The notes under the pieces: generated by a model
Databases searched by the model: none
Told to the model about the DNA's origin: nothing
The model's input: the letters and a program-made list of their open reading frames with translations, nothing else
DNA from: Candidatus Aegiribacteria sp.
Lineage (GTDB): Bacteria > Fermentibacterota > Fermentibacteria > Fermentibacterales > JCC-6
Reading direction: 5' to 3'
Assembly (NCBI GenBank): GCA_030613065.1
Contig: JAUWMQ010000002.1
Coordinates: forward strand, 18,007 to 82,006
DNA length: 64,000 bases
Translations under genes and position numbers: made by a program
Shown here: piece after piece, positions 1 to 64,000 of the stretch
Layout of the letters: each line of letters begins with the position of its first letter
How positions within the stretch are numbered: position 1 is the stretch's first letter

Positions 1-1
1 C

Positions 2-1030
2 GATTACACTTTTCTCCGCTCAAACTATACCTTCGAGCATTTCGTTGTAGGCCCGAGTAACCAGCTTGCACACGCTGGCGCTCTTGCTGTCAGCCGTGAT
101 ATAGGATCAACAAATTACAATCCCCTTTTTATTTACGGTGGAGTCGGCCTCGGTAAAACTCACCTTATCCAGGCTATAGCGCATCATCTCAGACAGGAGA
201 GCTCGAAGAGAACTTTCAGGTATATTTCTACGGAACTTCTTGTTGAAACGTTCATTAAAAGTGTACTTCAGAATGATTACACTACTTTCAGGAAGCTTTT
301 TCATGGTATAGACTATTTTCTTATGGACGATATACAATTTCTCAAAGGTAAAGTTGAAACTCAGGAGGCGTTCTTTCACCGTTTCAATGAACTTACCCAG
401 CAGGGAAAACAGATTGTCCTTACATCAGACAGGCCTCCGCATGAACTTCCTGGCCTCCCTGAAAGATTGATAAGTCGTTTTCAGTCCGGACTGGTTGCCG
501 ATATCAAGCCTCCCGAATACGAAACCCGTCTTGCCATACTCCAGCTTCTTGTAAGAGACGAGGAACTTGAAGTAAGTCTTGATGTACTGGATTTTATAGC
601 ATCATCTATAAGAAAGAACGTAAGACAGCTTTCCGGTGTTATTCACAGACTCGCCGCAATGTCAAGACTTACGGGATGCAAAGTAGACATGAACCTTGCT
701 CAGAAGGAGATCAGTTCTTCTCTCGGCACTATTACAAGAAGGCTAACACCCGGTAACATCACTTCTATAGTAGCCGAGAGTTTTGATATTTCTCCCAGCC
801 AGCTGAAGGGAAAACAGAGAAAGCGCAATATTCTAGTTCCAAGGCAGGTAGCCATGTCACTTATGAGAGAGCTTACTACAATGTCTCTTATGGATATAGG
901 TTCTTTTTTCTCGGGCAGAGACCATTCTACTGTCCTGAATTCCATAGAAAGGATAAAAGAACTCAAGAAGAATGACCCGGAACTTGATAGAAAAATTGAT
1001 GAAGTTAAACGCAAGCTGATTTCCATTTGA
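2..1030 (+). CDS. dnaA: Chromosomal replication initiator DnaA, 5'-truncated by the window edge (C-terminal AAA+ domain and DNA-binding domain present)
   Basis: The reading frame is open from nt 2 and is in frame with the listed ORF 323..1030. Translation gives YTFEHFVVGPSNQLAHAGALAV...NPLFIYGGVGLGKTHLIQAIAHH (DnaA Walker A region). The C-terminal helix-turn-helix region (VPRQVAMSLMRELTTMSLMDIGSFFSGRDHSTVL) is typical of DnaA domain IV. Confidence 0.9.
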   Translation, partial: DYTFLRSNYTFEHFVVGPSNQLAHAGALAVSRDIGSTNYNPLFIYGGVGLGKTHLIQAIAHHLRQESSKRTFRYISTELLVETFIKSVLQNDYTTFRKLFHGIDYFLMDDIQFLKGKVETQEAFFHRFNELTQQGKQIVLTSDRPPHELPGLPERLISRFQSGLVADIKPPEYETRLAILQLLVRDEELEVSLDVLDFIASSIRKNVRQLSGVIHRLAAMSRLTGCKVDMNLAQKEISSSLGTITRRLTPGNITSIVAESFDISPSQLKGKQRKRNILVPRQVAMSLMRELTTMSLMDIGSFFSGRDHSTVLNSIERIKELKKNDPELDRKIDEVKRKLISI

Positions 1031-1256
1031 CAATGATAGTACTTCTCTTTTCAATTGTTCAAAACTACCTGTATTTAACTGTATAAAATTCTCTCTTGTG
1101 TAAAAGTCCTGTTTCTTTATTTTGTTTTCTACAATTTTTCCACATGGGTTTTTCTCTCATATCTTTTCTGCATGTGACATGTCCACATATCCACAAGTAT
1201 AATAACTATCATTATTGTTCTAAGATTACTGTATTTATAAAGCTGGAGGAATTTCC
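1031..1256. promoter_or_regulatory. Candidate oriC / dnaA-dnaN intergenic origin region: AT-rich stretch with clustered DnaA-box-like 9-mers
   Basis: A 226-bp AT-rich spacer lies between dnaA and dnaN. It contains TTTTCCACA (1126..1134), TGTCCACA (1180..1187) and TATCCACA (1188..1195), all close to the TTATCCACA consensus. The dnaA-dnaN spacer is the oriC location in many bacteria. Confidence 0.45.
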
Positions 1257-2378
1257 ATGATTAAACTTCTTGTTAACCATTCCGACTTACTCAAAGGTCT
1301 TAATTGTGTTGCCACAGCCCTCCCTACAAGAAGCAGTCTTCCTTATCTCACCAATGTTCTTCTTGAAACCGAAGGAGAAACACTTCGATTATCGGCAACT
1401 GATCTCGATACCACGGTTATTACTTCAATACCGGCATCGGTAACAACTAGCGGTTCTATAACACTTCCAGGTAAGAAGTTTCATGAAATAGTGCGTGAAC
1501 TTTCAGAGGAAGAAGTTCGTTTAAGCGGCACTGGTAACAGAATAACAATAAGCTGTGGACTTGGTTCTTTTACATTGAGCGGTAGCTCAAGCGAGCAATT
1601 CCCTTCCCTTCCATCGAAAAGCGGTGTTGATCCATCATGCATTCCTGTTGATGTTCTTTCTGATGCAATTAGAAAAACTTCTTATGCTGTTGCCCATGAT
1701 GATTACAGAGCAACTCTTAACGGAGCACTACTTGATTTCAGCGAAAGCGGATTTGAGATGGTCGCTACCGACGGCCACCGACTTAGTTGTATTACTCTTG
1801 GCAGCCTATCTTCACCCGTAAGTATTCATGCCCTTGTTACGCAGAAAGCCTTGAACCTTTTCGCAAAATTGTCTTCTAATGGAGATGTTCTTATCAGATT
1901 TAAAGGATCGCAGATATCTTTTGAGTTTGGTGATACAATTATTTTCAGCAGAACAATCGATGGAGAATATCCTCCCTACAGGAAAGTTATTCCGCAGGAT
2001 AATGACTGTAGTCTTTCTACAGACAGAGAGGATCTTATATCCGTTCTGCGAAGGGTTAAGACAATGGCGAATCCAACCACCCATCAGATAAAATTCTCAC
2101 TTGAAAAAGACAAAGTTCTTGTTCATTCAGAGAGCGTTGATGCGGGAGATGCACAGGAAGACCTCACTGCTGAATACCAGGGCAGGCCATTCCAGATAGG
2201 GTTCAATGGTAATTTTCTCATGGAAATACTTCGAAATATGAGTTGTGAAAGAATTACAATGAAAATGAAAGACAGTAATACAGCAGTTGTGATTAATGAT
2301 TATGAGGAGACGGATGGTTCCGACTCCTACCTTGCACTGATCATGCCTGTAAAGTTGTCAAAAGCAACAGAAGAGTAG
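1257..2378 (+). CDS. dnaN: DNA polymerase III beta sliding clamp
   Basis: 373 aa immediately downstream of dnaA. The N-terminus MIKLLVNHSDLLKGLNCVATALPTRSSLPYLTNVLLE is typical of the beta clamp, and the three-domain length fits. Confidence 0.92.
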   Translation: MIKLLVNHSDLLKGLNCVATALPTRSSLPYLTNVLLETEGETLRLSATDLDTTVITSIPASVTTSGSITLPGKKFHEIVRELSEEEVRLSGTGNRITISCGLGSFTLSGSSSEQFPSLPSKSGVDPSCIPVDVLSDAIRKTSYAVAHDDYRATLNGALLDFSESGFEMVATDGHRLSCITLGSLSSPVSIHALVTQKALNLFAKLSSNGDVLIRFKGSQISFEFGDTIIFSRTIDGEYPPYRKVIPQDNDCSLSTDREDLISVLRRVKTMANPTTHQIKFSLEKDKVLVHSESVDAGDAQEDLTAEYQGRPFQIGFNGNFLMEILRNMSCERITMKMKDSNTAVVINDYEETDGSDSYLALIMPVKLSKATEE

Positions 2379-2391
2379 TAACTGAATCATT

Positions 2392-2667
2392 GTGAGGAAG
2401 ATTAACGATCTGATACCTGATGTTCTGGATAATTTTGAACCGGACTGTTATCATAAAAGGAACAGAGTTTTAATGCTGTGGGAAAACATCGTCGGAGAGG
2501 AACTTGCCTCTTTCGTTAGACCGACAGGTTTTGAAGGATCCGTGCTCATGCTTAGAGTAGTTCACCCGGCAGCATCAATGGAAATCGGACTTAGAAAGAG
2601 AGAAATACTGCTCAAGCTGAATTCAGAATTTAACGAAGAGCTCTTTTCTGATTTAAAAATAGTATAG
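2392..2667 (+). CDS. Small DUF721/DciA-like protein in the conserved dnaN-gyrB slot (GTG start)
   Basis: 91-aa ORF in the position usually occupied by DUF721 proteins between dnaN/recF and gyrB. The assignment rests on position and size only; no recF is present. Confidence 0.45.
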   Translation: MRKINDLIPDVLDNFEPDCYHKRNRVLMLWENIVGEELASFVRPTGFEGSVLMLRVVHPAASMEIGLRKREILLKLNSEFNEELFSDLKIV

Positions 2668-2691
2668 CGTGCAAGACGAAAGGTAAACGGT

Positions 2692-4617
2692 TTGAGCGGG
2701 AATAACATAAACTATGATGCCAACTCGATAAAAGTTCTTAAAGGGCTTGAACATGTTAGAAAAAGACCGAGTATGTATATCGGATCAACTTCACAGACTG
2801 GTCTGCACCACCTGGTCTGGGAGGTAGTGGATAACAGTATTGACGAAGCTCAATCAGGTTTCTGTACATCGATAGATGTGATTCTGTACGACGACCGTTC
2901 GGTTTCAGTTAACGATAACGGTCGTGGTATTCCAATTGAGATGCACGAGAGCGGAAAGTCAGCGCTTGAAGTGGTTATGACTACCCTTCACGCAGGAGGG
3001 AAATTCGATAATACCGCGTATAAGACATCTGGAGGACTCCACGGTGTTGGAGTAAGCGTTGTTAATGCGTTGTCTGAATGGCTGACCGTTGAGGTACATA
3101 AAGGTGGTAATATCTATACACAAAGTTACCATCGAGGAACGGCGGATGGACCACAGAATAATATCGGCAATACGGATCTGACAGGAACAAGAATCAGATT
3201 CTTGCCTGACTATGAACATATATTCGAAATATCGGAGCTTAACTTTGAAACACTGTGCAGCAGACTGCGTGAGCTCGCCTATCTCAACAACGGGTTGAAA
3301 CTGAGCATTACTGATAAAAGACTGGAGAACGCAGAAAGGTATGAAGAATACTGTTTTGAAGGTGGCTTGAACTCTTTTGTATCTTATATAAATGAAGCTC
3401 ATACGACACTTCATAATCCCGTGAGAATAAATGGAGAGTTCGAACTTGAAGAAGATGGGCTTATAATTATCGATGTAGCATTTCAATACAATAAAGCCTT
3501 CCAGGAGGACATATTTTCTTTTGTTAACAACATCAATACTATTGATGGAGGCACACATCTGTCGGGAATGAAATCAGCTCTCACGAGGACACTGAATGAA
3601 TATGCCTCGTCCAATAACATGTTCAGCACCAAGGATGATTCATTCTCAGGAAGCGACGTAAGAGAGGGCCTGGTAGCAGTAATAAGCGTCAAAATTTCCG
3701 ATCCGCAATTCGAGGGCCAGACAAAAACCAGGCTTGGAAACAGAAGTGTTCAGGGAGCCGTACTTTCCCACGTCAGCAGGGGAATATCAACTTTCCTTGA
3801 AGAGAACCCCTCAATAGCAAAGAATATTGTTCAGAAATGCCTTCTTAATCACAGTTCCAGACAGGCCGCAAAGAAAGCCAGGGAACTTACCAGAAGGAAA
3901 TCAGCGCTTGAAACCGCTGCTCTACCCGGGAAGCTTGCGGATTGCACTGTGAACAACCCGGAGGAGGCTGAGTTATTCATAGTAGAGGGTAATTCAGCCG
4001 GGGGTTCAGCGAAACAGGGCCGTAACAGATATTTCCAGGCAATACTGCCTCTCAGGGGAAAGATTCTCAATGTAGAGAAGGCACAACTTGGAAGAGTTCT
4101 TCAGAACAACGAAATAAGAACGATCATCACAGCCGCAGGAACAGGTATCGAAGAAGATTTTGATATAAGCAACATCAGATATCATAAAATTATTATCATG
4201 ACGGACGCGGACGTTGACGGATCCCATATAAGAACCCTGCTTCTTACATTCTTTTACAGGCATATGCCCGAACTGATAGAAAATGGATACATTTATGTTG
4301 CACAGCCCCCGCTCTACCTTATAAAGAAGGGAAGCACTAAAAAGTATGCATATAATGAAAAGGAGAGAACTAAAATCGTAGAGGAGTTCGGAAATATCGG
4401 TATTACTATGCAGAGATACAAAGGACTCGGTGAAATGAATCCGGATCAGTTATGGGCAACTACGATGGATCCTGAGAAGCGGGTTCTTCTGAAGATAAGA
4501 CTTCAGAATGTCATGGAGGCGAGTCATATTTTTTCAGTTCTCATGGGTGATGATGTTGAACCAAGACGAGAATTCATACAGCAGCATGCCGCTGATGTAA
4601 TGAACCTTGATGTTTAG
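2692..4617 (+). CDS. gyrB: DNA gyrase subunit B
   Basis: 641 aa with a TTG start. Contains the GHKL ATPase motifs (HHLVWEVVDNSIDEA, GLHGVGVSVVNALS), a TOPRIM region (EGNSAGGSAKQGRNR) and the C-terminal motif QRYKGLGEM. Confidence 0.95.
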   Translation: MSGNNINYDANSIKVLKGLEHVRKRPSMYIGSTSQTGLHHLVWEVVDNSIDEAQSGFCTSIDVILYDDRSVSVNDNGRGIPIEMHESGKSALEVVMTTLHAGGKFDNTAYKTSGGLHGVGVSVVNALSEWLTVEVHKGGNIYTQSYHRGTADGPQNNIGNTDLTGTRIRFLPDYEHIFEISELNFETLCSRLRELAYLNNGLKLSITDKRLENAERYEEYCFEGGLNSFVSYINEAHTTLHNPVRINGEFELEEDGLIIIDVAFQYNKAFQEDIFSFVNNINTIDGGTHLSGMKSALTRTLNEYASSNNMFSTKDDSFSGSDVREGLVAVISVKISDPQFEGQTKTRLGNRSVQGAVLSHVSRGISTFLEENPSIAKNIVQKCLLNHSSRQAAKKARELTRRKSALETAALPGKLADCTVNNPEEAELFIVEGNSAGGSAKQGRNRYFQAILPLRGKILNVEKAQLGRVLQNNEIRTIITAAGTGIEEDFDISNIRYHKIIIMTDADVDGSHIRTLLLTFFYRHMPELIENGYIYVAQPPLYLIKKGSTKKYAYNEKERTKIVEEFGNIGITMQRYKGLGEMNPDQLWATTMDPEKRVLLKIRLQNVMEASHIFSVLMGDDVEPRREFIQQHAADVMNLDV

Positions 4618-4649
4618 TGTCCTGTGAATAAACTAGAAAGAAACTAAGT

Positions 4650-7136
4650 ATGATCGAAAGGGTTGAAGGAGACCAGTTGAGCAGCAGTCATAACGTAAAA
4701 TCGGACGTCATTGATATAGAAGAGGAAATGAAACGTTCCTACATGGATTATTCCATGAGCGTCATCGTTTCAAGAGCCCTGCCCGACGTAAGAGATGGTC
4801 TTAAGCCGGTGCACAGAAGAATTCTGTATTCGATGTATGAGCAGAAACTTACCCACAAACGTGGATACAGGAAATCAGCAACAGTTGTTGGTGATGTTCT
4901 TGGAAAATACCATCCCCATGGGGATTCCGCGGTCTACGATGCGATGGTTAGAATGGCGCAGGATTTTTCTCTCCTGCATCCTCTTGTGGATGGACAGGGC
5001 AACTTCGGATCAATAGATGGTGATCCAGCAGCAGCATACAGATATACTGAAGCAAGGATGTCCAGAATAGGCTCGGAAATGCTTCGCGATATCGATAAGG
5101 AAACCGTGAATATGGTTCCCAATTTCGATGACCGCCTGAAGGAACCATCAATACTTCCCTCAGGAATACCGAATCTTCTAGTCAACGGTTCGTCAGGTAT
5201 AGCAGTTGGAATGGCCACAAATATACCACCACACAATCTTCGAGAGATAGTCAGTGCATGCTGCAGAATTATTGAGAATCCCGACCTTACCGAAGAAGAG
5301 CTATTCAGCATAGTTAAAGGACCCGATTTTCCCACAGGCGGCATAATTACAGGTACTCGGGGTATAAGGGACTGTTACACGACCGGAAAAGGGTCCATCC
5401 CGGTCCGCGGAAGGGTTTGTATTGAAGAAGCACCGAGGGGCAGGGAAGCCATAATAGTCACAGAGATTCCCTACCAGGTGAATAAGACCAGACTCATTGA
5501 AAATATCGCCGAACTGGTCAAGCTGAAAAAAATTGTATCAATAGCAGATCTACGCGATGAGTCCGACAGAGATGGCATGCGAATAGTCATCGTGCTGAAG
5601 AATGACGCCCTTTCTGATGTAGTACTTAACCAGCTTTACAAGCACACCAGCCTTGCAAAAACATTCGGGGCGAACTGCCTTGCTCTCTGTAACGGGAAAC
5701 CTTTAAGATTGACCCTTCGCAATTTTCTTGACTATTACATTGAGCACAGGCACGATGTTATTGAGAAACGGGTAATATTCGATCTCGCAAAGGCGGAAGC
5801 TAGAACCCACATCGTGGAAGGGCTACTCAAGGCGCAGGATTCGATTGAAGAAGTTATCAGGGTCATACGGGAATCCGGCGACAGTGATGAAGCCAGATCA
5901 GGACTTATGGATGGATTCGGATTCACCGAAATCCAGGCTCAGGCTATACTTGATATGCGCCTGAGAAGACTCACAGGCCTTGAGCGGGATGAGCTGGAGA
6001 AAGAATACGGTGAACTGAAGATTCTTCTGGCAGAACTCAGAGAATTTTCAGCGAGCAGGTCAAAGAGGATGAAGATCGTTGCCGATGAACTTTTGGCAGT
6101 TGCCGATGAATACGGCAGGGAACGAAAAACGGAGATAATGCCTTACGCCCCCGGAGAAATAGACATAGAGGATCTGATCCCCGACGATGAGATGGTAATC
6201 ACCGTATCACGAGAGGGCTATATCAAGAGACTCTCATCGGATACCTACAAGATCCAGCACAGGGGCGGCAAAGGTATTACCGGAGCGAAGACCAGGGAAG
6301 AGGACTCACTGGAGCAGATCTTTGTTTCTTCAAATCATAGTTATATCCTGTTTTTCACCAACCAGGGAAGGTGTTACTGGCTCAAAGTTTACAAAATACC
6401 TGAGGCGGGCCGCATCAGCAAAGGAAAAGCAATAGTCAATCTTCTGGACCTTGAACCCGAAGAAAGACCTGTTGCCAACGTCTGCGTGAAGGAATTCGAT
6501 GAAGACAGGTTCATACTTATGGCAACCAGTAATGGGCTGGTGAAGAAAACATCTCTTTCCAGCTATAGTCATCCGAGGAGAAATGGAATTTGGGCCATCA
6601 AGCTTGATAGTAACGCTGAACTTGTCTCCGCCGCTCTTACAAATGGAAACGGTTGGATTTTCCTTGCCCTTGCTGGCGGTAAAGCCAACAGTTTTTCCGA
6701 GAAGGAAATTCGTCCAACGGGCAGGCATACAAGAGGAGTAAGAGGTATCAGAGTGGGTAAGCTCGACAGGCTGGTTGGCATGGTAGCCATGGAGAAACCC
6801 GGGAGTCTGCTTACTGTAACGGAAGGCGGGTACGGCAAAAGGACCTTATCTGAAGAGTACAGGATTACTCACCGGGGAAGCGGCGGAGTGATCAATATCC
6901 GCAACATTGATCGAAACGGTCCGGTCATTTCAATCATGCAGGTTTCCGAGAAGGATGAGTTAATCCTTATTTCCGCACTTGGAATGATTATAAGGCTTCC
7001 AATTGAACAGATAAGGGAGATGGGACGGAGTACAATGGGAGTCAGGCTTATGAATCTGCCCGTTGAAGACAGCGTGGTGGACGCGGCTATTGTACATCCA
7101 GGTGACGATAACGCGGATCAGGGAGAAACGGAATAG
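4650..7136 (+). CDS. gyrA: DNA gyrase subunit A
   Basis: 828 aa. Contains the active-site region [11 protein letters not shown] (catalytic Tyr) and a QRDR-like [22 protein letters not shown]. The C-terminal repeats are typical of the GyrA beta-pinwheel. Confidence 0.95.
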
Positions 7137-7195
7137 ACGTTCAGGAAAAAGTCAGGATTATAGAAGCCTGGAGTCAGGAAAATCAGCTCCACTCC

Positions 7196-10100
7196 TTGAA
7201 ACCTCCCGAAATTGGAAAGGGTTTCAGTCTTCCGGAAAAGAATCTTGATATATCAATCGTTTCCCCCGAAACAAGAAGCAGGGTCCTGGCAATATCTCTT
7301 TTTTCATGGGAATGGAAAACCGCCGGAGATGCCCTGGCATTTCTTCTTACCACGATAAAAGACAGCGATGTAGATAAACTTCTTGATAACCTGTCGAATA
7401 TGCAGTCGCCGCCACCGGTCATGGAAGATTCGGCGGTCAAGTGGTTCTCAGCCCTCACCAACCTCCCGTCTGACGCCGTGGTTGTGGCTGTTCAGGAATT
7501 TTTTCATCTCAGCTGGGTATGGAACCAGATAGGTCCACGCACAGGGCTTGTATTTGATGATCTCATCTCATTGTTATACAAGACATTGCGCGTTCTGGCG
7601 GAAACACCTGGAGACCTTTATCTTGCCGAAACACTGATTCAGAAAGGCATCAGATGGCCTGAACGATTCGGTTTCATGCTTGAAAGGACAAGGATAGGCG
7701 GAGGGAATATCGTACGTGCCCTTCAGCGCGCAACAGAGATAATGAAGTATGCCCCCCCTGTAGTTCACGAAACCCTTATTGATTTCGCTGTTGAGACAGG
7801 ATGGTATCTTCTTGCAAAGGAAGACTTGCCGGTATGGAGATCGATAGGAAGGAACGGGGAATCTCTTTTCAGAAAAATGAGGGGATTTTCAATCAAGATA
7901 GAAGCAATCCGTACTCTTTCCGGGTTTCTTGGAAAGCTGGAGGAAACCGAAGAACTGCACCCACTGCTGGAAGACACGATGAAGAGAGTAATCACCGATA
8001 TACTGGGCGAACTTGCCGAACAGGATATGGACGAAATTCTTGAAAATATTTCCGAAAAGGCGAGAGAAGGGCTGAAAAGAAGAGCTGAGAGAAATATAAA
8101 CTTTGATATCATAGACCTGCCTGTCACAGACAGCGGGAACGCACTCGATTATGGAAGAGCTATCGCAGAGATGATCTTGTTCGCCGGGGCAGGAAGAGCC
8201 TTCTATAACTGCTTCCGCGAAACATATTCCATAGCAATAGAGACGGCTGACAATAATCAGGTAATCATGATATCCCGACTCGCTCGTGACAGAAGTGGAA
8301 CCGATTATCTGGAGAGCAGCAAAACTGAATTTTACATTGATTTCATTCCCATTGCTCTGAAGTTCCTTGAAGGGAAGACCAGTAATACAGAGATAAAGCG
8401 GGTCGTTAATTCTGTTGGACGCCTGATGGATGCGATTCTTTGTCAGGACGATCCTGAAGCGGCAATAGTATCCACGAATGCCTACCTGGAGAAGGTTGAG
8501 ATCAGCTATGACAAACTGTTGCCCACGCTTGTACTGCTGTTCCGCTCGACGAAGAGTGCCAGATTTCAGGATCTTGTTTCAAAAAGCGAAGTTTTCGCAG
8601 GCATACTTGACCTGTTGAATGTCAATTACAGAAAAAGACTCCTGGAAGGTGAACAAACAGAATGGTTTACACCACTGGCTGAGGAATCCATCCATTCGGC
8701 AGAGGTTATCATGCGCAAACTGGGAAATATCAATGATGTAGAACTTCGCGGAAGATTCATGGATAAGGTAATAGCTCCTCTGTTGCAGGGAACGGATACA
8801 GAAGACCCCATATTCAACGAACTTATCTCAACCGCTGTCTCCACTTATAACAGAGAGATGAGCATAGACCAGCTGAGGAAAGAGGAAACATCACTTCTTG
8901 GAAAGCTGTTCAGGGCAGAGGACAGGAGCAAGGCTCTCAAGAAATCAATGGAAAACCTTCTAAGAATTCCAGGGATAGAGGAAAAGAAAGCCAACGATCT
9001 CATCTACTCCTCAAGAATGCTCTGCGATATCCTTTCTCAGCAGGCAGTCTGGATAGAGAAGACCGGACATAGAATCTTCAGCAAATTCCTCTCCTACGGA
9101 CTTAACGCATTTGTGAAAACCCTTGTGGAACACCCCGATATAGCCGAAAGAGTGACTGGAAATTTCATGAGGCTTATGATCGATACCATAATTCCTTCAA
9201 AGGAAACTGAGGACAGTGATGTGGCTCTCTGGCAGTTGAAGACGGCGGCGCTGTACTTTGGGAAAACCATACCACTGACGACCGAGCTTATTGCCGATAA
9301 ACCTGATACTCTTATCTCTTACTTCATCGAGATATCAGAGCTCGCAGTGGCTTCCAAGTACGGAGAACCTGCGGGAGCCGCGTTCCTTTCATGGATGTCC
9401 CACAGGCTTGAGTCTGAACTTACCAGTGAATTCGCAAGAAAGGTGAGTGAAGATACTCCATACTCCGAATTCAATGAAAAATTCAATGCTACGTGGCTTA
9501 TGGATAAATGGAGGAGCATAAGGGAAGCGTCCTCCGAAATAATGAAGGAAATGGTGGAATCACTTCAAATACTTACCAGCAACCCTCTCTACCGCCAGAT
9601 ACTTCTCCGGGAGGGACGTAAACTCATTGAGGGTTTCATTGAGAATGGATGCAGCGATATCATTTCCGGTTACACAGGGCAAGACCCCCACGCGGAAATA
9701 GCAAAACTCAGAAAAATCGCTGAGGGCAATGATATCATTGATATATTCAGAATAATGGAAAACGAAAGTAATAGTTCAGCAGGGGAGATTCCGTCAGAAG
9801 TAAGGAGCTTCTTCCAGGAGCAGGCATGCCCTCCGGGCCAGAATATGTGCAGGTGCTGGCGAAAGAAGGTATTCTCGACGCTTGAAAATGTTCTCCTGGA
9901 TATAATACTGCTTTGCGATGATAAAAAGAGCCTTGAAGAAATTGAACAGATGATAGATGATTTTGTAGAGATAATAGGATACTTGGGTACCGATGATGAT
10001 TTTAAACCAAATATAATTCTAACTGCTCTTGAAAAATCACTCTCAAGATCCGAAGGCAGCAGGAAGATGACCATAAGTGTTGCCGTAAGGAACCTTGATA

Positions 10101-10783
10101 AAAACGTATACAAGCTGATGTGGCTCAGGAAAGCCACCAGGAAAGCTGCGGAATCGGTTGCTGGTTATATCCCCGGCAGGAAGATTTCCATTAGACTGTT
10201 CGACAGGATTTCAAGAGAAAAATCCGCACAGGAGCAGATACTTTTCATGAAACACTTCGGGAAAATTTTCGCTTCCCTGGAAAGTGAGATCATGAGGAAG
10301 AAACCCACAGAAATTAAGTCAGTTAGATCCGCTCTGGAGCATATCTGGATATTCAACCCGGAAGTGGCAAAACAAGGATCAGTAGTTGACATCGCAAGGG
10401 ATGCTGTAGAAATCGTAACCCAGTTCTTCCTTGAAGTTGGAACAAGGACAGGAGCGGTCAGCGCGCCCGAGGCAGGGGCAATAAGTCTCGGTATGCGACG
10501 CAAATATAGAGACAACGCGAATACGGTTGCAATTCTAATCAAATGGACACAGGATTCATCGCGCTCTGATCTTCTGACTCTTGTGGAGGCGCACCAGCCG
10601 TTACTTGAAGCTGTCAGCAGAGACAGCGAGCTCATTCAGATGATAGACAACCTCTGGAGTATCGGTAAAGCAAGGCTATATATAAGATCCCTTGCTGACA
10701 GACCGGACAAACTTAAAAAGCGGTTGATCCGTTTCACAGGAGATAACGCGACTGGAAGTAATGACGGATTACAGTATACATGA
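7196..10783 (+). CDS. Very large (1195 aa) hypothetical protein, predicted largely alpha-helical, with no recognisable catalytic motif
   Basis: Uninterrupted 3.6-kb ORF with a TTG start, and no Walker, HExxH or similar motifs seen by eye. Its 3' end overlaps the asparaginase start by 23 nt, implying translational coupling. It lies directly downstream of gyrA. Confidence 0.55.
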   Translation: MKPPEIGKGFSLPEKNLDISIVSPETRSRVLAISLFSWEWKTAGDALAFLLTTIKDSDVDKLLDNLSNMQSPPPVMEDSAVKWFSALTNLPSDAVVVAVQEFFHLSWVWNQIGPRTGLVFDDLISLLYKTLRVLAETPGDLYLAETLIQKGIRWPERFGFMLERTRIGGGNIVRALQRATEIMKYAPPVVHETLIDFAVETGWYLLAKEDLPVWRSIGRNGESLFRKMRGFSIKIEAIRTLSGFLGKLEETEELHPLLEDTMKRVITDILGELAEQDMDEILENISEKAREGLKRRAERNINFDIIDLPVTDSGNALDYGRAIAEMILFAGAGRAFYNCFRETYSIAIETADNNQVIMISRLARDRSGTDYLESSKTEFYIDFIPIALKFLEGKTSNTEIKRVVNSVGRLMDAILCQDDPEAAIVSTNAYLEKVEISYDKLLPTLVLLFRSTKSARFQDLVSKSEVFAGILDLLNVNYRKRLLEGEQTEWFTPLAEESIHSAEVIMRKLGNINDVELRGRFMDKVIAPLLQGTDTEDPIFNELISTAVSTYNREMSIDQLRKEETSLLGKLFRAEDRSKALKKSMENLLRIPGIEEKKANDLIYSSRMLCDILSQQAVWIEKTGHRIFSKFLSYGLNAFVKTLVEHPDIAERVTGNFMRLMIDTIIPSKETEDSDVALWQLKTAALYFGKTIPLTTELIADKPDTLISYFIEISELAVASKYGEPAGAAFLSWMSHRLESELTSEFARKVSEDTPYSEFNEKFNATWLMDKWRSIREASSEIMKEMVESLQILTSNPLYRQILLREGRKLIEGFIENGCSDIISGYTGQDPHAEIAKLRKIAEGNDIIDIFRIMENESNSSAGEIPSEVRSFFQEQACPPGQNMCRCWRKKVFSTLENVLLDIILLCDDKKSLEEIEQMIDDFVEIIGYLGTDDDFKPNIILTALEKSLSRSEGSRKMTISVAVRNLDKNVYKLMWLRKATRKAAESVAGYIPGRKISIRLFDRISREKSAQEQILFMKHFGKIFASLESEIMRKKPTEIKSVRSALEHIWIFNPEVAKQGSVVDIARDAVEIVTQFFLEVGTRTGAVSAPEAGAISLGMRRKYRDNANTVAILIKWTQDSSRSDLLTLVEAHQPLLEAVSRDSELIQMIDNLWSIGKARLYIRSLADRPDKLKKRLIRFTGDNATGSNDGLQYT

Positions 10784-11777
10784 TCCCGAAATTGGATCAT
10801 TGAAGAACTTAGCTATCGTTTCTACCGGGGGAACAATAGAAATGCTGTCTGATGGTGGAGGCCTTGATATCTACGACAGCCACAACCCCCTTCCCATTCA
10901 GGGAAATGTAGTTCCTTCTTCCGTTAACGTTGAACATATCAGATTCTGTAGCCTTCCAAGCCCGGCAATTACACCCGAAATAATGGCCCGGCTCATCCTG
11001 AAGCTGGAGGAAGTGGCCTTAAGCGGAAGGTACCACGGGATCGTAGTTACCCACGGAACAGATACATTGGAGGAAAGCGCCTTTCTTGCCGATATTTACC
11101 TCAGGAGTACCGTTCCGGTTGTCTTTACCGCTGCTATGAGAAGCCCATCCGAAATGGGGGTTGATGGTCCCGGTAACATCAGAGGAGCTTTGCTGACCGC
11201 TTCAAAGCACGAAGTTCATGAATTGGGAGTTACTGTAGTTCTTAACGATGAAATTCACTCAGCCAGCAGGGTAACAAAAACGTATACAAGTAACGTAAGC
11301 AGCTTCAAATCACCGGGTTACGGTCCATTAGGGTTTGTTGACCAGGATAGGATAATGCTTCATCGAAAGCCAATATTGAGAATTCAGTTGCCGGAATGCA
11401 AACTGAAACTGGACCAGAGAGTAGGATTGGTCAGAACAGCTGCGGGGCTGGGGGCCAGAGAAATCAGATACTGTATTGACTGTGGTGACAGAGCGCTGGT
11501 CGTGGAAGCCCTTGGAAGGGGAAACGTACCTCCTGATGTTGCAGATGCTATCCAGTATGCTGTTGAGAAGGGAACAATTGTCTGCATAACAAGCAGATGT
11601 TATATCGGAAGGGTGCTGGGAGTGTATAACTATCCCGGAGGAGGCGCTGACCTTGAGAAAAGAGGGGCCATTCTTGCGGGTGATATGCAGGGGCACAAGC
11701 TCAGGCTTTTACTGATGGCATCGCTGGGCATAGGCCTGAACATAAAGAATATTCGAGAATTACTGGAAAGGTTTTGA
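10761..11777 (+). CDS. ansA: L-asparaginase (type I asparaginase/glutaminase family)
   Basis: Contains the N-terminal threonine motif LAIVSTGGTIEM and the second motif VVTHGTDTLEESAF. The 338-aa length fits the family. Confidence 0.85.
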   Translation: MTDYSIHDPEIGSLKNLAIVSTGGTIEMLSDGGGLDIYDSHNPLPIQGNVVPSSVNVEHIRFCSLPSPAITPEIMARLILKLEEVALSGRYHGIVVTHGTDTLEESAFLADIYLRSTVPVVFTAAMRSPSEMGVDGPGNIRGALLTASKHEVHELGVTVVLNDEIHSASRVTKTYTSNVSSFKSPGYGPLGFVDQDRIMLHRKPILRIQLPECKLKLDQRVGLVRTAAGLGAREIRYCIDCGDRALVVEALGRGNVPPDVADAIQYAVEKGTIVCITSRCYIGRVLGVYNYPGGGADLEKRGAILAGDMQGHKLRLLLMASLGIGLNIKNIRELLERF

Positions 11778-11854
11778 TGGAGAGGGACTTTATTGACAAG
11801 CAAGAACCCTTTGGCTTAGTTTACCGCATGCGGTACAGGAACAGGCAGGTGTAA

Positions 11855-12205
11855 ATGCCTGAAAAGGGTTTCACGGCAACGTTTATCTCTAATACAGGTA
11901 AAACAGTCCGCCAGTTTAAGGTAAGCGGCTGGAAGCTCTATCTTGCGAGATTTTTCATGGCCCTGATAGTGCTGCTTTTATCGTCAGCTGTAATAATCGT
12001 AACATATGGACTGATAAACGCCGGAAATATAGCGCTACTGAGAAGTGAGATGTTGCAGTTGCAGGATTCCCTTGCCACAAGAAGGAATATTGAAGTAAGA
12101 CTGGAAAATCTAGAAAGCGAGATTCAGCAGCTGCAGGAATACAGGCAGAGGCTGGAGAACATATTATCAGGAATCCCCGTATTGGAGGATTCGCTAGAGC
12201 AATAG
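11855..12205 (+). CDS. Membrane-anchored coiled-coil protein (single TM plus heptad-rich tail), likely a bactofilin partner
   Basis: A hydrophobic segment FFMALIVLLLSSAVIIVTYGLI is followed by a coiled-coil-like tail (LQLQDSLATRRNIEVRLENLESEIQQLQEYRQRLE). Its stop abuts the bactofilin start. Confidence 0.4.
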   Translation: MPEKGFTATFISNTGKTVRQFKVSGWKLYLARFFMALIVLLLSSAVIIVTYGLINAGNIALLRSEMLQLQDSLATRRNIEVRLENLESEIQQLQEYRQRLENILSGIPVLEDSLEQ

Positions 12206-12585
12206 TGGAAGTGAGGAAACCGAAGGACATGTCTAAAAATGAAATAACCTCCACGATAGATTCCATTCTTGGCTCCGGGAGTCTATGCAAGGGTTCTATC
12301 AGGGTAGACGGCGGTCTCAGGGTCGATGGTACAATAGATGGAGAAGTTGTGGTTACCAGAACACTGACCGTCGGCCGTGAAGGAGTAATAACTGGAGATG
12401 TCACTGTAGGTCAGGCCATTGTAGGCGGTAAGATACAGGGCACAATCAGAGCCGAGCATCAGCTGGAGCTGCAGAGCGGGTCGAGTCTTGAGGGAGATAT
12501 TTTCACACGCGCTCTGATTATTGAGGATGGAGTTTTCTTCGAAGGATCATGCAAAATGAGCCGTGGCAACGATTCGGATGCTTAA
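12205..12585 (+). CDS. Bactofilin (polymer-forming cytoskeletal protein, DUF583)
   Basis: Repetitive beta-helical glycine/valine pattern GSIRVDGGLRVDGTIDGEVVVTRTLTVGREGVITGDVTVGQAIVGGKIQGTIRA, which is diagnostic of the bactofilin domain. Confidence 0.75.
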   Translation: MEVRKPKDMSKNEITSTIDSILGSGSLCKGSIRVDGGLRVDGTIDGEVVVTRTLTVGREGVITGDVTVGQAIVGGKIQGTIRAEHQLELQSGSSLEGDIFTRALIIEDGVFFEGSCKMSRGNDSDA

Positions 12586-12778
12586 TATTGAAAATGTGGA
12601 AAACTTCACAAAAAAGTGGATAACTCTGTAATAGGTTAGCATACAATAATTTACAAAATCACTTAAAGTAGCTTCATAAGTAATATCCACAACAGACTCT
12701 GTTATGGAGGTATAGCGCAAATCGAGGCACCAGGTACCCTGTGCTGTATCGTGATTCATCCTAAAAGGGAGGTAATAA

Positions 12779-13102
12779 ATGTCAAAGCTGGGGGAACTTC
12801 GCAGGGAAGAGGAGATAGCTCAGCTGGAGCTGGAAAAGGCGGAGAAGGAAGCCCAGAGAATAAAAATGTCCGTACAGGACCTGATGGACGAACAGAGTAG
12901 TGAAAGAGACGAACAACTGAAGAAAATCACACTGCTTGCCGAAGTTGAAGTAGAAAAGAAAATTATCGAGTTGTCAGAAAAACTGACTGTCGAAACGAAA
13001 GAGAAACTCAGTCAACTTGAAGAAAAGAAAGAAGTTCTTGAGAAAGCCGCGACCGAAAGCCTCAAGGAATACATCCTGAGAAGCGGGAGTCAGGGCAGAT
13101 GA
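12779..13102 (+). CDS. V/A-type ATPase peripheral-stalk subunit (G/H-like), coiled coil
   Basis: 107 aa, highly charged helical sequence (EEEIAQLELEKAEKEAQRIKM...). It is the first gene of the V-ATPase operon and is translationally coupled to subunit I. Confidence 0.5.
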   Translation: MSKLGELRREEEIAQLELEKAEKEAQRIKMSVQDLMDEQSSERDEQLKKITLLAEVEVEKKIIELSEKLTVETKEKLSQLEEKKEVLEKAATESLKEYILRSGSQGR

Positions 13103-15126
13103 GTCTGGATGCAATTTCCAAGATAGAGGTTCTGTGTCATTCGCTGAGAAGGGAAATGGTACTCAATATCATTGAAGCCTCGGGGAAAGTTCATCTTATA
13201 GATCTGTCTGAATTAGATATACCCGAAAAGGAAAAATTCCTGATACCCGCCAGTTTGAATACAGAAGAGATGGTTGAGGAAATTTCCAGCCTTGAAAAAG
13301 CTATTCTATTTCTTCAGGAGGAAACCGCAGGTGAAGTTGAAGCACCCCGCTCATCTGTAACTTCAATAAAAGAAGAAGAGCTTATGCGCCTCCTTGATGA
13401 TAAGCGACTGCTTGAAGAAGCAAGAAGAGCCTGGTTCGTAGCCATTCAGAAAACCAAACTCGAGGGAGCTGAGAAGGAACTGCTGCAGGAGGAGGAATTC
13501 CTTCTATACTGGCAGGAGCTTCCTGTTACCTTTGACGAACTCCGCCGAAAAAGCGACTGCTGCATGGTTGCGGGATTACTTGAAAAGGAAGCGATTGAGA
13601 AAGCGCATCTTCTTGAGAAGGATATTCCGCTGTTCCATCTTGAGATTATTTATAGAGATAAGAAATTGGAGAAGGTGATTGCCGTTACCCATGAATCGGT
13701 AACCAGGGAAGTAATGCAGGCTCTGGGAGAGCTCGGGTTCTCACACCAGGATTTTGGTACACGAACGGGAATGGTTACTGAACAACTGGAAATAGTCCAC
13801 CGGGAAATAGAGCTTATAAGAAAAAGAATGTCGGCGCTTCATATCAGGGCTGTCAGACTCGCATCTGAAATAGGCAGATTCCGTATTCTTCTTGATGCAG
13901 CAGGTTTGCTTCTTGAGCGGACTGTCGCGACAAGATCCGCTTACTCAAGCTCTCATGTTTACCTGTTCAGAGCGTGGATACGCACGGCTGACCTGAAGGA
14001 CTTCAACATAAGGCTGTCACAGCTTGGCGAAGTTGCGGTTGAGGAGATTGAACCGGAAGAGGGAGAAATACCTCCATCACCATTGACAGAAAAAACTCCG
14101 GCAGCGCCCTATACCATACTTACCGACATGTACGGCCAGCCTACAAGAAAAGACCCGGATCCAACACCTTTGATGGCACCGTTCTATGCTCTTTTCTTCG
14201 GAATCTGCATTGGAGATGCCGGTTACGGGATAGCACTTGCACTGGGCTGTGCCGCGGGGTGGTACATCGTCCGGAGAAGACACGGAAATCCGAGGCTGTT
14301 CCAGCTTCTTTTCCAGGGAGGGCTCGCCAGCATTATTGTTGGTATTTTTCTCGGAGGCTGGTTCGGTATACCATATGGCAGCCTGCCGGGATTCCTTCAG
14401 GCACCTGCTGACCTGTTAAACAGCCTGATCCCCGGATATCAACCTGGACAATCCGGACAGGAAGGTTTCGGAGTATCCAAGCAGTTCCTTTATCTGACGC
14501 TTGGGTTGGGACTTCTGCAACTGACTGCTGGAATAATAATTAACCTGGTGAAAAGATGGAAAGCAGGCGAAAAGTTCGCAGCGGTAGTTGATCAGTCCGG
14601 CTGGCTGCTTGCCACGGCGGGTCTTTTTCCATGGCTGTTCAACCATTATCTGATGAATGGAGCTCTATATGATCTGAATGGCCCGCTGGACAAGGTTTTC
14701 ATTTACATGCTTGCAGCTGGTTCCTTACTGATCTTTATCATGGGCGGGCGCGAGGCGAAGGGATTCGGTAAAATAGGTCTTGGAGCTTATGCGATGTACG
14801 GTATAGTCAATCTTCTCGGGGACGTGCTCTCGTACTCAAGGCTTTTCGCCCTGGCCCTTTCGAGCGCCATAATAGCACAGGTTATCAACCAGATAGCGGG
14901 AATGTTGCTGCATCAGTTGGGAATTCCAGTGCTTGGCATCGTACTTGCAGCTATTGTGGTTATCGGAGGGCATACATTCAACATTGCCATGGCAGCCCTC
15001 AGCGGCTTCATTCATACGGCAAGGTTGCAGTTTGTTGAGTTCTTTGGAAAATTCTACGATGGAACCGGGGTGCCATTCAAACCTCTTAGATACGAACCCA
15101 AATATGTACACATTGAAAGAGAATAA
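13099..15126 (+). CDS. atpI: V-type ATPase subunit I (a-subunit homolog)
   Basis: 675 aa with a soluble N-terminal half and a polytopic C-terminal membrane half (LFFGICIGDAGYG, RLFALALSSAIIAQVIN). It has the operon position expected for subunit I. Confidence 0.85.
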   Translation: MSLDAISKIEVLCHSLRREMVLNIIEASGKVHLIDLSELDIPEKEKFLIPASLNTEEMVEEISSLEKAILFLQEETAGEVEAPRSSVTSIKEEELMRLLDDKRLLEEARRAWFVAIQKTKLEGAEKELLQEEEFLLYWQELPVTFDELRRKSDCCMVAGLLEKEAIEKAHLLEKDIPLFHLEIIYRDKKLEKVIAVTHESVTREVMQALGELGFSHQDFGTRTGMVTEQLEIVHREIELIRKRMSALHIRAVRLASEIGRFRILLDAAGLLLERTVATRSAYSSSHVYLFRAWIRTADLKDFNIRLSQLGEVAVEEIEPEEGEIPPSPLTEKTPAAPYTILTDMYGQPTRKDPDPTPLMAPFYALFFGICIGDAGYGIALALGCAAGWYIVRRRHGNPRLFQLLFQGGLASIIVGIFLGGWFGIPYGSLPGFLQAPADLLNSLIPGYQPGQSGQEGFGVSKQFLYLTLGLGLLQLTAGIIINLVKRWKAGEKFAAVVDQSGWLLATAGLFPWLFNHYLMNGALYDLNGPLDKVFIYMLAAGSLLIFIMGGREAKGFGKIGLGAYAMYGIVNLLGDVLSYSRLFALALSSAIIAQVINQIAGMLLHQLGIPVLGIVLAAIVVIGGHTFNIAMAALSGFIHTARLQFVEFFGKFYDGTGVPFKPLRYEPKYVHIERE

Positions 15127-15163
15127 GAATATAGCTCTTATTAGGAATGAAGGGAGACAATAA

Positions 15164-15613
15164 TTGGAACAGCTCGTAGCATACATGGGAGTAGCCCTGG
15201 CCTGCGCACTTGCGGGGATTGGATCAGCGGTTGGAGTTGGGATAGCTGCCCAGGCCAGCACGGGGGTAATGAGCGTAGATCCCGGTAAATTCGGAAAACT
15301 CCTTCTTCTGTCGGCGTTACCTGGAACCCAGGGAATATACGGTTTTGTAATTGCCTTCCTTCTGCTTGGGAAAGTTACCCCGGGGATGGATATGAATGTA
15401 GCATGGCAAATATTCACAGCGGGTCTTCCAATCGCTCTTGCCGGATTGTTCTCAGGAATTCATCAGGGGAAGGTATGTGCTGGCGGCGCCATGATGACAG
15501 CAAAGCAGCCTGATGATTCCGCAAAATCCCTCATTCTGGCAGTTTTCGTTGAGTTTTATGCAATTCTGGGATTCCTGGTTTCATTCCTTATGCTTCAGGG
15601 CATAGGAGGGTAG
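15164..15613 (+). CDS. atpK: V-type ATPase subunit K (proteolipid c-ring)
   Basis: 149 aa of Gly/Ala-rich hairpins (GIGSAVGVGIAAQASTG; GLPIALAGLFSGIHQGKVCAGG) typical of a duplicated V-type proteolipid. Confidence 0.85.
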   Translation: MEQLVAYMGVALACALAGIGSAVGVGIAAQASTGVMSVDPGKFGKLLLLSALPGTQGIYGFVIAFLLLGKVTPGMDMNVAWQIFTAGLPIALAGLFSGIHQGKVCAGGAMMTAKQPDDSAKSLILAVFVEFYAILGFLVSFLMLQGIGG

Positions 15614-15620
15614 CGAGAAA

Positions 15621-16208
15621 ATGTCTCTCGAAGCAATCCTTTCAAAGATAGAGGGAGAGGCCAGGCGGAAGTCGGAGGAGATCAGGGAGGCTGCCGAGGA
15701 AAAGAAGATTGCAGCTCTCAAGGAACATGCTGAAGTGTTAAAAGCAAAACACATCAGGGATGTTGAAAAAATAAGATCTGCTATTGAAGAAGAACAGAAG
15801 AGAAAAGAATTCCACGTTCGCAGGGAAGCAGCCAGGAAGATATCGAACGCCAGAAGAGCCATGATGGATGAAGCAATCGGAAAAGCGGCAGGCAATCTGG
15901 CTTCAGCAGGCGATGAAGAGTATCTTGAGATGATATCATCCCTCCTGAAAGCCTGCGATCTGAAAGGAAAAGTAGAGGTTGTAATATCCTCCGCTGATGA
16001 ATCGCGCATAACTTCCGGTTACCTCAGAAAACACTCGGGTGACGGTCGAGAATTCATTCTCTCTGAAGAAAGAGACGAAGAGATTGCGGGGATTATCTTA
16101 AAATCCGGTAAGATCAGCCAGAACGGGACCTTTCAAATGATAGCCGAGCTTGCCCACGAAGATATAGTGATGATGCTTTCCGGTCTCATTCCACTCGAAA
16201 AGAACTGA
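15621..16208 (+). CDS. atpE: V-type ATPase subunit E
   Basis: 195 aa with a charged N-terminal helix (EARRKSEEIREAAEEKKIAALKEHAEVLKAKH) and a globular C-terminus. Placed by operon order. Confidence 0.7.
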   Translation: MSLEAILSKIEGEARRKSEEIREAAEEKKIAALKEHAEVLKAKHIRDVEKIRSAIEEEQKRKEFHVRREAARKISNARRAMMDEAIGKAAGNLASAGDEEYLEMISSLLKACDLKGKVEVVISSADESRITSGYLRKHSGDGREFILSEERDEEIAGIILKSGKISQNGTFQMIAELAHEDIVMMLSGLIPLEKN

Positions 16209-16209
16209 G

Positions 16210-17184
16210 ATGGCAGACAGTTTCATCTATGCCAATGGCAGAATAAGCGGGGAGGAAACAACCCTTCTGGACCAGCGAATGTGGCAGATGCTCATGTCAT
16301 CCGGCAATGAAGAAGAAGCGATGAGACTTCTCGGTGATACCTGGTACGGTAGTTTTATGCAGTACCATTCCATGGAGGATTGTTTCATCAAAGCCATGGA
16401 ATCAACAGAGGATGAACTGATAGAGCTTTCTGAAGACGAAAGACTCGTAAGGGGTATTCTTCATCGCAGAGACGTGAGAAACGCAAGGTATATATGGAAG
16501 AAGATCCTTTCAGGGGGTAGTTCGGAGGACAAGATAGAGATTGAACGGCCAGGGCTGATAGAGACGGAGACCCTCTGGAAAGCTGTTAACTCCAACGAAG
16601 CCCGGGACGAGCTTCCGCCTCTTTTCCTTTTAGCACTGGAGGAACTTCTGGATAATGACAGAGCCGGAACAGCAGAAGTGGACAGAAAGATGGACCGGCT
16701 TGCCGCAGCCGTTGAAAACGATGAGCTCATAGAGATCAACCCCGGCTTCAGAACATTCGTCATGACCAACATTGAACAGAAGAATTTTCTTACAGTCGGA
16801 AGGTGCAGCATTGACGGTGTTTCCAGACAGGAAGCGTGCGAAATGCTTTTTCCCGGGGGATATCATACGGAAGATGAAATAGCGGAAGCCTATCAACGGA
16901 GAATGTTGCCCGATCTGCTCACGGAAACTCCGGGGTTTGACGGAATTGGAGCGGCATTCGAGGAGGCTCTTGAGACAGGTTTCTTTTCAGGATTCGAGAA
17001 GGAATGTGACAGGAGGCTGCTTGAATTGCTTGAAAAGGGAGCTTCTCCTGTCTTCGGCCCTTCCCCGCTGGCAGCTTTCGTGATAAGTCGGGAAATGGAA
17101 ATTAACCACCTCAGGTTGCTTCTTGCCGCGAAATCCGCCGGTGTAAGCGAAGACAGGCTCAAGAAACGATTGCCGCGTGGATAG
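16210..17184 (+). CDS. atpC: V-type ATPase subunit C
   Basis: 324 aa, placed by operon order between E and F. The start is coupled to the E stop. Confidence 0.65.
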   Translation: MADSFIYANGRISGEETTLLDQRMWQMLMSSGNEEEAMRLLGDTWYGSFMQYHSMEDCFIKAMESTEDELIELSEDERLVRGILHRRDVRNARYIWKKILSGGSSEDKIEIERPGLIETETLWKAVNSNEARDELPPLFLLALEELLDNDRAGTAEVDRKMDRLAAAVENDELIEINPGFRTFVMTNIEQKNFLTVGRCSIDGVSRQEACEMLFPGGYHTEDEIAEAYQRRMLPDLLTETPGFDGIGAAFEEALETGFFSGFEKECDRRLLELLEKGASPVFGPSPLAAFVISREMEINHLRLLLAAKSAGVSEDRLKKRLPRG

Positions 17185-17192
17185 GAGACGGA

Positions 17193-17522
17193 ATGGCTGA
17201 AGGCAAGATAGCGTTCATTGGAGACGCAGACTCGGTACTCGGATTCCGGGCACTGGGCGTGGAAACAGTAGTCCCGGAAGACCCCGAGGAAGCCAGGGAA
17301 CAATTTGCAAGGCTTGTAAAGGAGAGGACCTCAATCATCATGATAACCGAAAACATGATTGACCATCTCCAGGAACAGATAGACGAAACGGTTCATATGG
17401 CAATACCCTCAGTTGTTGTTCTTCCTGGAATAACTGGCACTCAGAAACGGGGAGAAGATACGATAAGGGAGCTTATCATAAGGGCGGTCGGTGTTGATCT
17501 CATGTCAGAAGAACTGAAATGA
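17193..17522 (+). CDS. atpF: V-type ATPase subunit F
   Basis: 109 aa beginning KIAFIGDADSVLGFRALGVETV, which is characteristic of V-type subunit F. Confidence 0.75.
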   Translation: MAEGKIAFIGDADSVLGFRALGVETVVPEDPEEAREQFARLVKERTSIIMITENMIDHLQEQIDETVHMAIPSVVVLPGITGTQKRGEDTIRELIIRAVGVDLMSEELK

Positions 17523-17571
17523 CAACGAATTTAAAACCCGCTGAAAACCCGCAACACACCGGAGGCGACGG

Positions 17572-19341
17572 ATGATAAGGGGAACGATTGACAAAATAGC
17601 TGGTCCGCTGGTTGTTGCGGACGGAATGAAGGATGCCAGGATGTACGACCTGGTGTACGTATCCGATTATAAATTAATAGGGGAAATAATAGAGCTTAAG
17701 GGTTCTAAAGCATCGATTCAGGTCTACGAGGAAACCGGAGGTCTTAAACCGGGTGATCCAGTGATAGCTACCGGAGAACCCCTCTCAGTTGAACTTGGCC
17801 CTGGCCTTGTAACTGCCATATATGACGGGATTCAGCGGCCCCTTGATGAAATACGCAAGGAGGCGGGTGACTGGATTACAAGGGGAATCAGCATAAGAGG
17901 TCTTGATCATAAGAAGGAGTGGGATTTCAAACCTGCTGCAGCCGTTGGCCTGGAAGTATCAGGCGGAGAAGTATTAGGAGAGGTTCCCGAAACAAAACTC
18001 ATCACCCACAAAATCATGGTCCCGCCGGAAGTATCCGGAGAGATTACGTGGATGATAGAGGCCGGTAAGTATAACATCGATACCGTCATAGCAAAGCTGA
18101 AGACCCCTGACGGTCTTACTGTTGAGCTGCCTATGTACCACAACTGGCCTGTAAGAAAGCCAAGGCCCATAGCGGAGAAAATGGCACCTGTGGAACCTCT
18201 TATTACGGGACAGAGGGTCATAGACGCGTTCTTCCCGCTTGGTAAGGGAGGAACGGCATGCGTTCCCGGCCCCTTCGGCAGCGGAAAAACGGTTATCCAG
18301 CACCAGCTTGCCAAATGGGCGGACGCTGAAATGGTGGTTTACGTCGGATGCGGAGAACGAGGCAATGAAATGACCGACGTTCTGCAGGAATTCCCGGAAC
18401 TTGAAGACCCAAAAAGCGGGGAGCCGCTTATTTTCAGAACCGTTCTTGTCGCAAATACCAGCAACATGCCGGTGGCCGCGAGGGAAGCAAGTGTTTATAC
18501 CGGTATAACAATTGGGGAGTATTTCAGGGATATGGGGTATTCCGTTGCACTTATGGCCGATTCTACAAGCAGATGGGCAGAGGCGATGAGGGAGATGTCC
18601 GGAAGGCTTGAGGAGATGCCGGGCGAGGAGGGATATCCCGCATACCTCGGAACCAGGATCGCAGAATTCTACGAACGGGCCGGTAATGTGAAATGTATAG
18701 GAGGGGACAGAAACGGAGCGCTTACAGTGGTTGGGGCGGTGAGTCCTGCAGGCGGAGACCTTTCGGACCCGGTGGTCCAGGCTACTCTCAGGGTTGTTAA
18801 GGTATTCTGGAGCCTCCAGGCGAAGCTGGCTTACGCAAGACATTTCCCTGCAATCGGATGGCTTGACAGCTACTCCCTCTATACGGATAACCTCAAGGAT
18901 TATTACAACGAAGTGCTTGGGGGGGACTGGGTGCCTATGATAAAGGAAGCCATATCCCTGCTTCAGCAGGAAGCTAACCTGCTGGAAATAGCAAGGCTGG
19001 TCGGAGCAGAGTCGCTCTCACCCGAAGACCAGCTTATCCTGTTCACCGCACGGTCTCTCAGAGAGGATTTCCTGCACCAGAATGCCTTCCATGAGGTAGA
19101 CACATACACCTCGATAGTAAAACAGAAGCTAATGATGGAAGTCATAATGCATACAAATGCCGAGATGAAGAAAGCCATCAGAAACGGAGTATCTCCCGGA
19201 GATCTTTTTGATCTCCCCCTCAAGGAGGAGATTGCAAGAATGAGTTACATTCCGGAAAAGGATCTCGACGCGATTGAAGAAATTAATAAACATGTAAACT
19301 CGCAGATCAACGATCTGATCGAGAAAGAACAGACAGCGTAG
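17572..19341 (+). CDS. atpA: V-type ATPase catalytic subunit A
   Basis: 589 aa with Walker A GPFGSGKTV and a non-homologous-region insert typical of A subunits. Confidence 0.95.
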   Translation: MIRGTIDKIAGPLVVADGMKDARMYDLVYVSDYKLIGEIIELKGSKASIQVYEETGGLKPGDPVIATGEPLSVELGPGLVTAIYDGIQRPLDEIRKEAGDWITRGISIRGLDHKKEWDFKPAAAVGLEVSGGEVLGEVPETKLITHKIMVPPEVSGEITWMIEAGKYNIDTVIAKLKTPDGLTVELPMYHNWPVRKPRPIAEKMAPVEPLITGQRVIDAFFPLGKGGTACVPGPFGSGKTVIQHQLAKWADAEMVVYVGCGERGNEMTDVLQEFPELEDPKSGEPLIFRTVLVANTSNMPVAAREASVYTGITIGEYFRDMGYSVALMADSTSRWAEAMREMSGRLEEMPGEEGYPAYLGTRIAEFYERAGNVKCIGGDRNGALTVVGAVSPAGGDLSDPVVQATLRVVKVFWSLQAKLAYARHFPAIGWLDSYSLYTDNLKDYYNEVLGGDWVPMIKEAISLLQQEANLLEIARLVGAESLSPEDQLILFTARSLREDFLHQNAFHEVDTYTSIVKQKLMMEVIMHTNAEMKKAIRNGVSPGDLFDLPLKEEIARMSYIPEKDLDAIEEINKHVNSQINDLIEKEQTA

Positions 19342-19353
19342 GAGGGCGGGGAC

Positions 19354-20751
19354 ATGATAAGAGAATACACTACGACGGTAGAGATATCCGGTCCTCTGAT
19401 GCTGGTAGACAGAGTCGAGGGAGTCGCCTACGAAGAACTGGTCGAGATCGAGCTTCCAAGTGGAGAGATACGCCACGGCAAGGTTCTTGAAATTGACAGC
19501 CGCATGGCTCTGGTTCAGCTCTTTGAGGGCAGCAGCGGAACAGGAATCACAGAAAGCAGGGTGCGCTTCCTCGGCAAACAGGTTGAACTGGGAGTTTCCG
19601 AGGAGATGCTTGGCAGGGTTTTTGACGGCCAGGGAAGACCAAGGGCTCCGTTCGATACTGCACCGCCAATTGTTCCCGAGAAGATGAAGAATATTAACGG
19701 AGCTCCCATTAATCCCTACGCCAGGGATTACCCCGCGGAGTTCATTCAGACTGGCTTCAGCTCAATAGACGGTATTAATACGCTTGTCAGGGGACAGAAA
19801 CTGCCGGTGTTCAGCGGAAGCGGGCTTCCTCACTCAGCCGTCGCCGCACAGATTGCAAGGCAGGCCAGAGTCGTTGGCGAGGGGGAAAGCTTTGCTGTCG
19901 TTTTCGCCGCCATGGGCATAACATTCGAAGAGGCCGATTATTTCATCAGGGATTTCAGAAAGACAGGCGCCATGGACAGGGCTGTAGTGTTCATGAACCT
20001 GGCTAGCGACCCGGCCATTGAACGTATCTCAACTCCAAGAATGGCGCTCACCGCGGCTGAGTACCTCGCATACGAAAAGGACATGCATATCCTTGTCATC
20101 CTGACGGATATGACTAATTATTGCGATGCATTAAGGGAAATATCTGCGGCAAGGAAGGAAGTACCGGGAAGAAGAGGTTATCCTGGATACCTCTACACCG
20201 ACCTTTCCTCAATTTACGAACGGGCCGGAAGGATCAAGGGCAGGAAGGGATCAATAACACAGATCCCCATTCTGACAATGCCCGAAGACGACAAGACACA
20301 TCCCATTCCAGACCTTACAGGGTACATCACGGAGGGACAGCTAATTCTCAACAGGGAACTCCATAAGAAGGGTATCTATCCCCCCATGGATGTGATGGAG
20401 TCACTCTCAAGGCTCAAAGACAAGGGTATCGGGAAAGGTAAGACCCGCGATGACCATGCGGATCTGTTCAACCAGCTGATGGCGGCCTACTCCGCTGGCA
20501 AGGACGCCAGGGAACTTGCTGTAATACTTGGTGCTGCGGCACTGAGCCCCCTTGACCAGAAGTACCTTAAATTCGCCGAAGAGTACGAGAAAAGATACAT
20601 CAGCCAGGGTGAGCACGAGAACAGGAACATAGAAGAGACTCTTGATCTTGGATGGGAGCTTCTGAAGCTTCTGCCAAGGAACGAGATGAAGAGAATAGAC
20701 CCCGGACGGCTCGACAGATACTGGCCCGTTTCGGAGGAAGAGTCCGACTGA
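19354..20751 (+). CDS. atpB: V-type ATPase subunit B
   Basis: 465 aa with a degenerate P-loop region ([19 protein letters not shown]). High similarity pattern to regulatory B subunits. Confidence 0.95.
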
Positions 20752-21389
20752 TGGCTATTGTTGTCAAAGCAACCCGAATGGAGCTGCTTCAGATGCGCAA
20801 GAAGGTAAAACTTGCGCAGAAAGGGCACAAGCTTCTCAAGGACAAGCTGGACGAACTCATGCGTCAATTCAAGATACTTATCTCGGAATACGAAGGCGCA
20901 AGGGAAGAACTGGAGAAGGAGCTCAGCGCAGCCTACGGCGAGTTCCTTTTCGCCAGGGCAGCAATGACCGAACCAGGGCTGCTTGACGCGCTTCGCTATC
21001 CCGGAGCACAGGCCATTGTTACCACTTCTACGAGGAAGATCATGAACCTTGTGCTGCCCGTCTTTGATGTCTCAATAGAGGGTAATGTACGGAATTATGG
21101 AATGTTCGACACCCCCGTTGAGCTTGATCAGTCGCTGAAGGTCTATAAGGAGCTTCTTCCCAGGATTATCAAACTGGCTGAGCACGAAAAGGCCATCAGC
21201 CTCCTGGCAAGAGAGATAGATTCGACCAGGAGGAGAGTGAACGCCCTTGAGTACAAGCTGATACCGGAGCTGGAGGAGGCGATAAGGGCTATACGTCTCA
21301 AACTGGATGAAATGGAAAGGGGAAACCTTACAAGGTTGATGAAGGTGAAGGCCATGGTGGAGGAGAAGCGCGAGAAAAGCCGCGCCTAA
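20751..21389 (+). CDS. atpD: V-type ATPase subunit D (central stalk); start taken at the ATG overlapping the atpB stop rather than the upstream ORF-track start
   Basis: [32 protein letters not shown] is the canonical subunit D N-terminus. The ORF-track start at 20652 would overlap atpB by 100 nt in another frame and is unlikely. Confidence 0.85.
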   Translation: MAIVVKATRMELLQMRKKVKLAQKGHKLLKDKLDELMRQFKILISEYEGAREELEKELSAAYGEFLFARAAMTEPGLLDALRYPGAQAIVTTSTRKIMNLVLPVFDVSIEGNVRNYGMFDTPVELDQSLKVYKELLPRIIKLAEHEKAISLLAREIDSTRRRVNALEYKLIPELEEAIRAIRLKLDEMERGNLTRLMKVKAMVEEKREKSRA

Positions 21390-21669
21390 CCACCGAGGCC
21401 GGGCTTACCTTTCTGACCTATTCTGACCGGACAGGAACACAAGTTAAAATAAATGCATACAGTATGATTATTAATTAGAATATACTGATTAATACGAATT
21501 CATTTCAAGCTGACGTTCCCGGAATACCTGTGCGATGCCTTCGTACTTCATCTCAACACACAGAAGATAATCACTGAACAAGTAATAAAGGTCTTGATGT
21601 TCTGCCTTGAATGCCTTATTAATTATATGTGGAAATTTGCTTTGAAATTCAAAACAGAAAGGGTGAATT

Positions 21670-22263
21670 ATGAAATCCGTATTTATTGTTATACTGATTC
21701 TGGCGACTTCACAGATAGCCTTTGCCGACATCACCGAGAACTACGGATGGGAAGACACTGATACCATTCTTGGGAATTATGGAGACATAATCGCTACAAT
21801 AGCAACAGACCCAGTACATTCAGGATCGCAGTCTCTCCGACTTGAGGATGCTGCGGCATCAGGAACTCCACAGGCATTTGTAGCATGGGTTGTAGGCCTT
21901 CAGAATGGTGACGAAGTTACGGGCAGCTTCTGGCGGAACGATACCACTCCGGGTGCTCCTCCTTCATGCAGAATCTGGGGACACTGGAACGACGATCCCG
22001 TTGATATAAACGTCTACTCCGGAAGCGCCAGCGGTCAAAGTGATTACGGTCCCGGAACAGGCTGGGACGAAGCTACATACACATGGATTGCTGCGGATGA
22101 TCACACAGGTCTTGTAATCGAGTGCAGGACATATTCAAGCGCCGGCGATATCGTCTGGATAGATGACATGACCATTGTCGCTCCCGACCACGCAACCATT
22201 TACATTCCTGGCACCGTAGCTGTTGAAAACAGAACCTGGGCTGACATAAAGGCGGCATTCTAG
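21670..22263 (+). CDS. Secreted hypothetical protein (signal peptide)
   Basis: The N-terminus MKSVFIVILILATSQIAFADIT resembles a signal peptide with an AFA-D cleavage site. The mature part is rich in Gly/Trp/Asp and has no recognised motif. Confidence 0.5.
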   Translation: MKSVFIVILILATSQIAFADITENYGWEDTDTILGNYGDIIATIATDPVHSGSQSLRLEDAAASGTPQAFVAWVVGLQNGDEVTGSFWRNDTTPGAPPSCRIWGHWNDDPVDINVYSGSASGQSDYGPGTGWDEATYTWIAADDHTGLVIECRTYSSAGDIVWIDDMTIVAPDHATIYIPGTVAVENRTWADIKAAF

Positions 22264-22340
22264 AGTTCCTGAACATCGTTCCATAAAAGTGCGGGGAAGT
22301 ATGAAAAAAGCTTCCCCGCTTCTTTCTCAATCACGAGGTA

Positions 22341-22991
22341 TCAGAAAAGCTCACCGAGTTTTTCAACCATACTTAAAGCGCCTTCGAAAACCTCCGCCGG
22401 ACCGCTCGCGAGCATGTATGCCGGCGTTGTCACCAGTTTTCTTTCCACGTCAACAACCGAATCGTTCACCGAACAATTCACATGAACCGCCCCCATAGAG
22501 TTAATAGCCGCTGCCGTTTCGGGATTGCTGCCGATGGTCAGTTTTGCTCCGGGGATAGTCCGTGCAAGTATTACAGGAGCTATGCACATGGCTGCAATTG
22601 GTTTTCGCGCTAGAAGGGCGTTGTTGATGAGACTCTCAACTTCGGGGTTTACCGAGCATTCCGGGCCATCGGACGCGAAGGAGCATAATGTAAGAGCCGC
22701 ACCGAACCCCCCGGGGAACACCACAGCGTCATAATCTTCAGGCTCAAGATCGGAGAGGGGTCTGATATTTCCTCTGGCTATTCTGGCACCCTCCTTTAGC
22801 GCGTTTCGGGTCTGCGCCTCCGGCTTTTCTGTGCTATGGTCAACCGTGGCAGTCTGTTGCACATCGGGTGCTGTGAAAATGACTTCGTAACCCGCCCTGT
22901 CCAGAGCAATGAGCGCGGCGACGGCTTCGTGTATTTCGGAGCCGTCCTTGACCCCGCAGCCACTGAGGACAAAAGCGATTTTCTTTCCCAT
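22341..22991 (-). CDS. elbB: ElbB/DJ-1/PfpI-family protein (class I glutamine amidotransferase-like, isoprenoid biosynthesis ElbB-like)
   Basis: Begins MGKKIAFVLSGCGVKDGSEIHEAVAALIALDRAGYEV and contains the nucleophile-elbow-like AAMCIAP. The 216-aa length fits ElbB. Confidence 0.75.
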   Translation of the reverse strand: MGKKIAFVLSGCGVKDGSEIHEAVAALIALDRAGYEVIFTAPDVQQTATVDHSTEKPEAQTRNALKEGARIARGNIRPLSDLEPEDYDAVVFPGGFGAALTLCSFASDGPECSVNPEVESLINNALLARKPIAAMCIAPVILARTIPGAKLTIGSNPETAAAINSMGAVHVNCSVNDSVVDVERKLVTTPAYMLASGPAEVFEGALSMVEKLGELF

Positions 22992-23127
22992 AATACCCTC
23001 CAGGTAAGTATAATTCTCATGTGATCCAACTAGATACTACAAGAGTCTCCCGTAGTCCACTGTAATCAAGGCTTTGCCACTTTGAATCGGTAATGTATCT
23101 TTCGAGTAACTACAAGAAGGAGTCAAA

Positions 23128-23799
23128 ATGTTCAGGATGATTATAACCATCATTTTCTTTTCATTGCTGTTTTCATCATGTTACTACGGAGTCATGCAGG
23201 GGGCTCACACTCTGGGGAAAAACCATATCACGATAACCAGTGGAGTAACTCTTCCAGCCTATTTCTCTGCTGAATCAAAGCGTGAGGCCGAAGAGAACAG
23301 AGTTGACTACCTTGAAACCTATCCAACCGCAGATTTTGCCGTAGGTGCAACCGAGAGAATAGATATAGGTTTCTCATCCTTCGGTTACGGAGTAGGTCCC
23401 ATGGTTAAGTACAATCTTCTGAATCCTGCTGACCCTACGGCGCTGTCCGCAATGCTGAACATGAACTACGTGATTCCCATGCAGGTGATGCTTCCAAGAC
23501 TGTCTCTGTGCGCCGGACATATGTTCGACAGGGACCTCGAGGTTTTTGCTGGAAGTGACGTAGGATACGGTCCCGATATGGCCAATATTCCCGAATCAGA
23601 TGATGGGTCCCATGACTGGAATTCTGTGGACAACACATTTTTCGCCTGTGTCCGTGTTGGCTGCAAGTACGAGCTGAAGCCTCCGGGCAGCCCGAACGAG
23701 TACAGGACATACATACCCGAGTCCATACTCTTTCAGTTCTCGATACCGCTTGATCTTTCAAGAAGCATGATACTGGCTGGACTGGCTATCACATACTGA
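23128..23799 (+). CDS. Predicted lipoprotein of unknown function
   Basis: Signal peptide with lipobox LLFSSC (MFRMIITIIFFSLLFSSCYYG). The mature region has no recognised motif. Confidence 0.5.
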   Translation: MFRMIITIIFFSLLFSSCYYGVMQGAHTLGKNHITITSGVTLPAYFSAESKREAEENRVDYLETYPTADFAVGATERIDIGFSSFGYGVGPMVKYNLLNPADPTALSAMLNMNYVIPMQVMLPRLSLCAGHMFDRDLEVFAGSDVGYGPDMANIPESDDGSHDWNSVDNTFFACVRVGCKYELKPPGSPNEYRTYIPESILFQFSIPLDLSRSMILAGLAITY

Positions 23800-23923
23800 A
23801 TTTGTACTCAGAAAGTATCTCCAGACGGCAATACTTCATACAATACATCTATAAATCTGGCAGATTGTGAAGAAGTGTATCGAGTTCCCCAGGTTTTTCC
23901 CGCCAGCCGGATTAACAACTAGA

Positions 23924-24209
23924 TTACTTTGTAAGGCCGTGCTGCTCAAGCTCATTTGCGGCCATATCCACCAGATCGGAAGAGGTGCATGTCCTTACCC
24001 AGCTGCAGAGGTCTCTGACACCCTGCCGGAATTCTATTTCTGCTTTGAAACCAAGAACAGCAGTTGTTCTTCTCGTATCCGCGAACCTGTGGGTCGAGGT
24101 TGTCCAGAGCTCTTACATGATAGCCTTTTTCAATAAGCAGGTCTGCGAGGTGAGAACCTATGAACCCGGCGCCACCAGTGATGACAACTCGAATGCCCAT
24201 AGTGTCCAA
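23924..24209 (-). pseudogene. Remnant of an NAD-dependent epimerase/dehydratase (GalE/WcaG-like) gene: N-terminal Rossmann motif joined out of frame to the extreme C-terminus, with the roughly 240-codon middle deleted
   Basis: Frame 1 reads [35 protein letters not shown] and then runs into nonsense. A 1-nt frame shift at DNL continues as [34 protein letters not shown]..., the conserved epimerase C-terminal segment, ending at the TAA at 23924..23926. Confidence 0.6.
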
Positions 24210-24582
24210 TTAATGCAGAAGTCGGTTTAGCAACAGTATGTATTGGGAACTTAAACACGGGATATAATCCCACCTTAATCATATTTACATTAAAGTATAA
24301 CAGATATATATGGAGTTATCAATTAACCACTGCGGTGAATTTTCGTCATTAACGCCAATCAGCCTTACCTGGCTGGCTCACTCGGGAGCTGGTCCACCCC
24401 GACCATCAATATGCAGCAGCGAGTCTGCGCTCATCAAGTCATGATGGATTCCGATTCACATCTGCAGGGGAAGCGGGTTCGAGGGGTTTGTTGTATTACT
24501 AATGACTTTGCCTGATTTTGTACTTATCATACCTGCCGTATAGAGCGTAGTTAAATACATCTGGCTGGAAGGAAGTACTGAT

Positions 24583-26343
24583 TTGCGGACAAGAGTCTTT
24601 TTACCAGCCGGTCTAATTCTTACAATTCTCTTTGTTGTGTACAGATTCATGGAACTTCTCCCGCGTGGCCCATCAGATAAGGTCGTTCAATTTATTCTGC
24701 TGGTTTCTGCAGGTGTTTGCTTTGCTCTGCATATTGCCCGAAGGACCGACCGAGATCTGATTCGGTGGATTCTGGAAAAAATAGGGAAACCCACTACCGC
24801 CAGGTTTCTCGGACTTCTTCTCGTAATTATGGCGCTTTTTTCCATATGGATGGCTTATGGACCTTTAGAGGGGATCCCGAAGGGTGGTGACGAAGCCGCA
24901 TATTATTTTCAATCAAAGATATACGCTGCCGGTCATCTTTCTGCACCAGTACCGAGTGTTGATAATCCAATGGCCTACTTTCCGTTCCGGCATTTTATCT
25001 TCAGAAATGACATGTGGTTTATTGTCTATACCCCCTTCCATTCACTATTGATGGCACCCTTCACCGCCGCTGGCGCAGCCCCTCTCCTTGGCCCCCTTGA
25101 AGGGCTGCTTTCTCTTCTGGGAATATTCCTTCTGATAAGGCTTTGGACGGGAGAAACGATAGCCCGTGTCAGCGTCATTCTTCTTCTTTTGTCACCTTTC
25201 TTCCTTTTCATGACAAGCACATTTATGGCTCACAATACGAACCTGATGCTGATGACGTGGTCACTTTACCTGATCTCCAGAAGGGCAAAGGGGGCATCGG
25301 CTGCCTACGGGCTTTCAGGAGGTTTCCTTATTGGACTTGCCTTTGCCACCAAACCTTATCCTGTTCTAGTGTGGCTATTCATCATACCTCTTGCAGTTAT
25401 AGTGGGCTGCCGGGACAGGTGGTTCCGTATTCTGGCACCGGCTGCTGCTGCCGCAGCTATACCCTTCGCGCTATTTCTGTTGTCGAACAGTTATTACACA
25501 GGAAACCCTCTTCATGCCGGATACGACCTGGTCAGGGGAGGAAAACTGATAGGCTTCGGCCCGGACAAGGCATGGTTTCCCGAATACGGAGATCACGCGC
25601 ATACCCCCCTTAGGGGACTGTTCAATGTTGCAAGGCAGATCGGGGTTGGAAGCACTATCATGTTCGGCTGGCCGTTCCTCTCCCTGTTTCCAGTGCTTGC
25701 GGCACTTGGAAGGGCGCGAAAGGAGAGACGAGTTCTCTTGCTCTATATCCCCCTGGTATTAATCATGTTGCTGATGTTTCTTCATTATTGTACTGCTATC
25801 GATTACGGGCCAAGACATTACTTCACTTTCATGCCCGTTATCATGCTTCTTTCAGCAATAGGATTAAGGGAAGTAGTAAGATACGCCAGGAAAAGAAGAG
25901 GGGTAGAAGGAAGCAATGTAGTGGCTGTCTTTGTCTTTTGTATGTTTTTGATCACTTTGTTCGTTTATTTGCCGGAGGGAATAGAACTCAGGTCGGGACC
26001 ATGGCAGAGCATTGACAACCAGCCCCGGATAACAGCTTCAAGTTCTGTCGAAACTCCCTCAATTGTATTCATGCAGGCGGGACAGTACGGATACCCGAAT
26101 ATCAGCAGCGGTATTAATTTCAATTCACCTTATCTTGACAATGAAATTATTTACTGCGCTCACCAGACACCCGGCGAGGACATTCTGTTCATGCAGGCTT
26201 ACTCCGGAAGAAACTCCTACCTTTACTGGTTTGACGGGAGCAGTTTCCATATTGAGCCATGGACACAGTATCGTTCAGAAGCCATCGCACCTACCAGGGA
26301 TATGGAATACTTTGCACATTTACATATGCTTGATTCAAGATGA
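24583..26343 (+). CDS. GT-C fold membrane glycosyltransferase (PMT/ArnT-like, GT39/GT83-type polyprenyl-phosphate-sugar-dependent transferase)
   Basis: 586 aa with more than 10 predicted TM helices. A DE-type acidic motif lies in the first periplasmic loop (GGDEAAYYFQSKIYAAGH), as in PMT/ArnT enzymes. The C-terminus is a soluble domain. Confidence 0.6.
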   Translation: MRTRVFLPAGLILTILFVVYRFMELLPRGPSDKVVQFILLVSAGVCFALHIARRTDRDLIRWILEKIGKPTTARFLGLLLVIMALFSIWMAYGPLEGIPKGGDEAAYYFQSKIYAAGHLSAPVPSVDNPMAYFPFRHFIFRNDMWFIVYTPFHSLLMAPFTAAGAAPLLGPLEGLLSLLGIFLLIRLWTGETIARVSVILLLLSPFFLFMTSTFMAHNTNLMLMTWSLYLISRRAKGASAAYGLSGGFLIGLAFATKPYPVLVWLFIIPLAVIVGCRDRWFRILAPAAAAAAIPFALFLLSNSYYTGNPLHAGYDLVRGGKLIGFGPDKAWFPEYGDHAHTPLRGLFNVARQIGVGSTIMFGWPFLSLFPVLAALGRARKERRVLLLYIPLVLIMLLMFLHYCTAIDYGPRHYFTFMPVIMLLSAIGLREVVRYARKRRGVEGSNVVAVFVFCMFLITLFVYLPEGIELRSGPWQSIDNQPRITASSSVETPSIVFMQAGQYGYPNISSGINFNSPYLDNEIIYCAHQTPGEDILFMQAYSGRNSYLYWFDGSSFHIEPWTQYRSEAIAPTRDMEYFAHLHMLDSR

Positions 26344-26581
26344 AATTACCAATAAAACCATATGCATTCTGGAATATTTCAGGAAACTGCTTTTTTGCAG
26401 CTGCGAACAACGCAAAACTGCTTATTCAGCAGATGTTCATATATGCTCATTTCTATACTAACCATATATTCCATACGTGGTTTTGCTTCAAAGAAAACTC
26501 AATATAGTGCAGTATGCAAGTACTTAAATCATAAAGCGCTATTCGCATAGTATTGAATAATAGCCATAGAATAGAGAAATA

Positions 26582-27565
26582 ATGATAACTCTTAAAAGAT
26601 TACAGAATGTTTCAAGTACTAGATTACGAAAAGTATTACATGTTGTTAAGATGTTCAATGGCCGTAGCCCGCTATATCCACGTTTTATTCAATTGTTGCT
26701 CACATATAAATGCAACTCAAATTGTCCTTTTTGTTATCAAGACGCTGAGAAAAAGAAAATTCCCGACATGAGTATCAGTGACGCTAAGATTATTGAAAGA
26801 AATATAAGAAAATCATTTAACTTCAAACCAAGAATACATTTTTTCGGAGGGGAACCTACAGTAAATACTGATTTCGTGGAAATCCTGAAATACTTTTCTA
26901 ATTCAGGTTACAAAATATCCATGACTACAAATGGAATTAATTTACTCAAATACGGGAGAGAAATTGTAGAAGCCAAGGGACTAAAGGAAATACATATTTC
27001 TCTTAATGATTTGGATTTTGAAAGAGTGTTATCAACTGTGAAGCAAATCAGCGACATTGATGTGAATAATAGTCTCCATTTAACAATAAACTGCCCGATT
27101 ACGGAGGTTAATCAAGATAGATTACTTGAAATTGTTGAGAAATTTGAACACACGGAAGCACAGTGTCTTACATTTCAACATCGCGGTTTTATTTGGTATA
27201 ATGGGTTTGTATCAATGGACCATAAATTAGTAAGACATCAGTATGACATAATTAAAAGGCGTAATAATAACATACGCATACTATTTCATCCGAGTATTAA
27301 ATCCAAGGATATCGAAGCTTACTATACGGATAAAGAATATCCCTACAATAATAACAAATGCTATTATCCATGGTTTGTCCTTTTTATACAGCCTAATGGA
27401 AGTATAATACCCTGCGATGAGCTCAATATTACAGTTGGAAATGCAGTAACTGAAAGCCTTAAGAATCTTTGGAATAATGCAGAATATGTAGCATTCAGGA
27501 AAGGGATTATTCTGAATGGAATATCACATTCAATATGCCATAGATGTGATCATAGAGATTACTAA
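26582..27565 (+). CDS. Radical SAM enzyme with C-terminal SPASM/twitch-like cysteine cluster
   Basis: CxxxCxxC motif at YKCNSNCPFCYQ and a glycine-rich SAM motif FFGGEPT. C-terminal cysteines IPCDE...HSICHRCDH resemble an auxiliary Fe-S domain. The gene is AT-rich. Confidence 0.75.
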   Translation: MITLKRLQNVSSTRLRKVLHVVKMFNGRSPLYPRFIQLLLTYKCNSNCPFCYQDAEKKKIPDMSISDAKIIERNIRKSFNFKPRIHFFGGEPTVNTDFVEILKYFSNSGYKISMTTNGINLLKYGREIVEAKGLKEIHISLNDLDFERVLSTVKQISDIDVNNSLHLTINCPITEVNQDRLLEIVEKFEHTEAQCLTFQHRGFIWYNGFVSMDHKLVRHQYDIIKRRNNNIRILFHPSIKSKDIEAYYTDKEYPYNNNKCYYPWFVLFIQPNGSIIPCDELNITVGNAVTESLKNLWNNAEYVAFRKGIILNGISHSICHRCDHRDY

Positions 27566-27579
27566 ATAGGAGCTGACAC

Positions 27580-28728
27580 ATGATTACAATCGTGATACCG
27601 GCATTGAACGAAGAAAATACCGTTGGTATTTGCGTCAAAAAGGCTATAGAGACTATGCGTAATCTTAATGTAGAGGGAGAAGTCATAGTCGCCGATAATG
27701 GATCCACCGACAAAACAGAGGAGGTAGCACTTAAGGCAGGCGCAAGAGTTATTAAGACGGAAGAGAAGGGTTATGGAGCTACTTACAGGCAGAGCATACC
27801 GCACGCCCAGGGAGAGTTCATTATAATGGGAGATGCTGATGATTCGTACAATTTTGAAGAAATTGGCCCATTTATTGAAAAATTGAATCAGGGATATGAG
27901 TTCGTGATGGGAAACAGATTCAAGGGTAAAATAGAAAAGGGGGCTATGCCATTATTGCATCGTTACATAGGGACTCCTATACTAACCGCAATTATGAATC
28001 TATTTTTCAAGATTGGGATTAGCGACACAAACTGTGGCATGAGGGCATTTACAAAGAACGCATTTGAGAAAATGAAATTGAAAACCTCTGGTATGGAATT
28101 TGCTACAGAAATGATAATAAAAGCTTCCGCTGTCGGACTGAAAATGTGTGAAATTCCTTGTAATCTTTACAGAGACAAAAGGGATCATCCACCACACCTG
28201 AACACCTGGAAAGATGGATGGAGATATCTCAGGTTCATGTTATTGTTTACTCCCTTTTGGACGTATCTTGTTCCAGGATTAACCTTGATGTCCATTGGGA
28301 TACTGGGAATGATCACTCTTTTCGTAAGGGATTGTACGTCACCACTATTCCTCGGTAATATAATAGAGCCAAAATACTTCTCACTGCTTCTTCTGCCACT
28401 GTTAGTGGGAAGTCAGATAGTATCTTTTGGTATTATTGCTTGTAGTCTTAGTTATGCAAAACACTACAATAATATTAATAAAAGGATATATAGTTTATTA
28501 GGAAAATTCAAACTTGAAAATGGTCTACTTACAAGCCTGCTTCTTTTATGCACTGGCGGCTTGATTATTACTTATCTGATTGTTTCTAATTACTGGGGAG
28601 TAGGTCCAATTATTGGGGATGCAGTTAGAAATGACTTGAGTGTTATAGCGACCGCGCTGATTGTTTTTAGCACGCAAATATTTTGTACATCATTTATACT
28701 TAGTATAGATATTCTAAAGGTTATTTAG
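27580..28728 (+). CDS. GT2 polyprenyl-phosphate sugar synthase-like glycosyltransferase (DPM1/ArnC/GtrB type) with C-terminal membrane anchor
   Basis: ITIVIPALNEE, VADNGSTDKT and IMGDADDSY (DxD) form the GT2 catalytic core. The last roughly 150 aa have 4 predicted TM helices, as in GtrB/ArnC. Confidence 0.8.
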   Translation: MITIVIPALNEENTVGICVKKAIETMRNLNVEGEVIVADNGSTDKTEEVALKAGARVIKTEEKGYGATYRQSIPHAQGEFIIMGDADDSYNFEEIGPFIEKLNQGYEFVMGNRFKGKIEKGAMPLLHRYIGTPILTAIMNLFFKIGISDTNCGMRAFTKNAFEKMKLKTSGMEFATEMIIKASAVGLKMCEIPCNLYRDKRDHPPHLNTWKDGWRYLRFMLLFTPFWTYLVPGLTLMSIGILGMITLFVRDCTSPLFLGNIIEPKYFSLLLLPLLVGSQIVSFGIIACSLSYAKHYNNINKRIYSLLGKFKLENGLLTSLLLLCTGGLIITYLIVSNYWGVGPIIGDAVRNDLSVIATALIVFSTQIFCTSFILSIDILKVI

Positions 28729-28768
28729 CGTTGCATTTTGCATTATTATATAGAGATAGAATGTTATT

Positions 28769-29503
28769 ATGAAAGAATCACGCGTTGCGTTTTATAAGAG
28801 ATGGGGAACACACTCAAAACCATATTTTGAGTGGCAATCGGAGCAAATATCAAAATATGTTGGTAAAAGAATAGCGGATATAGGTTGCGGATTAGGAAAT
28901 TTTGTAGAAGTATTTAGTGACAAAGAACTCTATTTAGGATTTGATCCAGACGAATCGGTTCGACAGGAAATACAGAGATCGGAGTATCCCGATAATTTCA
29001 GATTATCAAAAAAGGGTGATATCTGTCAGGCGGAAACAGTAGAAGAGATTAATGTAAATGACATAGATACAATTATATGCATAAATACCTTAGAGCATAT
29101 TAAAGATGACAAACAAGCACTGACTAATATGGTCAAGGCAGTTAAAAAGGATGGTCATGTATGCTTAATTGTTCCTGCTTTACATTGCCTTTATGGTTCG
29201 CTGGACGAATTTGATGGTCACTATAGAAGATATTCAAAAAAGGACTTATTAGTACTCACAGATAATTTGGAAGTGGAAATAGTTCTATTACGTTATATGA
29301 ACATGATTGGAAGCGTAGGATGGTTTATCAAGAGCAGAATTGTAAAAGAAAAAACATATAAGAACACGAATTTCAATATTATAGTAAGTCTTCTCCCGAT
29401 AATATCTTTTTTAGAAAAATATATAAAACCTATATTTGGTCTTTCACTTGTTCTGGTGCTGCGAAAGCGTAATAGTTTACGTCCCTTTACATCAGTGAAA
29501 TAA
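28769..29503 (+). CDS. Class I SAM-dependent methyltransferase
   Basis: Motif I IADIGCGLGNF and the acidic motif II region LGFDPDE. The 244-aa length fits the family. Confidence 0.7.
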   Translation: MKESRVAFYKRWGTHSKPYFEWQSEQISKYVGKRIADIGCGLGNFVEVFSDKELYLGFDPDESVRQEIQRSEYPDNFRLSKKGDICQAETVEEINVNDIDTIICINTLEHIKDDKQALTNMVKAVKKDGHVCLIVPALHCLYGSLDEFDGHYRRYSKKDLLVLTDNLEVEIVLLRYMNMIGSVGWFIKSRIVKEKTYKNTNFNIIVSLLPIISFLEKYIKPIFGLSLVLVLRKRNSLRPFTSVK

Positions 29504-29513
29504 GTCATAGAAT
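29486..29513 (+). promoter_or_regulatory. Putative sigma70-type promoter for the riboswitch-leader transcript (TTTACA-16-TAGAAT)
   Basis: A -35 TTTACA (29486..29491) and a -10 TAGAAT (29508..29513) with a 16-nt spacer lie about 25 nt upstream of the first GEMM aptamer. Confidence 0.3.
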
Positions 29514-29539
29514 ATTATTAGGCGGTAGAGCACCGCTAA

Positions 29540-29620
29540 GCAAACCGGAGGAAACTCCGGGACGCAAAGCCACGGATCCCAGCCGCTTCAGGGGAAAGCG
29601 GAAGGATAGCCGGGTTACCG
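29540..29620 (+). ncRNA. c-di-GMP-I (GEMM) riboswitch aptamer, copy 1 of a tandem pair
   Basis: GCAAACC-GGAGGAAACUCC-GGGACGCAAAGCCACGG...GGAUAGCCGGGUUACCG matches the GEMM-I hallmarks. These are the 5' CAAAC, a P1 hairpin with a GAAA tetraloop, GACGCAAAGCC, and the 3' AGCCGGGUUACCG. Compare V. cholerae Vc2 GGGCAAACC...GGGACGCAAAGCCUCCGG...GGUAGCGGGGUUACCG. Confidence 0.8.
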
Positions 29621-29631
29621 TTTGACTCAAT

Positions 29632-29708
29632 GCAAACCGGAGGAGACTCCGGGACGCAAAGCCACGGATCCCAGCCCGGGAAACCGGGAAGGACAGCCGG
29701 GTTACCAG
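29632..29708 (+). ncRNA. c-di-GMP-I (GEMM) riboswitch aptamer, copy 2 of the tandem pair
   Basis: GCAAACCGGAGGAGACUCCGGGACGCAAAGCCACGGAUCCCAGCCCGGGAAACCGGGAAGGACAGCCGGGUUACCA. It shares conserved cores with copy 1 but has a different P2 hairpin (CCCGGGAAACCGGG), so it is a diverged duplicate rather than a recent repeat. Confidence 0.8.
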
Positions 29709-29756
29709 ACGTCTGCCCGAGGGGGAACTCCCGAGCAGGTTGAGGAGGTGCTCAGG

Positions 29757-30029
29757 ATGAGGTTGATACCAATAATACTGGTAGCGCTTCTGCCGTCGGT
29801 AATGCTAGCCGGCGTAACCGTATCCTCCTGCACTGCTGATGTTGACAGTTTTATCAGCATCGCCAGAGAGGCAATGGAGGATGGTAACTACGTTACCGCG
29901 TTTGCTCTGTATGAATGCGCTCTCCGAAGAGAACCCCACTCTTCAGAAGCTCTCGCAGGCTGTCTTATGGCCAGGGCTTTTATGGTGGAGTGTTGTTCTG
30001 CAACGCAGATTCAGGTTACTTTACGCTGA
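29757..30029 (+). CDS. Small secreted/lipo-protein (90 aa) downstream of the tandem c-di-GMP riboswitches; helical TPR-like mature region
   Basis: Strong SD GAGGAGG at 29741..29747, then an ATG at 29757. Signal peptide MRLIPIILVALLPSVMLAGVTVSSC. The ORF-track N-terminal extension from 29622 is the riboswitch itself. Confidence 0.5.
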   Translation: MRLIPIILVALLPSVMLAGVTVSSCTADVDSFISIAREAMEDGNYVTAFALYECALRREPHSSEALAGCLMARAFMVECCSATQIQVTLR

Positions 30030-30051
30030 CGGTGGCATTCCGCTGGTGCCG

Positions 30052-30075
30052 GGGACGGGCCTTGAGGCCCGTCCC
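30052..30075. terminator. Bidirectional stem-loop between the convergent small protein gene and serS
   Basis: Perfect 10-bp stem GGGACGGGCC-TTGA-GGCCCGTCCC located between the two stop codons. There is no strong U-tract on either side. Confidence 0.45.
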
Positions 30076-30084
30076 GCCTTTGAA

Positions 30085-31344
30085 TTATCCCAGAATTTCT
30101 ATCCCGGTTCTTTCTGCCAGCACTTTCGGCAACATGATCTTCCCTGATTCCGTCTGACCATTCTCTATAATGGCAGCCATGATTCTTGGAAGGGCCAGCC
30201 CCGAGCCGTTGAGTGTATGTACATACTGAAGCTTCCCTCCACCCGCGGGCCTGTATCTTATACCGCCCCTTCTTGATTGAAAATCGCGGAAATTTGATAC
30301 TGATGAAACTTCAAGCCACTTTTCCTGTCCTGCGGACCATACCTCAAAATCGTAGCATTTCGCGGCTGCAAAGCTGAGATCACCTGTTGCCAGAAGAGAA
30401 ATCCTGTATGGAAGGTTCAGTAATTCAAGCATTTCCCCCACATGTACGGCCATTTTCTCAAGTGTTGCTTCAGAATTCTCTGGTTTGACCATCTGCACCA
30501 TTTCAACTTTTTCGAACTGGTGTACTCTGTTGAGACCTCTGGTGTCCTTACCATAGCTTCCCGCTTCCCGTCTGAAACAGGGAGAATAGCCGAAAATCCT
30601 GATGGGAAGGTCATTTTCCTGCAGTATGGAATCACGATAGAGATTTGTAAGAGGAACCTCTCCGGTGGGGACAAGAAAAAGGTCATCCTTCTCTATGTGA
30701 TACATGTCATCTTCAAGCTTCGGGATCTGCCCGGTTGAAGTCATGCTTTCCCTGTTGGCAAGGAAAGGAACCCAGATTTCTTCCATGTCTGCCCTGTGGT
30801 GGAAATCCATCATCCAGTTTATAAGAATTCTCTGAAGCCAGGCAGCCCAGCCTCTGAGAAGAATGAAGTTGGATCCTGCTATTGATCCCGAAGCTTTCTG
30901 GTCGAAGAGCTCTCCAAGGAGTTCCCAGTGGGGAAGAGCTTTGAAATCAAAAGAGGGTTTCTCCTCGACGGTTAATATAATTCTGTTGAAGGTTTCATCA
31001 CTGCCGAGCGGAACATCAGGGTCCGGAATGTTGGGAAAATAAAGTTCCAGTTCACTCATCCTGGCGTCTGTAGCATCAAGGTCCTTCTCAAAGGAGGCGA
31101 TTTTTTCACCTGTCTCCCTGCTTTCCAGTATCCGGGCGTCCGCCTCTTTTCCCTCCTTTTTCAGGGAAGAGACTTCCTTGGAGAGTTCATTTCTGCGCCT
31201 TCTCAGTTCCTCGGTTTCACCAAGCAGCGAGCGTCTTCTTTCATCAAGCTCAAGCCATTCATCAATCGGGCAGGGTTCACCTTTGTTCACAGCTGCTGCG
31301 CGTACTCTGTCCGAGTTATTTCTAAGAAGTGCCCTGTCCAGCAT
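30085..31344 (-). CDS. serS: Seryl-tRNA synthetase
   Basis: 419 aa with the N-terminal coiled-coil arm (MLDRALLRNNSDRVRAAAVNKGE...). Class II motifs are present (FRREAGSYGKDTRGLNRVHQFEKVE; motif 3 GSGLALPRIMAAIIEN). Confidence 0.95.
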   Translation of the reverse strand: MLDRALLRNNSDRVRAAAVNKGEPCPIDEWLELDERRRSLLGETEELRRRRNELSKEVSSLKKEGKEADARILESRETGEKIASFEKDLDATDARMSELELYFPNIPDPDVPLGSDETFNRIILTVEEKPSFDFKALPHWELLGELFDQKASGSIAGSNFILLRGWAAWLQRILINWMMDFHHRADMEEIWVPFLANRESMTSTGQIPKLEDDMYHIEKDDLFLVPTGEVPLTNLYRDSILQENDLPIRIFGYSPCFRREAGSYGKDTRGLNRVHQFEKVEMVQMVKPENSEATLEKMAVHVGEMLELLNLPYRISLLATGDLSFAAAKCYDFEVWSAGQEKWLEVSSVSNFRDFQSRRGGIRYRPAGGGKLQYVHTLNGSGLALPRIMAAIIENGQTESGKIMLPKVLAERTGIEILG

Positions 31345-31375
31345 TATAAGTCTCCCTGTCCTGTTGTGAATACGA

Positions 31376-31720
31376 TCAGAAATGGGGTATGAATACCAGC
31401 AGGCCTACGGCTAGAGCAGCAGCAGCAGCAAGGAGAACGGAACCTGCCGCGAGGTCTTTCGCTTTCTGAACCGAATCGTGCCACTCCGGCGCGGTATGGT
31501 CTGCCAGGAATTCAAGAGCGCTGTTCATTGCTTCCGCGGATAGAACCATTCCGACTGCAAGGGCAATAAGAGTCCACTCCCCCAGGTTAAGGCTCACAAG
31601 TAATCCTAGAGCAATAACAAAAACAAGCGCGAAAAGATGGATTCTTGCATTCATCTGGGTCGCCAGAAGTGTACCTATCCCTCTGAAAGCGTATCTGAAA
31701 CTTCTGAGTCTATTTTTCAT
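31376..31720 (-). CDS. dgkA: Diacylglycerol kinase (prokaryotic DgkA family) / undecaprenol kinase-like
   Basis: MKNRLRSFRYAFRGIGTLLATQMNARIHLFALVFVIALG...EAMNSALEFLADH matches the DgkA signature. The start was chosen at the ATG abutting the upstream PAP2 stop, not the longer ORF-track start. Confidence 0.8.
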   Translation of the reverse strand: MKNRLRSFRYAFRGIGTLLATQMNARIHLFALVFVIALGLLVSLNLGEWTLIALAVGMVLSAEAMNSALEFLADHTAPEWHDSVQKAKDLAAGSVLLAAAAALAVGLLVFIPHF

Positions 31721-31721
31721 A

Positions 31722-32468
31722 TCAGAAACATACTCCAAATCCTCCGGGACTGCTCCATCTGATTCCCAGGGTTGGGTAAATCTGCTGGCTGGAAGACGCA
31801 CCATCTTCATGTGCCGCCGCGACCGCAAGCCCCACGGATATTCCAATAGCTGCCCCGGCAATTACATCCGAAGGATAGTGCTTTCCAATAATGACTCGCG
31901 AAAGCATTGTAAATGTTGCTACTGCTGCAGCGGGGATGCCTGCACCGGGGCCGTAACTGTCCCATAGAATAACAGCCGCGCAGGCTGTACCGGAAGAATG
32001 TCCCGAAGGGAAACTGTGACTGCCGCTTAAGTCCGGTCGCGTTCTGCCCGACGCGAGTTTCATCACGCCGGTGAGGCCGTAGGTCAGAAGGAGACCCTCA
32101 GTAAGCATCTGACCGGTATCTTCGACACCGGGGGAATCCGTGAGAGAACCTGCTGCCCATGTTAAAGAAGAAGCTCCTAAAAGTGTCAGGCCGAAGGCTT
32201 TGTCGCAAACCATCGACATATCCCTCAGACACCCCTCACTCACGCAGCCATCTTTGCTTTCAAGCATGAAAGCCCCGGCTGTAACTGCCCCGCCGAGGCC
32301 GATAACCGCCAGCGGCTCGCTAGCGAACATGTGGTGGATGTCCTCCCCGATGAAATGGAAGAAATCATCGCCTGTAACCTCTGAGATCAGAAAAAAGGTT
32401 AATGTCAGGAGAATCAGACCTCGCGGCCGCCTAACCTTTCTCGGCATAGAAAGCCTTGATGGTTTCAA
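31722..32468 (-). CDS. PAP2-family membrane phosphatase (undecaprenyl-diphosphatase-like)
   Basis: PAP2 motifs: KLASGRTRP (KxxxxxxRP), SFPSGHS (PSGH) and a C-terminal SRVIIGKHYPSDV (SRxxxxxHxxxD). Confidence 0.8.
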   Translation of the reverse strand: MKPSRLSMPRKVRRPRGLILLTLTFFLISEVTGDDFFHFIGEDIHHMFASEPLAVIGLGGAVTAGAFMLESKDGCVSEGCLRDMSMVCDKAFGLTLLGASSLTWAAGSLTDSPGVEDTGQMLTEGLLLTYGLTGVMKLASGRTRPDLSGSHSFPSGHSSGTACAAVILWDSYGPGAGIPAAAVATFTMLSRVIIGKHYPSDVIAGAAIGISVGLAVAAAHEDGASSSQQIYPTLGIRWSSPGGFGVCF

Positions 32469-33594
32469 CTACTTCAACAAGCTCTTCTTCCGTAAGCTCT
32501 CCGAAAACCGGGATGGACAGAACTTCCTTTGAAACTGTTTCAGAGACAGGAAAATCACCCTCTCCGTAACCAAGACAATCAAAGCATTTCTGAAGATGTA
32601 GGGGCATCGGATAGTAAACCGCACACCCGATACCATGTTCCCGAAGGTAATTAAGAAGTTCGTCCCGGTCAGATGCCTTGGCCTTAATAGTATACTGGTT
32701 GTATACGGACCACGCATTCTTCCTTATCACAGGAGTGGTGACCTGTTTAACCCCCTTTAATGCTTTGCTGTAGAAACTGGCGTTCTTTCGTCGTCCATCG
32801 TGCCAGCTTTCAAGATGTGCCAGTTTAACCCTGAGAAATCCGGCCTGAATGGCATCGAGGCGCGAATTGAAACCCACTTCTTCATGGATATAGCCCCTGC
32901 CGCCATGCTCTCTCAGGCTGACTATCGTGTCAGCAATCTCCGGCGAGTCAGTAGTGACCATGCCTCCGTCACCCAGGGCTCCGAGGTTCTTGGACGGGAA
33001 GAAACTGAAACAGCCCGCCGCACCGATGGAACCCGCCCTCTTCTGCGACCACTTCGCTCCCACTGCCTGGCAGGCGTCCTCAACAACTGGAATCTGCCAG
33101 TCATTGCAGATAGACATGATTCTATCCATATCAGCCAGCTGTCCGAACAGATGAACGGGCATCACTGCACCGATCCTTGAACCATTGCTTCTTTCAACAA
33201 CGCCCCTGTTTGTAACGACGCAGTTATCAGTCAGCCATTTGGATAGAAGCTCCGGATCGATGTTGAATGTATCGGGAAGAATATCCAGGAACAGAGGGAT
33301 ACCACCTGCCCTCACTATTGCTCCCGCTGAGGCGAAAAAGGTGAAAGGGGTGGTCAGAACAACATCTCCAGGTTTAACACCGACAGCCATGAGAGCGAGG
33401 ATAAGAGCATCTGTACCGGAAGCACATCCGATCGCTCTGTCAGTACCGCAGTACTCAGCAAATTCTTTCTCCAGCTGCTCCATTTCTGGACCCTTTATAA
33501 ACAGTGATGTTTCAAGAGCAGTGTTGAAAACGTAGCGGAGATCTTCGAGTATCGGCTGATGCTGTCTGTTGATATCGAGTAGAGGAACTGCCAT
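32431..33594 (-). CDS. DegT/DnrJ/EryC1/StrS-family PLP-dependent sugar aminotransferase
   Basis: 387 aa containing CASGTDALILAL, the lysine region FSFFPSKNLGALGDGG (PLP-binding K) and an overall DegT pattern. Confidence 0.9.
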   Translation of the reverse strand: MAVPLLDINRQHQPILEDLRYVFNTALETSLFIKGPEMEQLEKEFAEYCGTDRAIGCASGTDALILALMAVGVKPGDVVLTTPFTFFASAGAIVRAGGIPLFLDILPDTFNIDPELLSKWLTDNCVVTNRGVVERSNGSRIGAVMPVHLFGQLADMDRIMSICNDWQIPVVEDACQAVGAKWSQKRAGSIGAAGCFSFFPSKNLGALGDGGMVTTDSPEIADTIVSLREHGGRGYIHEEVGFNSRLDAIQAGFLRVKLAHLESWHDGRRKNASFYSKALKGVKQVTTPVIRKNAWSVYNQYTIKAKASDRDELLNYLREHGIGCAVYYPMPLHLQKCFDCLGYGEGDFPVSETVSKEVLSIPVFGELTEEELVEVVETIKAFYAEKG

Positions 33595-33615
33595 TTAGTT
33601 TTCCTTTCAAATAAT

Positions 33616-34953
33616 CTAATGAGCCCCGGCGCCAGTCAGGACAACCTTCAGTGTGCGGGCAAGAATCTCGAGATCAAGGAATATCGACTGGTTTTCGATA
33701 TAGTAGAAATCGTACCTTAATTTATTCGCTACACTTTCCATATTTACATCATACTCAAGTTTAACCTGAGCCCATCCCGTCAGACCCGGTTTGATAGTGA
33801 GTCTTTTCTGATAGAAGGGGAACATCTTCCTGAGCTCATCAACAAATACTGGCCGCTCCGGTCTTGGACCTACAATAGACATCTCGCCCTTAAGCACATT
33901 TATCAGCTGGGGTGTCTCGTCGATGCGGGATTTTCTGAGGTGTTTTCCAAGGCGTGTTACCCTGGAATCATTCTTACCTGCCCAGACAGGCCCACTTCTC
34001 TTTTCCGCGTCGTTTACCATGCTTCTGAACTTGAATACCTTGAAGATCTTCCCCCCTTTACCAACCCTTTTCTGGCGATAGAAGACAGGACCCTTTGAGT
34101 CGAGCTTGATCAGCACTGCCAGAAGCAGCCATACAGGAAGGCCTGCCAGGAGAACAAAAAAGCTGATGAAGTAATCAATGAACACTTTCACGATCTTCTG
34201 CCAGAAAGTCAACCGCTCTGGAAGTATTTCCATGAAAGGCTGTCCCATTATCTGGGTACTGTGAACATGGCCGGTTACAATATCAAACAGATCCGGAACC
34301 ACTTTTACCCTGATTCCCTCTCCCGCGGCGGGAAGGAGAAGGGAAAGAATATCGTTATGGAAATTCGATGCAATCGTGACAAGCAGTTCCCTTACTGAGA
34401 ATTCCTTTATTATTCCGGGCAGGTCCTTCACTGTGCAAAGGATTCTATCCTCAGGTACTGTCCTCAAAGAGTCAATCTTACAAGGGTCTACAAAACCCAC
34501 CATATCATAACCCAATGCTCTGTTTTCACGGAGGTAACGTTCGAGGCTGGAAGCTGCTTCTCCAGTTCCGACGATTGCTGCCCGGCGGACAAGGAGACCC
34601 TTTTTGGCGAACATTCTTTCCAGAATTCGCATACAGCCCCGAGCAATAAAGACAAAAAGAAGAAGAGCTGCATAATAGAATACTATTACCCATCTGCCAA
34701 TAGAAGCTGAAGGTGATACAAGGAAAGCACCAAAAAACAGTATTATGAAGCCGGAAGTAACTGGCTTCACCACAAGTTTCAATTCGTCCGCCCAGCTCAT
34801 GTCCCAGTGCAGTCTGTAGGAACCTGATACCCCAAAAATCAGCCACCAGAAAGGTACCGACAGCAATGCCCCTGAGAATGTGACGCTGTTTGAAATAGAG
34901 ACAGCGTCTGCAAAAAAGCCCGAATCGAATTTGATCCATGATGAAAAGCACAT
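33616..34953 (-). CDS. Polyprenyl-phosphate hexose-1-phosphate transferase (WbaP/PglC bacterial sugar transferase family), the initiating enzyme
   Basis: The C-terminal catalytic domain PVFYRQKRVGKGGKIFKVFKFRSM...DETPQLINVLKGEMSIVGPRPERP is diagnostic. The N-terminal has TM helices and a CoA-binding-like region. Confidence 0.85.
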   Translation of the reverse strand: MCFSSWIKFDSGFFADAVSISNSVTFSGALLSVPFWWLIFGVSGSYRLHWDMSWADELKLVVKPVTSGFIILFFGAFLVSPSASIGRWVIVFYYAALLLFVFIARGCMRILERMFAKKGLLVRRAAIVGTGEAASSLERYLRENRALGYDMVGFVDPCKIDSLRTVPEDRILCTVKDLPGIIKEFSVRELLVTIASNFHNDILSLLLPAAGEGIRVKVVPDLFDIVTGHVHSTQIMGQPFMEILPERLTFWQKIVKVFIDYFISFFVLLAGLPVWLLLAVLIKLDSKGPVFYRQKRVGKGGKIFKVFKFRSMVNDAEKRSGPVWAGKNDSRVTRLGKHLRKSRIDETPQLINVLKGEMSIVGPRPERPVFVDELRKMFPFYQKRLTIKPGLTGWAQVKLEYDVNMESVANKLRYDFYYIENQSIFLDLEILARTLKVVLTGAGAH

Positions 34954-35009
34954 AGCCAGAAATACTGCTACCCCATCGAATATTATACCCAGAATAAGAC
35001 TTTTGTTCT

Positions 35010-36140
35010 TCAGTTCTTTCTGCCTTCCGACTTCTTCTCCCAGGTTTCTACCGGATTTCCTAACCGTAATATACCATTAACAGACGCGATACTCATAAGC
35101 CAGAAATAATAGGGAAAAAGAAGCTTTGAAGGCAAATACCGTTTCAACAGCAATCCTGCCGCGGCTGTTGCATGGAAGAGGCACATCAGGATGAAGAGAA
35201 TCAGATAGAATAGCCCATCAGAAAGAAACCCGGCAAGAACGGTAGCTGAAGCAAAAAGAAGACCAGAAAACCACCTGAGAAATTTGTGCACAAGGAGCTG
35301 CAGAAAGAGCAGGAAATTTCTCTTCTTCAGGGCTTTTCCCATGAGTAATGCACCGCTTATGAACATCCAGCTTACTATCCTCACCAATCTATGGTACTGC
35401 TTCGAATCGTCTGGAGAGGGTTCTACGGCTACTGCATTTCCGTTAAATACACATGAAAAGCCCTGTATCCTTGTCATTACAGACAGTTCGAAATCATCCG
35501 CTCTTCTTGAGGACAACGGCATGAAAAGTCCTCTCCTTAATGCAAACACAGCTCCCGTGGCCCCAAGAACTGCTCCAAAATATGAACACAATTTCTTAAT
35601 CGTTGTCTCGTACTTCCAGTAGATACTTTCGCATGTATCCGCATTCAGGCTGTTCCTGCGGGAGCCGTCAACGCAACCTACGGACGGGTCCGAGAAAGGA
35701 GTGACAAGTTCTCTGACGGTGGAAGGGGCGAAAACAGTATCAGCATCCGAAAAAACGAGGATATCTCCATTCGACAGTTCCAGCAGTTTCTTTATCATCA
35801 GGGGTTTTCCGATACGCTCCCCGCTTCGATGCACTATCACTCCCTGATCTCTGAAAGCTCCTGCTATAGCATCCGTTTCGTCATCCGAACCGTCTGAACC
35901 AATAAGGATTTCGATTGAACCGCCGTAATTCTGTTCAAGGAGGTTAAGAATTCTTGAGGCAATCACACTCTCTTCATTCCTTGCCGCTATCAGTACACTG
36001 ACAGAAGGCCACTCTTCCGGCTCTTTCCACGAAGAGGAATATTTCCTGAAAAACATGGAGACACTGATGAGAACCGATGGATAGATGAGCCAGGGAGAAA
36101 GAAACAAACCCAGTACAATCCAGAAGGGGAGAGTATTCAT
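35010..36140 (-). CDS. GT2 glycosyltransferase with C-terminal TM helices
   Basis: PSVSVLIAARNEE, GSDGSDDET and VFSDADTVF form the DxD/GT2 core. Confidence 0.75.
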   Translation of the reverse strand: MNTLPFWIVLGLFLSPWLIYPSVLISVSMFFRKYSSSWKEPEEWPSVSVLIAARNEESVIASRILNLLEQNYGGSIEILIGSDGSDDETDAIAGAFRDQGVIVHRSGERIGKPLMIKKLLELSNGDILVFSDADTVFAPSTVRELVTPFSDPSVGCVDGSRRNSLNADTCESIYWKYETTIKKLCSYFGAVLGATGAVFALRRGLFMPLSSRRADDFELSVMTRIQGFSCVFNGNAVAVEPSPDDSKQYHRLVRIVSWMFISGALLMGKALKKRNFLLFLQLLVHKFLRWFSGLLFASATVLAGFLSDGLFYLILFILMCLFHATAAAGLLLKRYLPSKLLFPYYFWLMSIASVNGILRLGNPVETWEKKSEGRKN

Positions 36141-37663
36141 TAACCCTCTTCCCGTGAAATTCTGCTTCTTCTGAACAGGTGCTTACGGAAGGTTCCGAAA
36201 GCCCGGAGCGTTCTTCTTCCCTCTGTAAGGGGGTGTCTCAGAGACTGAATTCCCTTGTAAAGAAGGTACCGGGGGCGGAGGTAAAAGCGTTTTCTGGCGA
36301 TATTGCACCATTCCAACAGGATTTCCGACGGAAGTTCCGGGAGGTCCACAACGCAGTTGTGTAAGCCCTCTTCCGTTACCCACCGATCGTAGTTCTCGGT
36401 TCTGAGTTTTCCCTCTTTTCTGTACCGGTCGTAAAGCCTTGTTCCGGGGTATGCCATAATGGGAAAAAACTGAGCGGTATCCGGGGCGAGGCTCAAAGAC
36501 ATCTTGAAGGTTTCCTCAAGAGTTTCGGGTGTTTCTCCGGGGTTGCCGGCCATGAAGCATCCGTGAACCAGAAGACCCGCTTTTTCTGCCCTTCTGGCGA
36601 ATTCCATATTCTGCACGACTGTTGTTCCCTTGTTGACGGCATTAAGAATTTCCTGTGAACCGGATTCATAACCGACGATAATCAGCCTGCAGCCTGCAGC
36701 CTTCATTTTACGCATGGCTTCAAGAGAGAGGTTGGCTCTGACGTTGGCTGTCCATGGAATTCGATTACCGTTCCTTAATAGAACCTCGGAGATGTCCTCG
36801 ACCCTCTTGCTGTCAATTGAAAAGGTGTCGTCTTCTATAACTATTTCCTGGATACCGGGGAAATGATCATGAAAAAGCCGGAATTCCTCCGCTACATGTT
36901 CCGCTGACCGAACTCGGTAGCTCTCCCTGTGCATGACCTGCGGCCAGACACAGAAGGAGCATTTGTAGGGACAACCGCGGCTTGTAATAGTCATCACGCT
37001 GGGGAACCTTGCCGCGGCGAAGAAATAATTCTCCGGCTTAAGATGCCTGCTGTAGACATCAGCAAGGAATGAGAGGGAATCAAGATCATCTATCATTTCC
37101 CTTGGGCCTGTGTCAACCAGTTCTCCCCTGATATTAAGGCAGAGCCCCGGTACGCCGGACAGGTCTCCTCCTCCGTCCAGTTTTTCAGCCACCTCAACAA
37201 GAGTGTTGTCGTATTCTCCCACGGCGACAGCGTCCAAAGATGGAGCCAACCTCAGGGACTCGGCGGGAAGGGCGCTGACATGGGTTCCTACAAGCAGAAT
37301 GAAAGTGCGCGGAAGATATGCCTTTATCATGGAAGCGATTCTCAGATCACTGTAGATGGAAGGAGTAGAAGTATCTACTACAGTAAGCTCCGGATTGTAT
37401 TCAACCAGCCTCCGAAGCATATCACGCTCATTGATGCCTTCTGCGGGGCAGTCAAGAAACAGGGCTTCATGCCCTGCCCCTTCAAGAGCTCCTGTCCCGT
37501 GGGCCAGCCAGAAGGGCCAGTACAGGGTTCCACTTTTGTTAATGGCCGGGGAGCGGGAGGTCCTTGAAAACCGACCGTTCATGAATGGAAGATTAACAAC
37601 CGCTGCTTTCATGATGTGATTGCTCCAATTCTGTCCGCAATTGCCGAGGCGGTTCTTTCCCAC
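36140..37663 (-). CDS. B12-binding (class B) radical SAM enzyme
   Basis: N-terminal cobalamin-binding Rossmann region and the radical SAM triad SRGCPYKCSFCVWP. The 507-aa length fits. It is embedded in the glycan operon. Confidence 0.8.
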   Translation of the reverse strand: MGKNRLGNCGQNWSNHIMKAAVVNLPFMNGRFSRTSRSPAINKSGTLYWPFWLAHGTGALEGAGHEALFLDCPAEGINERDMLRRLVEYNPELTVVDTSTPSIYSDLRIASMIKAYLPRTFILLVGTHVSALPAESLRLAPSLDAVAVGEYDNTLVEVAEKLDGGGDLSGVPGLCLNIRGELVDTGPREMIDDLDSLSFLADVYSRHLKPENYFFAAARFPSVMTITSRGCPYKCSFCVWPQVMHRESYRVRSAEHVAEEFRLFHDHFPGIQEIVIEDDTFSIDSKRVEDISEVLLRNGNRIPWTANVRANLSLEAMRKMKAAGCRLIIVGYESGSQEILNAVNKGTTVVQNMEFARRAEKAGLLVHGCFMAGNPGETPETLEETFKMSLSLAPDTAQFFPIMAYPGTRLYDRYRKEGKLRTENYDRWVTEEGLHNCVVDLPELPSEILLEWCNIARKRFYLRPRYLLYKGIQSLRHPLTEGRRTLRAFGTFRKHLFRRSRISREEG

Positions 37664-38700
37664 GAATAGTTGCCAGCCCTATCGAGAGCCTTTCGGGAAA
37701 GCTCTCTTCTGAGTTCAGGCTGAGAAGTGAGCATGGCCATTCCTCGCATTATATCCTCAACTGATTCAGGATTCACAAGAATGCCCGCGTCACCGACCAG
37801 TTCCTCAAGAGCTGTTCCAGCGGAAGCCACAACAGGAGAACCGGCAGCCATGGCTTCAAGGGCTGGAAGGCCGAAACCCTCCTTCAGTGACGGAATCACC
37901 AGGCCTGCACAGGAGCGGTACAGTTTTCTCAGTTCATCGTCTGTAACATGGGATAGAACCGTAATACTGTCCGTTGCGGAGCAGTCCTCTATATCGCGCA
38001 TGAAATCACGGAAGGCCCTGTCCCTGCGGACGACCATTTTCATTCCGGGGAAACGGGGATTGATAGCTTTCAGTCTTGCGTAAGCGACGATAAGCCTTGT
38101 AACGTTCTTGTAGGCCCTGGCGTTTCCTACATAGAGAAGGTAATCCTGTCTTTCGCCCACCCATTTTTCATCACGGGAGAACAGGTCCTGACCAGCTCCT
38201 GCAATAAATGCTTTCGTTTCTGCTCCGGGGAAAGTTTTGCGCAGATCACTGAGAGATGCCTCCGAAGGAACAGATATTGAGCGGGCGTGATCGATCGATC
38301 TCCTGATTCTTCTCCCGAACAGTAATCTTTCGAGGATATTTCTGAAGAAACTGCTTCCAAAATATCCAGGTACGTTCAGTACCATAAGGTCATGAACCGA
38401 CAGAAGCGTTGGAATGGATGGTGATGGCCCAGCCATTGATAAGTTCAGATAACAGTCGGCTCCGGAAGATTCAATGAGAGGAACAAGTTCGCTGTTCTCC
38501 GTCTTGCGTAATCTCGCCGCACTGCATAGGACAGGTTCCACGGGCAGGCTTTGAACATACGGCACTTCTTCCGGATTAACGATAACGGAGAGCTTCCAGT
38601 TCGGTTTAAGCTCGGAGAGGGCTCTTATCACCCCCAGGGAATACCTGCTTATACTATCATGCGGTATCCTGAGGGCTCTGGCGTCCAGTATAAGTCTCAT
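37609..38700 (-). CDS. GT1/GT4 glycosyltransferase
   Basis: C-terminal EX7E region IPSLKEGFGLPALEAMAAGSPVVAS. Confidence 0.8.
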   Translation of the reverse strand: MRLILDARALRIPHDSISRYSLGVIRALSELKPNWKLSVIVNPEEVPYVQSLPVEPVLCSAARLRKTENSELVPLIESSGADCYLNLSMAGPSPSIPTLLSVHDLMVLNVPGYFGSSFFRNILERLLFGRRIRRSIDHARSISVPSEASLSDLRKTFPGAETKAFIAGAGQDLFSRDEKWVGERQDYLLYVGNARAYKNVTRLIVAYARLKAINPRFPGMKMVVRRDRAFRDFMRDIEDCSATDSITVLSHVTDDELRKLYRSCAGLVIPSLKEGFGLPALEAMAAGSPVVASAGTALEELVGDAGILVNPESVEDIMRGMAMLTSQPELRRELSRKALDRAGNYSWERTASAIADRIGAITS

Positions 38701-39138
38701 GAATTACTCCCAGCCTGAGAGTGTACTACATCTATAAGTATAATAACTGTCTCTCGATCATCATGCACAGAACAAAATAATCCCTGTAAACTAATGCATA
38801 TATATACACAGAGTAATCTCCCCTGGATATTCTGATTCATTTCCCGGTCCGTGAAGTTTCAAGGATACAGCTATCAGTGGATATATCAGCTGTTCCTGTT
38901 ATTAGAAATAGTGATTGAACGGACTGATACGCTGTAAACACTTCAATCCATAATTGACATGTGATGACTGTTCACGGTATTGTCGTTTTTGGTAGATACC
39001 ATTCAGCATAGAAAGGTCTGTTGAAGTTTTCCACTTAGTACCGATATTCCTCGGAAGACAAAGTGTGCCTGTTTATGGATGCGGATTGCAGGTAAATTGA
39101 TGTAGAGAGCACTATAATACTTTCAAGCAAGGGATTAA

Positions 39139-40221
39139 ATGCTAGACCTGAAAACGGATAACACATCGAAACCCACCGAGAAAACTACGGAACGAATTCT
39201 GGTTGTAAAACTCTATGCTATAGGCGATTTCATTATGTCTCTTCCCGGCCTGGAACTTTTGAGGAGGCGGAATCCTGCTGCTGAAATACACCTTCTTACT
39301 GGAGGAATTATAGCCCCTCTGGCCCACTGCTCGGCACCAGTTGACAGAATTATTCACGTCAGCGAGAAAAATTTCACTGATGGTCGCAGATGTTTATCTC
39401 TTATCCCCCTTATGGCTCAGCTTAGAAAGTACAGATATTCGAGAGCATACCTTCTTCACAGAGTGCTCCCGTTGAGACTGTTCCTGCTCTCCACCGGCGC
39501 GCGAAGCAGAATCGGTCAGGGAAATAGAAAAACGGGACTCTCAAACACAGTGCCGTTCGAAACTGGCAGAACGGAACATGATACTGAACGTTATGCCAGG
39601 CTGTTCGGCTGGAGCGGAAGCGAACCTCTCCCTGAGCCGAAAGTCAATCTTCCGGAATATCCTGCTGGCGGCCCAATAGCCTCTGCCATCGAATCAAGGC
39701 CTGTAGCTGTCAGTCCAGGTGGAGGCAGGTCAAGCATCAGGGATATGAATTGGAAGAGATGGCCTGCTGACAGGTTCCGCGAACTGATTGATCTGCTCCA
39801 CGGCGAGAATGTCAGAACGGTGATACTGGGAAGCAGGAAAGACAGGGACATTATCGGTCAAGTCCTTGACAATCTGCCTTGCACGGCAACGGATCTCGTA
39901 GGGAAGACATCTCTTGTTGAGGCAGCCGGAATTCTCTCAGCATGCAGGATGCTGATAACAAACGACAGCAGTCTGATGCATATTGCCGGGTTGGTCTCCA
40001 CCCCGACCCTGACTCTTTTCGGACCTACCGATCCTTCGCGAATAGGCGTATATCCTCCCTCACCGTATCACCGGAACCTGGTTTCCGATGACGCTCCTTG
40101 TCGTCCATGCCACCCCACCAGGGGGATAAATGGTTGTGAATCTGTCGAATGCATGGTTTCTCTAAGTCTAGACATGGTTTGGGAAGAAACCAGGGAAATG
40201 CTGGATACTACCGAAATCTGA
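39139..40221 (+). CDS. GT9 glycosyltransferase (heptosyltransferase family)
   Basis: ILVVKLYAIGDFIMSLPGLELLRRRNP is the GT9 N-terminal signature. The C-terminus contains NDSSLMHIAGLVSTPTLTLFGPTDP. Confidence 0.75.
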   Translation: MLDLKTDNTSKPTEKTTERILVVKLYAIGDFIMSLPGLELLRRRNPAAEIHLLTGGIIAPLAHCSAPVDRIIHVSEKNFTDGRRCLSLIPLMAQLRKYRYSRAYLLHRVLPLRLFLLSTGARSRIGQGNRKTGLSNTVPFETGRTEHDTERYARLFGWSGSEPLPEPKVNLPEYPAGGPIASAIESRPVAVSPGGGRSSIRDMNWKRWPADRFRELIDLLHGENVRTVILGSRKDRDIIGQVLDNLPCTATDLVGKTSLVEAAGILSACRMLITNDSSLMHIAGLVSTPTLTLFGPTDPSRIGVYPPSPYHRNLVSDDAPCRPCHPTRGINGCESVECMVSLSLDMVWEETREMLDTTEI

Positions 40222-40232
40222 AAATACAGCAG

Positions 40233-41432
40233 TCAGACAGTAACAATTCCGGATAGTATTTCCTTGAGGCTTTGCACTGCACTGGAAACGGTTCTAATCC
40301 GGGTAACAAACCTCCGGCCACCCTCGGTCACTCTTTCCCATAAATGCTGGTCAGTCAATATCATTGAGAGAACTTCAGCCATATCAGACGGGTCCCTTTT
40401 CACAAGTATACCGTTTTCTCCGCTCTGGATATTATCGACGAACCCTCCCTCTTTTACCGCAATGACAGGTATGAAACAGGACATGGACTCAAGAGGCACC
40501 AGACCGTAGGGTTCATTGTATTGACAGCAGAGGACAGCTTTACCCGTGCTGTATAGAAGCCTGAGCTCCTCATTCGAGATACTCCTCTTTATACTCAGGT
40601 TCACGCCGAGTTCATTTGCAATTCTTTCGAGTCTGCTGATATACCCCGGGAATTCCCTGTCACCAACGATAGTAAGAGAGGGCCTGATATCCGGCGTGAT
40701 CATTGAAACGACCTTAATCGCCATTTCATGTCCCTTAAAAGGCCAAAAGGCTCCTACACTCAGAACGAACTGCTTTCTTTCCGAAGACTCATGAGACTGG
40801 AAGAATTCCGTATCGATACCCGGTCTCACTATCGATGATTCTATACCGTAGATGTCGAGTATCCTTTTTTTCATCCAGACTGACAGAGTTACCATTGCAT
40901 CCGCGTTCAGAGCAGCTTTTCTGTCCATTTTCTTTTCCATACTTCTCAAAGGAGTGAGTAGAAACCTGGATAATCCGTTTTCTGTCCTGCTTATAAGTTC
41001 CGGTTCGTAAAGATGGCGGGGAAACTCGTAACAGAAGTAAACGGAGGGAACTCTCAGATAGTTCAGAATGGGAGGAGCCGCTAAGAACATGGAATTATGC
41101 ACAAGCGCGAGATCCGATGTGGAATTGATCTCCTCCGCAACGCCGCGGCAAAGCCTGTCAAAAGATCTCAGCCTGGCCGGGAGTGATAAAGGAGCCGAAA
41201 GCTTTCTTATACCGGAAAGTCTTCTTCCAGCTCGGAAAGGCCATTCCTTTCTGGAAATACTTCCGGGGATGTTCAGGGAGGAAGAGCCGAAAGGAGAATG
41301 AACAGTTATGGAAAAGAAATCCTTGAGTTCCTGAAGCAGAGCCCCCGCGACATTAGCCCCTCCACCGACCGGCAGATTATGGAATACCGCCAGCTTCGGC
41401 CGAATACGGGTTGTTTCAGGGATATCCGCCAT
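40233..41432 (-). CDS. GT1/GT4 glycosyltransferase
   Basis: YNEPYGLVPLESMSCFIPVIAVKEGG EX7E motif. Confidence 0.8.
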   Translation of the reverse strand: MADIPETTRIRPKLAVFHNLPVGGGANVAGALLQELKDFFSITVHSPFGSSSLNIPGSISRKEWPFRAGRRLSGIRKLSAPLSLPARLRSFDRLCRGVAEEINSTSDLALVHNSMFLAAPPILNYLRVPSVYFCYEFPRHLYEPELISRTENGLSRFLLTPLRSMEKKMDRKAALNADAMVTLSVWMKKRILDIYGIESSIVRPGIDTEFFQSHESSERKQFVLSVGAFWPFKGHEMAIKVVSMITPDIRPSLTIVGDREFPGYISRLERIANELGVNLSIKRSISNEELRLLYSTGKAVLCCQYNEPYGLVPLESMSCFIPVIAVKEGGFVDNIQSGENGILVKRDPSDMAEVLSMILTDQHLWERVTEGGRRFVTRIRTVSSAVQSLKEILSGIVTV

Positions 41433-41518
41433 TCTTATCCTTCCCGCTACAGTTTCGGAACGCTTGCACAGCTTCTGGTATTATATATTCCATTATAAAT
41501 TAAGACGATTCAGGCTTT

Positions 41519-42445
41519 TTGAAAACCGGAGGAATCCACATGCGCTTAGCTGTCGTCCTGGTCAATTACGGACAGTGGGAACTGACAGGGAAATGTGTCG
41601 ATTCCCTTGGCAGATCCCGTGGTATGGATATCAGGATTACACTCATAGACAACTGCTCACCGGAACCAGTTCCGCAATGGGTAACCCGCCGCTCCGACAT
41701 CAGGTTCAGACGGATTCCAGAGAATACAGGCTTTGCCGGAGGCAACAATGCGGGTTTCCGGATATCTCTGGCGGATGAAGCGGAGTACACACTTTTCCTG
41801 AACAACGACGCAGAAGTTCTTCCCGAAACAGTTCACAACCTGGCAAGGTATCTTAGCGAGAACAGAGGAACCGGTATTGTGGCCCCGGCAGTCTACTGGA
41901 AATCGAACCCCGAAAAACTCTGGGGCGCGGGGGGAAAATTCGTCAAATGGAAAATGCGCTTCGAACAGGTAGATATTCCAGAGAGGGAATGCAGTCCCGA
42001 TGAAGGAATACCGGTGGATTTCGTGTCGGGATGTGCTTTGATGATAAGGACAGATCTTTTCAGCATGATAGGCGGTTTCAGGGAAGACTTCTTCATGTAT
42101 TACGAGGACGCTGATCTTTGCAGAAAAGTAATTGAACGGGGTTATTCGGTCGAAGTGCTTCCTTCGGAGACGGTCCTTCACAGCGTGGCTTCCGGAAGCG
42201 GTGGAGAGCTTTCCAGAATCGCCCTCTATTTTTCTGAAAGGAACAGGATAATTCTTTCCCGCGATATGCTGTCTCCAGCGATGAGATTTGTTTTCATGGT
42301 CTACAAGAGTGCCGTTCTGCTGGTGCTGACAATGAAATTCCTTCTCTGGCAGGGTCCCGAACTGATTCCATGCATATGGCGGGGATACTTCGATGGCCTT
42401 ACTGGAAGAACCGGTTATTCGAACGTGATAGATAAGCTTATCTGA
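41519..42445 (+). CDS. GT2 glycosyltransferase (rhamnosyltransferase-like)
   Basis: LAVVLVNYGQWELT, LIDNCSP, NTGFAGGNNAGF and NNDAEV. Confidence 0.8.
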   Translation: MKTGGIHMRLAVVLVNYGQWELTGKCVDSLGRSRGMDIRITLIDNCSPEPVPQWVTRRSDIRFRRIPENTGFAGGNNAGFRISLADEAEYTLFLNNDAEVLPETVHNLARYLSENRGTGIVAPAVYWKSNPEKLWGAGGKFVKWKMRFEQVDIPERECSPDEGIPVDFVSGCALMIRTDLFSMIGGFREDFFMYYEDADLCRKVIERGYSVEVLPSETVLHSVASGSGGELSRIALYFSERNRIILSRDMLSPAMRFVFMVYKSAVLLVLTMKFLLWQGPELIPCIWRGYFDGLTGRTGYSNVIDKLI

Positions 42446-42569
42446 AAGATGATCGCATAACTCTTTCCGGAATCTGCATATTGATTATCTTACCAGCTTA
42501 AATCCCCTTAGACTAAGGTGTAGCGGCAAGAGAAGAAAAGACAGGATCGGATTCAGGAGAATATCAATA

Positions 42570-42863
42570 ATGATATGTAATAACTGCGGGAATATTTGTG
42601 ATAAAAGAACTGTTGGTTTTCAGAACCTGTGTGAAAATTGCGGGGAATATCTTCATACCTGCTTCAACTGTAACATTTACGATTCAACTGCGGAGAGATG
42701 CCGGTCATTTACCACGGAAGCTGTCGGTGATAGAAAAGGCAAAAATTACTGCGAGGAGTTTATTCCCAATAAGGGGATTGTACCAGGACCGGATTCAGTG
42801 AGAGGTAATACCTCCGATGATTTCGAAACACTTTTCAATATGAATGGTGAGAAAAAGCTATGA
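42570..42863 (+). CDS. Small cysteine-rich protein with three CxxC pairs (predicted zinc ribbon), translationally coupled to the Wzy-like gene
   Basis: MICNNCGNIC...CENCGEYLHTCFNC... gives CxxC at residues 3/6, 21/24 and 31/34. Its stop overlaps the start of the next gene by 4 nt. Confidence 0.45.
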   Translation: MICNNCGNICDKRTVGFQNLCENCGEYLHTCFNCNIYDSTAERCRSFTTEAVGDRKGKNYCEEFIPNKGIVPGPDSVRGNTSDDFETLFNMNGEKKL

Positions 42864-44320
42864 GGGGATTTCCTCAAGAATTGAATGATATTTCTGAATG
42901 CAGACTCAAAATCCGGGGTGTAATTGTAATACTCCTCCTTACCGCGGTATACTTCACCAGTTATTTTTTTATGCCAGAGAAAATCCTTTTCCTGCTCATT
43001 GCCGGGACAGCTCTTATCACCCTTTTTTTTGTTAGACCAGAACCCGGTTTCTGGCTTCTCCTGTTACCTCTTGTTTTCATGTCAGGCGGATTAACACTGT
43101 CAATGGGTGAGTTTGAACCCGCTGTTGCTACTGTAGTTATGGCAATGTTTGCATTTTTCTATACTGCCGACAGAATACTCCGGAATAAGACCCTGTTTAT
43201 ACCGTCTCCTTTCCTTTTCTTCATCTTCATCGGGTTTCTTATTCAAGTGTTCAGCATATTCATATCAATCCATTTACACGGGCAACACCTGTGGAATGCC
43301 ATCAGAGAGGGGAGCAGCTTTTTCCTTTTCTTTCCCCTCGCTATAGTAATTCCGGTTTTATGCAGAACCGACGATAAGCTTAATCAGCTGTTGCGTGCAG
43401 TACTGATTGCTGTTCTGATTGCTTCTGTAATAGGGGTAATACAATATTTCTCAATCACAAGTTTCTCAAGGGTAGATATGAGTCTGGGATATGTGTATAA
43501 AGGAAGAATAGCGAGTCTATTCGGCAACTCGAACATATTCGCAGGCTACCTTGAGCTGGGCATCCCTCCTGCCATAGCTCTTTTCTTCCTGGAGAAGAAC
43601 ATAAAATGGAAGATCACCGCAGCAGCAGCAGTTGCCTTTGGTATTCTCAGCGTGCTGTATACCTTCTCAAGGGGGGGGCTGATATGTACTTTTATCGGCT
43701 GCGGAATAACTCTGCTATACGTTTTCAGGTCAAAGATATGGATACCCGTAATTCTAGGTGTTCTGTCGATATTCATATTGATAATGAGCGCGGATACCTT
43801 CGAAAGACAGATGTCCTTTTTCATGAACCCGGAAGCTCACCTTAACCAGCCAACTATCCTTCACAGATACATAACCTACAGTGGCTTCTTCGATCAGATA
43901 GCTGAGTCCCCTGTCACTGGTGTCGGATGGGGAGCCAGGGAGTTCTTCTGGGGAAGGTCACCGATATACACTTTCTGGGAGGTAAGACACGCCGTGAGCG
44001 TGGAAACGATACGGACGTTCGGTGGTCTGAACAACCTTTTCCTCAATCAGGCGGTGAAGGGGGGGATAGTGTCCGTTATCTCCGCTCTTATTGTTTTCGC
44101 AGCGATTTTCGCCGCCTTTTTCAGAGCATTCAAGAGAGGTAGAGGTATAGTTGCTATCGCTCTTATAGCAGGAATTTCCAGCTTCCTGCTTCATCAGTTT
44201 TTAGACAACCTGATCCGATTTCCGACTGTCAACGCACAATTCTGGACAGTCTCAGGTTTACTGCTGGCTCTTGCTGCATCCGGGTCGAAGATATCAGATA
44301 AGGACAAACAGGAAAGTTAG
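42860..44320 (+). CDS. O-antigen polymerase/ligase-like membrane protein (Wzy_C / O-antigen ligase family)
   Basis: 486 aa with about 11 TM helices and a large periplasmic loop with conserved R/H residues (FSRGGLICTF...), as in Wzy/WaaL. Confidence 0.65.
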   Translation: MRGFPQELNDISECRLKIRGVIVILLLTAVYFTSYFFMPEKILFLLIAGTALITLFFVRPEPGFWLLLLPLVFMSGGLTLSMGEFEPAVATVVMAMFAFFYTADRILRNKTLFIPSPFLFFIFIGFLIQVFSIFISIHLHGQHLWNAIREGSSFFLFFPLAIVIPVLCRTDDKLNQLLRAVLIAVLIASVIGVIQYFSITSFSRVDMSLGYVYKGRIASLFGNSNIFAGYLELGIPPAIALFFLEKNIKWKITAAAAVAFGILSVLYTFSRGGLICTFIGCGITLLYVFRSKIWIPVILGVLSIFILIMSADTFERQMSFFMNPEAHLNQPTILHRYITYSGFFDQIAESPVTGVGWGAREFFWGRSPIYTFWEVRHAVSVETIRTFGGLNNLFLNQAVKGGIVSVISALIVFAAIFAAFFRAFKRGRGIVAIALIAGISSFLLHQFLDNLIRFPTVNAQFWTVSGLLLALAASGSKISDKDKQES

Positions 44321-44360
44321 CTTTTTCTGAACGGATGACATCAAGGATAATCTTTGATCT

Positions 44361-46031
44361 TTAAACCCGAGGGTGCTTTCTTCCGGGTAAGAGTTTACAC
44401 TTTACCACGTCAGCGTAAATTCTGTAAGTCTTCGAGCCGACAAGGGCTGTGATTACAACGTAAATAAATACCGCCGGTACAATACTGAGCGAAATGTTGA
44501 ATATTCTTTCGGAGAGGGAGGCATTCAGTTCTACAGGGAACAGCCGGCTGGACAGCAGCAGATATCCTGCCATTACTACGGTTGAAAGAAGAATTTTCAG
44601 ATATTCTGGAATGAAATCCGATCCGTTGATTCCTCCAAGTCTTTTTCTGAGGAAATACATAAGAAAAAGTGTTTTTGCTCCTGAAGTCAGGGTAGTTGCC
44701 AGGGCAAGTCCGTTAATTCCAAGAGGCTGAAGTAGAATGATATTTAACAGAATGTTCGCCATTACTCCCCATATTCCGATAATCACAGGGATAATAGGCT
44801 CTTTAAGGGAATAGAAAACCCTGTCTACTATGCGTCCTATTCCTAACTGGGCAAACCACGGAGAATAGAATGCCAGAGCGTAACCAATGCGCTGTGACTG
44901 TTCGGGACCGAAATTGCCTCTCTGAAAGAGAATGGATATCAGTGGTACAGAAAGAACCACAAGAATTCCAGAAACTGGTACAGCGTAATAGGAAAAGTAC
45001 TTGATGAAACTTGATAATTCGCTTTTCAGTTTCTTTAGATTGTTCTCGGCTGCAATTTTTGCGAGTGAAACCGTTGACAGGATGATAATGGGTTGAATCA
45101 GGATGATCCGGATCAGATTCCTTATTCTTGATGCATAATCCAGTGCAGTTACAGAACTTGTCCTTAGAAATGAAGCCAAAACCTTATCCGCCACAGGGCC
45201 GAGGAAACCGGTTACAACGCCTATAATGACGGGCATAGCCAGTCTAACCATTCCCCTGAAATCGTGGTCTCGTGGATCAATCGTCAACTGGTAGTGCAGA
45301 CGGAGACGCAAAGAAATAACTGCACATATGGAAAACGACACAAAGGCTCCGGCGACACCGGAAACAGGTATTACCATAATCCCGAGGCTTTCGTGCCCCA
45401 GAAGGACAATTATGTATGAAACAAGAATCTGAAAGACTCGGACAAAACTGACAAGACCATACCTTTTCCCGTAGATCAGGAAGTTATGCAGAATTCCTTC
45501 GATAGAGTTAAGGAAAATCACAGGAAGGAATATCGTCAGTATCTTACCGGCCAGGACAAGAGTGTTCTCCTCTGCTCCCGGACCAATAAAGCGGACAACT
45601 GATGATCCGAATAGCAATACAATGCCTATAAGCAAAGCACCAGATAAGGACATCCAGTTGATTATTCTGCTGATCAGTCGATTACCAGCAGTATCTCCCT
45701 TTTGGAGAATTACTTTTGAATAGACAGGCATGAATACCGCTCCGAACGCAGTGAATATCACCTGTTGGAGAAGAATAGGAATCACCATGGCAATTGAAGC
45801 GGCATCCGTCTGCCAGGTAGTGCCGAAGATCTGTGCTATCTCGGCAAAGCGGAGATAAGTAATGAAGGCAATGAGAAGATTCCCGATTGAAAGCAGCGAG
45901 AACCCGGCTCCCTTACCTTTTTTACCTCCCAGCCAGTTCAGAACTTTCTTCAAGAAATTCCTTTCAAAAGTGCATTCATGAGAGTATGTTCGCACGGAGG
46001 AATAATACGCATCACCGTTGCAGGAAAACAC
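44361..46031 (-). CDS. MOP-superfamily flippase (Wzx/MurJ-like polysaccharide transporter)
   Basis: 556 aa with 12-14 TM helices and the pattern typical of polysaccharide biosynthesis (Wzx) proteins. Confidence 0.75.
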   Translation of the reverse strand: MFSCNGDAYYSSVRTYSHECTFERNFLKKVLNWLGGKKGKGAGFSLLSIGNLLIAFITYLRFAEIAQIFGTTWQTDAASIAMVIPILLQQVIFTAFGAVFMPVYSKVILQKGDTAGNRLISRIINWMSLSGALLIGIVLLFGSSVVRFIGPGAEENTLVLAGKILTIFLPVIFLNSIEGILHNFLIYGKRYGLVSFVRVFQILVSYIIVLLGHESLGIMVIPVSGVAGAFVSFSICAVISLRLRLHYQLTIDPRDHDFRGMVRLAMPVIIGVVTGFLGPVADKVLASFLRTSSVTALDYASRIRNLIRIILIQPIIILSTVSLAKIAAENNLKKLKSELSSFIKYFSYYAVPVSGILVVLSVPLISILFQRGNFGPEQSQRIGYALAFYSPWFAQLGIGRIVDRVFYSLKEPIIPVIIGIWGVMANILLNIILLQPLGINGLALATTLTSGAKTLFLMYFLRKRLGGINGSDFIPEYLKILLSTVVMAGYLLLSSRLFPVELNASLSERIFNISLSIVPAVFIYVVITALVGSKTYRIYADVVKCKLLPGRKHPRV

Positions 46032-46161
46032 AATCCGATCAAAAACATCAATATATTATAATTTAGATTGAGTGATTCTGCATAATTCCATCACAGAAAG
46101 TATTTAAGGAGTAGAATACAAGGTTGTTTACGCTGAATGCCAGGTTATTCTCTTCGCTGGA

Positions 46162-47256
46162 ATGCTGTATTATGTTTTCCGAATGCAGATAGGAATATAT
46201 GTTGACTTCCCCGGAGATCTCACAGGAGTTGCCCGTTACGGAGTTGAAATAGCAAAAGCGCTTAAGCGAAGGGATGCTCTTGCAGAACTGTGGATGAACC
46301 GTGATCTCAAAAGTGACACGGGTGTTCTCGGTTCACTTGAGGTGCCGGGTCTTTTCTTTCCAAAATTCAGGAGAATTACAGATTTATACTGGCCCGGGCT
46401 GCGGTTCCGCAGAGCAGGCCTGGATGTACTCCTGTGTCCTGGTACTACTTTAATAAAGACCCTTCTTCCAATGAAACAGGCGGTTATGGTTCACGATATG
46501 GGGCCGTTTAAATATCCGGAGATGAAGAGGAGGGATGATACTGCAGCATGGCAGGAACGGATAAGACAGGTAGCTGCCCATGCGGATGTTATTGCAACAA
46601 ATTCATTGACAACAAAGGATGATCTGCTAAGCGTATTTCCACATATTGAAGACAAGGTGTTCAATACCCCCCTTGGAACCGATCATTATCCTGACAGGAC
46701 GGATCACGTTCCTGAAGGGAGACACATTCTGGCAGTTGGTACGGTTGAACCAAGAAAGAATTACAGAACTCTCATGAAGGCTTACAGCATTCTTGCAACT
46801 TCTAATGGGAATTCTCTTCCGCCTCTTGTCATAGCAGGCGGCATGGGCTTTCGGGCTGAAGAGATCATGGGATATGCAGTGGAATGTGGAATCTCCAGCG
46901 AAGTAACATTTACAGGATATGCCTCAGAATCTAAACTTGCCGACCTTTACAGTAAGGCCGCCTGTCTGGTTCATACCGCTCATTACGAGGGTTTTGGTTT
47001 TACTATTCCAGAAGCATTTTCGTGGAAGCTTCCAGTAGCCGCGCCTGACAATACAGCAATCAGAGAGTATTTCAGCAACGCCGCCTGGATGATTGATGTA
47101 TCAAGCCCTGAATCTGTAGCATCCGGTATAAGGCTCTGTCTTGATAGAGGAGTTTCCACCGAACAGCAGATAGAGAGAGACCGGCTTTCCAGAATTCTAA
47201 CATGGGATAACTGTTCTGAAAAAACTCTTAATGCCCTTGAAGAAGTGCTTTCATGA
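46162..47256 (+). CDS. GT1/GT4 glycosyltransferase
   Basis: VHTAHYEGFGFTIPEAFSWKLPVAAPD EX7E motif. Confidence 0.8.
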   Translation: MLYYVFRMQIGIYVDFPGDLTGVARYGVEIAKALKRRDALAELWMNRDLKSDTGVLGSLEVPGLFFPKFRRITDLYWPGLRFRRAGLDVLLCPGTTLIKTLLPMKQAVMVHDMGPFKYPEMKRRDDTAAWQERIRQVAAHADVIATNSLTTKDDLLSVFPHIEDKVFNTPLGTDHYPDRTDHVPEGRHILAVGTVEPRKNYRTLMKAYSILATSNGNSLPPLVIAGGMGFRAEEIMGYAVECGISSEVTFTGYASESKLADLYSKAACLVHTAHYEGFGFTIPEAFSWKLPVAAPDNTAIREYFSNAAWMIDVSSPESVASGIRLCLDRGVSTEQQIERDRLSRILTWDNCSEKTLNALEEVLS

Positions 47257-48527
47257 CAGATATTCTTCTAATCGGGGATGATGGCTCACGCTCAGCAGAC
47301 AGAGGTACCGGAGCATGCATTGCACGAACAGCAAGATTCAGGCATGCGCTTGAAACAGCTGGATTCAGGGTTTCCGTATTATCTCCATCTGAAGGAGCCG
47401 GTGGAGCCGCTGAGATAAATCAGTTTCTCAGAGAAGAATCATTTACCGGTATTGTAGCCATCAGTCCATTTCCCGCAGAGGCTGCTGCTATTGCCGATCC
47501 GGATCTGCCAGTATGGATAGACATGAATGGAACGCATCCGGCAGAGATTCAGCTTCAGGGTAACGAAGATGGTAAAGGTGGAGAGCGACTTATCAGGATA
47601 CTTGCTCTTGAAAACAGCCTTCTCATGAGAGGGGACGCTTTTTCGACGCCCTCCCGGCGACAGGCATTTGCCGTCAGAGGCGAGCTTCTTCTTCTCGGCC
47701 GGATGGGATCACAATCAAAAGAAATCATTAAGGTGGAACCCATTCCAAACTGTTCCATGGGGAATTTTGAAAAGAATGATAAATCCGCACCGGGATTCAG
47801 GATAATATCCACCGGATCGTTCAATCAATGGTTTGATGAGATTACGCTGTTCAAAGCTCTGGAATCCGTCATGGAGAAGGATGAAAGCATAGATTTCATT
47901 TCCACAGGCGGACGAATTCCGTTTTCGCCGAAGAAATACGACAATTTTAAAAAATTGATAGAAAACTCACGATTCAGAAAAAGGTTTACGCTGCATGGAT
48001 GGATCCCGTACGAAAAATTACTTGAAGTCTATAGAACAGCATCTGCTGCAGTTTATACAGACATCCCTGTACTTGAATCAACTCTTGGCGCGAGAACAAG
48101 AGCTCTCGATTGGATCAAAAGAGGAATACCCGCGATCTGTACTGATGGTACGGAAATATCGGAAGACATCCGGAAACATGATCTGGGAATTGTTGTGCAG
48201 CAGCAGGATCACGCAGCCCTGGCAGACGCTTTTTTGCAGCTTATTTCGTCACCGGAACTATCGGAGAACATTAGTGCGAATCAGGAAAAGTGGTGCTCTG
48301 GAGAAGGATCTTCGGAGAATCTGTTTCAGCCCCTTATACACTGGTGCAGGAACCCGTTGCGCATTAAAACCAATCCCGTTGGAACCGTGACAATACCCCG
48401 GCTTAACAGTATTGCGTACCTGAAGAAAATATTCTATAAGTTGTCGGCTGATAGGGGTATGAGGTACGCGGTTTATCGAGTGTGTGCAAGGATCTTGCCT
48501 TTTCTTAAACGCACCGCAGAGAAATGA
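47253..48527 (+). CDS. GT1-like glycosyltransferase (divergent)
   Basis: The C-terminal half resembles the GT-B donor domain (AAVYTDIPVLESTLGARTRALDWIKRGIPAICTDG). Start coupled to the upstream stop. Confidence 0.5.
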   Translation: MTDILLIGDDGSRSADRGTGACIARTARFRHALETAGFRVSVLSPSEGAGGAAEINQFLREESFTGIVAISPFPAEAAAIADPDLPVWIDMNGTHPAEIQLQGNEDGKGGERLIRILALENSLLMRGDAFSTPSRRQAFAVRGELLLLGRMGSQSKEIIKVEPIPNCSMGNFEKNDKSAPGFRIISTGSFNQWFDEITLFKALESVMEKDESIDFISTGGRIPFSPKKYDNFKKLIENSRFRKRFTLHGWIPYEKLLEVYRTASAAVYTDIPVLESTLGARTRALDWIKRGIPAICTDGTEISEDIRKHDLGIVVQQQDHAALADAFLQLISSPELSENISANQEKWCSGEGSSENLFQPLIHWCRNPLRIKTNPVGTVTIPRLNSIAYLKKIFYKLSADRGMRYAVYRVCARILPFLKRTAEK

Positions 48528-49497
48528 TTTCCTTCGCCTTTTTGTAGAGATATTTCTTTACCGGATTTGTCGAATCACAGCAAGTTGCAAATCGGCTGAA
48601 AATTTCATTAACTGAAATTGATGCATTGAGGGTTTCCACAGGTATTTTAAACCCATCGTGTGTACCTTTCAGTACTGACTTTGCGAGGGTAAATCTTCCT
48701 CTAAGAATACTGAGGAGAAACCAGAGATATTGCCAGAATTTGATATAAGGGCGTAGTTTCCTGAATGTTTCCGCATCGAAGTGCTTTCTAAGAACGAGCA
48801 GGCGATTGCGTATACAGCTGTATTCCTTGATGAAACTCCCACTGACTGAGGTGGCGGAATGCATGTGTCTTACAACAGCACAAGGTGCATATACAACCTT
48901 CCAGCCTGATCGTCTGAGCTCAAAACCAAGGTCCAGGTCTTCCTGATATAGAAAAAGCCGGTCCCAGAAAAGCCTTGAGCCGTCTGGAAGCGCACTACGG
49001 CGGATCATCACAGCACCTCCGCTGGGGAATGGGATTTCAATGGAAGTGTTATACTTCGATGCCGCTTCACCTTTTCCTATGTCCCTTGAAAATCCCATCC
49101 AGTCAATTTCTCCACCTGCGGAATCCATCATATTTATATCACTGATGTTTCTCATGGAGCTTGTGACTGCGGCAACAGATTGATCTTCCATGTGCTTAAG
49201 GAGGGCAGTCAGCCATCCATCCTCGACGATACAGTCATTGTTAAGAAGAACCAGAAAATCACCTGTTGCGGCGTTCAGTCCTGCGTTGTTAGCTCCTGTG
49301 AAACCGGTGTTGCTGTCAAGAGCCACCAGTACAATCTTTGGAAATTCATCTCTTACAATATCAGCTGAGCCATCTGATGATCCGTTGTCAACTACGATGA
49401 TCTGCTCGGGAACTCTGTCGTGATTGAGAAGTGAAATAATGCAATCCCTGAGAAAAACAATACCATTGTAGTTTGGAACTATTACCGAAACAGTCAT
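48505..49497 (-). CDS. GT2 glycosyltransferase
   Basis: VSVIVPNYNG, VVDNGSSDGS, NTGFTGANNAG and NNDCIV. Confidence 0.8.
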   Translation of the reverse strand: MTVSVIVPNYNGIVFLRDCIISLLNHDRVPEQIIVVDNGSSDGSADIVRDEFPKIVLVALDSNTGFTGANNAGLNAATGDFLVLLNNDCIVEDGWLTALLKHMEDQSVAAVTSSMRNISDINMMDSAGGEIDWMGFSRDIGKGEAASKYNTSIEIPFPSGGAVMIRRSALPDGSRLFWDRLFLYQEDLDLGFELRRSGWKVVYAPCAVVRHMHSATSVSGSFIKEYSCIRNRLLVLRKHFDAETFRKLRPYIKFWQYLWFLLSILRGRFTLAKSVLKGTHDGFKIPVETLNASISVNEIFSRFATCCDSTNPVKKYLYKKAKEIISLRCV

Positions 49498-50414
49498 CTG
49501 GAATCTTGTCTAAAAAGACCCTCAGGTCTTTCTTGAGGACGTTTTCGTATACCATGCACAAATCCGAGCCACATCCAGTATACCAGATTGCCATGCTTCT
49601 GCAGGGGATATAGGATTGTTTTTAACAATGTTACAAGCAGGTAGTAGATATTGAACTTAATGAATGTGTTCAATTTAAGATACCTTGAAGCAACGATATA
49701 CCGGTTTCTATGTGTGAAGTAAATAGCAAAAGGAGAGTAAACACCACCAACACTGATTGATACATGATGTACTACAATTGCACCTGGGATCAGATATATC
49801 TTCTGGTTATTCTCTGCCACCCTGAAGCACAGATCAGTATCTTCATTGTATACAAACAGGTCAGAATCCTGACAGCCGATTCGATAGTAGTCATCGGCTC
49901 TCAACAGCATAGCACACCCCGTAACCTGATTCATTTCAACCGGGTGTGATGGAAGGTCATCCACATATCTATATATCTGTATAAGAACCATCCGCCAGTA
50001 AGAATATCTGCCCCCAGCGCTCCAAAGGAGCTCTGGAGAGTCTGCAAAGGGGATAGCCGGAGCTGCAATTGCAGTATTGGGGTTATCCGCAAGATGTTCA
50101 GCAAGAATCCTTAGAGCGTCCGGAGCAACTTCCGTATCATTGTTGAGGATCATCACATACTCTATGTTTTTCTGGTATAACATTTTGAACGCTCTGTTGT
50201 TTCCAGCGGTAAGCCCCAGGTTGCCATCATTCCGATGAAAAATGATTTCCTCTGAATCACCCACCCATTCAGGTACAGCCCCCGGAGAATTGTTGTCGAT
50301 AAGACCGATGGTTATTTCGACGCCATCGGAAGCAAGCAGGGAATCGACACATTTCCGGGTCAATTCCCATTGACGGTAATTAACCAGGAGAACACCTATT
50401 CTGAATCTTGGCAC
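49494..50414 (-). CDS. GT2 glycosyltransferase
   Basis: IGVLLVNYRQWELT, LIDNNSP, NLGLTAGNNRAF and NNDTEV. Paralogous to 41519..42445. Confidence 0.8.
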   Translation of the reverse strand: MPRFRIGVLLVNYRQWELTRKCVDSLLASDGVEITIGLIDNNSPGAVPEWVGDSEEIIFHRNDGNLGLTAGNNRAFKMLYQKNIEYVMILNNDTEVAPDALRILAEHLADNPNTAIAAPAIPFADSPELLWSAGGRYSYWRMVLIQIYRYVDDLPSHPVEMNQVTGCAMLLRADDYYRIGCQDSDLFVYNEDTDLCFRVAENNQKIYLIPGAIVVHHVSISVGGVYSPFAIYFTHRNRYIVASRYLKLNTFIKFNIYYLLVTLLKTILYPLQKHGNLVYWMWLGFVHGIRKRPQERPEGLFRQDSR

Positions 50415-50713
50415 GGTTTTTTGCGCTGGTCAGTCATTTTTCACCATAGGTTTCCGGTCAGGATACAAACATCTTCCGAATTGATCAATTCAAACACAAT
50501 ATACAAATTTAAATATCGCAGGTTTAATTCATTCGGCAAGTCCCCGGAAGTATGGAATGCCGATCTTTATGACTTGCGAATAACAGACGTACAGTTTATT
50601 ATTTAATACAGTTTTCTGTCTTCATATTCTACCTGCTTCTTGCGGGAGTGTTGTGATCAGTATATCAAGGACAGATATGTTGGATTAACGAAGTTGACGA
50701 GGAATGGTTCCGA

Positions 50714-51751
50714 ATGAGAATTCTTATAGCTTCTTCCGGAACGATACCTGGATATTCGGGAGGATGGACAACAACCCTTGATCTCCTCGGTGACAGTCAT
50801 CAGTCCGCTTACGTGCTATCTGATGTGAAGCTCGGTCTTCACAGCATGGAAGGGGTAAGCTATCTGGGGCTTGGCCTTGGGAGTGCAGACGGTAAAGTAT
50901 CTCTGTTTCCACGCCGGGTTGCAGGTCTGCTCAGAAAAGCTCTTGTTCCATCCGCGGTAAGGTGGAGTTTCAGGAAATTCAACGCTGATTTTGTCCTGTG
51001 CCTGGATGAAATCATGGGTTTCTCTGTACAGAAAACAGGATTGCCCTACGCCATGAGATTTCACACGAAGATTAGTCCTTCTATAATCGGCGCACCTCTG
51101 GAGAAGCTCCTCAGAGGAGCTCTTTTCTCAACCGCATGCAAGGGATCGGATGTCCCCGGAGTGGAAATGATCCCCCATAACCAGGATCTGTCACGTTTCA
51201 GTTTCGCACCCGCCACAAAACCTGAAAGGGCTCTGCTCCTTACCTGTATAAATGATGAGCATGAACCCGAACATTTCATTGAGGGAATATGCCTTTCGAA
51301 AGGGATGAAAGGCGATATTGTCGGCACAGGACCCGCAAGGAAACGGATAGAAAAAGCCTGCCGAAGTACAGCTGGACGTGTGCGAGTGCTTGATCCCATA
51401 CCAAGGCTTCAGGTAGGGCAGCTATCGGGAAAGTATCAGATTGGAGTAGTGACCATAATAAGGCGAGACAAAGTTGTATATCAGATGAAGATTAACATGT
51501 ACCTGGCCTGCGGAATGCATACTCTTACAAAACCCTACACCCACATAGTCAAGGAAGCCCCGGAACTGGTTGATATATTCTCATCTCCACGGGAACTTGC
51601 GGACAGGCTCGATGAGACTGTTGAGAAGTGGAGGGAACTTGAGCCCCGACGGAGGAGGGCAAGGGAGTGGGTTCTGAAAAACTATTCAGTTGAGATCCCC
51701 AGAAAGCGATTCAGAGAGATTATGAGGACAACATTCGGCGAAAATAGTTAG
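50714..51751 (+). CDS. Putative GT-B-like glycosyltransferase / hypothetical
   Basis: 345 aa with a Rossmann-like N-terminus (MRILIASSGTIPGYSGGW). No clean EX7E motif, so the assignment is weak. Confidence 0.4.
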   Translation: MRILIASSGTIPGYSGGWTTTLDLLGDSHQSAYVLSDVKLGLHSMEGVSYLGLGLGSADGKVSLFPRRVAGLLRKALVPSAVRWSFRKFNADFVLCLDEIMGFSVQKTGLPYAMRFHTKISPSIIGAPLEKLLRGALFSTACKGSDVPGVEMIPHNQDLSRFSFAPATKPERALLLTCINDEHEPEHFIEGICLSKGMKGDIVGTGPARKRIEKACRSTAGRVRVLDPIPRLQVGQLSGKYQIGVVTIIRRDKVVYQMKINMYLACGMHTLTKPYTHIVKEAPELVDIFSSPRELADRLDETVEKWRELEPRRRRAREWVLKNYSVEIPRKRFREIMRTTFGENS

Positions 51752-51792
51752 ATTATCTGTTGCTGGAATGAATATTGATTTCTACTATTCGG

Positions 51793-53901
51793 TTACGGTT
51801 TAACCAGGTCGAGTATTTCAAGGGACACAATTCTCCACTCTCTGCTGTCATCACCGGGAAGAACGGCCGTGTCACTGAGGTTTTTTCCGAGAAGAGCTTT
51901 CCCAATTGGTGCCATATAGTTGATTCTTCCATTTTCCGGATCTGCATCCAGCGGGCCTACGATATCAATTATCTGCACTGTTTCCAAACCGCCCCATTCC
52001 TGAAGCTGTACCCTCATGCCAGGGCTGACAATGTTGGAACTGATCTCATCGAGAGGGTACACCCTGTACTTCTGAAGGTCTTTAGTCCATCTGCTAAGCC
52101 TGTCCAGCAGCAGATCTCTCTTCTCTATCGCCGCTGCGTATTCCGCATTCTCTGAAAGGTCTCCATGGGAAGCAGCCACTCCGATGGCTTCGGCTGCAGC
52201 AGGGATCTCTATCTGTTTCAGCCGGAGGCAGTCGGCTTCCCGCTGTTCGATGGCTCCTCGGCTTGAGAAAAGGATATCCGATTCCCAGAAGTGCTTCTTT
52301 ATGGAGTTTCGAATGGAGGAACTTTTTCTCCGTGATTGTTCCCTTAACACAATCAGGCATAAACCCTCTTTCTGGGCTGTGGTGCTCGTGTTGAAACTGT
52401 CAAGGTAATTACCGAGCCTTCTCGTATCAATAGAAGAGAGATAACGGGCCAGGTTTGATTTTAGAGGACCCTTCAAAAGGTTGATCACCTTTTTCTGTGT
52501 ATCGGTGCTGGAGAATATCAGGTTGTCTAGAAAAAGATCTGTCTGATTATCTCCAGGCTTGTCGTCCGGATTATCCTCACGAGTAGCCAGGAATGCAAGC
52601 GCCCAGAGGAATCTGTCAGTTTCCGATGGCTTTGAGAGATAATTGCCTATACACTCGGAAAGAAGCTCGGGATCGACTTTCTCCAGGAAGAGAGCGGCAT
52701 GTTCCCAGAGCGAGCGCCTGAGCACCGAAAGCAGTCGTATTTTTTCCCCTCGGTCGGTTTGCTCTGAAAAAAAGAGGTCAAGGTAGTCCTTCCTGCATGC
52801 AGAAGAAAGCATTTCCCCGAGAGCTCTCTCCGACCTGACGGCAGAGGTTTCCAGAAAATTGTACTTGATTCCGGCAAATTTATCGGATGTGCCACGGTCG
52901 CTGAGAATCCAGCAAAGTTCGAATAGTGAACCTGTTTCGGGGTTGGATATACTGTGTACATCATCAAGAAGATCTGTCAGCCCATCTGGAAAGGCTCTGC
53001 AGCAGGATTTAAGAAGAGCCTGTAACTCTTTAACTTTTGCTCGAACAGATTCTTTTCGTCTGTTAACGATATTCCTTACCCGCTCAAGAAACTCCACGTC
53101 TTTATTAAGAATGACTATGCGGGTACCCAGATCGGCAAAACCTTCCGTTGAGGCTGCAGTTTTCCTCAAGATTTTCCATGCTTCCACCACTGTGAAATCC
53201 GAACTGTAGAAAAATGCGGACAGATCCTGAACGCAGATCTCTCCGGGATTTTCCATGGGTTCTACAGCGAGTCTTTCAAGAAATTCAAATGGAGATTCCC
53301 TGAAAAAACGGGAGTATTCTTCCGGATTCCTCCAGGAGAGAACCGCAAGGGAATTTGAAGCAAGTGGTCTTGTGGATTCAAGCACAACGTTCAATTTCAT
53401 GTCATGGTTCTGTGCTTTCTGAAAATCAATAGTAGCGTGTGTTCGGCTCATCCTTGTAATTTTCCCGACACCGAAGGTGCAATGGTAAAGATAGGTGTCT
53501 TTCGTGTACTTCATAAGCGAGTTGAACACTCGCCAGGACAATTGTACATCGGCATTTTCATTCATGAGTCCGCTGAGTTTCAGAAACTGCTCGAGAGGTT
53601 GAAACATCAGGTTATCATCCCTGAGAGCTTCAATAAGAGCTTTTCTTAAAGGTTCAGATCTCCTGAAAAACTCTGCCGCTTTCATCAGAAACCCCGAGAA
53701 GGCGTCTTCACCCTCGGCTTCTTTCTCTGTAATAATCAATTCGAGAAGCTTTGTGGCCAGGTCATCCTCTTTATTGTTGAGAAGCATGGAGAGAGCAACT
53801 ATCATTTCATCGTATGAGGCATCACCGTCGAGGGTTTCAAGCCACAGGACAGTCAGGGCATCGTAATCACCGGCACTTGCGGCATCGAGAATTTTGGACA
53901 A
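51793..53901 (-). CDS. Large protein with C-terminal GreA/GreB-type transcript-cleavage-factor domain and a roughly 550-aa unknown N-terminal extension; start uncertain (TTG at 53901 with GGAGG 4 nt upstream proposed)
   Basis: The C-terminal 140 aa contain GDLSENAEYAAAIEKRDLL and ...GRINYMAPIGKALLGKNLSD, which are Gre-factor motifs. The ORF-track start at 54510 would run antisense through a credible Tat-signal gene, and its first 200 aa are P/S-rich low complexity, so it is rejected. Confidence 0.55.
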   Translation of the reverse strand: MSKILDAASAGDYDALTVLWLETLDGDASYDEMIVALSMLLNNKEDDLATKLLELIITEKEAEGEDAFSGFLMKAAEFFRRSEPLRKALIEALRDDNLMFQPLEQFLKLSGLMNENADVQLSWRVFNSLMKYTKDTYLYHCTFGVGKITRMSRTHATIDFQKAQNHDMKLNVVLESTRPLASNSLAVLSWRNPEEYSRFFRESPFEFLERLAVEPMENPGEICVQDLSAFFYSSDFTVVEAWKILRKTAASTEGFADLGTRIVILNKDVEFLERVRNIVNRRKESVRAKVKELQALLKSCCRAFPDGLTDLLDDVHSISNPETGSLFELCWILSDRGTSDKFAGIKYNFLETSAVRSERALGEMLSSACRKDYLDLFFSEQTDRGEKIRLLSVLRRSLWEHAALFLEKVDPELLSECIGNYLSKPSETDRFLWALAFLATREDNPDDKPGDNQTDLFLDNLIFSSTDTQKKVINLLKGPLKSNLARYLSSIDTRRLGNYLDSFNTSTTAQKEGLCLIVLREQSRRKSSSIRNSIKKHFWESDILFSSRGAIEQREADCLRLKQIEIPAAAEAIGVAASHGDLSENAEYAAAIEKRDLLLDRLSRWTKDLQKYRVYPLDEISSNIVSPGMRVQLQEWGGLETVQIIDIVGPLDADPENGRINYMAPIGKALLGKNLSDTAVLPGDDSREWRIVSLEILDLVKP

Positions 53902-53971
53902 TCTTCCTCCTGTCTGAGAAGGAATAATATACTTTGTAGATAGCGGTATAAGTAATGGCAGGAGGAAATAC

Positions 53972-54868
53972 TTGATCGAAAAAGACGAATCCGGAAAAAA
54001 ACTTAACAGAAGAGAGTTTTTAGGAAAAGCCGGTAAGCTCGGAGGAGCCGTTTTTCTTTCCTCTTTTGCCGGGAAAGCCCTTGCCGGGGAGGGGGAACAG
54101 GGAATGGAAGAATTCTGGTCCGATGGCACCTTCAAACAGAACTCAGTTGATGCTTCCAGGGAAGCCGAGGGAATTGTCAGAGCGTTCATTGATGGAAGAT
54201 GGGAAGAATTCCAGACTCTGCAGTTACCGCGGCCTTTCATGGACTGGAACCTTTCAGCCCGCCTGGAAGTGCTGGAGAACATATCCATGATGTTCGGCGG
54301 CGAAGGAGGATCTCCGCCTTCACTTGCGGGTCCCCACAATGCGGCAATGGCGACGTGGGGCGGAAGCAGGGCGGACAGCAGACTGGAGATAAACAACGCC
54401 TTCAAGGGAATGGGTCTGTGTCCCGGGAGATTGATAATCAAGGATCTTCTTGCAGAGATGGAAGAGTTAATATCCGGGGGCATGCCTCCAAGGCTGCAGT
54501 ATCTTAACAATCTCTATTCCGATACCTCGAATTTTGATCTGACGAAAATGATCTCCCTGGAACTTTACAGCACTCAGGAATTTGAAACCCATACTTTCAT
54601 CAATCTCATGGAACGCCCAACAACATCACTGGTGTTTCTGGATAGCAAGTCTTACGAGGTGAGGGGTATAGGTCAGCTAGTGGCTCCCGGTGATACTGAA
54701 GCCGGAGATTATGCGGTTGATATTGTGAAGTATACCAATATGGTCCACTCACTCTTCCATGGAGATTTTCCGAGGCTGTATCCCGGGATTCTGGTTCATG
54801 TAACAGCAGTGTTCGATAATACGCCTGGTACCGGCCGAGGAGTAAGGATAGCGCCGCCGCTGCTCTAG
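53972..54868 (+). CDS. Tat-exported hypothetical protein
   Basis: Twin-arginine signal NRREFLGKAGKLGGAVFLSSFAGKALA. 298 aa. Confidence 0.55.
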   Translation: MIEKDESGKKLNRREFLGKAGKLGGAVFLSSFAGKALAGEGEQGMEEFWSDGTFKQNSVDASREAEGIVRAFIDGRWEEFQTLQLPRPFMDWNLSARLEVLENISMMFGGEGGSPPSLAGPHNAAMATWGGSRADSRLEINNAFKGMGLCPGRLIIKDLLAEMEELISGGMPPRLQYLNNLYSDTSNFDLTKMISLELYSTQEFETHTFINLMERPTTSLVFLDSKSYEVRGIGQLVAPGDTEAGDYAVDIVKYTNMVHSLFHGDFPRLYPGILVHVTAVFDNTPGTGRGVRIAPPLL

Positions 54869-54882
54869 AAACTGAGAATCAT

Positions 54883-55575
54883 GTGAATATTTTAAGACTG
54901 CCCGATGGAACCCTGCCTGAAATGTACTTTGTTGATCTTGACGGAACGCTTTTGTCAACATCTTCGGAGAAGTACTTTCTGAAGCATCTTGTTTCGATAG
55001 GCATACTGTCTCCGGCAGCTTTCCTAAGATTTCTATTATTCTATGTTCTCCACCCCGGGAAGACGATCCGGGAGGGAAAGGGATGGAACAGGAATTATCT
55101 CACAGGCCTTCCTCCTGAAGCAGTAAAGCGTGAAGCGCATATTTGTGCAGGAATCCTCATGAAGAACTTTCTACGCGAGTGGACATTCCAATCCATACGC
55201 GATCTGAAAAATTCCGGGTGTGAAACAGTCCTTCTTTCCGCCTCCCTGGAATACATCGTGACCGGCATCGCTGAGAATGCATCCATCGATTACATTCAGG
55301 CAAGCAGTCCGGAAATTGATAACGGAGGGTTCACCGGGCGATTGAGTGATCTGCGTCCCTGGGGAAGAAACAAGGCGGAACTGATGCGGAGAATATGTGA
55401 TCAGAGAGGGATAAAACCGGAGAACTGCGCTGCCGTTGGAGATTCCTGGGCCGACAGGTTCATACTCAGTGAGTGCGGTTGTTCTGTTGTTGTTTGCCCG
55501 GACAGGAAACTGAGGAAACTTGCTGTAAGGAATAAGTGGAAAATAGTAGAGGGCAGGCACACAAAATGGGCATAG
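54883..55575 (+). CDS. HAD-superfamily hydrolase (HAD-IB / phosphoserine phosphatase-like)
   Basis: Motif I FVDLDGTLL (DxDGT). C-terminal GDSWADRFILSECGCSVVV (motif IV, GDxxxD). Confidence 0.7.
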   Translation: MNILRLPDGTLPEMYFVDLDGTLLSTSSEKYFLKHLVSIGILSPAAFLRFLLFYVLHPGKTIREGKGWNRNYLTGLPPEAVKREAHICAGILMKNFLREWTFQSIRDLKNSGCETVLLSASLEYIVTGIAENASIDYIQASSPEIDNGGFTGRLSDLRPWGRNKAELMRRICDQRGIKPENCAAVGDSWADRFILSECGCSVVVCPDRKLRKLAVRNKWKIVEGRHTKWA

Positions 55576-56438
55576 TAAGAGCCCTTGGGGCATTTTCAGG
55601 CGGGTTGGACAGTATGATAGCAGCCCTTCTGCTTAAGTCCCAGGGGATAGAAGTTGAAGTAGCCACTTTCACAAGCCCTTTTTTCTCGTCGGAATCAGGC
55701 TGCCGCTACGCAAAACAGCTTGATCTTCCCTGGAGGGAAATCGATTACACCGCTGAGATGATGACCCTGCTGCAGAACCCTCCCTCTGGATTCGGAAAGA
55801 ACCTTAACCCCTGTATAGACTGCCATGCTGGCATGTTCCGGATACTTGGAGAGATCGCCTCAGCCGAGGGGTACGATTTTATCTTCTCAGGAGAAGTCGC
55901 GGGACAGCGCCCGATGTCGCAGAACAAAAACTCCCTCAACCGGGTTGCCCGATTGTCCGGTTATCAGGAAAAACTCCTCCGTCCACTCTCGGCAAAACTT
56001 CTCAGAATAACCGATCCCGAACTGAGAGGGCAGGTTGACAGAGAAAAACTGCTGAGCCTTTCGGGAAGAAGCAGAAAACCTCAAATGAAACTCGCGGAAG
56101 AATATGGGATCGAATACATAAATCCCGGGGGAGGATGTCTGCTCACCGATCCCAATTACTGCGGGAGGCTTTCGATTCTAATGGAGATACGCGGTCTTCT
56201 CACCGCTCGGAATGCAGGATTGATCAGACATGGCCGGATATTCAGGCTTTCGAAGGATACCATCTGTCTCGTGGGTCGTTCCGAAATGGATAATGCAGGA
56301 CTTGAATCCCTGGTTAAGGACGAAGTAATCTTTGTACTCGAAGACAGGCCGGGCCCCACAGGAGTTCTTATTGGAGATCCAGAAATGCTTCCGGTGCTCA
56401 TCGACCTTGTAGAGCGTTACGCCGGAGTCAGATCCTGA
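55566..56438 (+). CDS. PP-loop superfamily ATP pyrophosphatase (tRNA thiolation / ThiI-like), with CxxC zinc site
   Basis: SGGLDS PP-loop at the N-terminus (ALGAFSGGLDSMIAALL) and NPCIDCH downstream. The start was moved to an internal ATG to avoid overlap with the HAD gene. Confidence 0.55.
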   Translation: MGIVRALGAFSGGLDSMIAALLLKSQGIEVEVATFTSPFFSSESGCRYAKQLDLPWREIDYTAEMMTLLQNPPSGFGKNLNPCIDCHAGMFRILGEIASAEGYDFIFSGEVAGQRPMSQNKNSLNRVARLSGYQEKLLRPLSAKLLRITDPELRGQVDREKLLSLSGRSRKPQMKLAEEYGIEYINPGGGCLLTDPNYCGRLSILMEIRGLLTARNAGLIRHGRIFRLSKDTICLVGRSEMDNAGLESLVKDEVIFVLEDRPGPTGVLIGDPEMLPVLIDLVERYAGVRS

Positions 56439-56723
56439 AATTACGACAGTGGGGTCGTATCTTGAATTTTGGCATTTCAAATTTTAGTATTGAATATAAA
56501 TGATAATATGCAAATTTGGATTCAGTAAGCCCCTTCATTACTTGACATTCTGAGAAAAATGAATATTTAATCCTCTTCTCAATCGAAGGGCACCATTATG
56601 ACTAAGATCAAAAGACTGTTTCGCTAATCAGAAAATCTCCTGCTCCGCAGCGGGGCAGTATTTAATCAGTTCCAAGAACAGATATTGATCCCGGGATAAC
56701 CCGGTTTTTACAGGAATAATGAA

Positions 56724-58517
56724 ATGCACTTTCAATTTGACGACACATTCGATGATTCTTCGATAAAGAAAACATCTACCTTTGGTGTATTAAAGAAGAT
56801 CTATCCCTTCCTCAGGCCGCATAGAAAATCCTTTTCAATCGCAGCTGTTCTGCTTTTTCTGTCCGTAGCAGGAGAGCTTGCAGGACCTCTTATCCTGCGG
56901 ATGGTGATTGATACCGCGATTCCGAACAAGTCGGTACGAGACATTGTATTCTATTCTCTTCTGTTTGCCGGAACATTTACTTTTGCCATGGTGATGTCCT
57001 ATCTGGAGGTGATGATTACCACAAAAGTAGGGCTTTCGGTGGTAAGGGACCTGAAGGAGAAGGTGTTCCGACATATGCTTTCCCTTTCCCTCTCATTTTT
57101 CGACAGAAATCCCACAGGCAAGCTCATGGCGAGGGTAGAAAGCGATTCGGAACGGGTACGGATGCTGTTCAGTGATGTTTCAATGGCACTGCTTAGAAAC
57201 GTAGCCATGGTCTGCGGAACTCTTGGGATAATGCTGGCGGCCGATGCCGCAATAACAAAATGGATAATAATCCTTCTATTGCCAGTGGCGCTGTTGACTG
57301 TGCCCTTACTGAAAAAAATGAGAAAACTATACAGAAGGGTAAGGTCGGCCTACGCACGGATATCCGGATTCATAGCGGAATATGTCAGATCGGTTCCGGT
57401 TCTACAGGTATTCGGCGCGACAGGGATGGCATCGCGGAAGATTCATGATGAAGGGCAGCGCTTTCTTAATCGTGAAGTTGAGGCTTACTTCTGGGAGTAC
57501 GGATTCTGGAGTTTTCTGGGCAGCTGCGAGATACTTGCAGTTATCGTTATTCTGCTTTCCGGCAGGGCCGGAGTTATCTCCGGTACTGTAAGTGTTGGTA
57601 CAGTAGTCATGTTCGTTGAGTATACACGGCGTCTTTTCGGGCCGGTCGTGATGTTTTCCGAGACACTTAACATGGTTCAGCGTGCAGCAGCTTCCGCGGA
57701 GAGACTCTTTGATATTCTCGCCACCGAAACTCTTACTCCGGATGGACTTCTTGATGATGGAGATTTCCCTGACGAATGGAAAGAGATCCGTTTTGAGAGC
57801 TTGTGGTTCAGATACCCCGAAGGGAAGTGGGTTCTGAAGAATGTAAGCTTCACAGTCGCCAGGAGCACTATGGTCGCTCTCGTAGGCGCAAGCGGAGGAG
57901 GCAAAAGCACTATTGTAAGTCTGCTGATGAGATTCTACGAGCCTACGGAAGGCAGAATCACCATCGACGGTATCGATATCAGGGAGTTCCGCCTGAGTGT
58001 CTGGAGGAGCAGGCTGGGACTGGTTCTGCAGAATGTAAATCTTTTCTCGGGAACTCTATCCGAGAACCTGACTGTTTTCAGGGAAGGAATACCCGCGTCC
58101 ACCCAGAGGAAAGCCCTGAAAGCCATCGAAGCGGAAGATATTCTGGAAGTCATACCCGGAGGGCTGGATGGCAGCATAAGCGAAGGCGGCCTGAATATTT
58201 CAATGGGTCAGCGCCAGCTCATCAACTATGCCAGAGCCATACTTAAGGAGCCCGAAATACTGGTTCTTGATGAAGCCACTTCATCGGTTGACCCCGGAAC
58301 CGAGAAACGCATACAGAGATCAACCGATCTTATAGTAAAGGACAGGACCGCACTGGTGGTCGCCCATCGACTGAGCACTGTTACCCATGCTTCAAAGATA
58401 CTGGTTGTGCAGTACGGTGTAATAGCTGAAGAGGGGACGCATGAAGAGCTCCTGAGGCATGAAGGCATTTATGCCGGTCTATGCCGTCTTCAGCTGCAGG
58501 GGGTTTCTCATGCCTGA
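56724..58517 (+). CDS. ABC exporter, fused permease-ATPase (type I exporter half-transporter)
   Basis: A 6-TM N-terminal domain and an NBD with Walker A GASGGGKST, signature LSMGQRQL, Walker B LVLDEATSSVD and an H-loop. Confidence 0.9.
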   Translation: MHFQFDDTFDDSSIKKTSTFGVLKKIYPFLRPHRKSFSIAAVLLFLSVAGELAGPLILRMVIDTAIPNKSVRDIVFYSLLFAGTFTFAMVMSYLEVMITTKVGLSVVRDLKEKVFRHMLSLSLSFFDRNPTGKLMARVESDSERVRMLFSDVSMALLRNVAMVCGTLGIMLAADAAITKWIIILLLPVALLTVPLLKKMRKLYRRVRSAYARISGFIAEYVRSVPVLQVFGATGMASRKIHDEGQRFLNREVEAYFWEYGFWSFLGSCEILAVIVILLSGRAGVISGTVSVGTVVMFVEYTRRLFGPVVMFSETLNMVQRAAASAERLFDILATETLTPDGLLDDGDFPDEWKEIRFESLWFRYPEGKWVLKNVSFTVARSTMVALVGASGGGKSTIVSLLMRFYEPTEGRITIDGIDIREFRLSVWRSRLGLVLQNVNLFSGTLSENLTVFREGIPASTQRKALKAIEAEDILEVIPGGLDGSISEGGLNISMGQRQLINYARAILKEPEILVLDEATSSVDPGTEKRIQRSTDLIVKDRTALVVAHRLSTVTHASKILVVQYGVIAEEGTHEELLRHEGIYAGLCRLQLQGVSHA

Positions 58518-60243
58518 GTACAGAGGGTATCTGAAATGGATAACGGGCTTCTGGAAACCTCATAAGAAACACCTTGTAGTTCTGGTTTTCTTCACCCTGG
58601 TATCCAGCGCTGTAGCATTGAGTTTCCCTCTGGTCTTCCGTTATCTGCTGGATAATGTACAGCAGGTTCTGGGTGAAGCTGGAAGCAGCAGCGAATTCCA
58701 TAAGATCTTGCTAGTCCTTGCTGTGCTGGCGTTTGCCAGGTTCATAGCAGGCTTGTATCCAGGGGCAAGAGCCTGGCTGAACAGCAAGATCGGCCTGGAT
58801 ATCAGAGATACGGTTTTTACCAGCCTGCTGAAAAAGGATTACAGGTTCTGGAATACCTTCAGACCCGGAGACCTTACAACCCGGCTTACCGATGATATCG
58901 TAGATTATCCACGCATTGCCTGGTTCAGCTGCTCCGCGGTTTTCAGAGCGCTTGAATCATCATCAAGACTGGTTTTCTGTCTGGGTGTGATGTTCTATAT
59001 GAGCTGGGAGTTGACCCTGATTGCACTGGTTCCTCTTCCGGTGATGTTCCTGATATTCACCCGTGTCGAGAACAGACTGGGCAAAAGGGTTGAGGCAAGC
59101 AGAAAAGCCACAAGTCATACCAGCAACCTTCTGGACAGCACTTTTGCCGGCATTCCCATAATCAAGGCCTACAATGCCGAGGAAGGACAGACCGGAAGGC
59201 TTCGGAACCTGCTTGATGAGAGGCTGCACATTGACCTGTCCATAACACGGCTTGTTATGATTCTTCATGGAGTATACAGCGTCATTGGTCAGATGGGTAA
59301 AGTAACAGTCATGTTCATAGGGGGCCTCTTCGTAATCTGGAACCGCATTGGTATAGGGGAATTCTACGCTTTTTACGTTTATCTCGATATGCTCCTTGCT
59401 CCAATGATGGACATCCCTAATCTCTTTGTAACATCAAGACAGGCATTTACGTCAATAGACAGAGAAAAAGAAATTCTTCAATACCCCGAAGCTCCCGAAA
59501 GGGAAGGTATAGAAGGAGAAGGAATCGTTTCAAGCATTAATATGGAATCGGCCGGCTTCGGGTACACAGGAACCGAGGCTGGAATAAAAAGGCTTGATAT
59601 TCAGCTGGACAGCCCAGGGATTTTCGCACTTGTAGGTGAGGTGGGAAGCGGTAAATCCACCATACTGAAGATGATCACAGGCCAGCTTCCGTGCAGCGAG
59701 GGAAGAATTCTATATAATGGAATCGATCTTAAGAATCTGTCTGAAGAATTCCTTGTCTCCGAAACCGGCTATGTGCCGCAGGAATCCGTTCTCTTCAGCG
59801 AATCGGTTGGAGACAATGTCAAACTTGACAGGAATATCTCCGATGAAGTTGTAGCTGATTCACTGCGAATAGCAGGGTTAGATGGAACCGAACTTGATGC
59901 CGGTGTTGAAACAGTGCTGGGTCAGGGTGGTGTTGGAGTCAGCGGCGGGCAGAAGCAGCGCATCGCAATTGCGCGAGCCCTTGCGGGGAAACCCTCGCTG
60001 TTCCTTTTCGACGATTGTACAGCTGCACTGGATGCGGAAAAGGAGGAGAACTTCTGGCAGGAGCTTACGGAGGCAAGGGGGGATGCCCTCATACTTGTTG
60101 TGTCCCACAGACAGTCAACTATCAGAAGGAGTGAGAAGGTGATTTTCGTTCACGAAGGAGAGATGAAGGCTTTCGATACCCATGAAAATCTTCTCAGAGA
60201 TAACAGGCTTTACCGACTGGTCCTTGCAGCGGAAATGGAATGA
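58510..60243 (+). CDS. ABC exporter, fused permease-ATPase (heterodimer partner; degenerate signature)
   Basis: Walker A GEVGSGKST, signature variant VSGGQKQR and Walker B LFLFDDCTAALD. The start was taken at the internal ATG overlapping the upstream stop. Confidence 0.9.
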   Translation: MPEYRGYLKWITGFWKPHKKHLVVLVFFTLVSSAVALSFPLVFRYLLDNVQQVLGEAGSSSEFHKILLVLAVLAFARFIAGLYPGARAWLNSKIGLDIRDTVFTSLLKKDYRFWNTFRPGDLTTRLTDDIVDYPRIAWFSCSAVFRALESSSRLVFCLGVMFYMSWELTLIALVPLPVMFLIFTRVENRLGKRVEASRKATSHTSNLLDSTFAGIPIIKAYNAEEGQTGRLRNLLDERLHIDLSITRLVMILHGVYSVIGQMGKVTVMFIGGLFVIWNRIGIGEFYAFYVYLDMLLAPMMDIPNLFVTSRQAFTSIDREKEILQYPEAPEREGIEGEGIVSSINMESAGFGYTGTEAGIKRLDIQLDSPGIFALVGEVGSGKSTILKMITGQLPCSEGRILYNGIDLKNLSEEFLVSETGYVPQESVLFSESVGDNVKLDRNISDEVVADSLRIAGLDGTELDAGVETVLGQGGVGVSGGQKQRIAIARALAGKPSLFLFDDCTAALDAEKEENFWQELTEARGDALILVVSHRQSTIRRSEKVIFVHEGEMKAFDTHENLLRDNRLYRLVLAAEME

Positions 60244-61214
60244 CGTACCTGCCGGGATACCTGAAACTGCATAAAAAGGGAGAGCTTTCTGCCAGAATTC
60301 GAGAGCTGAAGAAACTGCTTGAAAAATGCAGGCTTTGCGGCCGCAGATGCGGGGTGAACCGCCTGGCAGGAGAAACTGGTTACTGCAACGCTGGAATAGA
60401 CCTTGAAGTAGCGTCTTCATGCCTGCACAGAGGAGAAGAGCCGGTTCTTACCGGGGGTTTCGGTGTAGGAAATATCTTCCTTGGAAGATGCAACATGAAA
60501 TGTGTCTTCTGCCAGAATCATACCATCAGCCAGCCAGAGGGCGATACCGCTTCAGGCTGGGGCAGTTCCGCAGCTGAAACTGCTGAAGAACTGCTTCTGT
60601 TTCAGAAACAGGGATGTCCCACAGCGGGTTTCGTTTCCCCTACTCAGTACGCGCCACAGATATTCGAAGCGTTGAACCTTGCAGCTGATAAAGGTTTCAG
60701 TCTGCCGGTTATTTACAATACCAACGGATACGATTCAATAGAATTGCTTTCGCTGCTTGATGGCCTGGTTGACATATACCTTCCCGATTTCAAGTACTGG
60801 AACAGCGAATGCGGGAATATCTACTCCGATACTCCTGAGTATCCTGCAACCGCCATTGAATCAATACGCGAAATGTACAGGCAGGTTGGAAACCTCCGGA
60901 CCGATTCTGCAGGAACGGCCGTACGCGGACTGATAATCCGTCTCCTTGTATTACCCGGTGGGATCGCCGGAACGATGGACGTTCTCCGATTCATAGCGAA
61001 AGAACCGGGCAAAGATGTATTCATAAGCCTGATGTCACAGTACTATCCCACACATAATGCCCTGAATTATCCTGAACTCGCAAGAAAACTCAGGCCTGAG
61101 GAATACAAGGAGGCAGTTGAAACTCTGGAAGAACTGGGGTTTGAGAACGGATGGGTGCAGAACCCGGTGACCTCTCCTGACAGCTACCGCCCCGGAATCG
61201 ATTTCAAAATATAA
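60240..61214 (+). CDS. Radical SAM protein, PflX family (pyruvate formate-lyase activating enzyme-like)
   Basis: An N-terminal extra Cys cluster CRLCGRRCG...GYC and a radical SAM triad GRCNMKCVFCQN. The start overlaps the ABC gene stop. Confidence 0.8.
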   Translation: MTYLPGYLKLHKKGELSARIRELKKLLEKCRLCGRRCGVNRLAGETGYCNAGIDLEVASSCLHRGEEPVLTGGFGVGNIFLGRCNMKCVFCQNHTISQPEGDTASGWGSSAAETAEELLLFQKQGCPTAGFVSPTQYAPQIFEALNLAADKGFSLPVIYNTNGYDSIELLSLLDGLVDIYLPDFKYWNSECGNIYSDTPEYPATAIESIREMYRQVGNLRTDSAGTAVRGLIIRLLVLPGGIAGTMDVLRFIAKEPGKDVFISLMSQYYPTHNALNYPELARKLRPEEYKEAVETLEELGFENGWVQNPVTSPDSYRPGIDFKI

Positions 61215-61286
61215 CATCTTCTTGCATCACTGATTTATGAAAACATTATTGATTCTAATGATTATCTTTACAATTTGTAATTAATA

Positions 61287-61368
61287 CCACCCATTAGTTG
61301 AAGAAGTGTGCTACGTCCCCGGTAGCACCACCCATAAGTTGAAGAAGTGTGCTACGTCCCCGGTAGCA
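61287..61368. repeat. Tandem 41-bp direct repeat (2 copies, 1 mismatch), each containing a short hairpin; overlaps the last codons of thi4
   Basis: CCACCCATTAGTTGAAGAAGTGTGCTACGTCCCCGGTAGCA occurs twice in a row. The internal palindrome GTGCTAC-GTCCCC-GGTAGCAC forms a stem-loop, and the thi4 stop codon lies inside copy 2. Confidence 0.6.
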
Positions 61369-62149
61369 GAGTATGGATTTTCACTGCTGCAATTCTCCCC
61401 GAGAGAAGCATCCCTCCAAATATTGGTCCCATTCGATGGGCTCCCATGGCTGCATTTGCAGCCATACCGGTAACAAAGAGACCGGGCACGATTTCAACGG
61501 TGTTTTCCGCCAGAGCTCTCTCTCCCATGTCAGCATTCATTGACCTTTCTCCCTCGATGCCGCCGGAAGGAGTTCTCAGCCTCAAACCGGTCTTTTTAAC
61601 AACAGTGCGCAGAACCTCTAGCGGATGACCTGTGGCTTCGATCACATATTTTGCAGAGATACACACGGGATCCACATGAAGACCGGCAATTTCAATCGGG
61701 CTGGATGTAACCACCACTCCGGTAATCCTGTCATGATCGATCATTACGTCTTCAACTGAAAAAAGATTGTAAATGGTCACTCCTGCCCTGCACGCCTCCG
61801 CTATGAGAGTTGCGATGGATTCAACTGAATTCGCAGTGAAGTAACCGGGGGAATAAAGCGACGTTCTAACTCCAAGTTCCTCGAGTATTTTCTTTCCTTC
61901 TTCCTGGACTACAATTACGTTGAAACCCATTCCTCCCCCCCACATGCCACCCCCGGTGGAGAGCTTTCTGTCGAAAAGAGCAACTTTATGACCCTTGAGA
62001 GCCAAATCCCTTGCGGCAGTCAATCCCGCGGGACCGCCTCCGCATACTGCCACATCCAGCTCAAGATTATCGAGCAGAGTGCTCATATAGGTGTCTACAA
62101 TAGCCCTGGTTATCTCAACTTCACTTAACTTGCTCAAGGAAAACTCCAT
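61352..62149 (-). CDS. thi4: Thiazole synthase of the Thi4 family (sulfide-dependent His-type variant)
   Basis: FAD-binding VAVCGGGPAGLTAARDLALKGHKVALFDRK. GAHRMGPIFGGMLLSG carries His at the position where yeast THI4 has the sacrificial Cys. Confidence 0.85.
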   Translation of the reverse strand: MEFSLSKLSEVEITRAIVDTYMSTLLDNLELDVAVCGGGPAGLTAARDLALKGHKVALFDRKLSTGGGMWGGGMGFNVIVVQEEGKKILEELGVRTSLYSPGYFTANSVESIATLIAEACRAGVTIYNLFSVEDVMIDHDRITGVVVTSSPIEIAGLHVDPVCISAKYVIEATGHPLEVLRTVVKKTGLRLRTPSGGIEGERSMNADMGERALAENTVEIVPGLFVTGMAANAAMGAHRMGPIFGGMLLSGRIAAVKIHTLLPGT

Positions 62150-62165
62150 TCTGTATGATTATGTC

Positions 62166-62804
62166 TCAGGTTCGACAAGGTTTGCCCGGCCCTTTGAGAA
62201 GAGCCCTGACCACCTCCGCCACATCCTCTGCCGCCATAATTGCCGACACAACGGCAATACCGTCGGCACCCGCTTTCCGTACAATATCCGCATTGGATGG
62301 ATTTATCCCTCCAATGGCAACAAGTGGCAGAGGAGAAGCCTTTTTCAAATCCGTTATAGCCCCTATTCCAAGGGGTTCTCCCAGATCGGTCTTAGTGTCC
62401 GTTGGAAAGATAAGGTTCGCCGCGATGTAATCGGCCCCCTCCTTATATGCGAGTATAGCTTCCTGCGGAGATCTAGCCGATGCTCCTATTACCGCGTCAG
62501 CTCCAAGGAATTTTCTGGCAAGGGAAACAGGCATGTCGTCCTGCCCCAGGTGAACCCCGTCAGCCCCTGCTGCCATGGCAACATCCACTCTGTCATTCAC
62601 GATAAACAGCGCTCCATGCATTCTGCAGAGATTCTGCAGAATAACCGCCATGTGAATCAGCTCCCTGGTGGAAGCATTCTTGTCCCGAAGCTGCAGCGCA
62701 CCGACCCCTGCCTTAAGGGCCAGCAGGCAGGTTTCCTCTACCCCCCTGCTGCCGCAGAGGACCGGGTCGGTTACAAGGTACAGAGAGAGCTGTTCGGAAT
62801 TCAC
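62166..62804 (-). CDS. thiE: Thiamine-phosphate synthase
   Basis: Begins LYLVTDPVLCGSRGVEETCLLALKAGVGALQLRDK and carries the C-terminal GGIN motif VAIGGINPSN. Confidence 0.85.
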   Translation of the reverse strand: MNSEQLSLYLVTDPVLCGSRGVEETCLLALKAGVGALQLRDKNASTRELIHMAVILQNLCRMHGALFIVNDRVDVAMAAGADGVHLGQDDMPVSLARKFLGADAVIGASARSPQEAILAYKEGADYIAANLIFPTDTKTDLGEPLGIGAITDLKKASPLPLVAIGGINPSNADIVRKAGADGIAVVSAIMAAEDVAEVVRALLKGPGKPCRT

Positions 62805-63607
62805 TGGAGAAGTTCCGCCCTGATGCGGCTTTCGATAATTTCGCAGTCCAGAGCTGAAAGAGCGTCAAGAAAACAGGGGACAAAAGTTCCCGGGCCGGCA
62901 CATGCGTCAGCCGCATTCTCTCCCGCAATGCCCGCTGCAACAAGCCCGCCCAGCGCCGCATGGAATGGATCATCCATCGCTGCTGCGAAACAGGCAACGG
63001 AAGTCGTGGCAGCACAGCCCGTTCCGGTAACCCTTCCCATTAAGGAATGACCGTTTTCAATCCTTGCAGTCCGATTTCCATCGGTAACAATATCTGAAAC
63101 TCCCGTAACGGCGATCACACTGCCCGATTTCGAGGCAAACGAAGAAATAAACTCAATACGGCCCTCAACGGAATCCCTGGAATCTACTCCGCGTACTTTT
63201 CCCTCCGCGCCTGAAAGAGCGAGAACCTCACCTGCATTTCCCCGGATGATGGCTATCTCAAGTTCGTTGGCGATCATTCTTGCGGAATTCGTTCTGAGCC
63301 GGGTAGCACCCGTTCCAACGGGATCGAAAATTATGGGTATCCCGAGGTCATTTGCCACCCTCCCTGCAGAGAGCATACTCTTTACAAGGCCGGGATCCAG
63401 AGTACCTATATTCAGAAGAAGAGCCCCGGCGAACCGAACCATTTCGGGGGATTCTTCGATACAGGGCGCCATTACGGGAGCCGCTCCAAGACAAAGCGTT
63501 ACATTTGCGGTGAAATTCATCACCACGGTATTAGTTATATGATGGATCATAGGACTGCTGCTTCTTATGGCAGTAAGGCCACGGCAGGTTATCTCTGCGG
63601 GTTTCAT
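62801..63607 (-). CDS. thiM: Hydroxyethylthiazole kinase
   Basis: PMIHHITNTVVMNFTANVTLCLGAAPVMA is the ThiM N-terminal signature. 268 aa, coupled to thiE. Confidence 0.85.
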   Translation of the reverse strand: MKPAEITCRGLTAIRSSSPMIHHITNTVVMNFTANVTLCLGAAPVMAPCIEESPEMVRFAGALLLNIGTLDPGLVKSMLSAGRVANDLGIPIIFDPVGTGATRLRTNSARMIANELEIAIIRGNAGEVLALSGAEGKVRGVDSRDSVEGRIEFISSFASKSGSVIAVTGVSDIVTDGNRTARIENGHSLMGRVTGTGCAATTSVACFAAAMDDPFHAALGGLVAAGIAGENAADACAGPGTFVPCFLDALSALDCEIIESRIRAELLQ

Positions 63608-63617
63608 GAAAGCCTCC

Positions 63618-63881
63618 GGATTTTCTTACGCCGGTATTATCCGGATCAAGTATAAGCCTGCATCTTTCACCAGCGTTCTACTACAGCGGCGTATACAGCA
63701 GTGTCTACTTCGTTCTGCTCATCCATCCGTCCTCGACGTACTGTTCAAGTACGCCTGCGGAGTCTGTACTCGCAAGCCTAGTATCCACAACTGTCTACGA
63801 CGCTTCGAAACGAACGCTGGTGAAAGATGCAGGCTAGGGGTTCTATTCTCAGGCCCGGACTCTCCGGGCCACCCCCAATCC
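63618..63881 (-). ncRNA. TPP (THI-box) riboswitch controlling thiM-thiE-thi4, with a large insertion at the J2/4 junction
   Basis: On the minus strand the sequence reads GGAUU-GGGGGUGG-CCCGGAGAGUCCGGGC-CUGAGA-AUAGAACCCC ... [insertion] ... CUUGAUCCGGAUAAUACCGGCGUAAGAAAAUCC. This aligns element by element with E. coli thiM (P1, P2, P3, CUGAGA, ACCC, P4/P5 CCUGAUCUGGAUAAUGCCAGCGUAGGGAA). The 3' strand of P1 abuts the SD GGAGG and the ATG. Confidence 0.75.
63655..63835. repeat. 181-bp element flanked by 24-bp perfect inverted repeats (AGCCTGCATCTTTCACCAGCGTTC) inserted inside the TPP aptamer; MITE-like or an extra structured arm
   Basis: Arm A at 63655..63678 is the exact reverse complement of arm B at 63812..63835. 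The 133-bp interior is itself an imperfect palindrome (for example GTACTGTTCAAGTAC). Confidence 0.5.
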
Positions 63882-64000
63882 AACTCCAAAGCTAGCAATG
63901 ATAAATTTCAGCGTCAAACAGGGTGACTTGCGGAACCCTCCATATATATTATTTCTATCCTTCAGAGAGCATTCGAAAAGCAGATGAAAGGCAGCCCTAA

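Follow-up and report, generated by a model that had tools for sequence, protein, structure and literature searches.

Introduction

In the Gtr systems of Shigella, Salmonella and their phages, O antigen is glycosylated by three proteins: the flippase GtrA, the GT2-family bactoprenol-phosphate glucose synthase GtrB, and the GT-C-type transferase GtrC. Serotype-converting gtr cassettes change the sugar decoration. GtrB has two transmembrane (TM) helices, and archaeal DPMS has four. Pentofuranose three-component systems have been described in Citrobacter youngae O1/O2 (ORF12-15) and in mycobacteria (DprE1/DprE2 with Emb/Aft GT-C enzymes), and the auxiliary epimerases of three-component systems work on the lipid-linked donor (Kelly et al. 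2024, PMC11127046). Radical SAM enzymes are never mentioned in that paper, and in the literature we searched (open-access PMC and bioRxiv) none was linked to Gtr-like systems.

Here we analyzed a 64-kb stretch of DNA, the window, from an uncultured Fermentibacterota bacterium. Our main reading, to which we assign a probability of roughly 0.62, is that a horizontally exchanged donor-synthesis and tailoring cassette serves a resident GT-C transferase within a variable surface-glycan locus.

Results

The edges of an AT-rich segment (Table 1) were set where homology to close relatives with a different, default gene set stops and restarts. By blastn against three of these relatives (L095, L096 and L098), homology is lost at about 26329-26337 and returns at 29482-29510. 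The preliminary description of this DNA had proposed an AT-rich island at 26344-29520, within 15-40 nt of these breakpoints. The left breakpoint falls 14 nt upstream of the GT-C stop codon, and the right one in the promoter of a tandem c-di-GMP-I riboswitch, whose promoter-like TTTACA-16-TAGAAT overlaps the final methyltransferase codons. The segment spans 3152 bp and contains three co-directional ORFs.

The proposed break in composition and codon usage is borne out. GC is 0.350 in the segment versus 0.475 elsewhere in the window (z = -5.6 against 1091 other 3152-bp windows, the minimum among which is 0.407), making it the lowest-GC stretch of the 64 kb. Sliding GC drops from about 0.48-0.55 to 0.32-0.40 across about 26250-29500, and the ten lowest-GC 1-kb windows start at 26101-28501, all within or overlapping the segment. 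The radical SAM, GT2 and methyltransferase genes have GC3 values of 0.287, 0.368 and 0.278 (z = -4.0, -2.4 and -4.2; background 0.491 +/- 0.051) and RSCU codon-usage distances of z = 3.0, 1.7 and 4.7.

Table 1 Features of the locus, in window coordinates.
Feature	Position	Strand	Basis
Epimerase/dehydratase (NAD-dependent sugar) remnant	23923..24209	-	Pfam, frame analysis, blastn
Left deletion scar, about 250 bp	24191..24437	.	Homology to L095/L096 back only at 24438
GT-C fold glycosyltransferase (GT39/PMT_2-like, ArnT-like), 586 aa	24583..26343	+	Pfam, AF2/Foldseek
AT-rich replacement segment	26330..29481	.	Loss and resumption of blastn homology to default-cassette relatives; composition
AT-rich spacer, GC 0.33, 5' of cassette	26344..26581	+	Presumed cassette promoter (inferred)
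Radical SAM enzyme, twitch-type (truncated SPASM) C-terminal domain, 327 aa	26582..27565	+	Pfam, AF2/Foldseek
Polyprenyl-phosphate-sugar-synthase-like GT2, 382 aa	27580..28728	+	Pfam, NCBIfam, PDB sequence matches
Class I SAM-dependent methyltransferase, 244 aa	28769..29503	+	Pfam
Right junction, host-type DNA restarts	29482..29513	+	blastn; promoter scan
c-di-GMP-I riboswitches, tandem	29529-29622 and 29623-29709

In other Fermentibacterota, all of the relatives compared being metagenome-derived, the default set comprises an epimerase, a B12-binding radical SAM enzyme, GT2(336), the GT-C, GT2(230) and GT2(368), followed by one to three further radical SAM genes, most of them of the B12 type. 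It has host-like GC and three GT2 genes. GT2(230) lies directly 3' of the GT-C in 22 of 32 loci (L093-L124) and the AT-rich cassette in two; beyond this set, L014/L013 and the window add two more cassette-bearing cases. The GT-C of default-type relatives is 82% identical in amino acid sequence to that of the window. Between the breakpoints, L096 carries 4988 bp encoding GT2(230), GT2(368) and two B12-type radical SAM enzymes. The AT-rich cassette thus stands in place of about 5 kb of default genes, rather than having been added at an empty site.

The default genes upstream of the GT-C have also been lost. Where the left scar lies, relatives hold a B12-binding radical SAM gene (B12a) and the 336-aa GT2, about 2.4 kb in all, and the epimerase persists only as a remnant. 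Its C-terminal (23923-24059) and N-terminal (24083-24209) pieces are separated by an internal deletion and a frameshift; the ORF at 23952-24209 on the minus strand matches Pfam Epimerase (1.9e-08) at profile positions 1-36 only, after which the frame breaks. In syntenic relatives, a complete 373-aa epimerase occupies this position in the same orientation (blastn to L094 5247-5354 and L096 558-694), in agreement with the earlier suggestion that the remnant marks a rearrangement.

Since the cassette is inverted in L017 and L099, it must carry its own promoter, presumably within the spacer, though no sigma-70-like site there passed our scan. The spacer also contains a 62-aa ORF, previously called an unconvincing precursor-peptide candidate. 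In L014 it is cut short, and L015, L016 and L017 lack it; we rejected it both as a gene and as a source of a conserved peptide.

HMM searches placed all four proteins in the families first assigned to them. The GT-C matches PMT_2 at 39.4 bits (gathering score 26.1) and has about 11 TM helices followed by a C-terminal soluble domain. Residues D103-E104 are invariant in 30 homologues. The AlphaFold2 model (pLDDT 85.3) gave ArnT (5f15/5ezm), AglB, ALG12 and PglB as top Foldseek PDB matches. The preliminary description had placed this gene next to the island; both its family and its adjacency hold. Its composition is host-like (GC 0.479, GC3 0.484), and every source-named match among at least 129 homologues belongs to Fermentibacteria, Aegiribacteria or Sabulitectum. 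The GT-C is a lineage-wide resident gene of Fermentibacterota, outside the island.

The 382-aa GT2 has a D85-A-D87 motif in its GT-A domain, and four TM helices lie at its C-terminus (GT2_TM_C; residues 231-249, 269-287, 317-335 and 355-373). It matches PF00535 (Glycos_transf_2) at 91.6 bits, above the gathering threshold, and, in precomputed annotation, PF26629. The top NCBIfam matches are AglJ, Dol-P-hexose transferase, PpgS and ArnC, all under equivalog cut-offs, and the top PDB sequence matches are P. furiosus DPMS (5mlz), ArnC and GtrB (5ekp); both agree with the polyprenyl-phosphate-sugar-synthase type first proposed. The default GT2(230) shares its top NCBIfam matches (AglJ, Dol-P-hexose transferase, PgfS and PpgS). 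The methyltransferase scores above the gathering thresholds of Methyltransf_23/12/11/25/31 and has a hydrophobic stretch at its C-terminus. Its orthologues follow the GT2 in L012 and L013-L017, and it is a cassette member only in the Fermentibacterota versions, being absent from the radical SAM-GT2 pairs of other phyla.

The radical SAM enzyme matches PF04055 (60.9 bits) and PF13186 (SPASM, 49.8 bits) above gathering scores, and the NCBIfam search found no curated family that covers it. The family is rare, with 23 homologues in 5.8 billion proteins and 273 clusters (50% identity) at E<=1e-30 among 1.84 billion representatives. Its invariant residues are the cysteines C44/C48/C51, C171, C260, C278, C319 and C322, together with Q199-H200, Y247-Y248, R321 and H324-R325. 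Because the C-terminal domain has only four or five Cys, the "SPASM" match represents a BtrN-like twitch domain, which can accommodate one auxiliary cluster. With the AlphaFold2 model (pLDDT 85.6), the best reciprocal structural match was BlsE (7vob; TM 0.68/0.68), followed by SuiB, DesII, BtrN, anSME, AbmM and viperin, with CteB and SkfB also present. The closest structures include the sugar- or nucleotide-modifying BlsE, DesII, BtrN, AbmM and viperin; by E-value, the top Foldseek match is the peptide-modifying SuiB.

Adjacency of the radical SAM gene to a polyprenyl-phosphate-sugar-synthase-like GT2 recurs in several phyla. At 47% identity or more, we found ten distinct loci, nine with the GT2 directly adjacent and one (L004/L018) with a single gene between; among members at 25-43% identity, a GT2 is adjacent or within about 2 kb in several. 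A polytopic membrane protein usually adjoins the pair. In other phyla these membrane partners have no detectable homology to the window GT-C, and most lack a Pfam match, so the generalization to a "GT-C partner" rests on topology. The GT2-TM family is far larger than the radical SAM family and also occurs with a membrane partner but without the radical SAM enzyme, which fits an optional auxiliary role for the latter.

Horizontal exchange of the cassette

Horizontal acquisition, as first suggested from composition, agrees with presence and absence among relatives, sharp homology breakpoints and gene-tree incongruence. On the GT-C tree (neighbor-joining, no support values), cassette-bearing loci fall in three separate clades. 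L016 and L017 have GT-Cs only 48% identical, whereas their radical SAM enzymes are 71% and their GT2s 79% identical. In L012 and L016 the cassette lies in an unrelated genomic context. As the cassette and GT-C phylogenies disagree, the cassette moves horizontally. We found no mobility gene, tRNA or flanking repeat that explains its movement, and no phage association.

The acquisition is not recent. Judged from sequence divergence, it is older than the split from a relative with about 80% identical DNA: identity between the window and L014 is 0.77-0.87 for the cassette genes and mostly 0.7-0.83 for the flanks. Similarly, compared with L002, cassette proteins show 61-67% identity and flanking proteins 59-71%, with V-ATPase subunits D and B at 80% and 92%. 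This match between cassette and flank divergence is what vertical inheritance would give, with the low GC reflecting a gene-specific constraint of the kind often invoked for surface-polysaccharide genes. The cassette is also AT-rich in hosts of GC 0.48 and GC 0.58 alike (0.39-0.45 versus 0.57-0.62 in L002), and the radical SAM gene has the lowest or among the lowest GC of its neighborhood in most loci examined. We nevertheless consider vertical inheritance very unlikely, given the sharp breakpoints against close relatives bearing a different gene set, the polyphyly of the cassette on the GT-C tree, the L016-L017 incongruence, the patchy spread of the radical SAM family over phyla (including an archaeon and CPR bacteria), and GC1 and GC2 values shifted along with GC3.

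Proposed function of the cassette

The cassette is best read as the part of a Gtr-like periplasmic glycosylation system that makes and tailors the sugar donor. Family membership and the conserved gene neighborhood suggest that the GT2 would make a lipid-linked donor for transfer by the GT-C. In the following scheme we infer what each enzyme acts on, in which order the steps occur, that the GT-C takes part, and what the acceptor is. On the cytoplasmic side of the membrane, the 382-aa GT2 would move a sugar from a nucleotide sugar onto polyprenyl phosphate. The twitch-type radical SAM enzyme would then abstract a hydrogen atom from the sugar, in its lipid-linked form or as the nucleotide precursor, for a redox or stereochemical edit. 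Epimerization or oxidation to a keto sugar seems most likely, with decarboxylation or deoxygenation as alternatives; the auxiliary epimerases of the three-component systems offer a precedent for editing on the lipid-linked donor (PMC11127046). The class I methyltransferase would methylate the sugar, and after flipping the resident ArnT-like GT-C would pass it to an envelope acceptor, most plausibly the glycan of the adjacent 19-kb cluster, or lipid A/core. We found no flippase gene (GtrA, SMR or MATE type) within or beside the cassette; a MOP/MurJ-family protein is encoded about 15 kb away at the closest. Most relatives have other genes of host-like GC at this site, among them a short GT2 of the same synthase type and B12-type radical SAM enzymes, so a cassette swap would most likely alter which modified sugar decorates the cell surface, as happens with serotype-converting gtr cassettes.

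The link to the GT-C could be misleading if the site is simply a recombination-permissive slot in a glycan region, with the GT2 product used by another transferase or being itself an end-product glycolipid. The resident GT-C is indeed much more widespread than the cassette, which occurs in either orientation. Yet the cassette abuts the GT-C at every Fermentibacterota locus with both flanks visible, even in the unrelated context of L012/L016, and a polytopic membrane protein adjoins the radical SAM-GT2 pair in other phyla. With GT2(230) lost, moreover, the cassette GT2 is the sole donor-synthase-type gene by the GT-C, and we regard independence as unlikely. We think it quite unlikely, too, that the radical SAM enzyme modifies a lipid, either the polyprenyl carrier or a membrane lipid tail, such that the cassette makes a modified glycolipid and no tailored donor. 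Its best PDB sequence match is GDGT-MAS (7tol, 1.1e-14), which forms C-C bonds in archaeal lipids, and the tetraether lipid synthase Tes appears in NCBIfam at 1.3e-12; in addition, the GT2 is embedded in the membrane and the methyltransferase ends in a hydrophobic stretch. However, the sequence similarity does not extend beyond residues 39-143, the generic core of radical SAM enzymes, no NCBIfam score comes near its cut-off, and 7tol is a weak structural match (TM 0.45/0.31) next to BlsE. Where members of the radical SAM family have no such GT2 beside them, the surrounding genes are again those of sugar tailoring. They encode WbqC, a formyltransferase and a methyltransferase at L021; L024 combines AsnB and another radical SAM gene with a GT2 that is separated by one gene.

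Maturation of a ribosomal peptide, with the three enzymes acting on a small glycocin- or sactipeptide-like precursor, is highly improbable. In its favor, SPASM radical SAM enzymes typically mature RiPPs, the structural matches include SuiB, CteB and SkfB, and the 62-aa ORF lies directly 5' of the cassette. But that ORF is not conserved, the model of the 327-aa enzyme has no RRE-type N-terminal domain, and its C-terminal domain is poor in Cys. A protease and a transporter are absent, the GT2 is of the membrane-embedded polyprenyl-phosphate type, and the conserved neighbors are all glycan genes.

Comparison with known systems

Like Gtr systems, the locus pairs a polyprenyl-phosphate-sugar-synthase-type GT2 with a GT-C-fold transferase in a low-GC, horizontally exchanged module that would alter a surface glycan (for gtr, see also PMC11127046). 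Here, however, the GT-C is conserved and resident while the donor-synthesis genes are swapped. A GtrA-like flippase and a phage association are missing, the module additionally includes a radical SAM enzyme and a methyltransferase, and the GT2 has four TM helices, as in archaeal DPMS, rather than the two of GtrB. The pentofuranose systems (PMC11127046) share the concept of a lipid-linked monosaccharide donor edited by an auxiliary enzyme before GT-C transfer, and variant loci there also keep remnants of auxiliary epimerase genes. They differ in using a PRPP-dependent phosphoribosyltransferase as the donor synthase, in place of a GT2, and an SDR or a flavoenzyme/SDR pair as editor, in place of a radical SAM enzyme.

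The Arn pathway, which uses the GT2 ArnC and the GT-C ArnT for lipid A aminoarabinose, is similar in three respects: no structure matches the GT-C better than ArnT, ArnC ranks high among the PDB and NCBIfam matches to the GT2, and the sugar is tailored before transfer. However, the GT-C and ArnT are only 14-15% identical and superpose with a TM-score of about 0.5. Against ArnC the GT2 reaches 39.5 bits, where the cut-off is 529, and there are no equivalents of ArnA/B/D/E/F here. The radical SAM enzyme resembles BtrN (2-deoxy-scyllo-inosamine dehydrogenase), BlsE (cytosylglucuronate decarboxylase) and DesII in size and in its partial TIM barrel with a short C-terminal Fe-S domain. The spacing C260-X17-C278-X40-C319-X2-C322 also resembles that of the four auxiliary-cluster Cys ligands of BtrN. 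Conversely, its identity to these enzymes is 12-16% in Foldseek alignments, it has invariant residues of its own, and its genomic partner is a membrane GT2 rather than an antibiotic pathway. The default cassette of Fermentibacterota shares the resident GT-C, the genomic slot, the family matches of its short GT2 and the presence of radical SAM enzymes, but those enzymes belong to the cobalamin-binding class, and the set has more glycosyltransferases and host-like GC.

Composition and boundaries of the cassette

The three cassette genes, which encode a radical SAM enzyme (rSAM), a GT2, and a methyltransferase, lie in an AT-rich segment directly downstream of the resident GT-C gene. Sliding-window GC falls from ~0.48-0.55 to 0.32-0.40 between ~26250 and ~29500 and returns to 0.55 in one step. 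With its edges set by the homology breakpoints against relatives, the segment has a GC of 0.350 versus 0.475 for the rest of the window, 5.6 SD under the mean of 1091 other 3152-bp windows (minimum 0.407). Of all 1-kb windows in the 64 kb, the ten poorest in GC start at 26101-28501, within or overlapping it. GC3 of the three genes is 0.287, 0.368, and 0.278 versus 0.491 ± 0.051 in a background of 42 further genes; GC1 and GC2 are reduced too, and the RSCU-distance z-scores are 3.0, 1.7, and 4.7. The GT-C gene is ordinary in composition (GC 0.479, GC3 0.484). Elsewhere in the window, the second-lowest GC stretch is at 500-1900 (~0.387-0.389 in 1-kb windows), and one gene has a GC3 of 0.326.

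Features of the cassette and its surroundings, in window positions
Feature	Position	Size	Matches and remarks
V-type ATPase operon	13099-21389		subunits I, A, B, D; upstream of locus
GT-C gene	24583-26343 (+)	586 aa	PF13231 PMT_2, 39.4 bits (cut-off 26.1)
AT-rich segment	26330-29481	3152 bp	
Radical SAM gene	26582-27565	327 aa	PF04055 Radical_SAM, 60.9 bits (cut-off 29.5); PF13186 SPASM, 49.8 bits
GT2 gene	27580-28728	382 aa	PF00535 Glycos_transf_2, 91.6 bits
Methyltransferase gene	28769-29503	244 aa	five class I methyltransferase models
Promoter-like site of the riboswitches	29486-29513		
Tandem c-di-GMP-I riboswitch aptamers	29529-29622, 29623-29709		68 and 64 bits
Small ORF	29757-30029	90 aa	RBS GAGGAGG; lipoprotein-like signal peptide (…LAGVTVSSC); weak TPR match
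Envelope-glycan cluster	31376-50414	~19 kb	borders locus
B12-binding radical SAM gene in glycan cluster	36140-37663		
MOP-family protein gene	44361-46031		

Replacement of the default set

In most relatives, the GT-C gene is surrounded by a different, default set of genes. This set comprises GT-C, three GT2 genes (here distinguished by length in amino acids), and up to three B12-binding radical SAM enzymes (B12-rSAM), as in L094 (5567-14789), and the default locus (L093-L122) is widespread in the phylum. Among 32 related loci, L093-L124 (30 from a metagenome scan, plus L093 and L094), GT2(230) directly follows GT-C in 22, including L095 and L096, whose GT-C is 82% identical to that of the window. 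The fullest default order is epimerase (minus strand), B12-rSAM, GT2(336), GT-C, GT2(230), GT2(368, minus strand), and two B12-rSAM genes, followed by a riboswitch-controlled small ORF and then serS (minus strand), with the whole default set at host GC. The best sub-threshold matches of the default B12-rSAMs are BchE, HpnJ, and P-methyltransferases.

Homology between the window and these relatives stops at 26329, 14 nt short of the GT-C stop codon, and begins again at 29482, where the riboswitch promoter has its -35 element. The AT-rich segment thus occupies the place of 4988 bp in L096. Synteny around it is like that of L094, with V-ATPase D, DJ-1/ElbB, and a 223-aa protein on one side and serS, DAGK, and PAP2 on the other. 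Upstream of the window GT-C, only an N-terminal and a C-terminal piece of the epimerase are left, B12-rSAM and GT2(336) are gone, and homology restarts at 24438. The remnant is therefore a scar of losing the upstream half of the default set.

We also compared the left side of the locus (window 23800-24580) with L094 (3412-7998) and with L014, the closest cassette-bearing relative (95-934). The PHP-domain gene, which L094 and other relatives carry between the 223-aa gene and the epimerase or GT-C, has been lost from this part of the window. L014 has apparently kept a 279-aa ORF and has no epimerase remnant, so the two closest cassette-bearing genomes differ in how the left side was remodelled. 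Between the riboswitch-controlled small ORF and serS, L014 carries ~2.1 kb of extra DNA (6630-8800) with two minus-strand ORFs of 226 and 424 aa, which the window lacks.

Age and mobility of the cassette

The window and L014 are collinear over 24492-30078, with identities of 0.77-0.87 within the cassette genes and 0.7-0.83 over most of the flanks. The replacement is therefore older than the split between them. In L002/L017 (Fermentibacteraceae, host GC ~0.58), the cassette sits at the same site but is inverted, and it is again AT-rich (0.39-0.45). Its proteins are 61-67% identical to those of the window and the flanking proteins 59-71%, with 80% for V-ATPase subunit D and 92% for subunit B. 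A recent acquisition private to this genome is ruled out by the collinearity with L014 and by the equal divergence of cassette and flanks in both comparisons. In L012/L016, GT-C and the cassette are found in unrelated genomic surroundings. A neighbour-joining tree of GT-C places the cassette loci in three separate clades, each beside default-type loci, and L016 and L017 share 71% identity in rSAM and 79% in GT2 versus only 48% in GT-C. The three genes thus move as a unit, independently of GT-C.

The segment therefore has the marks of a genomic island, namely deviant composition, presence or absence in close relatives, and gene-tree incongruence. The preliminary description, made from the sequence alone, had proposed a horizontally acquired AT-rich island at 26344-29520 and had taken an epimerase remnant beside it as the mark of a past rearrangement. 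The composition (GC z -5.6, GC3, RSCU distance), breakpoints, presence/absence pattern, and tree all bear out the compositional break and its acquisition; the edges were right to within a few tens of bases, and the intact default genes of relatives confirm the rearrangement.

The exchange likely occurred by homologous recombination through the conserved flanks. Flanking inverted or direct repeats were considered as a cause of the insertion or inversion, and only short, chance-level matches were seen. Repeats of ≥30 nt are limited to the riboswitch duplication and a 72%-identical pair within the GT2 gene, neither of which flanks the island. There are no tRNA genes in the 64-kb window, and no integrase or transposase genes were seen at the locus. 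The only mobile-element signature near any cassette copy seen is a group II intron (RF00029, RVT_1/GIIM ORF) ~6 kb downstream of the cassette in L012 (18561-18631) and L016 (18648-18718). Contig L013 (JAUXBI010000036.1), which is labelled Syntrophaceae, gives near-identical E-values to L014 for all four genes and has the same riboswitch; this label is probably a binning error.

Riboswitches and neighbouring genes

The tandem riboswitch pair has its own promoter-like site and precedes the 90-aa ORF, which ends at a GC-rich hairpin that is convergent with, and shared by, serS. This unit beside serS is kept in L013/L014, L095, L096, L098, and L122, that is, in both locus types, so it is independent of which cassette is present. 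Riboswitch control of the cassette was rejected for the same reason and because the aptamers lie downstream of the cassette and face the separate small ORF.

Besides DAGK and PAP2, the envelope-glycan cluster encodes a DegT aminotransferase, a phosphoglycosyl transferase (Bac_transf), Wzy_C, and a protein of the MurJ/MOP family, together with GT2, GT4, GT9 (heptosyltransferase-like), GT4, and GT2 enzymes and a further two GT4 and two GT2. In the V-ATPase operon, the ORF calls for subunits B (19354-20751) and D (20652-21389) overlap by 100 nt; subunit D probably begins downstream of its called start.

The radical SAM enzyme

The SAM-binding [4Fe-4S] motif of the rSAM, C44-X3-C48-X2-C51, is invariant across 19 aligned sequences. 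Its AF2 model (pLDDT 85.6, pTM 0.88) alternates strands and helices in a partial (β/α)6 TIM-barrel. The model has 87 PDB matches at E≤0.001, and the best 50 of the 87 are all radical SAM enzymes. By reciprocal structural match, the sugar-nucleoside decarboxylase BlsE comes first (TM 0.68/0.68), followed by SuiB, DesII, PqqE, BtrN, anSME, AbmM, and viperin. GDGT-MAS is the top PDB match by sequence, with an alignment limited to the generic core.

The C-terminal domain does not contain the full seven-Cys SPASM motif, CX9-15GX4C ... CX2CX5CX3C ... C, which would bind two auxiliary clusters. Only C260-X12-G-X4-C278 and C319-X2-C322 are invariant, the next position (C323) is Cys in most members and Asp in the clade of the window, and the protein ends at residue 327. 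The four invariant Cys are spaced as in BtrN, whose twitch region aligns to residues 257-323, and an NCBIfam twitch model matches the same region. From these alignments, the domain is assigned to a BtrN-like twitch type with room for one predicted auxiliary [4Fe-4S] cluster. Of the SPASM/twitch-like cluster in the preliminary description, the four twitch-spaced Cys thus stand and the complete SPASM motif does not. One further invariant Cys outside the clusters, C171, sits on a barrel strand and could be the hydrogen-atom donor of an epimerase.

The family is rare. Only 23 homologues were found among 5.8 billion clustered proteins, and at ≥33% identity ~17 species carry it among 185,579 representatives, namely Fermentibacteria, Saganbacteria, Acidobacteriota, Omnitrophota, Gammaproteobacteria, CPR bacteria, and one archaeon. 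Among 1.84 billion representatives there are 273 clusters at E≤1e-30 and ~14 at E<1e-60. Among species-representative genomes, a Candidatus Fermentibacteria MAG (L014) is the closest, with an rSAM 80% identical to that of the window; further named relatives are Aegiribacteria, Fermentibacteraceae, and Sabulitectum.

Several other identities were weighed for this enzyme. PADLOC reports matches to the prokaryotic viperin pVip, but these reach no further than the radical SAM core (positions 2-104 of a 257-position profile), and the NCBIfam viperin model scores 51.6 bits versus a cut-off of 180. Viperin is rejected on these grounds, and so is a role in a defence system, for which the PADLOC matches are confined to the same core. 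A RiPP maturase would pair with a precursor peptide, and the 62-aa ORF at 26362-26550 was the one candidate. It was already judged unconvincing from the sequence, and this judgement is upheld, as L014 has only a truncated version of the ORF and L015-L017 have none. The 327-aa rSAM model also has no extra N-terminal (RRE) domain. A phage-borne seroconversion module is likewise rejected, with 0 family members in 2.9 million viral contigs and core-only matches at ≤33% identity. Finally, a Rosetta-stone fusion of rSAM and GT2 was sought in the long relatives (proteins P0219, P0226, P0250, and P0283, and an ORF of L026). These never contain GT2 and are either rSAM-rSAM tandem fusions or an rSAM with an undetected N-terminal part.

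Some of these distant representatives (P0219, P0226, P0250, P0283) have two to four radical SAM domains per polypeptide of up to 1324 aa. In L027, L028 (9968-15628), L029, and L030, up to six SPASM/twitch radical SAM paralogues lie in tandem, with an rSAM homologue at the head of the array. The hosts of these arrays are distant relatives (Gammaproteobacteria, Portnoybacteria), and a short GT2 is usually near.

Glycosyltransferases and methyltransferase

The GT2 has a GT-A domain in which D85-A-D87 aligns to the DAD motif of P. furiosus DPMS, and its C-terminal domain contains four hydrophobic segments (residues 231-373), with PF26629 GT2_TM_C in the precomputed annotation. Among solved structures, it is closest to the dolichol-phosphate mannose synthase of P. 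furiosus, ArnC, and GtrB. By family, the GT2 is thus predicted to be of the polyprenyl-phosphate-sugar-synthase type (DPMS/DPM1, GtrB, ArnC, AglJ, PpgS). All scores against curated equivalogs fall far under cut-off, with 130.3 bits for AglJ (cut-off 325), 92.8 for Dol-P-hexose transferase (375), 71.8 for PpgS (370), and 39.5 for ArnC (529); no characterised equivalog in NCBIfam was reached from which the sugar specificity could be read. At E≤1e-30, at least 7976 proteins belong to the GT2-TM family.

The GT-C has ~11 TM segments and a G101-G-D103-E104 motif after the third hydrophobic segment, with D103 and E104 invariant in 30 homologues; this corresponds to the acidic (DE/DXD) motif of GT-C enzymes in the first extracytoplasmic loop. 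A sequence search of the PDB gave no match at E≤1. All 27 PDB matches of the model (pLDDT 85.3) at E≤0.001 are GT-C enzymes, ArnT first, with TM-scores of 0.47-0.55 to ArnT at 14-15% identity. There are at least 129 homologues at 45-86% identity, labelled in source records as 'glycosyltransferase family 39 protein', and every source-named match is from this lineage. The preliminary assignments of a DPM1/ArnC/GtrB-type GT2 with a membrane tail, a class I methyltransferase, and a 586-aa GT-C with a PMT/ArnT-like DE motif all agree with these profiles, PDB matches, TM segments, and folds.

Conserved gene partners

At ≥47% identity, the rSAM is found at ten distinct loci, and a synthase-type GT2 is directly adjacent in nine of them, in either gene order and at times with a one-base overlap. 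In L004/L018, one gene separates the two. Among members at 25-43% identity, several lie beside a GT2 or within ~2 kb of one. A polytopic membrane protein usually adjoins the pair. In L007 and L011 this protein is PMT_2-like, in L004 its PMT_2 score is about at the cut-off (25.9 versus 26.1 bits), and in L008 and L010 it has 7-8 TM segments and no Pfam match. Where an adjacent GT2 is lacking, the rSAM is still surrounded by genes for sugar tailoring. In L021, it neighbours WbqC, a formyltransferase, and a methyltransferase. In L024, the GT2 is one gene away, with a second radical SAM gene and AsnB. Elsewhere, a 53%-identical GT2 has no rSAM beside it and is directly followed by a protein of 525 aa with 8 TM segments. 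This occurrence of the GT2-TM without the rSAM suggests an optional, auxiliary role for the latter. The default GT2(230) has the same top NCBIfam matches as the window GT2, and therefore both cassettes supply a synthase-type GT2 and a radical SAM enzyme beside the same GT-C.

No dedicated flippase was identified near the locus, with no GtrA, SMR, or MATE-like protein and no small 4-TM ORF; the only MOP-family protein is that of the glycan cluster. Of a three-component Gtr-type system, the synthase and GT-C are thus present and the co-encoded flippase is missing.

Proposed function and comparison with known systems

The cassette is best described as a module that tailors the donor of a GT2/GT-C glycosylation system and has recruited a rare radical SAM enzyme of the twitch type. 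Family membership and the conserved neighbourhood support the lipid-linked donor pathway, decorated by an rSAM and a methyltransferase, that was proposed from the sequence. We estimate a probability of about 0.6 that the rSAM substrate is a sugar; any one specific reaction is unlikely. As the favoured step, the rSAM would activate a sugar C-H for epimerisation or oxidation, and methylation would follow. The nearby glycan cluster (31.4-50.4 kb) is a likely source of the GT-C acceptor. A bolder and rather doubtful proposal is that the rSAM founds a family editing polyprenyl-phosphate-linked monosaccharides into a rare, then methylated donor for periplasmic GT-C glycosylation. If this were true, the rSAM would be an oxygen-independent counterpart of DprE1/DprE2 or of the SDR epimerase of pentofuranose three-component systems. 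The cassette might also be a substitute that needs no cobalamin, in place of the default set with its up to three B12-dependent radical SAM enzymes, in which case a cassette switch would alter both surface antigen and cofactor dependence.

Lipid-linked monosaccharide donors (Gtr, Arn, Emb/Aft, pentofuranose) are a major source of surface-antigen diversity through periplasmic glycosylation. To our knowledge, all donor-editing enzymes known so far belong to the SDR or flavin epimerases. The present locus suggests that anaerobes use radical SAM enzymes for donor editing, with two radical SAM classes in two alternative cassettes and whole donor-tailoring modules exchanged beside a fixed GT-C. For enzymologists, it offers a small, well-delimited radical SAM family with a strong substrate hint in its conserved polyprenyl-phosphate-sugar-synthase neighbour, and for glycobiology, cassette-type surface variation in the uncultured phylum Fermentibacterota. 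If the donor-tailoring reading is wrong, this would still be an ordinary variable polysaccharide locus.

In the open-access PMC/bioRxiv literature, we found no paper that links radical SAM to GT-C together with undecaprenyl, or to GT-C together with polyprenyl and glycosyltransferase, and no paper on Fermentibacteria that also covers glycosyltransferase; among the matches listed there, no radical SAM paper mentions GtrB. The closest conceptual precedent is the auxiliary epimerases acting on a lipid-linked donor (ORF13, DprE1/E2; PMC11127046). Variant serotypes there also retain remnants of auxiliary genes, and radical SAM is nowhere mentioned in that paper (PMC11127046). The logic of periplasmic glycosylation is the same as in Gtr-type and related three-component systems. 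Unlike in those systems, the predicted auxiliary enzyme here is a radical SAM enzyme, a class I methyltransferase is added, no flippase is encoded at the locus, and it is the donor module that is swapped while the GT-C stays fixed.

Follow-up and report, generated by a model that had tools for sequence, protein, structure and literature searches.

A Candidatus Aegiribacteria leader with two adjacent GEMM-I aptamers and an apparent shared translational platform before a small TPR protein gene

Introduction

GEMM-I is the riboswitch class most commonly found in tandem. One third of delta-proteobacterial GEMM elements occur in this way (Weinberg et al. 2007, PMC1950547), 347 tandem GEMM-I doublets and 12 triplets have been catalogued (Sherlock et al. 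2022, PMC9481103), and the Bc3-5 triplet has been reported from Bacillus thuringiensis (Zhou et al. 2016, PMC4759541). As at the locus described here, two aptamers of the same class occupy one 5' UTR, which presumably sharpens the response (PMC9481103, PMC4759541, PMC1950547). The published tandems are described as 'pseudo-cooperative': complete riboswitches follow one another, and every one of them has a (terminator) platform to itself (PMC9481103, PMC12452182, PMC4759541). The class, its tandem occurrence and platforms that sequester the Shine-Dalgarno (SD) sequence are therefore already known. A second precedent is the glycine riboswitch, in which two adjacent aptamers serve one expression platform and bind cooperatively. 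The present locus appears to share that layout, whereas fold and ligand are unrelated, and the inter-aptamer contacts and cooperativity demonstrated for glycine are conjecture here.

We analysed a 64,000-nt stretch of DNA (the window) from Candidatus Aegiribacteria/Fermentibacteria, an uncultivated lineage of the FCB superphylum. Its tandem GEMM-I leader resembles Vc2 of Vibrio cholerae, the type example of RF01051, in the P2 GNRA tetraloop, P3, the GACGC-A(47) core and the UUAC-C(92) tail. It departs from Vc2 at position 20, in the closing helix of aptamer 1 and in a predicted control that is translational, through a 5'-terminal anti-SD, and not by a terminator. Judged on sequence, we consider it probable (roughly 0.6) that the leader functions as a riboswitch for cyclic dinucleotides, with the GEMM-I fold, in which two adjacent aptamers share one translational platform ahead of a single gene for a secreted or anchored TPR protein. 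The unusual features are the apparent shared switch, the altered ligand-contact bases and the exchange of sequence between copies; the tandem leader does not overturn current understanding.

Results

Two GEMM-I aptamers precede one gene in an old leader family

When the whole window was scanned with cmscan at Rfam gathering thresholds, exactly two matches were returned, both full-length c-di-GMP-I (GEMM-I, RF01051) aptamers on the + strand (Table 1). Their scores lie far above the gathering score (GA) of 35 bits, and these two matches establish the pair of genuine aptamers proposed in the original prediction, which had placed the cores at 29540..29620 and 29632..29708, about 11 nt apart, in agreement with the sequence. 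The 5' halves of the two copies are nearly identical, with 1 mismatch over 40 nt. The distal P3 hairpins differ, being long in aptamer 1 and short with a GAAA loop in aptamer 2; P2 of aptamer 1 carries a GAAA tetraloop.

Table 1 Features of the tandem leader and its surroundings, in window positions
Feature	Position	Strand	Remarks
Sigma-70-type promoter	29486..29513	+	-35 TTTACA 29486-29491, 16-nt spacer, -10 TAGAAT 29508-29513
5'-terminal element	29521..29537	+	GGCGGUAGAGCACCGCU; can fold as P0 and holds the candidate anti-SD
Hairpin P0	29521-29526 with 29532-29537	+	loop AGAGC
Candidate anti-SD	29528-29537	+	GAGCACC-G-CU, inside the 5'-terminal element
GEMM-I aptamer 1	29529-29622	+	RF01051, 68.1 bits, E 3.3e-11, model positions 1-87 of 87
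Aptamer 1 core	29540-29619	+	
Aptamer 1 ligand-site equivalents	A29539, A29566, C29618	+	position 20, A47 and C92, respectively
GEMM-I aptamer 2	29623-29709	+	RF01051, 64.4 bits, E 2.6e-10, model positions 1-87 of 87
Aptamer 2 core	29632-29706	+	
Aptamer 2 ligand-site equivalents	U29631, A29658, C29705	+	position 20, A47 and C92, respectively
P1b, 5' strand	29619..29624	+	CGUUUG, directly after the aptamer 1 C92 equivalent
P1b, 3' strand	29706..29711	+	CAGACG, closing helix of aptamer 2
Variable GC-rich hairpin HP	29712..29739	+	between aptamer 2 and the ribosome-binding site
SD region	29744..29753	+	GGAGGUGCUC; SD core GGAGG 29744-29748; 3' strand of the putative long-range helix with 29528-29537
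Regulated gene, 90 aa	29757..30029	+	ATG start; N-terminal hydrophobic helix, then three helices (about 1.5 TPR repeats)
10-bp GC hairpin	30052..30075	.	GGGACGGGCC-UUGA-GGCCCGUCCC, between the 90-aa gene and serS
serS	30085-31344		convergent with the 90-aa gene

The same tandem leader precedes the same gene in 24 distinct Candidatus Aegiribacteria/Fermentibacteria loci, and two further loci (L002 and L030) carry a single hybrid aptamer, giving 26 leaders in all. In these relatives there were 53 further RF01051 matches, every one of them directly upstream of a homologue of the 90-aa gene; the rest of the related loci, which total about 187 kb, held no match; the question raised in the original prediction, whether homologues are also preceded by GEMM motifs, is thereby answered. 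The homologous aptamers score 53.8-68.4 bits, with aptamer 2 at 60-68 bits in every lineage. The tandem is thus old, as had been proposed, being shared by 24 leaders whose proteins diverge down to 58% identity, but its copies are not evolving independently: the aptamer 5' halves are homogenised within genomes, so that the copies exchange sequence. Because P2 covariation is partly common to both through gene conversion, the two aptamers do not count as independent evidence. With one hybrid aptamer each, L002 and L030 suggest that a leader may be able to do without the second copy, provided that these loci were not collapsed in assembly.

Both C positions of the (U/C)(U/C)(A/G)CC tail are invariant in both aptamers. 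The first we take to be the equivalent of C92, which forms a Watson-Crick pair with one ligand guanine. Likewise GACGC-A is invariant in both aptamers in 26/26 leaders, its last A being the equivalent of A47, the intercalating adenine that is universally conserved across the c-di-GMP-I class (PMC9049102). The diagnostic cores claimed for both aptamers are therefore present as far as A47 and C92 are concerned, but position 20 is non-canonical.

The transcript 5' end can fold on itself or pair with the SD region

The promoter scores 10/12 matches in a consensus scan, and in 26/26 distinct leaders the -35 is the same and is followed, after 16-17 nt, by a hexamer resembling a -10. From the end of the -10 to GGCGGU the distance is always exactly 7 nt, though those 7 nt vary. 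Transcription is predicted from the sequence to start at about 29520-29521, and the mRNA would then begin with GGCGGUAGAGCACCGCC, an almost invariant element that could either form a hairpin or pair with the SD. With 96.3% mean pairwise identity this 5'-terminal element is the most conserved part of the leader, whereas the aptamers average 86-88% and the coding sequence 78%. The SD region is 92% conserved, and the 3 nt that follow it before the AUG only 49%. Its conservation includes GCUC, letters for which the ribosome has no need. Both conserved strands include loop or spacer positions without other obvious constraint.

Two folds of the 5' element compete. Hairpin P0 pairs in 99.3% of alignment cells with an energy of -6.5 to -9.4 kcal/mol. 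The long-range helix GAGCACC-GCC / GG-GGUGCUC pairs in 99.1% of cells, at -15.6 to -18.7 kcal/mol for the duplex (single-sequence shuffle p about 0.02-0.03), and is predicted unprompted by both RNAalifold and single-sequence minimum free energy (MFE) folding. Nowhere else in the leader does the SD region have as good a partner as the 5' element; in one locus (L026) an A-C mismatch weakens the helix. The SD-sequestered fold is the MFE in 21/24 leaders, with the SD-open fold -4.8 to +2.6 kcal/mol away, and the near-equal energies of the two folds suggest one translational switch common to both aptamers.

Across the 24 tandem leaders the structure comprises 65 pairs, with 96.8% of cells paired and double-sided changes at 13 pairs; 0/500 shuffles were as good, and slid controls reached 27-48% paired. 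In both aptamers, compensatory changes fall at the tip of P2 and in the distal stem of P3. Helix P1b pairs in 97.2% of cells, with a U-U mismatch in four sequences, and its changes are one-sided, placing A or G opposite U (CAGACG/CAAACG/CAAGCG). Loss of the aptamer helices, which would have told against the original prediction, was therefore not seen. Hairpin HP is only 65% conserved in sequence, with a stem base kept by compensatory UA/CG/UG changes (columns 206-230, 7 double changes). The letters after it are (A/G)UUGAGG, and for want of a U tract HP does not qualify as an intrinsic terminator. For the 5' element none of three alternative pairings showed covariation in the 24 leaders, because all three are invariant. 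Since both strands of the anti-SD helix are invariant, its support comes from conservation and energetics.

A transcription termination platform was considered and rejected, as 29529-29757 holds no + strand hairpin followed by a U tract; the two matches that the terminator scan gave within the leader are artefacts, produced by the P2 hairpins on the minus strand. A conventional P1 for aptamer 1, GGCGGU/ACCGUU (29521-26 with 29617-22), is compatible with all sequences. It would cost 8-16 kcal/mol because aptamer 2 P1 is destroyed, pairs the C92 equivalent and leaves a 13-15 nt junction, and for these reasons it was rejected as the ligand-bound helix. Together with the anti-SD helix it could form in a pseudoknotted ligand-free state, a type of structure that ViennaRNA does not score. 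Unlike Vc2, aptamer 1 thus has no conventional P1, its junction strand pairing with the transcript 5' end or with the ribosome-binding site.

An ON switch is weakly favoured

These elements can be assembled into a switch. If the 5' element folds on itself as P0, the SD would be free; if it pairs instead with the ribosome-binding site, the site would be hidden inside a long-range helix enclosing both aptamers. The 3' strand of P0 would enter the aptamer 1 junction directly, like a canonical P1 strand, and its 5' strand is the predicted transcript 5' end, so that P0 could act as a 'nicked' P1 of aptamer 1. P1b is the P1 of aptamer 2, and its first nucleotide adjoins the cytosine with which aptamer 1 pairs its ligand, an adjacency that would couple the two pockets physically and that we take as a structural hint of cooperativity. 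Under the ON reading, occupancy of both aptamers by ligand would lock P0 and P1b and keep the ribosome-binding site open, and without ligand the long-range helix would form and block translation.

The same folds can be read in the opposite sense. The long-range helix would then be the true closing helix of aptamer 1, ligand on both aptamers would order the five-way junction, stabilise this helix and block translation, and P0 would be the decoy of a ligand-free ON state. Topologically, only the long-range helix closes the aptamer 1 junction as a canonical P1 does, which P0 does not, and P1b would shorten the loop that this helix closes, from which positive cooperativity could readily arise; Vc2, moreover, is reported to be an OFF switch (bioRxiv 10.1101/617340). 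Against this, the SD-sequestered fold is the ligand-free MFE in most leaders already, which would leave little dynamic range under thermodynamic control. The nucleotide 5' of the junction-side strand is A29743 and not the C92 equivalent, so that C92 could stack on P1 in the canonical way only after a rearrangement, and most described GEMM-I tandems are ON (PMC4759541, PMC9481103). We regard such an OFF switch as a serious though doubtful alternative, with about one chance in three, and weakly favour the ON switch on the modelled folds, at slightly better than even odds. The call is weak because nearest-neighbour energies are unreliable for a five-way junction and exclude ligand and tertiary contacts.

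Position 20 is variable and leaves the ligand less certain

Position 20 was located by the Rfam alignment and by the 27-nt spacing from G20 to A47, which matches Vc2 numbering (PMC4744006). In Vc2 it is G; in the window aptamer 1 carries A there and aptamer 2 carries U, and the G of the c-di-GMP-selective subclass is absent from both. Among the 26 leaders, counting the two single hybrids, aptamer 1 has A3/C10/U8/G6, and G20 is missing from most close relatives of the window. In aptamer 2 the counts are U17/A3/C3/G1, with non-G in 23/24 lineages. G20 reads the Hoogsteen face of the second guanine. Position 20 selects G versus A in the ligand; aptamers with A there bind cGAMP or have dual specificity (PMC6140456, PMC9481103), and mutation of G20 weakens binding about 30,000-fold relative to a Kd of 0.011 nM (PMC4744006, PMC9049102).

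The control by c-di-GMP put forward in the original prediction is accordingly not secure: because position 20 is A/U here and ranges over A/C/G/U among relatives, c-di-GMP is not assured as the ligand, and the RNA may be responsive to c-di-GMP, to cGAMP or to both. The ligand would be a 3',3'-cyclic dinucleotide in which one or both bases are G; the conserved equivalents of C92 and A47 would read it, and affinity is probably sub-micromolar rather than picomolar. A close parallel is GEMM-Ib, the 3',3'-cGAMP riboswitch of Geobacter (for example Gs1761), which has the same fold and an A20 like that of aptamer 1 (PMC6140456). In contrast to GEMM-Ib, the A is unconserved among relatives and aptamer 2 has U; the host is a member of the Aegiribacteria, and there are no exoelectrogenesis genes. 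The tandem leader is the only cyclic-dinucleotide-linked element in the window plus 31 loci (255 kb of Candidatus Aegiribacteria/Fermentibacteria DNA), in which GGDEF, HD-GYP and PilZ motifs and other cyclic-dinucleotide genes were sought and none was found; the Aegiribacteria genome paper does not mention cyclic-dinucleotide enzymes or receptors.

A truly cooperative dual-aptamer switch would combine coupled pockets, a 'nicked' P1 that doubles as the anti-SD within the first 17 nt, and turnover at position 20 that retunes affinity or specificity. In such a device the P1 of aptamer 1 would be topologically permuted, a purine or pyrimidine at position 20 would read G or A by Hoogsteen-type pairs, and loss or turnover of the base would yield sub-micromolar affinity and/or toggling between c-di-GMP and cGAMP. 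We hold this fuller proposal to be tentative and less likely than not.

The same variability admits two further readings, both of which we consider unlikely. One is that a single aptamer senses ligand and its partner serves as a scaffold that does not bind, for which the 'ghost aptamer' of singlet glycine riboswitches is a known precedent (PMC9481103); the scaffold would most likely be aptamer 2. Aptamer 2 has U, C or A at position 20 in all lineages but one, and the single-aptamer leaders L002 and L030 fit this account as well. However, aptamer 2 keeps A47, C92, the tetraloop, its closing helix and its high score in every lineage, none of which a scaffold needs, and aptamer 1 itself mostly lacks G20 in close relatives. 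The other, about equally improbable, is a two-input device in which aptamers of differing specificity (for example c-di-GMP and 3',3'-cGAMP) act on a shared platform that integrates both messengers. Mixed aptamer 1/aptamer 2 pairs at position 20 occur, namely G/A in L014 and L027, G/C in L019 and L031 and C/U in ten leaders, and G versus A is a known specificity switch (PMC9481103 Fig. 3, PMC6140456). The pairs nevertheless shift freely among close relatives (A/U, C/U, U/U, G/A, G/G, A/A), more as expected of relaxed constraint than of fixed logic, and the window has non-G in both copies (A and U). Whatever the ligand, the leader family is a natural mutational series at the nucleotide that separates c-di-GMP from cGAMP.

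Adjacent aptamers with an apparent common platform

The two Rfam matches abut, the cores are 11-12 nt apart in 24/24 leaders, and the stretch between them is the P1 strand of aptamer 2. Scanning the + strand of the leader revealed neither a hairpin with U tract nor a second ribosome-binding site between the aptamers. Since a gap of <20 nt defines adjacent aptamers (PMC12452182), the two count as adjacent, and the tandem appears to be of the single-platform kind. A reading in which two independent, complete c-di-GMP-I riboswitches follow one another, both with a platform to themselves, would match most published doublets and the Bc3-5 triplet and thus the norm of the class (PMC9481103 Table 1, PMC12452182, PMC4759541), but it is very improbable here, being contradicted by this sequence. 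The description of the leader as a classic tandem therefore does not apply, as classic tandems are two complete riboswitches (PMC9481103, PMC12452182, PMC4759541) and this leader has an apparent single translational platform.

In contrast to the published tandems, the aptamers are adjacent, with aptamer 2 nested in the loop of the putative anti-SD helix, and the arrangement could steepen the response by a mechanism different from theirs. The surveys describe tendencies, and among the 347 doublets there may be others with the same layout. If the shared-platform reading is true, the most duplicated riboswitch class would have a second, glycine-like route to a sharper response besides two switches in series, and the leader would offer a compact natural system for the study of aptamer-aptamer coupling. 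Should the cooperative proposal also hold, this would be the first adjacent-aptamer, one-platform example of the class.

The downstream gene encodes a small TPR-like protein beside glycan genes

The original prediction of a single small target gene with a signal peptide and a TPR-like body agrees with the coding pattern, structure model, Foldseek and HMM search. Third-codon-position differences dominate among homologues, codons 1-15 included, and the N-terminal helix is predicted to be a signal peptide or membrane anchor. In the AF2 model pLDDT exceeds 90 over residues 30-80, and Foldseek returned TPR proteins only, at rmsd 0.6-0.9 A over about 48 residues. Pfam TPR_19 matched below cutoff (E 0.003), and an exhaustive HMM search found 4 full-length clusters, all remaining matches being multi-repeat TPR proteins. 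On the profile matches and the model, the product is classed as a TPR protein. An exact look-up of the 90-aa sequence found it not on record. Two other interpretations of the gene were rejected. A start at Met16, as in public 75-aa calls, conflicts with the coding appearance of codons 1-15 and with the strong SD before ATG 29757. A lipoprotein would fit VSSC in the window, but many homologues have S, I, A, V, T or D in place of Cys25, and because this Cys is unconserved the family is not generally lipoprotein.

The gene is monocistronic. Extra co-transcribed genes were considered as functional clues and discarded, the inserts before serS in some loci being opposite-strand or locus-specific. 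The convergence of serS stood up, as did a GC hairpin between the genes, and this hairpin is probably, judging from its fold, a terminator common to both; bidirectional termination itself is inferred from the fold. A simple terminator scan missed it because the + strand U tract is weak (GCCUUUGAAUU). An exact look-up of SerS matched only on a 9.5-kb Logan contig. Pfam confirmed the glycan-gene context, and the leader points to a lineage-specific, 90-aa secreted TPR protein beside cell-envelope glycan genes as the putative output of the signalling. The 135-aa ORF 29622..30029 is, as originally supposed, an artefact of reading through aptamer 2. Public gene callers made the same read-through error in relatives.

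A tandem GEMM-I leader precedes a conserved small gene

Scanning the whole 64-kb window with Rfam at curated thresholds returned exactly two matches. Both are to RF01051 (c-di-GMP-I, GEMM-I motif), full length, on the + strand and above the gathering score of 35. The original prediction had placed two GEMM-I aptamers about 11 nt apart; the matches bear this out, and its core coordinates and gap agreed with the sequence on checking. The stretch between the aptamers consists of the P1 strand of aptamer 2 and nothing else. A longer ORF dismissed as an artefact, a 135-aa frame from TTG 29622, is indeed read-through of aptamer 2.

Features of the tandem leader and its gene (window coordinates)
Feature	Position	Strand	Description
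Promoter	29486-29513		sigma-70-like, TTTACA-16-TAGAAT; just 5' of the aptamers
P0 (5'-terminal hairpin)	29521-29526 with 29532-29537		GGCGGU with ACCGCC
Aptamer 1	29529-29622	+	RF01051, 68.1 bits, E 3.3e-11
Aptamer 2	29623-29709	+	RF01051, 64.4 bits, E 2.6e-10
P1b (closing helix of aptamer 2)	29619-29624 with 29706-29711		CGUUUG with CAGACG
Variable hairpin	29712-29739
Shine-Dalgarno region	29744-29753
90-aa gene	ATG 29757 to stop 30029		GAGGAGGUG ahead of start

A 5.8-billion-protein collection contained 32 relatives of the 90-aa protein, the named ones exclusively from Candidatus Aegiribacteria MAGs. Thirty related loci were gathered from Aegiribacteria/Fermentibacteria MAGs and metagenomes. 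Wherever the leader was part of the locus, an Rfam scan placed RF01051 directly 5' of the homologue, as a pair in 27 loci and as a single aptamer in two (L002 and L030), the association that had been suggested as a check on the original prediction. RF01051 was not detected elsewhere in the ~187 kb of related loci. The small gene occupies a fixed position, convergent with serS-dagK-PAP2-degT-sugar transferase, and its upstream side is variable. Downstream insertions in some loci are on the opposite strand or differ from locus to locus, so the target is one small gene alone. The tandem RF01051 leader is almost certainly functional.

Removal of duplicates left 24 distinct tandem leaders, aligned as A2, on which we jointly tested the canonical helices of both aptamers, P1b, the variable hairpin and a long-range helix. 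This model comprises 65 pairs, with 96.8% of cells paired and double-sided changes at 13 pairs. None of 500 column shuffles was as good, and slid controls were 27-48% paired. The covarying pairs sit at the tips of P2, in the distal stems of P3 and at the base of the variable hairpin. Support for P1 of aptamer 2 consists only of one-sided A/G changes opposite U, and four sequences carry a U-U mismatch there.

The target is a predicted single-TPR protein

Differences within the protein family fall mostly at third codon positions (8347 versus 3796 and 2942). The same pattern in codons 1-15 confirms that the gene starts at ATG 29757 and not at Met16, as in some public calls. The AlphaFold2 model has an N-terminal helix (4-17) and confident helices at 29-41, 45-58 and 63-79 (pLDDT above 90), and Foldseek matched it to TPR proteins only (rmsd 0.6-0.9 A over ~48 residues). 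An exhaustive profile search of 1.8 billion representatives found four full-length clusters, the remaining matches being multi-repeat TPR proteins. With one TPR unit carried on a signal or anchor helix, the product may be a small adaptor that binds proteins in the periplasm or at the cell surface. Lipoprotein character as a general family trait was rejected, the Cys of 'VSSC' not being conserved.

Public gene calls across the relatives (P0001-P0032) are inconsistent. Several are annotated at 131-156 aa and start inside the riboswitch, their N-termini being the GEMM core sequence translated in frame, and others, at 75 aa, start at Met16 and lose the signal/anchor helix. Two JGI records label the family 'cytochrome c-type biogenesis protein CcmH/NrfG', which merely mirrors the TPR similarity.

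Ligand recognition

The equivalents of A47 and C92, ligand-contact positions in Vc2 aptamer numbering, are invariant in both aptamers of every leader. The equivalent of G20 was located by the Rfam alignment and by its 27-nt spacing to A47, which holds in Vc2 and Vc1 (PMC4744006). It is not conserved. In the window, aptamer 1 has A29539 and aptamer 2 has U29631; in the family as a whole, A, C, U and G occupy this position in 3, 10, 8 and 6 copies of aptamer 1, and U, A, C and G in 17, 3, 3 and 1 copies of aptamer 2, with G largely restricted to the most distant relatives. Within the class, a G at position 20 reads guanine and an A reads the adenine of 3',3'-cGAMP or confers dual specificity (PMC6140456; PMC9481103 Fig. 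3). Vc2 binds c-di-GMP with a Kd of ~0.011 nM, and mutating its G20 weakens binding ~30,000-fold, to sub-micromolar (PMC4744006; PMC9049102). The GEMM-I fold of the original prediction stands. Its label of a c-di-GMP riboswitch is not secured for the window leader, given these published effects and the non-G residues. The most cautious description of the candidate ligand is a 3',3'-cyclic dinucleotide that contains one G or more and would be held less tightly than in textbook aptamers. Such weaker binding would suit a thermodynamically controlled translational switch. GGDEF, HD-GYP and PilZ motifs were not found in 255 kb (window plus related loci).

A putative translational platform

Across the whole leader, the + strand holds no terminator-like hairpin with a U tract. 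The distance from the end of the -10 hexamer to GGCGGU is exactly 7 nt in 26 of 26 distinct leaders, with those 7 nt variable in sequence, and this constancy places the predicted transcript start at ~29520-29521. The first 17 nt of the transcript, GGCGGUAGAGCACCGCC, show the highest mean pairwise identity in the leader (96.3%; aptamers 86-88%, coding sequence 78%). They can form P0 (99.3% paired; -6.5 to -9.4 kcal/mol). Alternatively, GAGCACC-GCC pairs with GG-GGUGCUC of the Shine-Dalgarno (SD) region (99.1% paired; -15.6 to -18.7 kcal/mol as a duplex). This long-range helix was predicted unprompted by both single-sequence MFE and RNAalifold, and no other part of the leader pairs as well with the SD region as the 5' element does (shuffle p ~0.02-0.03, window sequence alone). 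The SD region is 92% conserved, GCUC included, and the three nt before AUG 49%. The ribosome can dispense with GCUC.

In constrained folding of 24 leaders, the SD-sequestered fold was the MFE in 21, and the SD-open (P0) fold lay -4.8 to +2.6 kcal/mol from it. These near-equal computed energies look like those of a bistable translational switch. A conventional P1 for aptamer 1 (GGCGGU with ACCGUU) is compatible with all sequences; we rejected it because it costs 8-16 kcal/mol and uses up the C92 equivalent. The 5' element and the SD region hardly vary, so covariation cannot choose among pairings of the 5' element, and the support for the platform model comes from conservation, complementarity and energetics.

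Aptamer 1 is entered from the 3' strand of P0, ACCGCC, which leads straight into its two-nt junction and P2; a canonical aptamer has the 5' strand of P1 in this place. The partner of ACCGCC, GGCGGU, starts at the predicted 5' end. From this arrangement P0 could serve as the P1 of aptamer 1, nicked where the chain normally continues from C92. A physical link joins the two pockets, as the P1 strand of aptamer 2 starts immediately after nucleotide 29618, the C92 equivalent in aptamer 1. In an ON switch, ligand would stabilise P0 and P1b, lock away the anti-SD and turn translation on; in its absence the long-range helix, already the computed MFE, would cover the SD. We give this ON switch a probability of roughly 55%, a weak preference. 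An OFF switch, in which the long-range helix would be a loop-closing equivalent of P1 and itself be stabilised by ligand, is topologically attractive and only somewhat less probable.

Relation to known tandem GEMM riboswitches

Tandem GEMM arrangements have been known since the motif was first described, when they made up one third of delta-proteobacterial examples (PMC1950547). The c-di-GMP-I class has the most tandem arrangements of any, with 12 triplets in addition to 347 doublets; having several expression platforms, they are termed 'pseudo-cooperative' (PMC9481103), and in the characterised Bc3-5 triplet a terminator follows each aptamer (PMC4759541). A fold and a tandem habit this well known are no surprise to a specialist. 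According to a 2025 survey, contiguous c-di-GMP riboswitches tend to be complete units, and the type with adjacent aptamers and one platform is that of glycine (PMC12452182). Under that survey's rule (<20 nt between aptamers) the window leader belongs to the adjacent-aptamer class (PMC12452182), although the surveys give tendencies only and some published c-di-GMP-I doublets may have the same layout. The leader differs from the described GEMM-I norm in three respects: in architecture, with adjacent aptamers, one putative translational platform and a 5'-terminal anti-SD that might also act as a nicked P1; in a non-canonical and hypervariable position 20; and in host and target.

Evolution of the aptamer pair

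The pair had been described as no fresh duplication. The tandem is indeed old: it is shared by lineages with only 58% protein identity, and each of the two copies has its own distal P3 hairpin. The 5' halves (40 nt), however, show 1.67 differences between the copies of one genome versus 3.0-3.6 between orthologous copies of different genomes (permutation p < 1e-4), indicating that the copies have been homogenised, presumably by gene conversion. The P2 stems (29547-29558 and 29639-29650) are identical within the genome in 12 of 24 lineages, yet differ between genomes. Gene conversion is the simplest explanation; matching P2 sequences might instead be functionally needed for strand-swapped pairing between aptamers, a less simple but viable reading. 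The single aptamers of L002 (380-469) and L030 (337-425) are hybrids of an aptamer 1 5' part and an aptamer 2 3' part, and could reflect real unequal recombination, decay or assembly collapse of the repeat. The homologue's start codon in L030 also reads ATA.

Genomic neighbourhood

The glycan neighbourhood of the original prediction was correct on both sides. Upstream of the leader, an AT-rich block (GC 0.36-0.37 versus ~0.47 elsewhere) encodes, by Pfam, PMT_2-family glycosyltransferase, radical-SAM/SPASM, GT2 and methyltransferase proteins. The stretch 26000-29500, which holds the last three of these, has counterparts only in L006 and L007 (77-85% aa identity) and in part in L021. It resembles a variable or acquired island for glycan modification, directly next to the conserved promoter of the riboswitch. 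After serS follow dagK, PAP2, DegT, sugar transferase, GT2, B12-radical SAM, GT4, GT9, GT4, GT2, Wzy_C, MurJ-like flippase and more GT4 genes.

The window opens with dnaN-gyrB-gyrA (323-7136) and a V-type ATPase operon. The dnaN-gyrB-gyrA cluster suggests an adjacent chromosomal replication origin; between ~2 and 21 kb the GC skew is positive. A 1195-aa ORF immediately after gyrA (7196-10783, +) had no Pfam match at E <= 1e-5.

L006 (JAUXBI010000036.1), assigned to a 'Syntrophaceae bacterium' MAG, and L007 (JAUVIR010000026.1, from a Fermentibacteria MAG) have identical leaders and share the upstream island genes; the L006 contig is probably mis-binned. In one sub-lineage only (L012, 4883-7106; also L017), a 634-aa PAS-domain histidine kinase and a 116-aa receiver-domain protein are encoded between the small TPR gene and serS, on the same strand. 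L007 also encodes an esterase-like 424-aa protein (5157-6431, -) whose C-terminal tail looks similar to type IX secretion sorting domains, a candidate assignment that would fit FCB-superphylum affiliation.

Follow-up and report, generated by a model that had tools for sequence, protein, structure and literature searches.

The mobile elements closest in kind to the sequence described here are the Correia or NEMIS elements of Neisseria, prokaryotic MITEs of 100-200 nt, which are non-coding and TA-flanked, with terminal inverted repeats some 25 bp long. They lie frequently in 5' leaders, are co-transcribed and form long hairpins, and their inverted-repeat stems, as parts of mRNAs, are substrates of RNase III and are cleaved by it (PMC10969869). 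A further described group, the ERIC/Chunjie-type MITEs, consists of imperfect palindromes. These are transcribed together with host genes, and they can spare operon structure or alter mRNA stability (PMC10969869). The latter cases are intercistronic or situated in 3' UTRs, and none was found in literature searches to be described within a ligand-binding aptamer. More generally, the searchable literature yielded no description of a riboswitch aptamer that contains a MITE.

The regulatory system concerned is the translational TPP riboswitch of the E. coli thiM type (RF00059), the Rfam consensus of which includes an optional stem, P3a. Known length variation of TPP riboswitches is located in P3 and in this optional P3a, not in J2/4. 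In E. coli thiM, A53-A84 and A56-G83 are stacked as tetrads on P2, A53 is sandwiched by U52 and G83, and the formation of the junction together with the closure of P1 is the slow, function-critical last step (PMC2018614, PMC3764141). At J2/4 positions 54-55 E. coli thiM carries U-C as against the consensus G-A, in a numbering consistent with PMC2018614.

In the present study a stretch of 64,000 nt of Candidatus Aegiribacteria sp. (GCA_030613065.1, contig JAUWMQ010000002.1), hereafter the window, was analysed, in which 181 nt divide the aptamer of a thiM leader. Like the Correia elements, this insert is non-coding, of 100-200 nt and bounded by terminal inverted repeats of similar length, lies in a 5' leader, where it would be co-transcribed as a long hairpin with a comparable 24-bp stem, and has two relatives that are TA-flanked. 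It differs from them in showing no sequence similarity and no promoter-like site, in its host, a Fermentibacteria MAG, in its target, the core of a riboswitch aptamer, and in its single documented copy, where Correia elements exceed 100 copies per genome. With the ERIC/Chunjie-type elements it shares the imperfect palindrome and the transcription with host genes. The leader in turn shares with RF00059 all helices and motifs, the thiM-thiE-thi4 context and the Shine-Dalgarno sequence abutting P1, and differs from it in 181 extra nt in J2/4. The locus is thus a new instance of two known kinds, MITEs and RF00059, and a single-lineage event without sign of selection. Taken as a whole, it is quite probably an ordinary thiM TPP riboswitch that was recently struck by a MITE-type foldback, with TPP control likelier weakened or lost.

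Anatomy of the thiM leader

The flanks of the insert hold every element of a TPP aptamer on the minus strand and in the correct order, as the original prediction had maintained: the helices P1 through P5, CUGAGA, ACCCC and the Shine-Dalgarno sequence could all be read, and the conserved motifs CUGAGA, ACCC and CUUGAUCC...CCGGCGUAAG follow each other as they should.

Elements of the leader, as read from the sequence (all minus strand):
63836..63881, 5' part of the aptamer, comprising the P1 5' strand, P2, P3, CUGAGA, J3/2, ACCCC and C, U of J2/4; collinear with the orthologues
63881-63877, P1 5' strand GGAUU
63876-63847, P2 and P3 with CUGAGA
63841-63837, P2 3' strand ACCCC
63618..63654, 3' part of the aptamer, comprising the J2/4 remainder UAUA, P4, P5 with its loop and the P1 3' strand; 32.0 bits against RF00059 on its own
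63650-63625, P4 and P5
63622-63618, P1 3' strand AAUCC
63617-63613, Shine-Dalgarno sequence GGAGG, abutting P1; invariant in orthologues
63607-63605, thiM start codon AUG; invariant in orthologues

Genes downstream of the leader (all minus strand):
62801..63607, thiM, hydroxyethylthiazole kinase, 268 aa (PF02110, E = 3.2e-80)
62166..62804, thiE, thiamine-phosphate synthase, 212 aa (PF02581, E = 6.7e-62)
61352..62149, thi4-type thiazole synthase, 265 aa (PF01946, E = 6e-71)

The aptamer therefore lies upstream of the thiamine genes thiM, thiE and thi4, as expected for RF00059. All three genes are full length in their Pfam matches and the operon displays no decay, so that its predicted intactness was borne out. 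The homologues of ThiM were labelled by their sources as Candidatus Fermentibacteria or Aegiribacteria.

Since AAUCC, the 3' strand of P1, passes without a gap into the Shine-Dalgarno sequence GGAGG, 5 nt before the AUG, an arrangement invariant in the orthologues, the ancestral device can be read from its anatomy as an ordinary translational TPP OFF switch, in which a ligand-stabilised P1 would occlude ribosome binding at GGAGG.

What sets the window apart is the contiguous short J2/4 linker of the three-way junction, which is broken by 181 nt between its positions 2 and 3. The linker runs C-U-(181 nt)-U-A-U-A in the window as against C-U-U-G-A-A in the orthologues, and hence the earlier description of a linker "replaced" by the insert needs correction: in the alignments to orthologues it is split into C-U and U-A-U-A. 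Beside the insert (63651-63654, minus strand), positions 4-5 of J2/4 read A-U, where all nine orthologues (9/9) possess G-A. Because two adjacent changes at the boundary stand against a background divergence of about 5%, the exchange of GA for AU was probably tied to the insertion event, or else represents a later adjustment.

Rfam scores of the window, its halves and the orthologues

With a gathering score of 54.3 bits for RF00059, no TPP riboswitch reaches the Rfam threshold anywhere in the window. A relaxed scan returned RF00059 at 32 bits, in an alignment in which the 3' half alone was truly aligned and the 5' half was forced into the insert; the score is this low because J2/4 carries 181 extra nt. 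In the orthologous leaders scanned, RF00059 was detected in seven of seven, uninterrupted and directly upstream of thiM, with 62.9-73.8 bits.

Scored by itself, the 3' half of the window aptamer reached 32.0 bits (RF00059 model positions 56-105, E = 5.4e-05), and that of the closest relative (GCA_030668585.1, L002) 35.5 bits. The 5' half by itself gave no Rfam match for the window, nor for the L002 control, a limit of the method that renders this comparison uninformative; the two 5' halves differ in one base. Based on these half-aptamer controls and on the single difference in the 5' half, the flanks of the window aptamer, joined without the insert, would be expected to score about 70 bits. 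Covariance-model annotation silently misses riboswitches with mobile-element insertions, and the window, without a match at the gathering score, is an example.

Empty sites in related genomes

A comparison of orthologous thiM leaders, which the original prediction had proposed, comprised nine leaders, seven of them scanned with Rfam (from relatives with ThiM 84-97% identical) and two further ones compared by alignment. The insert was absent from 9/9, and the window was otherwise collinear with all nine. The closest relative, L002, with a DNA identity of 94.1% across 1962 nt, has an empty site, and the BLAST alignment between both breaks exactly at 63651 and 63836. The site is accordingly polymorphic for presence and absence, as it would be for a mobile element. 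Since the 181 nt are missing at every orthologous site, comparison of the leaders identifies them as an insertion and not as a conserved structured expansion, and the insertion appears to postdate the split from the relative that is 94% identical in DNA.

These empty sites also refute the alternative which had been offered alongside the insertion, namely that the long arm is a lineage-specific structured expansion of the riboswitch held by selection. The strong predicted structure of the insert would fit such an expansion, but nine of nine orthologous leaders, including that of the 94%-identical genome, do without it, and part of its sequence recurs at an unrelated locus of another genome (L036, see below); we regard this origin as very improbable. 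To speak of an unusual riboswitch architecture was an overstatement, as the leader has the marks of an ordinary riboswitch with a recent mutation and not of an evolved design.

The insert was recovered 100% identical over its full length in a second assembly, a Logan contig (L001, run SRR12623517). An assembly or library artefact, i.e., a chimeric foldback, would be compatible with the fact that this sole other assembly with the insert is a 2.4-kb contig that starts inside the aptamer and may share the sample of the window. Such an artefact is scarcely credible, however, as the two assemblies are 100% identical over both insert junctions, the interior of the insert is only imperfectly palindromic and an independent genome (L036) contains a half copy homologous to it. 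Logan contigs of related thiM loci were seen to end within the riboswitch, L052 in the P5 loop (its stretch 1-31 begins 31 nt before thiM) and L001 in P2 (relevant stretch 1-40). Such ends may have arisen by chance or may point to additional variation in these leaders.

Inverted repeats and folding of the insert

The insert and its arms were found exactly where they had been placed before, with perfect inverted repeats of 24 nt enclosing the 181 nt.

Features of the insert (all minus strand):
63655..63835, foldback insert of 181 nt, MITE-like, between the J2/4 equivalents of E. coli thiM U52 and A53
63812..63835, terminal inverted repeat, 5' arm in the RNA (AGCCTGCATCTTTCACCAGCGTTC), from the inverted-repeat search; the terminal ~20 nt also in L036, L040 and L022
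63655..63678, terminal inverted repeat, 3' arm in the RNA (GAACGCTGGTGAAAGATGCAGGCT), 24/24 complementary to the 5' arm

According to the inverted-repeat search, the arms of 24 nt each are 100% complementary and lie 133 nt apart, where 0.00 such matches are expected from dinucleotide shuffles of the window. Aligned with its own reverse complement, the insert is about 70% identical over its whole length and perfect in the terminal 24 nt only. In agreement with the self-complementary core noted earlier, it is predicted to fold as one single long imperfect hairpin, with -98.7 kcal/mol (z = -10.5) in the sense strand of thiM and -83.7 kcal/mol in the antisense strand. As RNA the hairpin is thus 15 kcal/mol more stable in the sense of thiM than in antisense. 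Presumably, this gap arises from many interior mismatches that become G-U in the transcribed strand only; with one copy at hand, the preference is indistinguishable from chance.

No terminator or promoter was flagged by a scan within the insert, and the tail following its stem, UAUACUUG, is a weak U-tract at best. An ORF of 119 aa (window 63567-63926, plus strand) runs antisense across the whole insert and both halves of the aptamer. A search of the protein collection returned no homologue of this ORF, which is almost certainly spurious, although a gene caller could annotate it.

Relatives and origin of the insert

With 181 nt, the insert stays well under the size of about 600 bp that is allowed for a MITE, and its six-frame peptides found no homologue in a collection of 5.8 billion proteins. 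These peptides had been concatenated, so that spurious ORFs annotated across other copies would be detected as well. Further copies were sought by the exact 18-mer of the terminus in one genome per GTDB species, which yielded 41 loci, mostly chance matches or positions in conserved genes, and only three of them (L036, L040 and L022) are relevant. In the remaining 38 the inverted partner was never better than 6 mismatches in 20.

Relatives of the insert:
2189-2345, minus strand, L036 (Candidatus Aegiribacteria MAG, DAOWFD010000017.1), half copy with insert nt 1-112 and an extra block of 45 nt
7464-7593, L040 (Pseudomonadales MAG), element of 126-130 nt with 22-nt inverted repeats
264-443, L022 (Planctomycetota MAG), element of ~180 nt, predicted to fold at -97 kcal/mol

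The half copy in L036 matches insert nt 1-112 at 89-95% identity and occupies an unrelated intergenic region with a different gene context. It possesses only one terminus, forms no hairpin (z = -1.5) and is accompanied by no second terminus within 8 kb. An Rfam scan of this region returned nothing relevant. The half copy lies upstream of an ORF of 631 aa, which we take to resemble a glycosyltransferase, and small ORFs adjoining it (1879-2333, plus strand) received no family assignment. An apparent IS256-type transposase N-terminus among the ORFs of L036 was rejected, as neither Pfam nor NCBIfam nor tblastn against plasmids supported it.

The elements in L040 and L022 are both intergenic and start with the same ~20 nt as the insert, (CT)AGCCTGCATCTTTCACCA, while their interiors are unrelated to it; the likeness is confined to these ~20 terminal nt, for 18 of which the search itself had selected. 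With GCCTGC...GCAGGC as the limits of the element, each of the two has a TA flank at either end. For the window copy the flanks are TA and T-TA, for the half copy in L036 CA, and the empty site of the orthologues, CCCCTTGAACTTG, contains no TA. Target-site duplications of 2 bp (TA or CT), 3 bp (YTA) and 4 bp (CTAG or YTAR) were modelled, none of which yields both window flanks from the empty site.

Other searches were negative or close to it. The original prediction had proposed a search of the rest of the genome for additional copies of the 24-bp repeat; the 64-kb window contains none, nor does it contain a second copy of the insert as a whole. The exact 18-mer terminus revealed no full copy in the GTDB species genomes, and the exact 20-mer gave two chance matches in JGI metagenomes. 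Patterns of paired termini at three spacings were absent from IMG/VR, blastn of the insert against plasmids and phages produced no match, and the terminus as a string occurred in no paper of the searched literature. Except for the two small elements, no second terminus lay within 8 kb at any of the 41 genome and two metagenome loci, and no parent IS or transposase with the termini of the insert was found in these loci.

A shared terminus joined to different interiors, in small hairpins at unrelated sites, is what non-autonomous elements mobilised by related transposases would look like, and judged by its sequence the insert is therefore MITE-like. Membership among MITEs in the strict sense is incomplete, since a single copy is documented, the parent IS was not found and the target-site duplication is ambiguous. 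Of the notion of a MITE within a riboswitch, the foldback insertion and the related sequence at unrelated loci thus held good, whereas the strict MITE status is incompletely supported, with one copy in 64 kb and no parent IS found. Fermentibacterota, Pseudomonadota and Planctomycetota have the 20-nt terminus in common, which may be the mark of a very widespread, undescribed family of non-autonomous elements that target TA.

A foldback could also have originated without transposition, by template switching during repair or replication and inverted duplication of a sequence like that in L036. The insert is single-copy within the scope searched, a clean target-site duplication is lacking, two bases at the junction are altered, and the only close relative is the half copy in L036, which has neither a second arm nor a hairpin, all of which would suit such an origin. 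Yet a fresh snap-back should be a perfect palindrome, and here perfection is limited to the terminal 24 nt, with an interior complementary at about 70%; moreover, two hairpins in other phyla bear the same terminal 20 nt between TA flanks, the signature of an end recognised by a transposase. Template switching is for these reasons improbable. On the MITE-type reading, a transposase able to recognise the terminus GCCTGCATCTTTCACCA would have moved the element in trans, with TA as the probable target, as in transposition of the IS630/Tc1-mariner type. The landing place of the non-coding foldback of 181 nt, within the J2/4 linker of 6 nt at the three-way junction, is shown by the alignments to the orthologues.

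Predicted structure and consequence for TPP sensing

In the predicted fold of the whole leader, P1, P2/P3, the insert hairpin and P4/P5 are arranged round one junction (z = -9.25). The ensemble prediction assigned pair probabilities of 0.76-1.0 to the aptamer helices with the insert and of 0.69-1.0 without it, and pairing between insert and flanks sums to 0.125. The suggestion that the insert would extrude as an extra helix agrees with these values: at the level of modelled secondary structure it is a self-contained, extruded fourth helix, and the aptamer helices are kept, a fold that would fully permit the aptamer to assemble. In the mRNA it would zip into its own imperfect hairpin of about 90 bp, by which the three-way junction would become a four-way junction with P1-P5 still pairable, and it would ride along as a passenger and not as an evolved part of the sensor.

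Two arguments render a weakening or loss of TPP control the rather more probable consequence, with retention the somewhat doubtful one. Firstly, the insert breaks the continuity of junction stacking that couples ligand binding to the closure of P1; secondly, it places a perfect RNA duplex of 24 bp, of the type attacked by RNase III, between the two ligand-binding domains. Cleavage of this duplex would separate the two domains. With TPP control weakened or lost, expression of the operon would be largely independent of TPP.

It is possible, if on balance doubtful, that the insertion of the mobile foldback was tolerated and that the riboswitch still senses TPP and represses thiM as a natural four-way junction. 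Minimum-free-energy and ensemble structures alike keep P1-P5 and let the insert pair with itself alone; the ligand-contacting regions CUGAGA, J3/2 and P4/P5 and the equivalent of A56, which is retained in the window aptamer, are the same as in the orthologues, and the 3' half still reaches 32.0 bits, against 35.5 bits for that of L002. Because E. coli thiM carries U-C at positions 54-55 of J2/4, G-A is not required there, and the exchange for AU may be harmless. The hairpin being stabler by 15 kcal/mol in the transcribed orientation and the thiM-thiE-thi4 operon without decay point the same way. Against this, the insertion point falls within the very junction in which stacked tetrads link ligand binding to the closure of P1, the perfect 24-bp duplex is a likely target of RNase III, and the insertion is restricted to one lineage and hence bears no evolutionary sign of maintenance. 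Literature searches, too, gave no natural TPP aptamer bearing a helix in J2/4, and to our knowledge none is known.

The interrupted leader, a mutation and not a system, is a neat curiosity and a convenient natural insertion mutant and not a new architecture, and it is not conceptually surprising; it was struck at the most delicate point of a well-understood riboswitch. As the thiM leader exists both in an interrupted form (window) and, in L002 (94% identical), in an uninterrupted one, the pair is a natural experiment on whether J2/4 tolerates an extra helix. That the interrupted aptamer still binds TPP and controls thiM, so that a four-way-junction riboswitch was made in one step, seems unlikely; if true, it would mean that an entire helix can be accommodated in J2/4 and that riboswitches may acquire new stems by way of MITE insertion. 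As a variant of this reading, cleavage of the 24-bp stem by RNase III may lead to a two-piece aptamer or to control based on processing.

Further observations in the window

Upstream of the aptamer a block (63889-63917, minus strand) is conserved in all orthologues, consisting of GTTTGACG, 17 nt and TAGCTT(T). By its letters this block looks like a -35 element with a weak -10 element; the promoter scan passed over it. Its segment AGCUUU pairs with the Shine-Dalgarno region GAGGCU in some predicted folds, and if the block is read as a promoter, this segment would not be transcribed.

At a distance from the thiamine operon, two aptamers of the c-di-GMP-I riboswitch were detected.

Additional riboswitch aptamers (both plus strand):
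29529-29622, c-di-GMP-I riboswitch aptamer (RF01051), 68.1 bits
29623-29709, c-di-GMP-I riboswitch aptamer (RF01051), 64.4 bits

They follow each other directly head to tail between an ORF ending at 29503 and small ORFs starting at ~29622-29839, a tandem arrangement which, from the sequence, suggests cooperative or two-input control.
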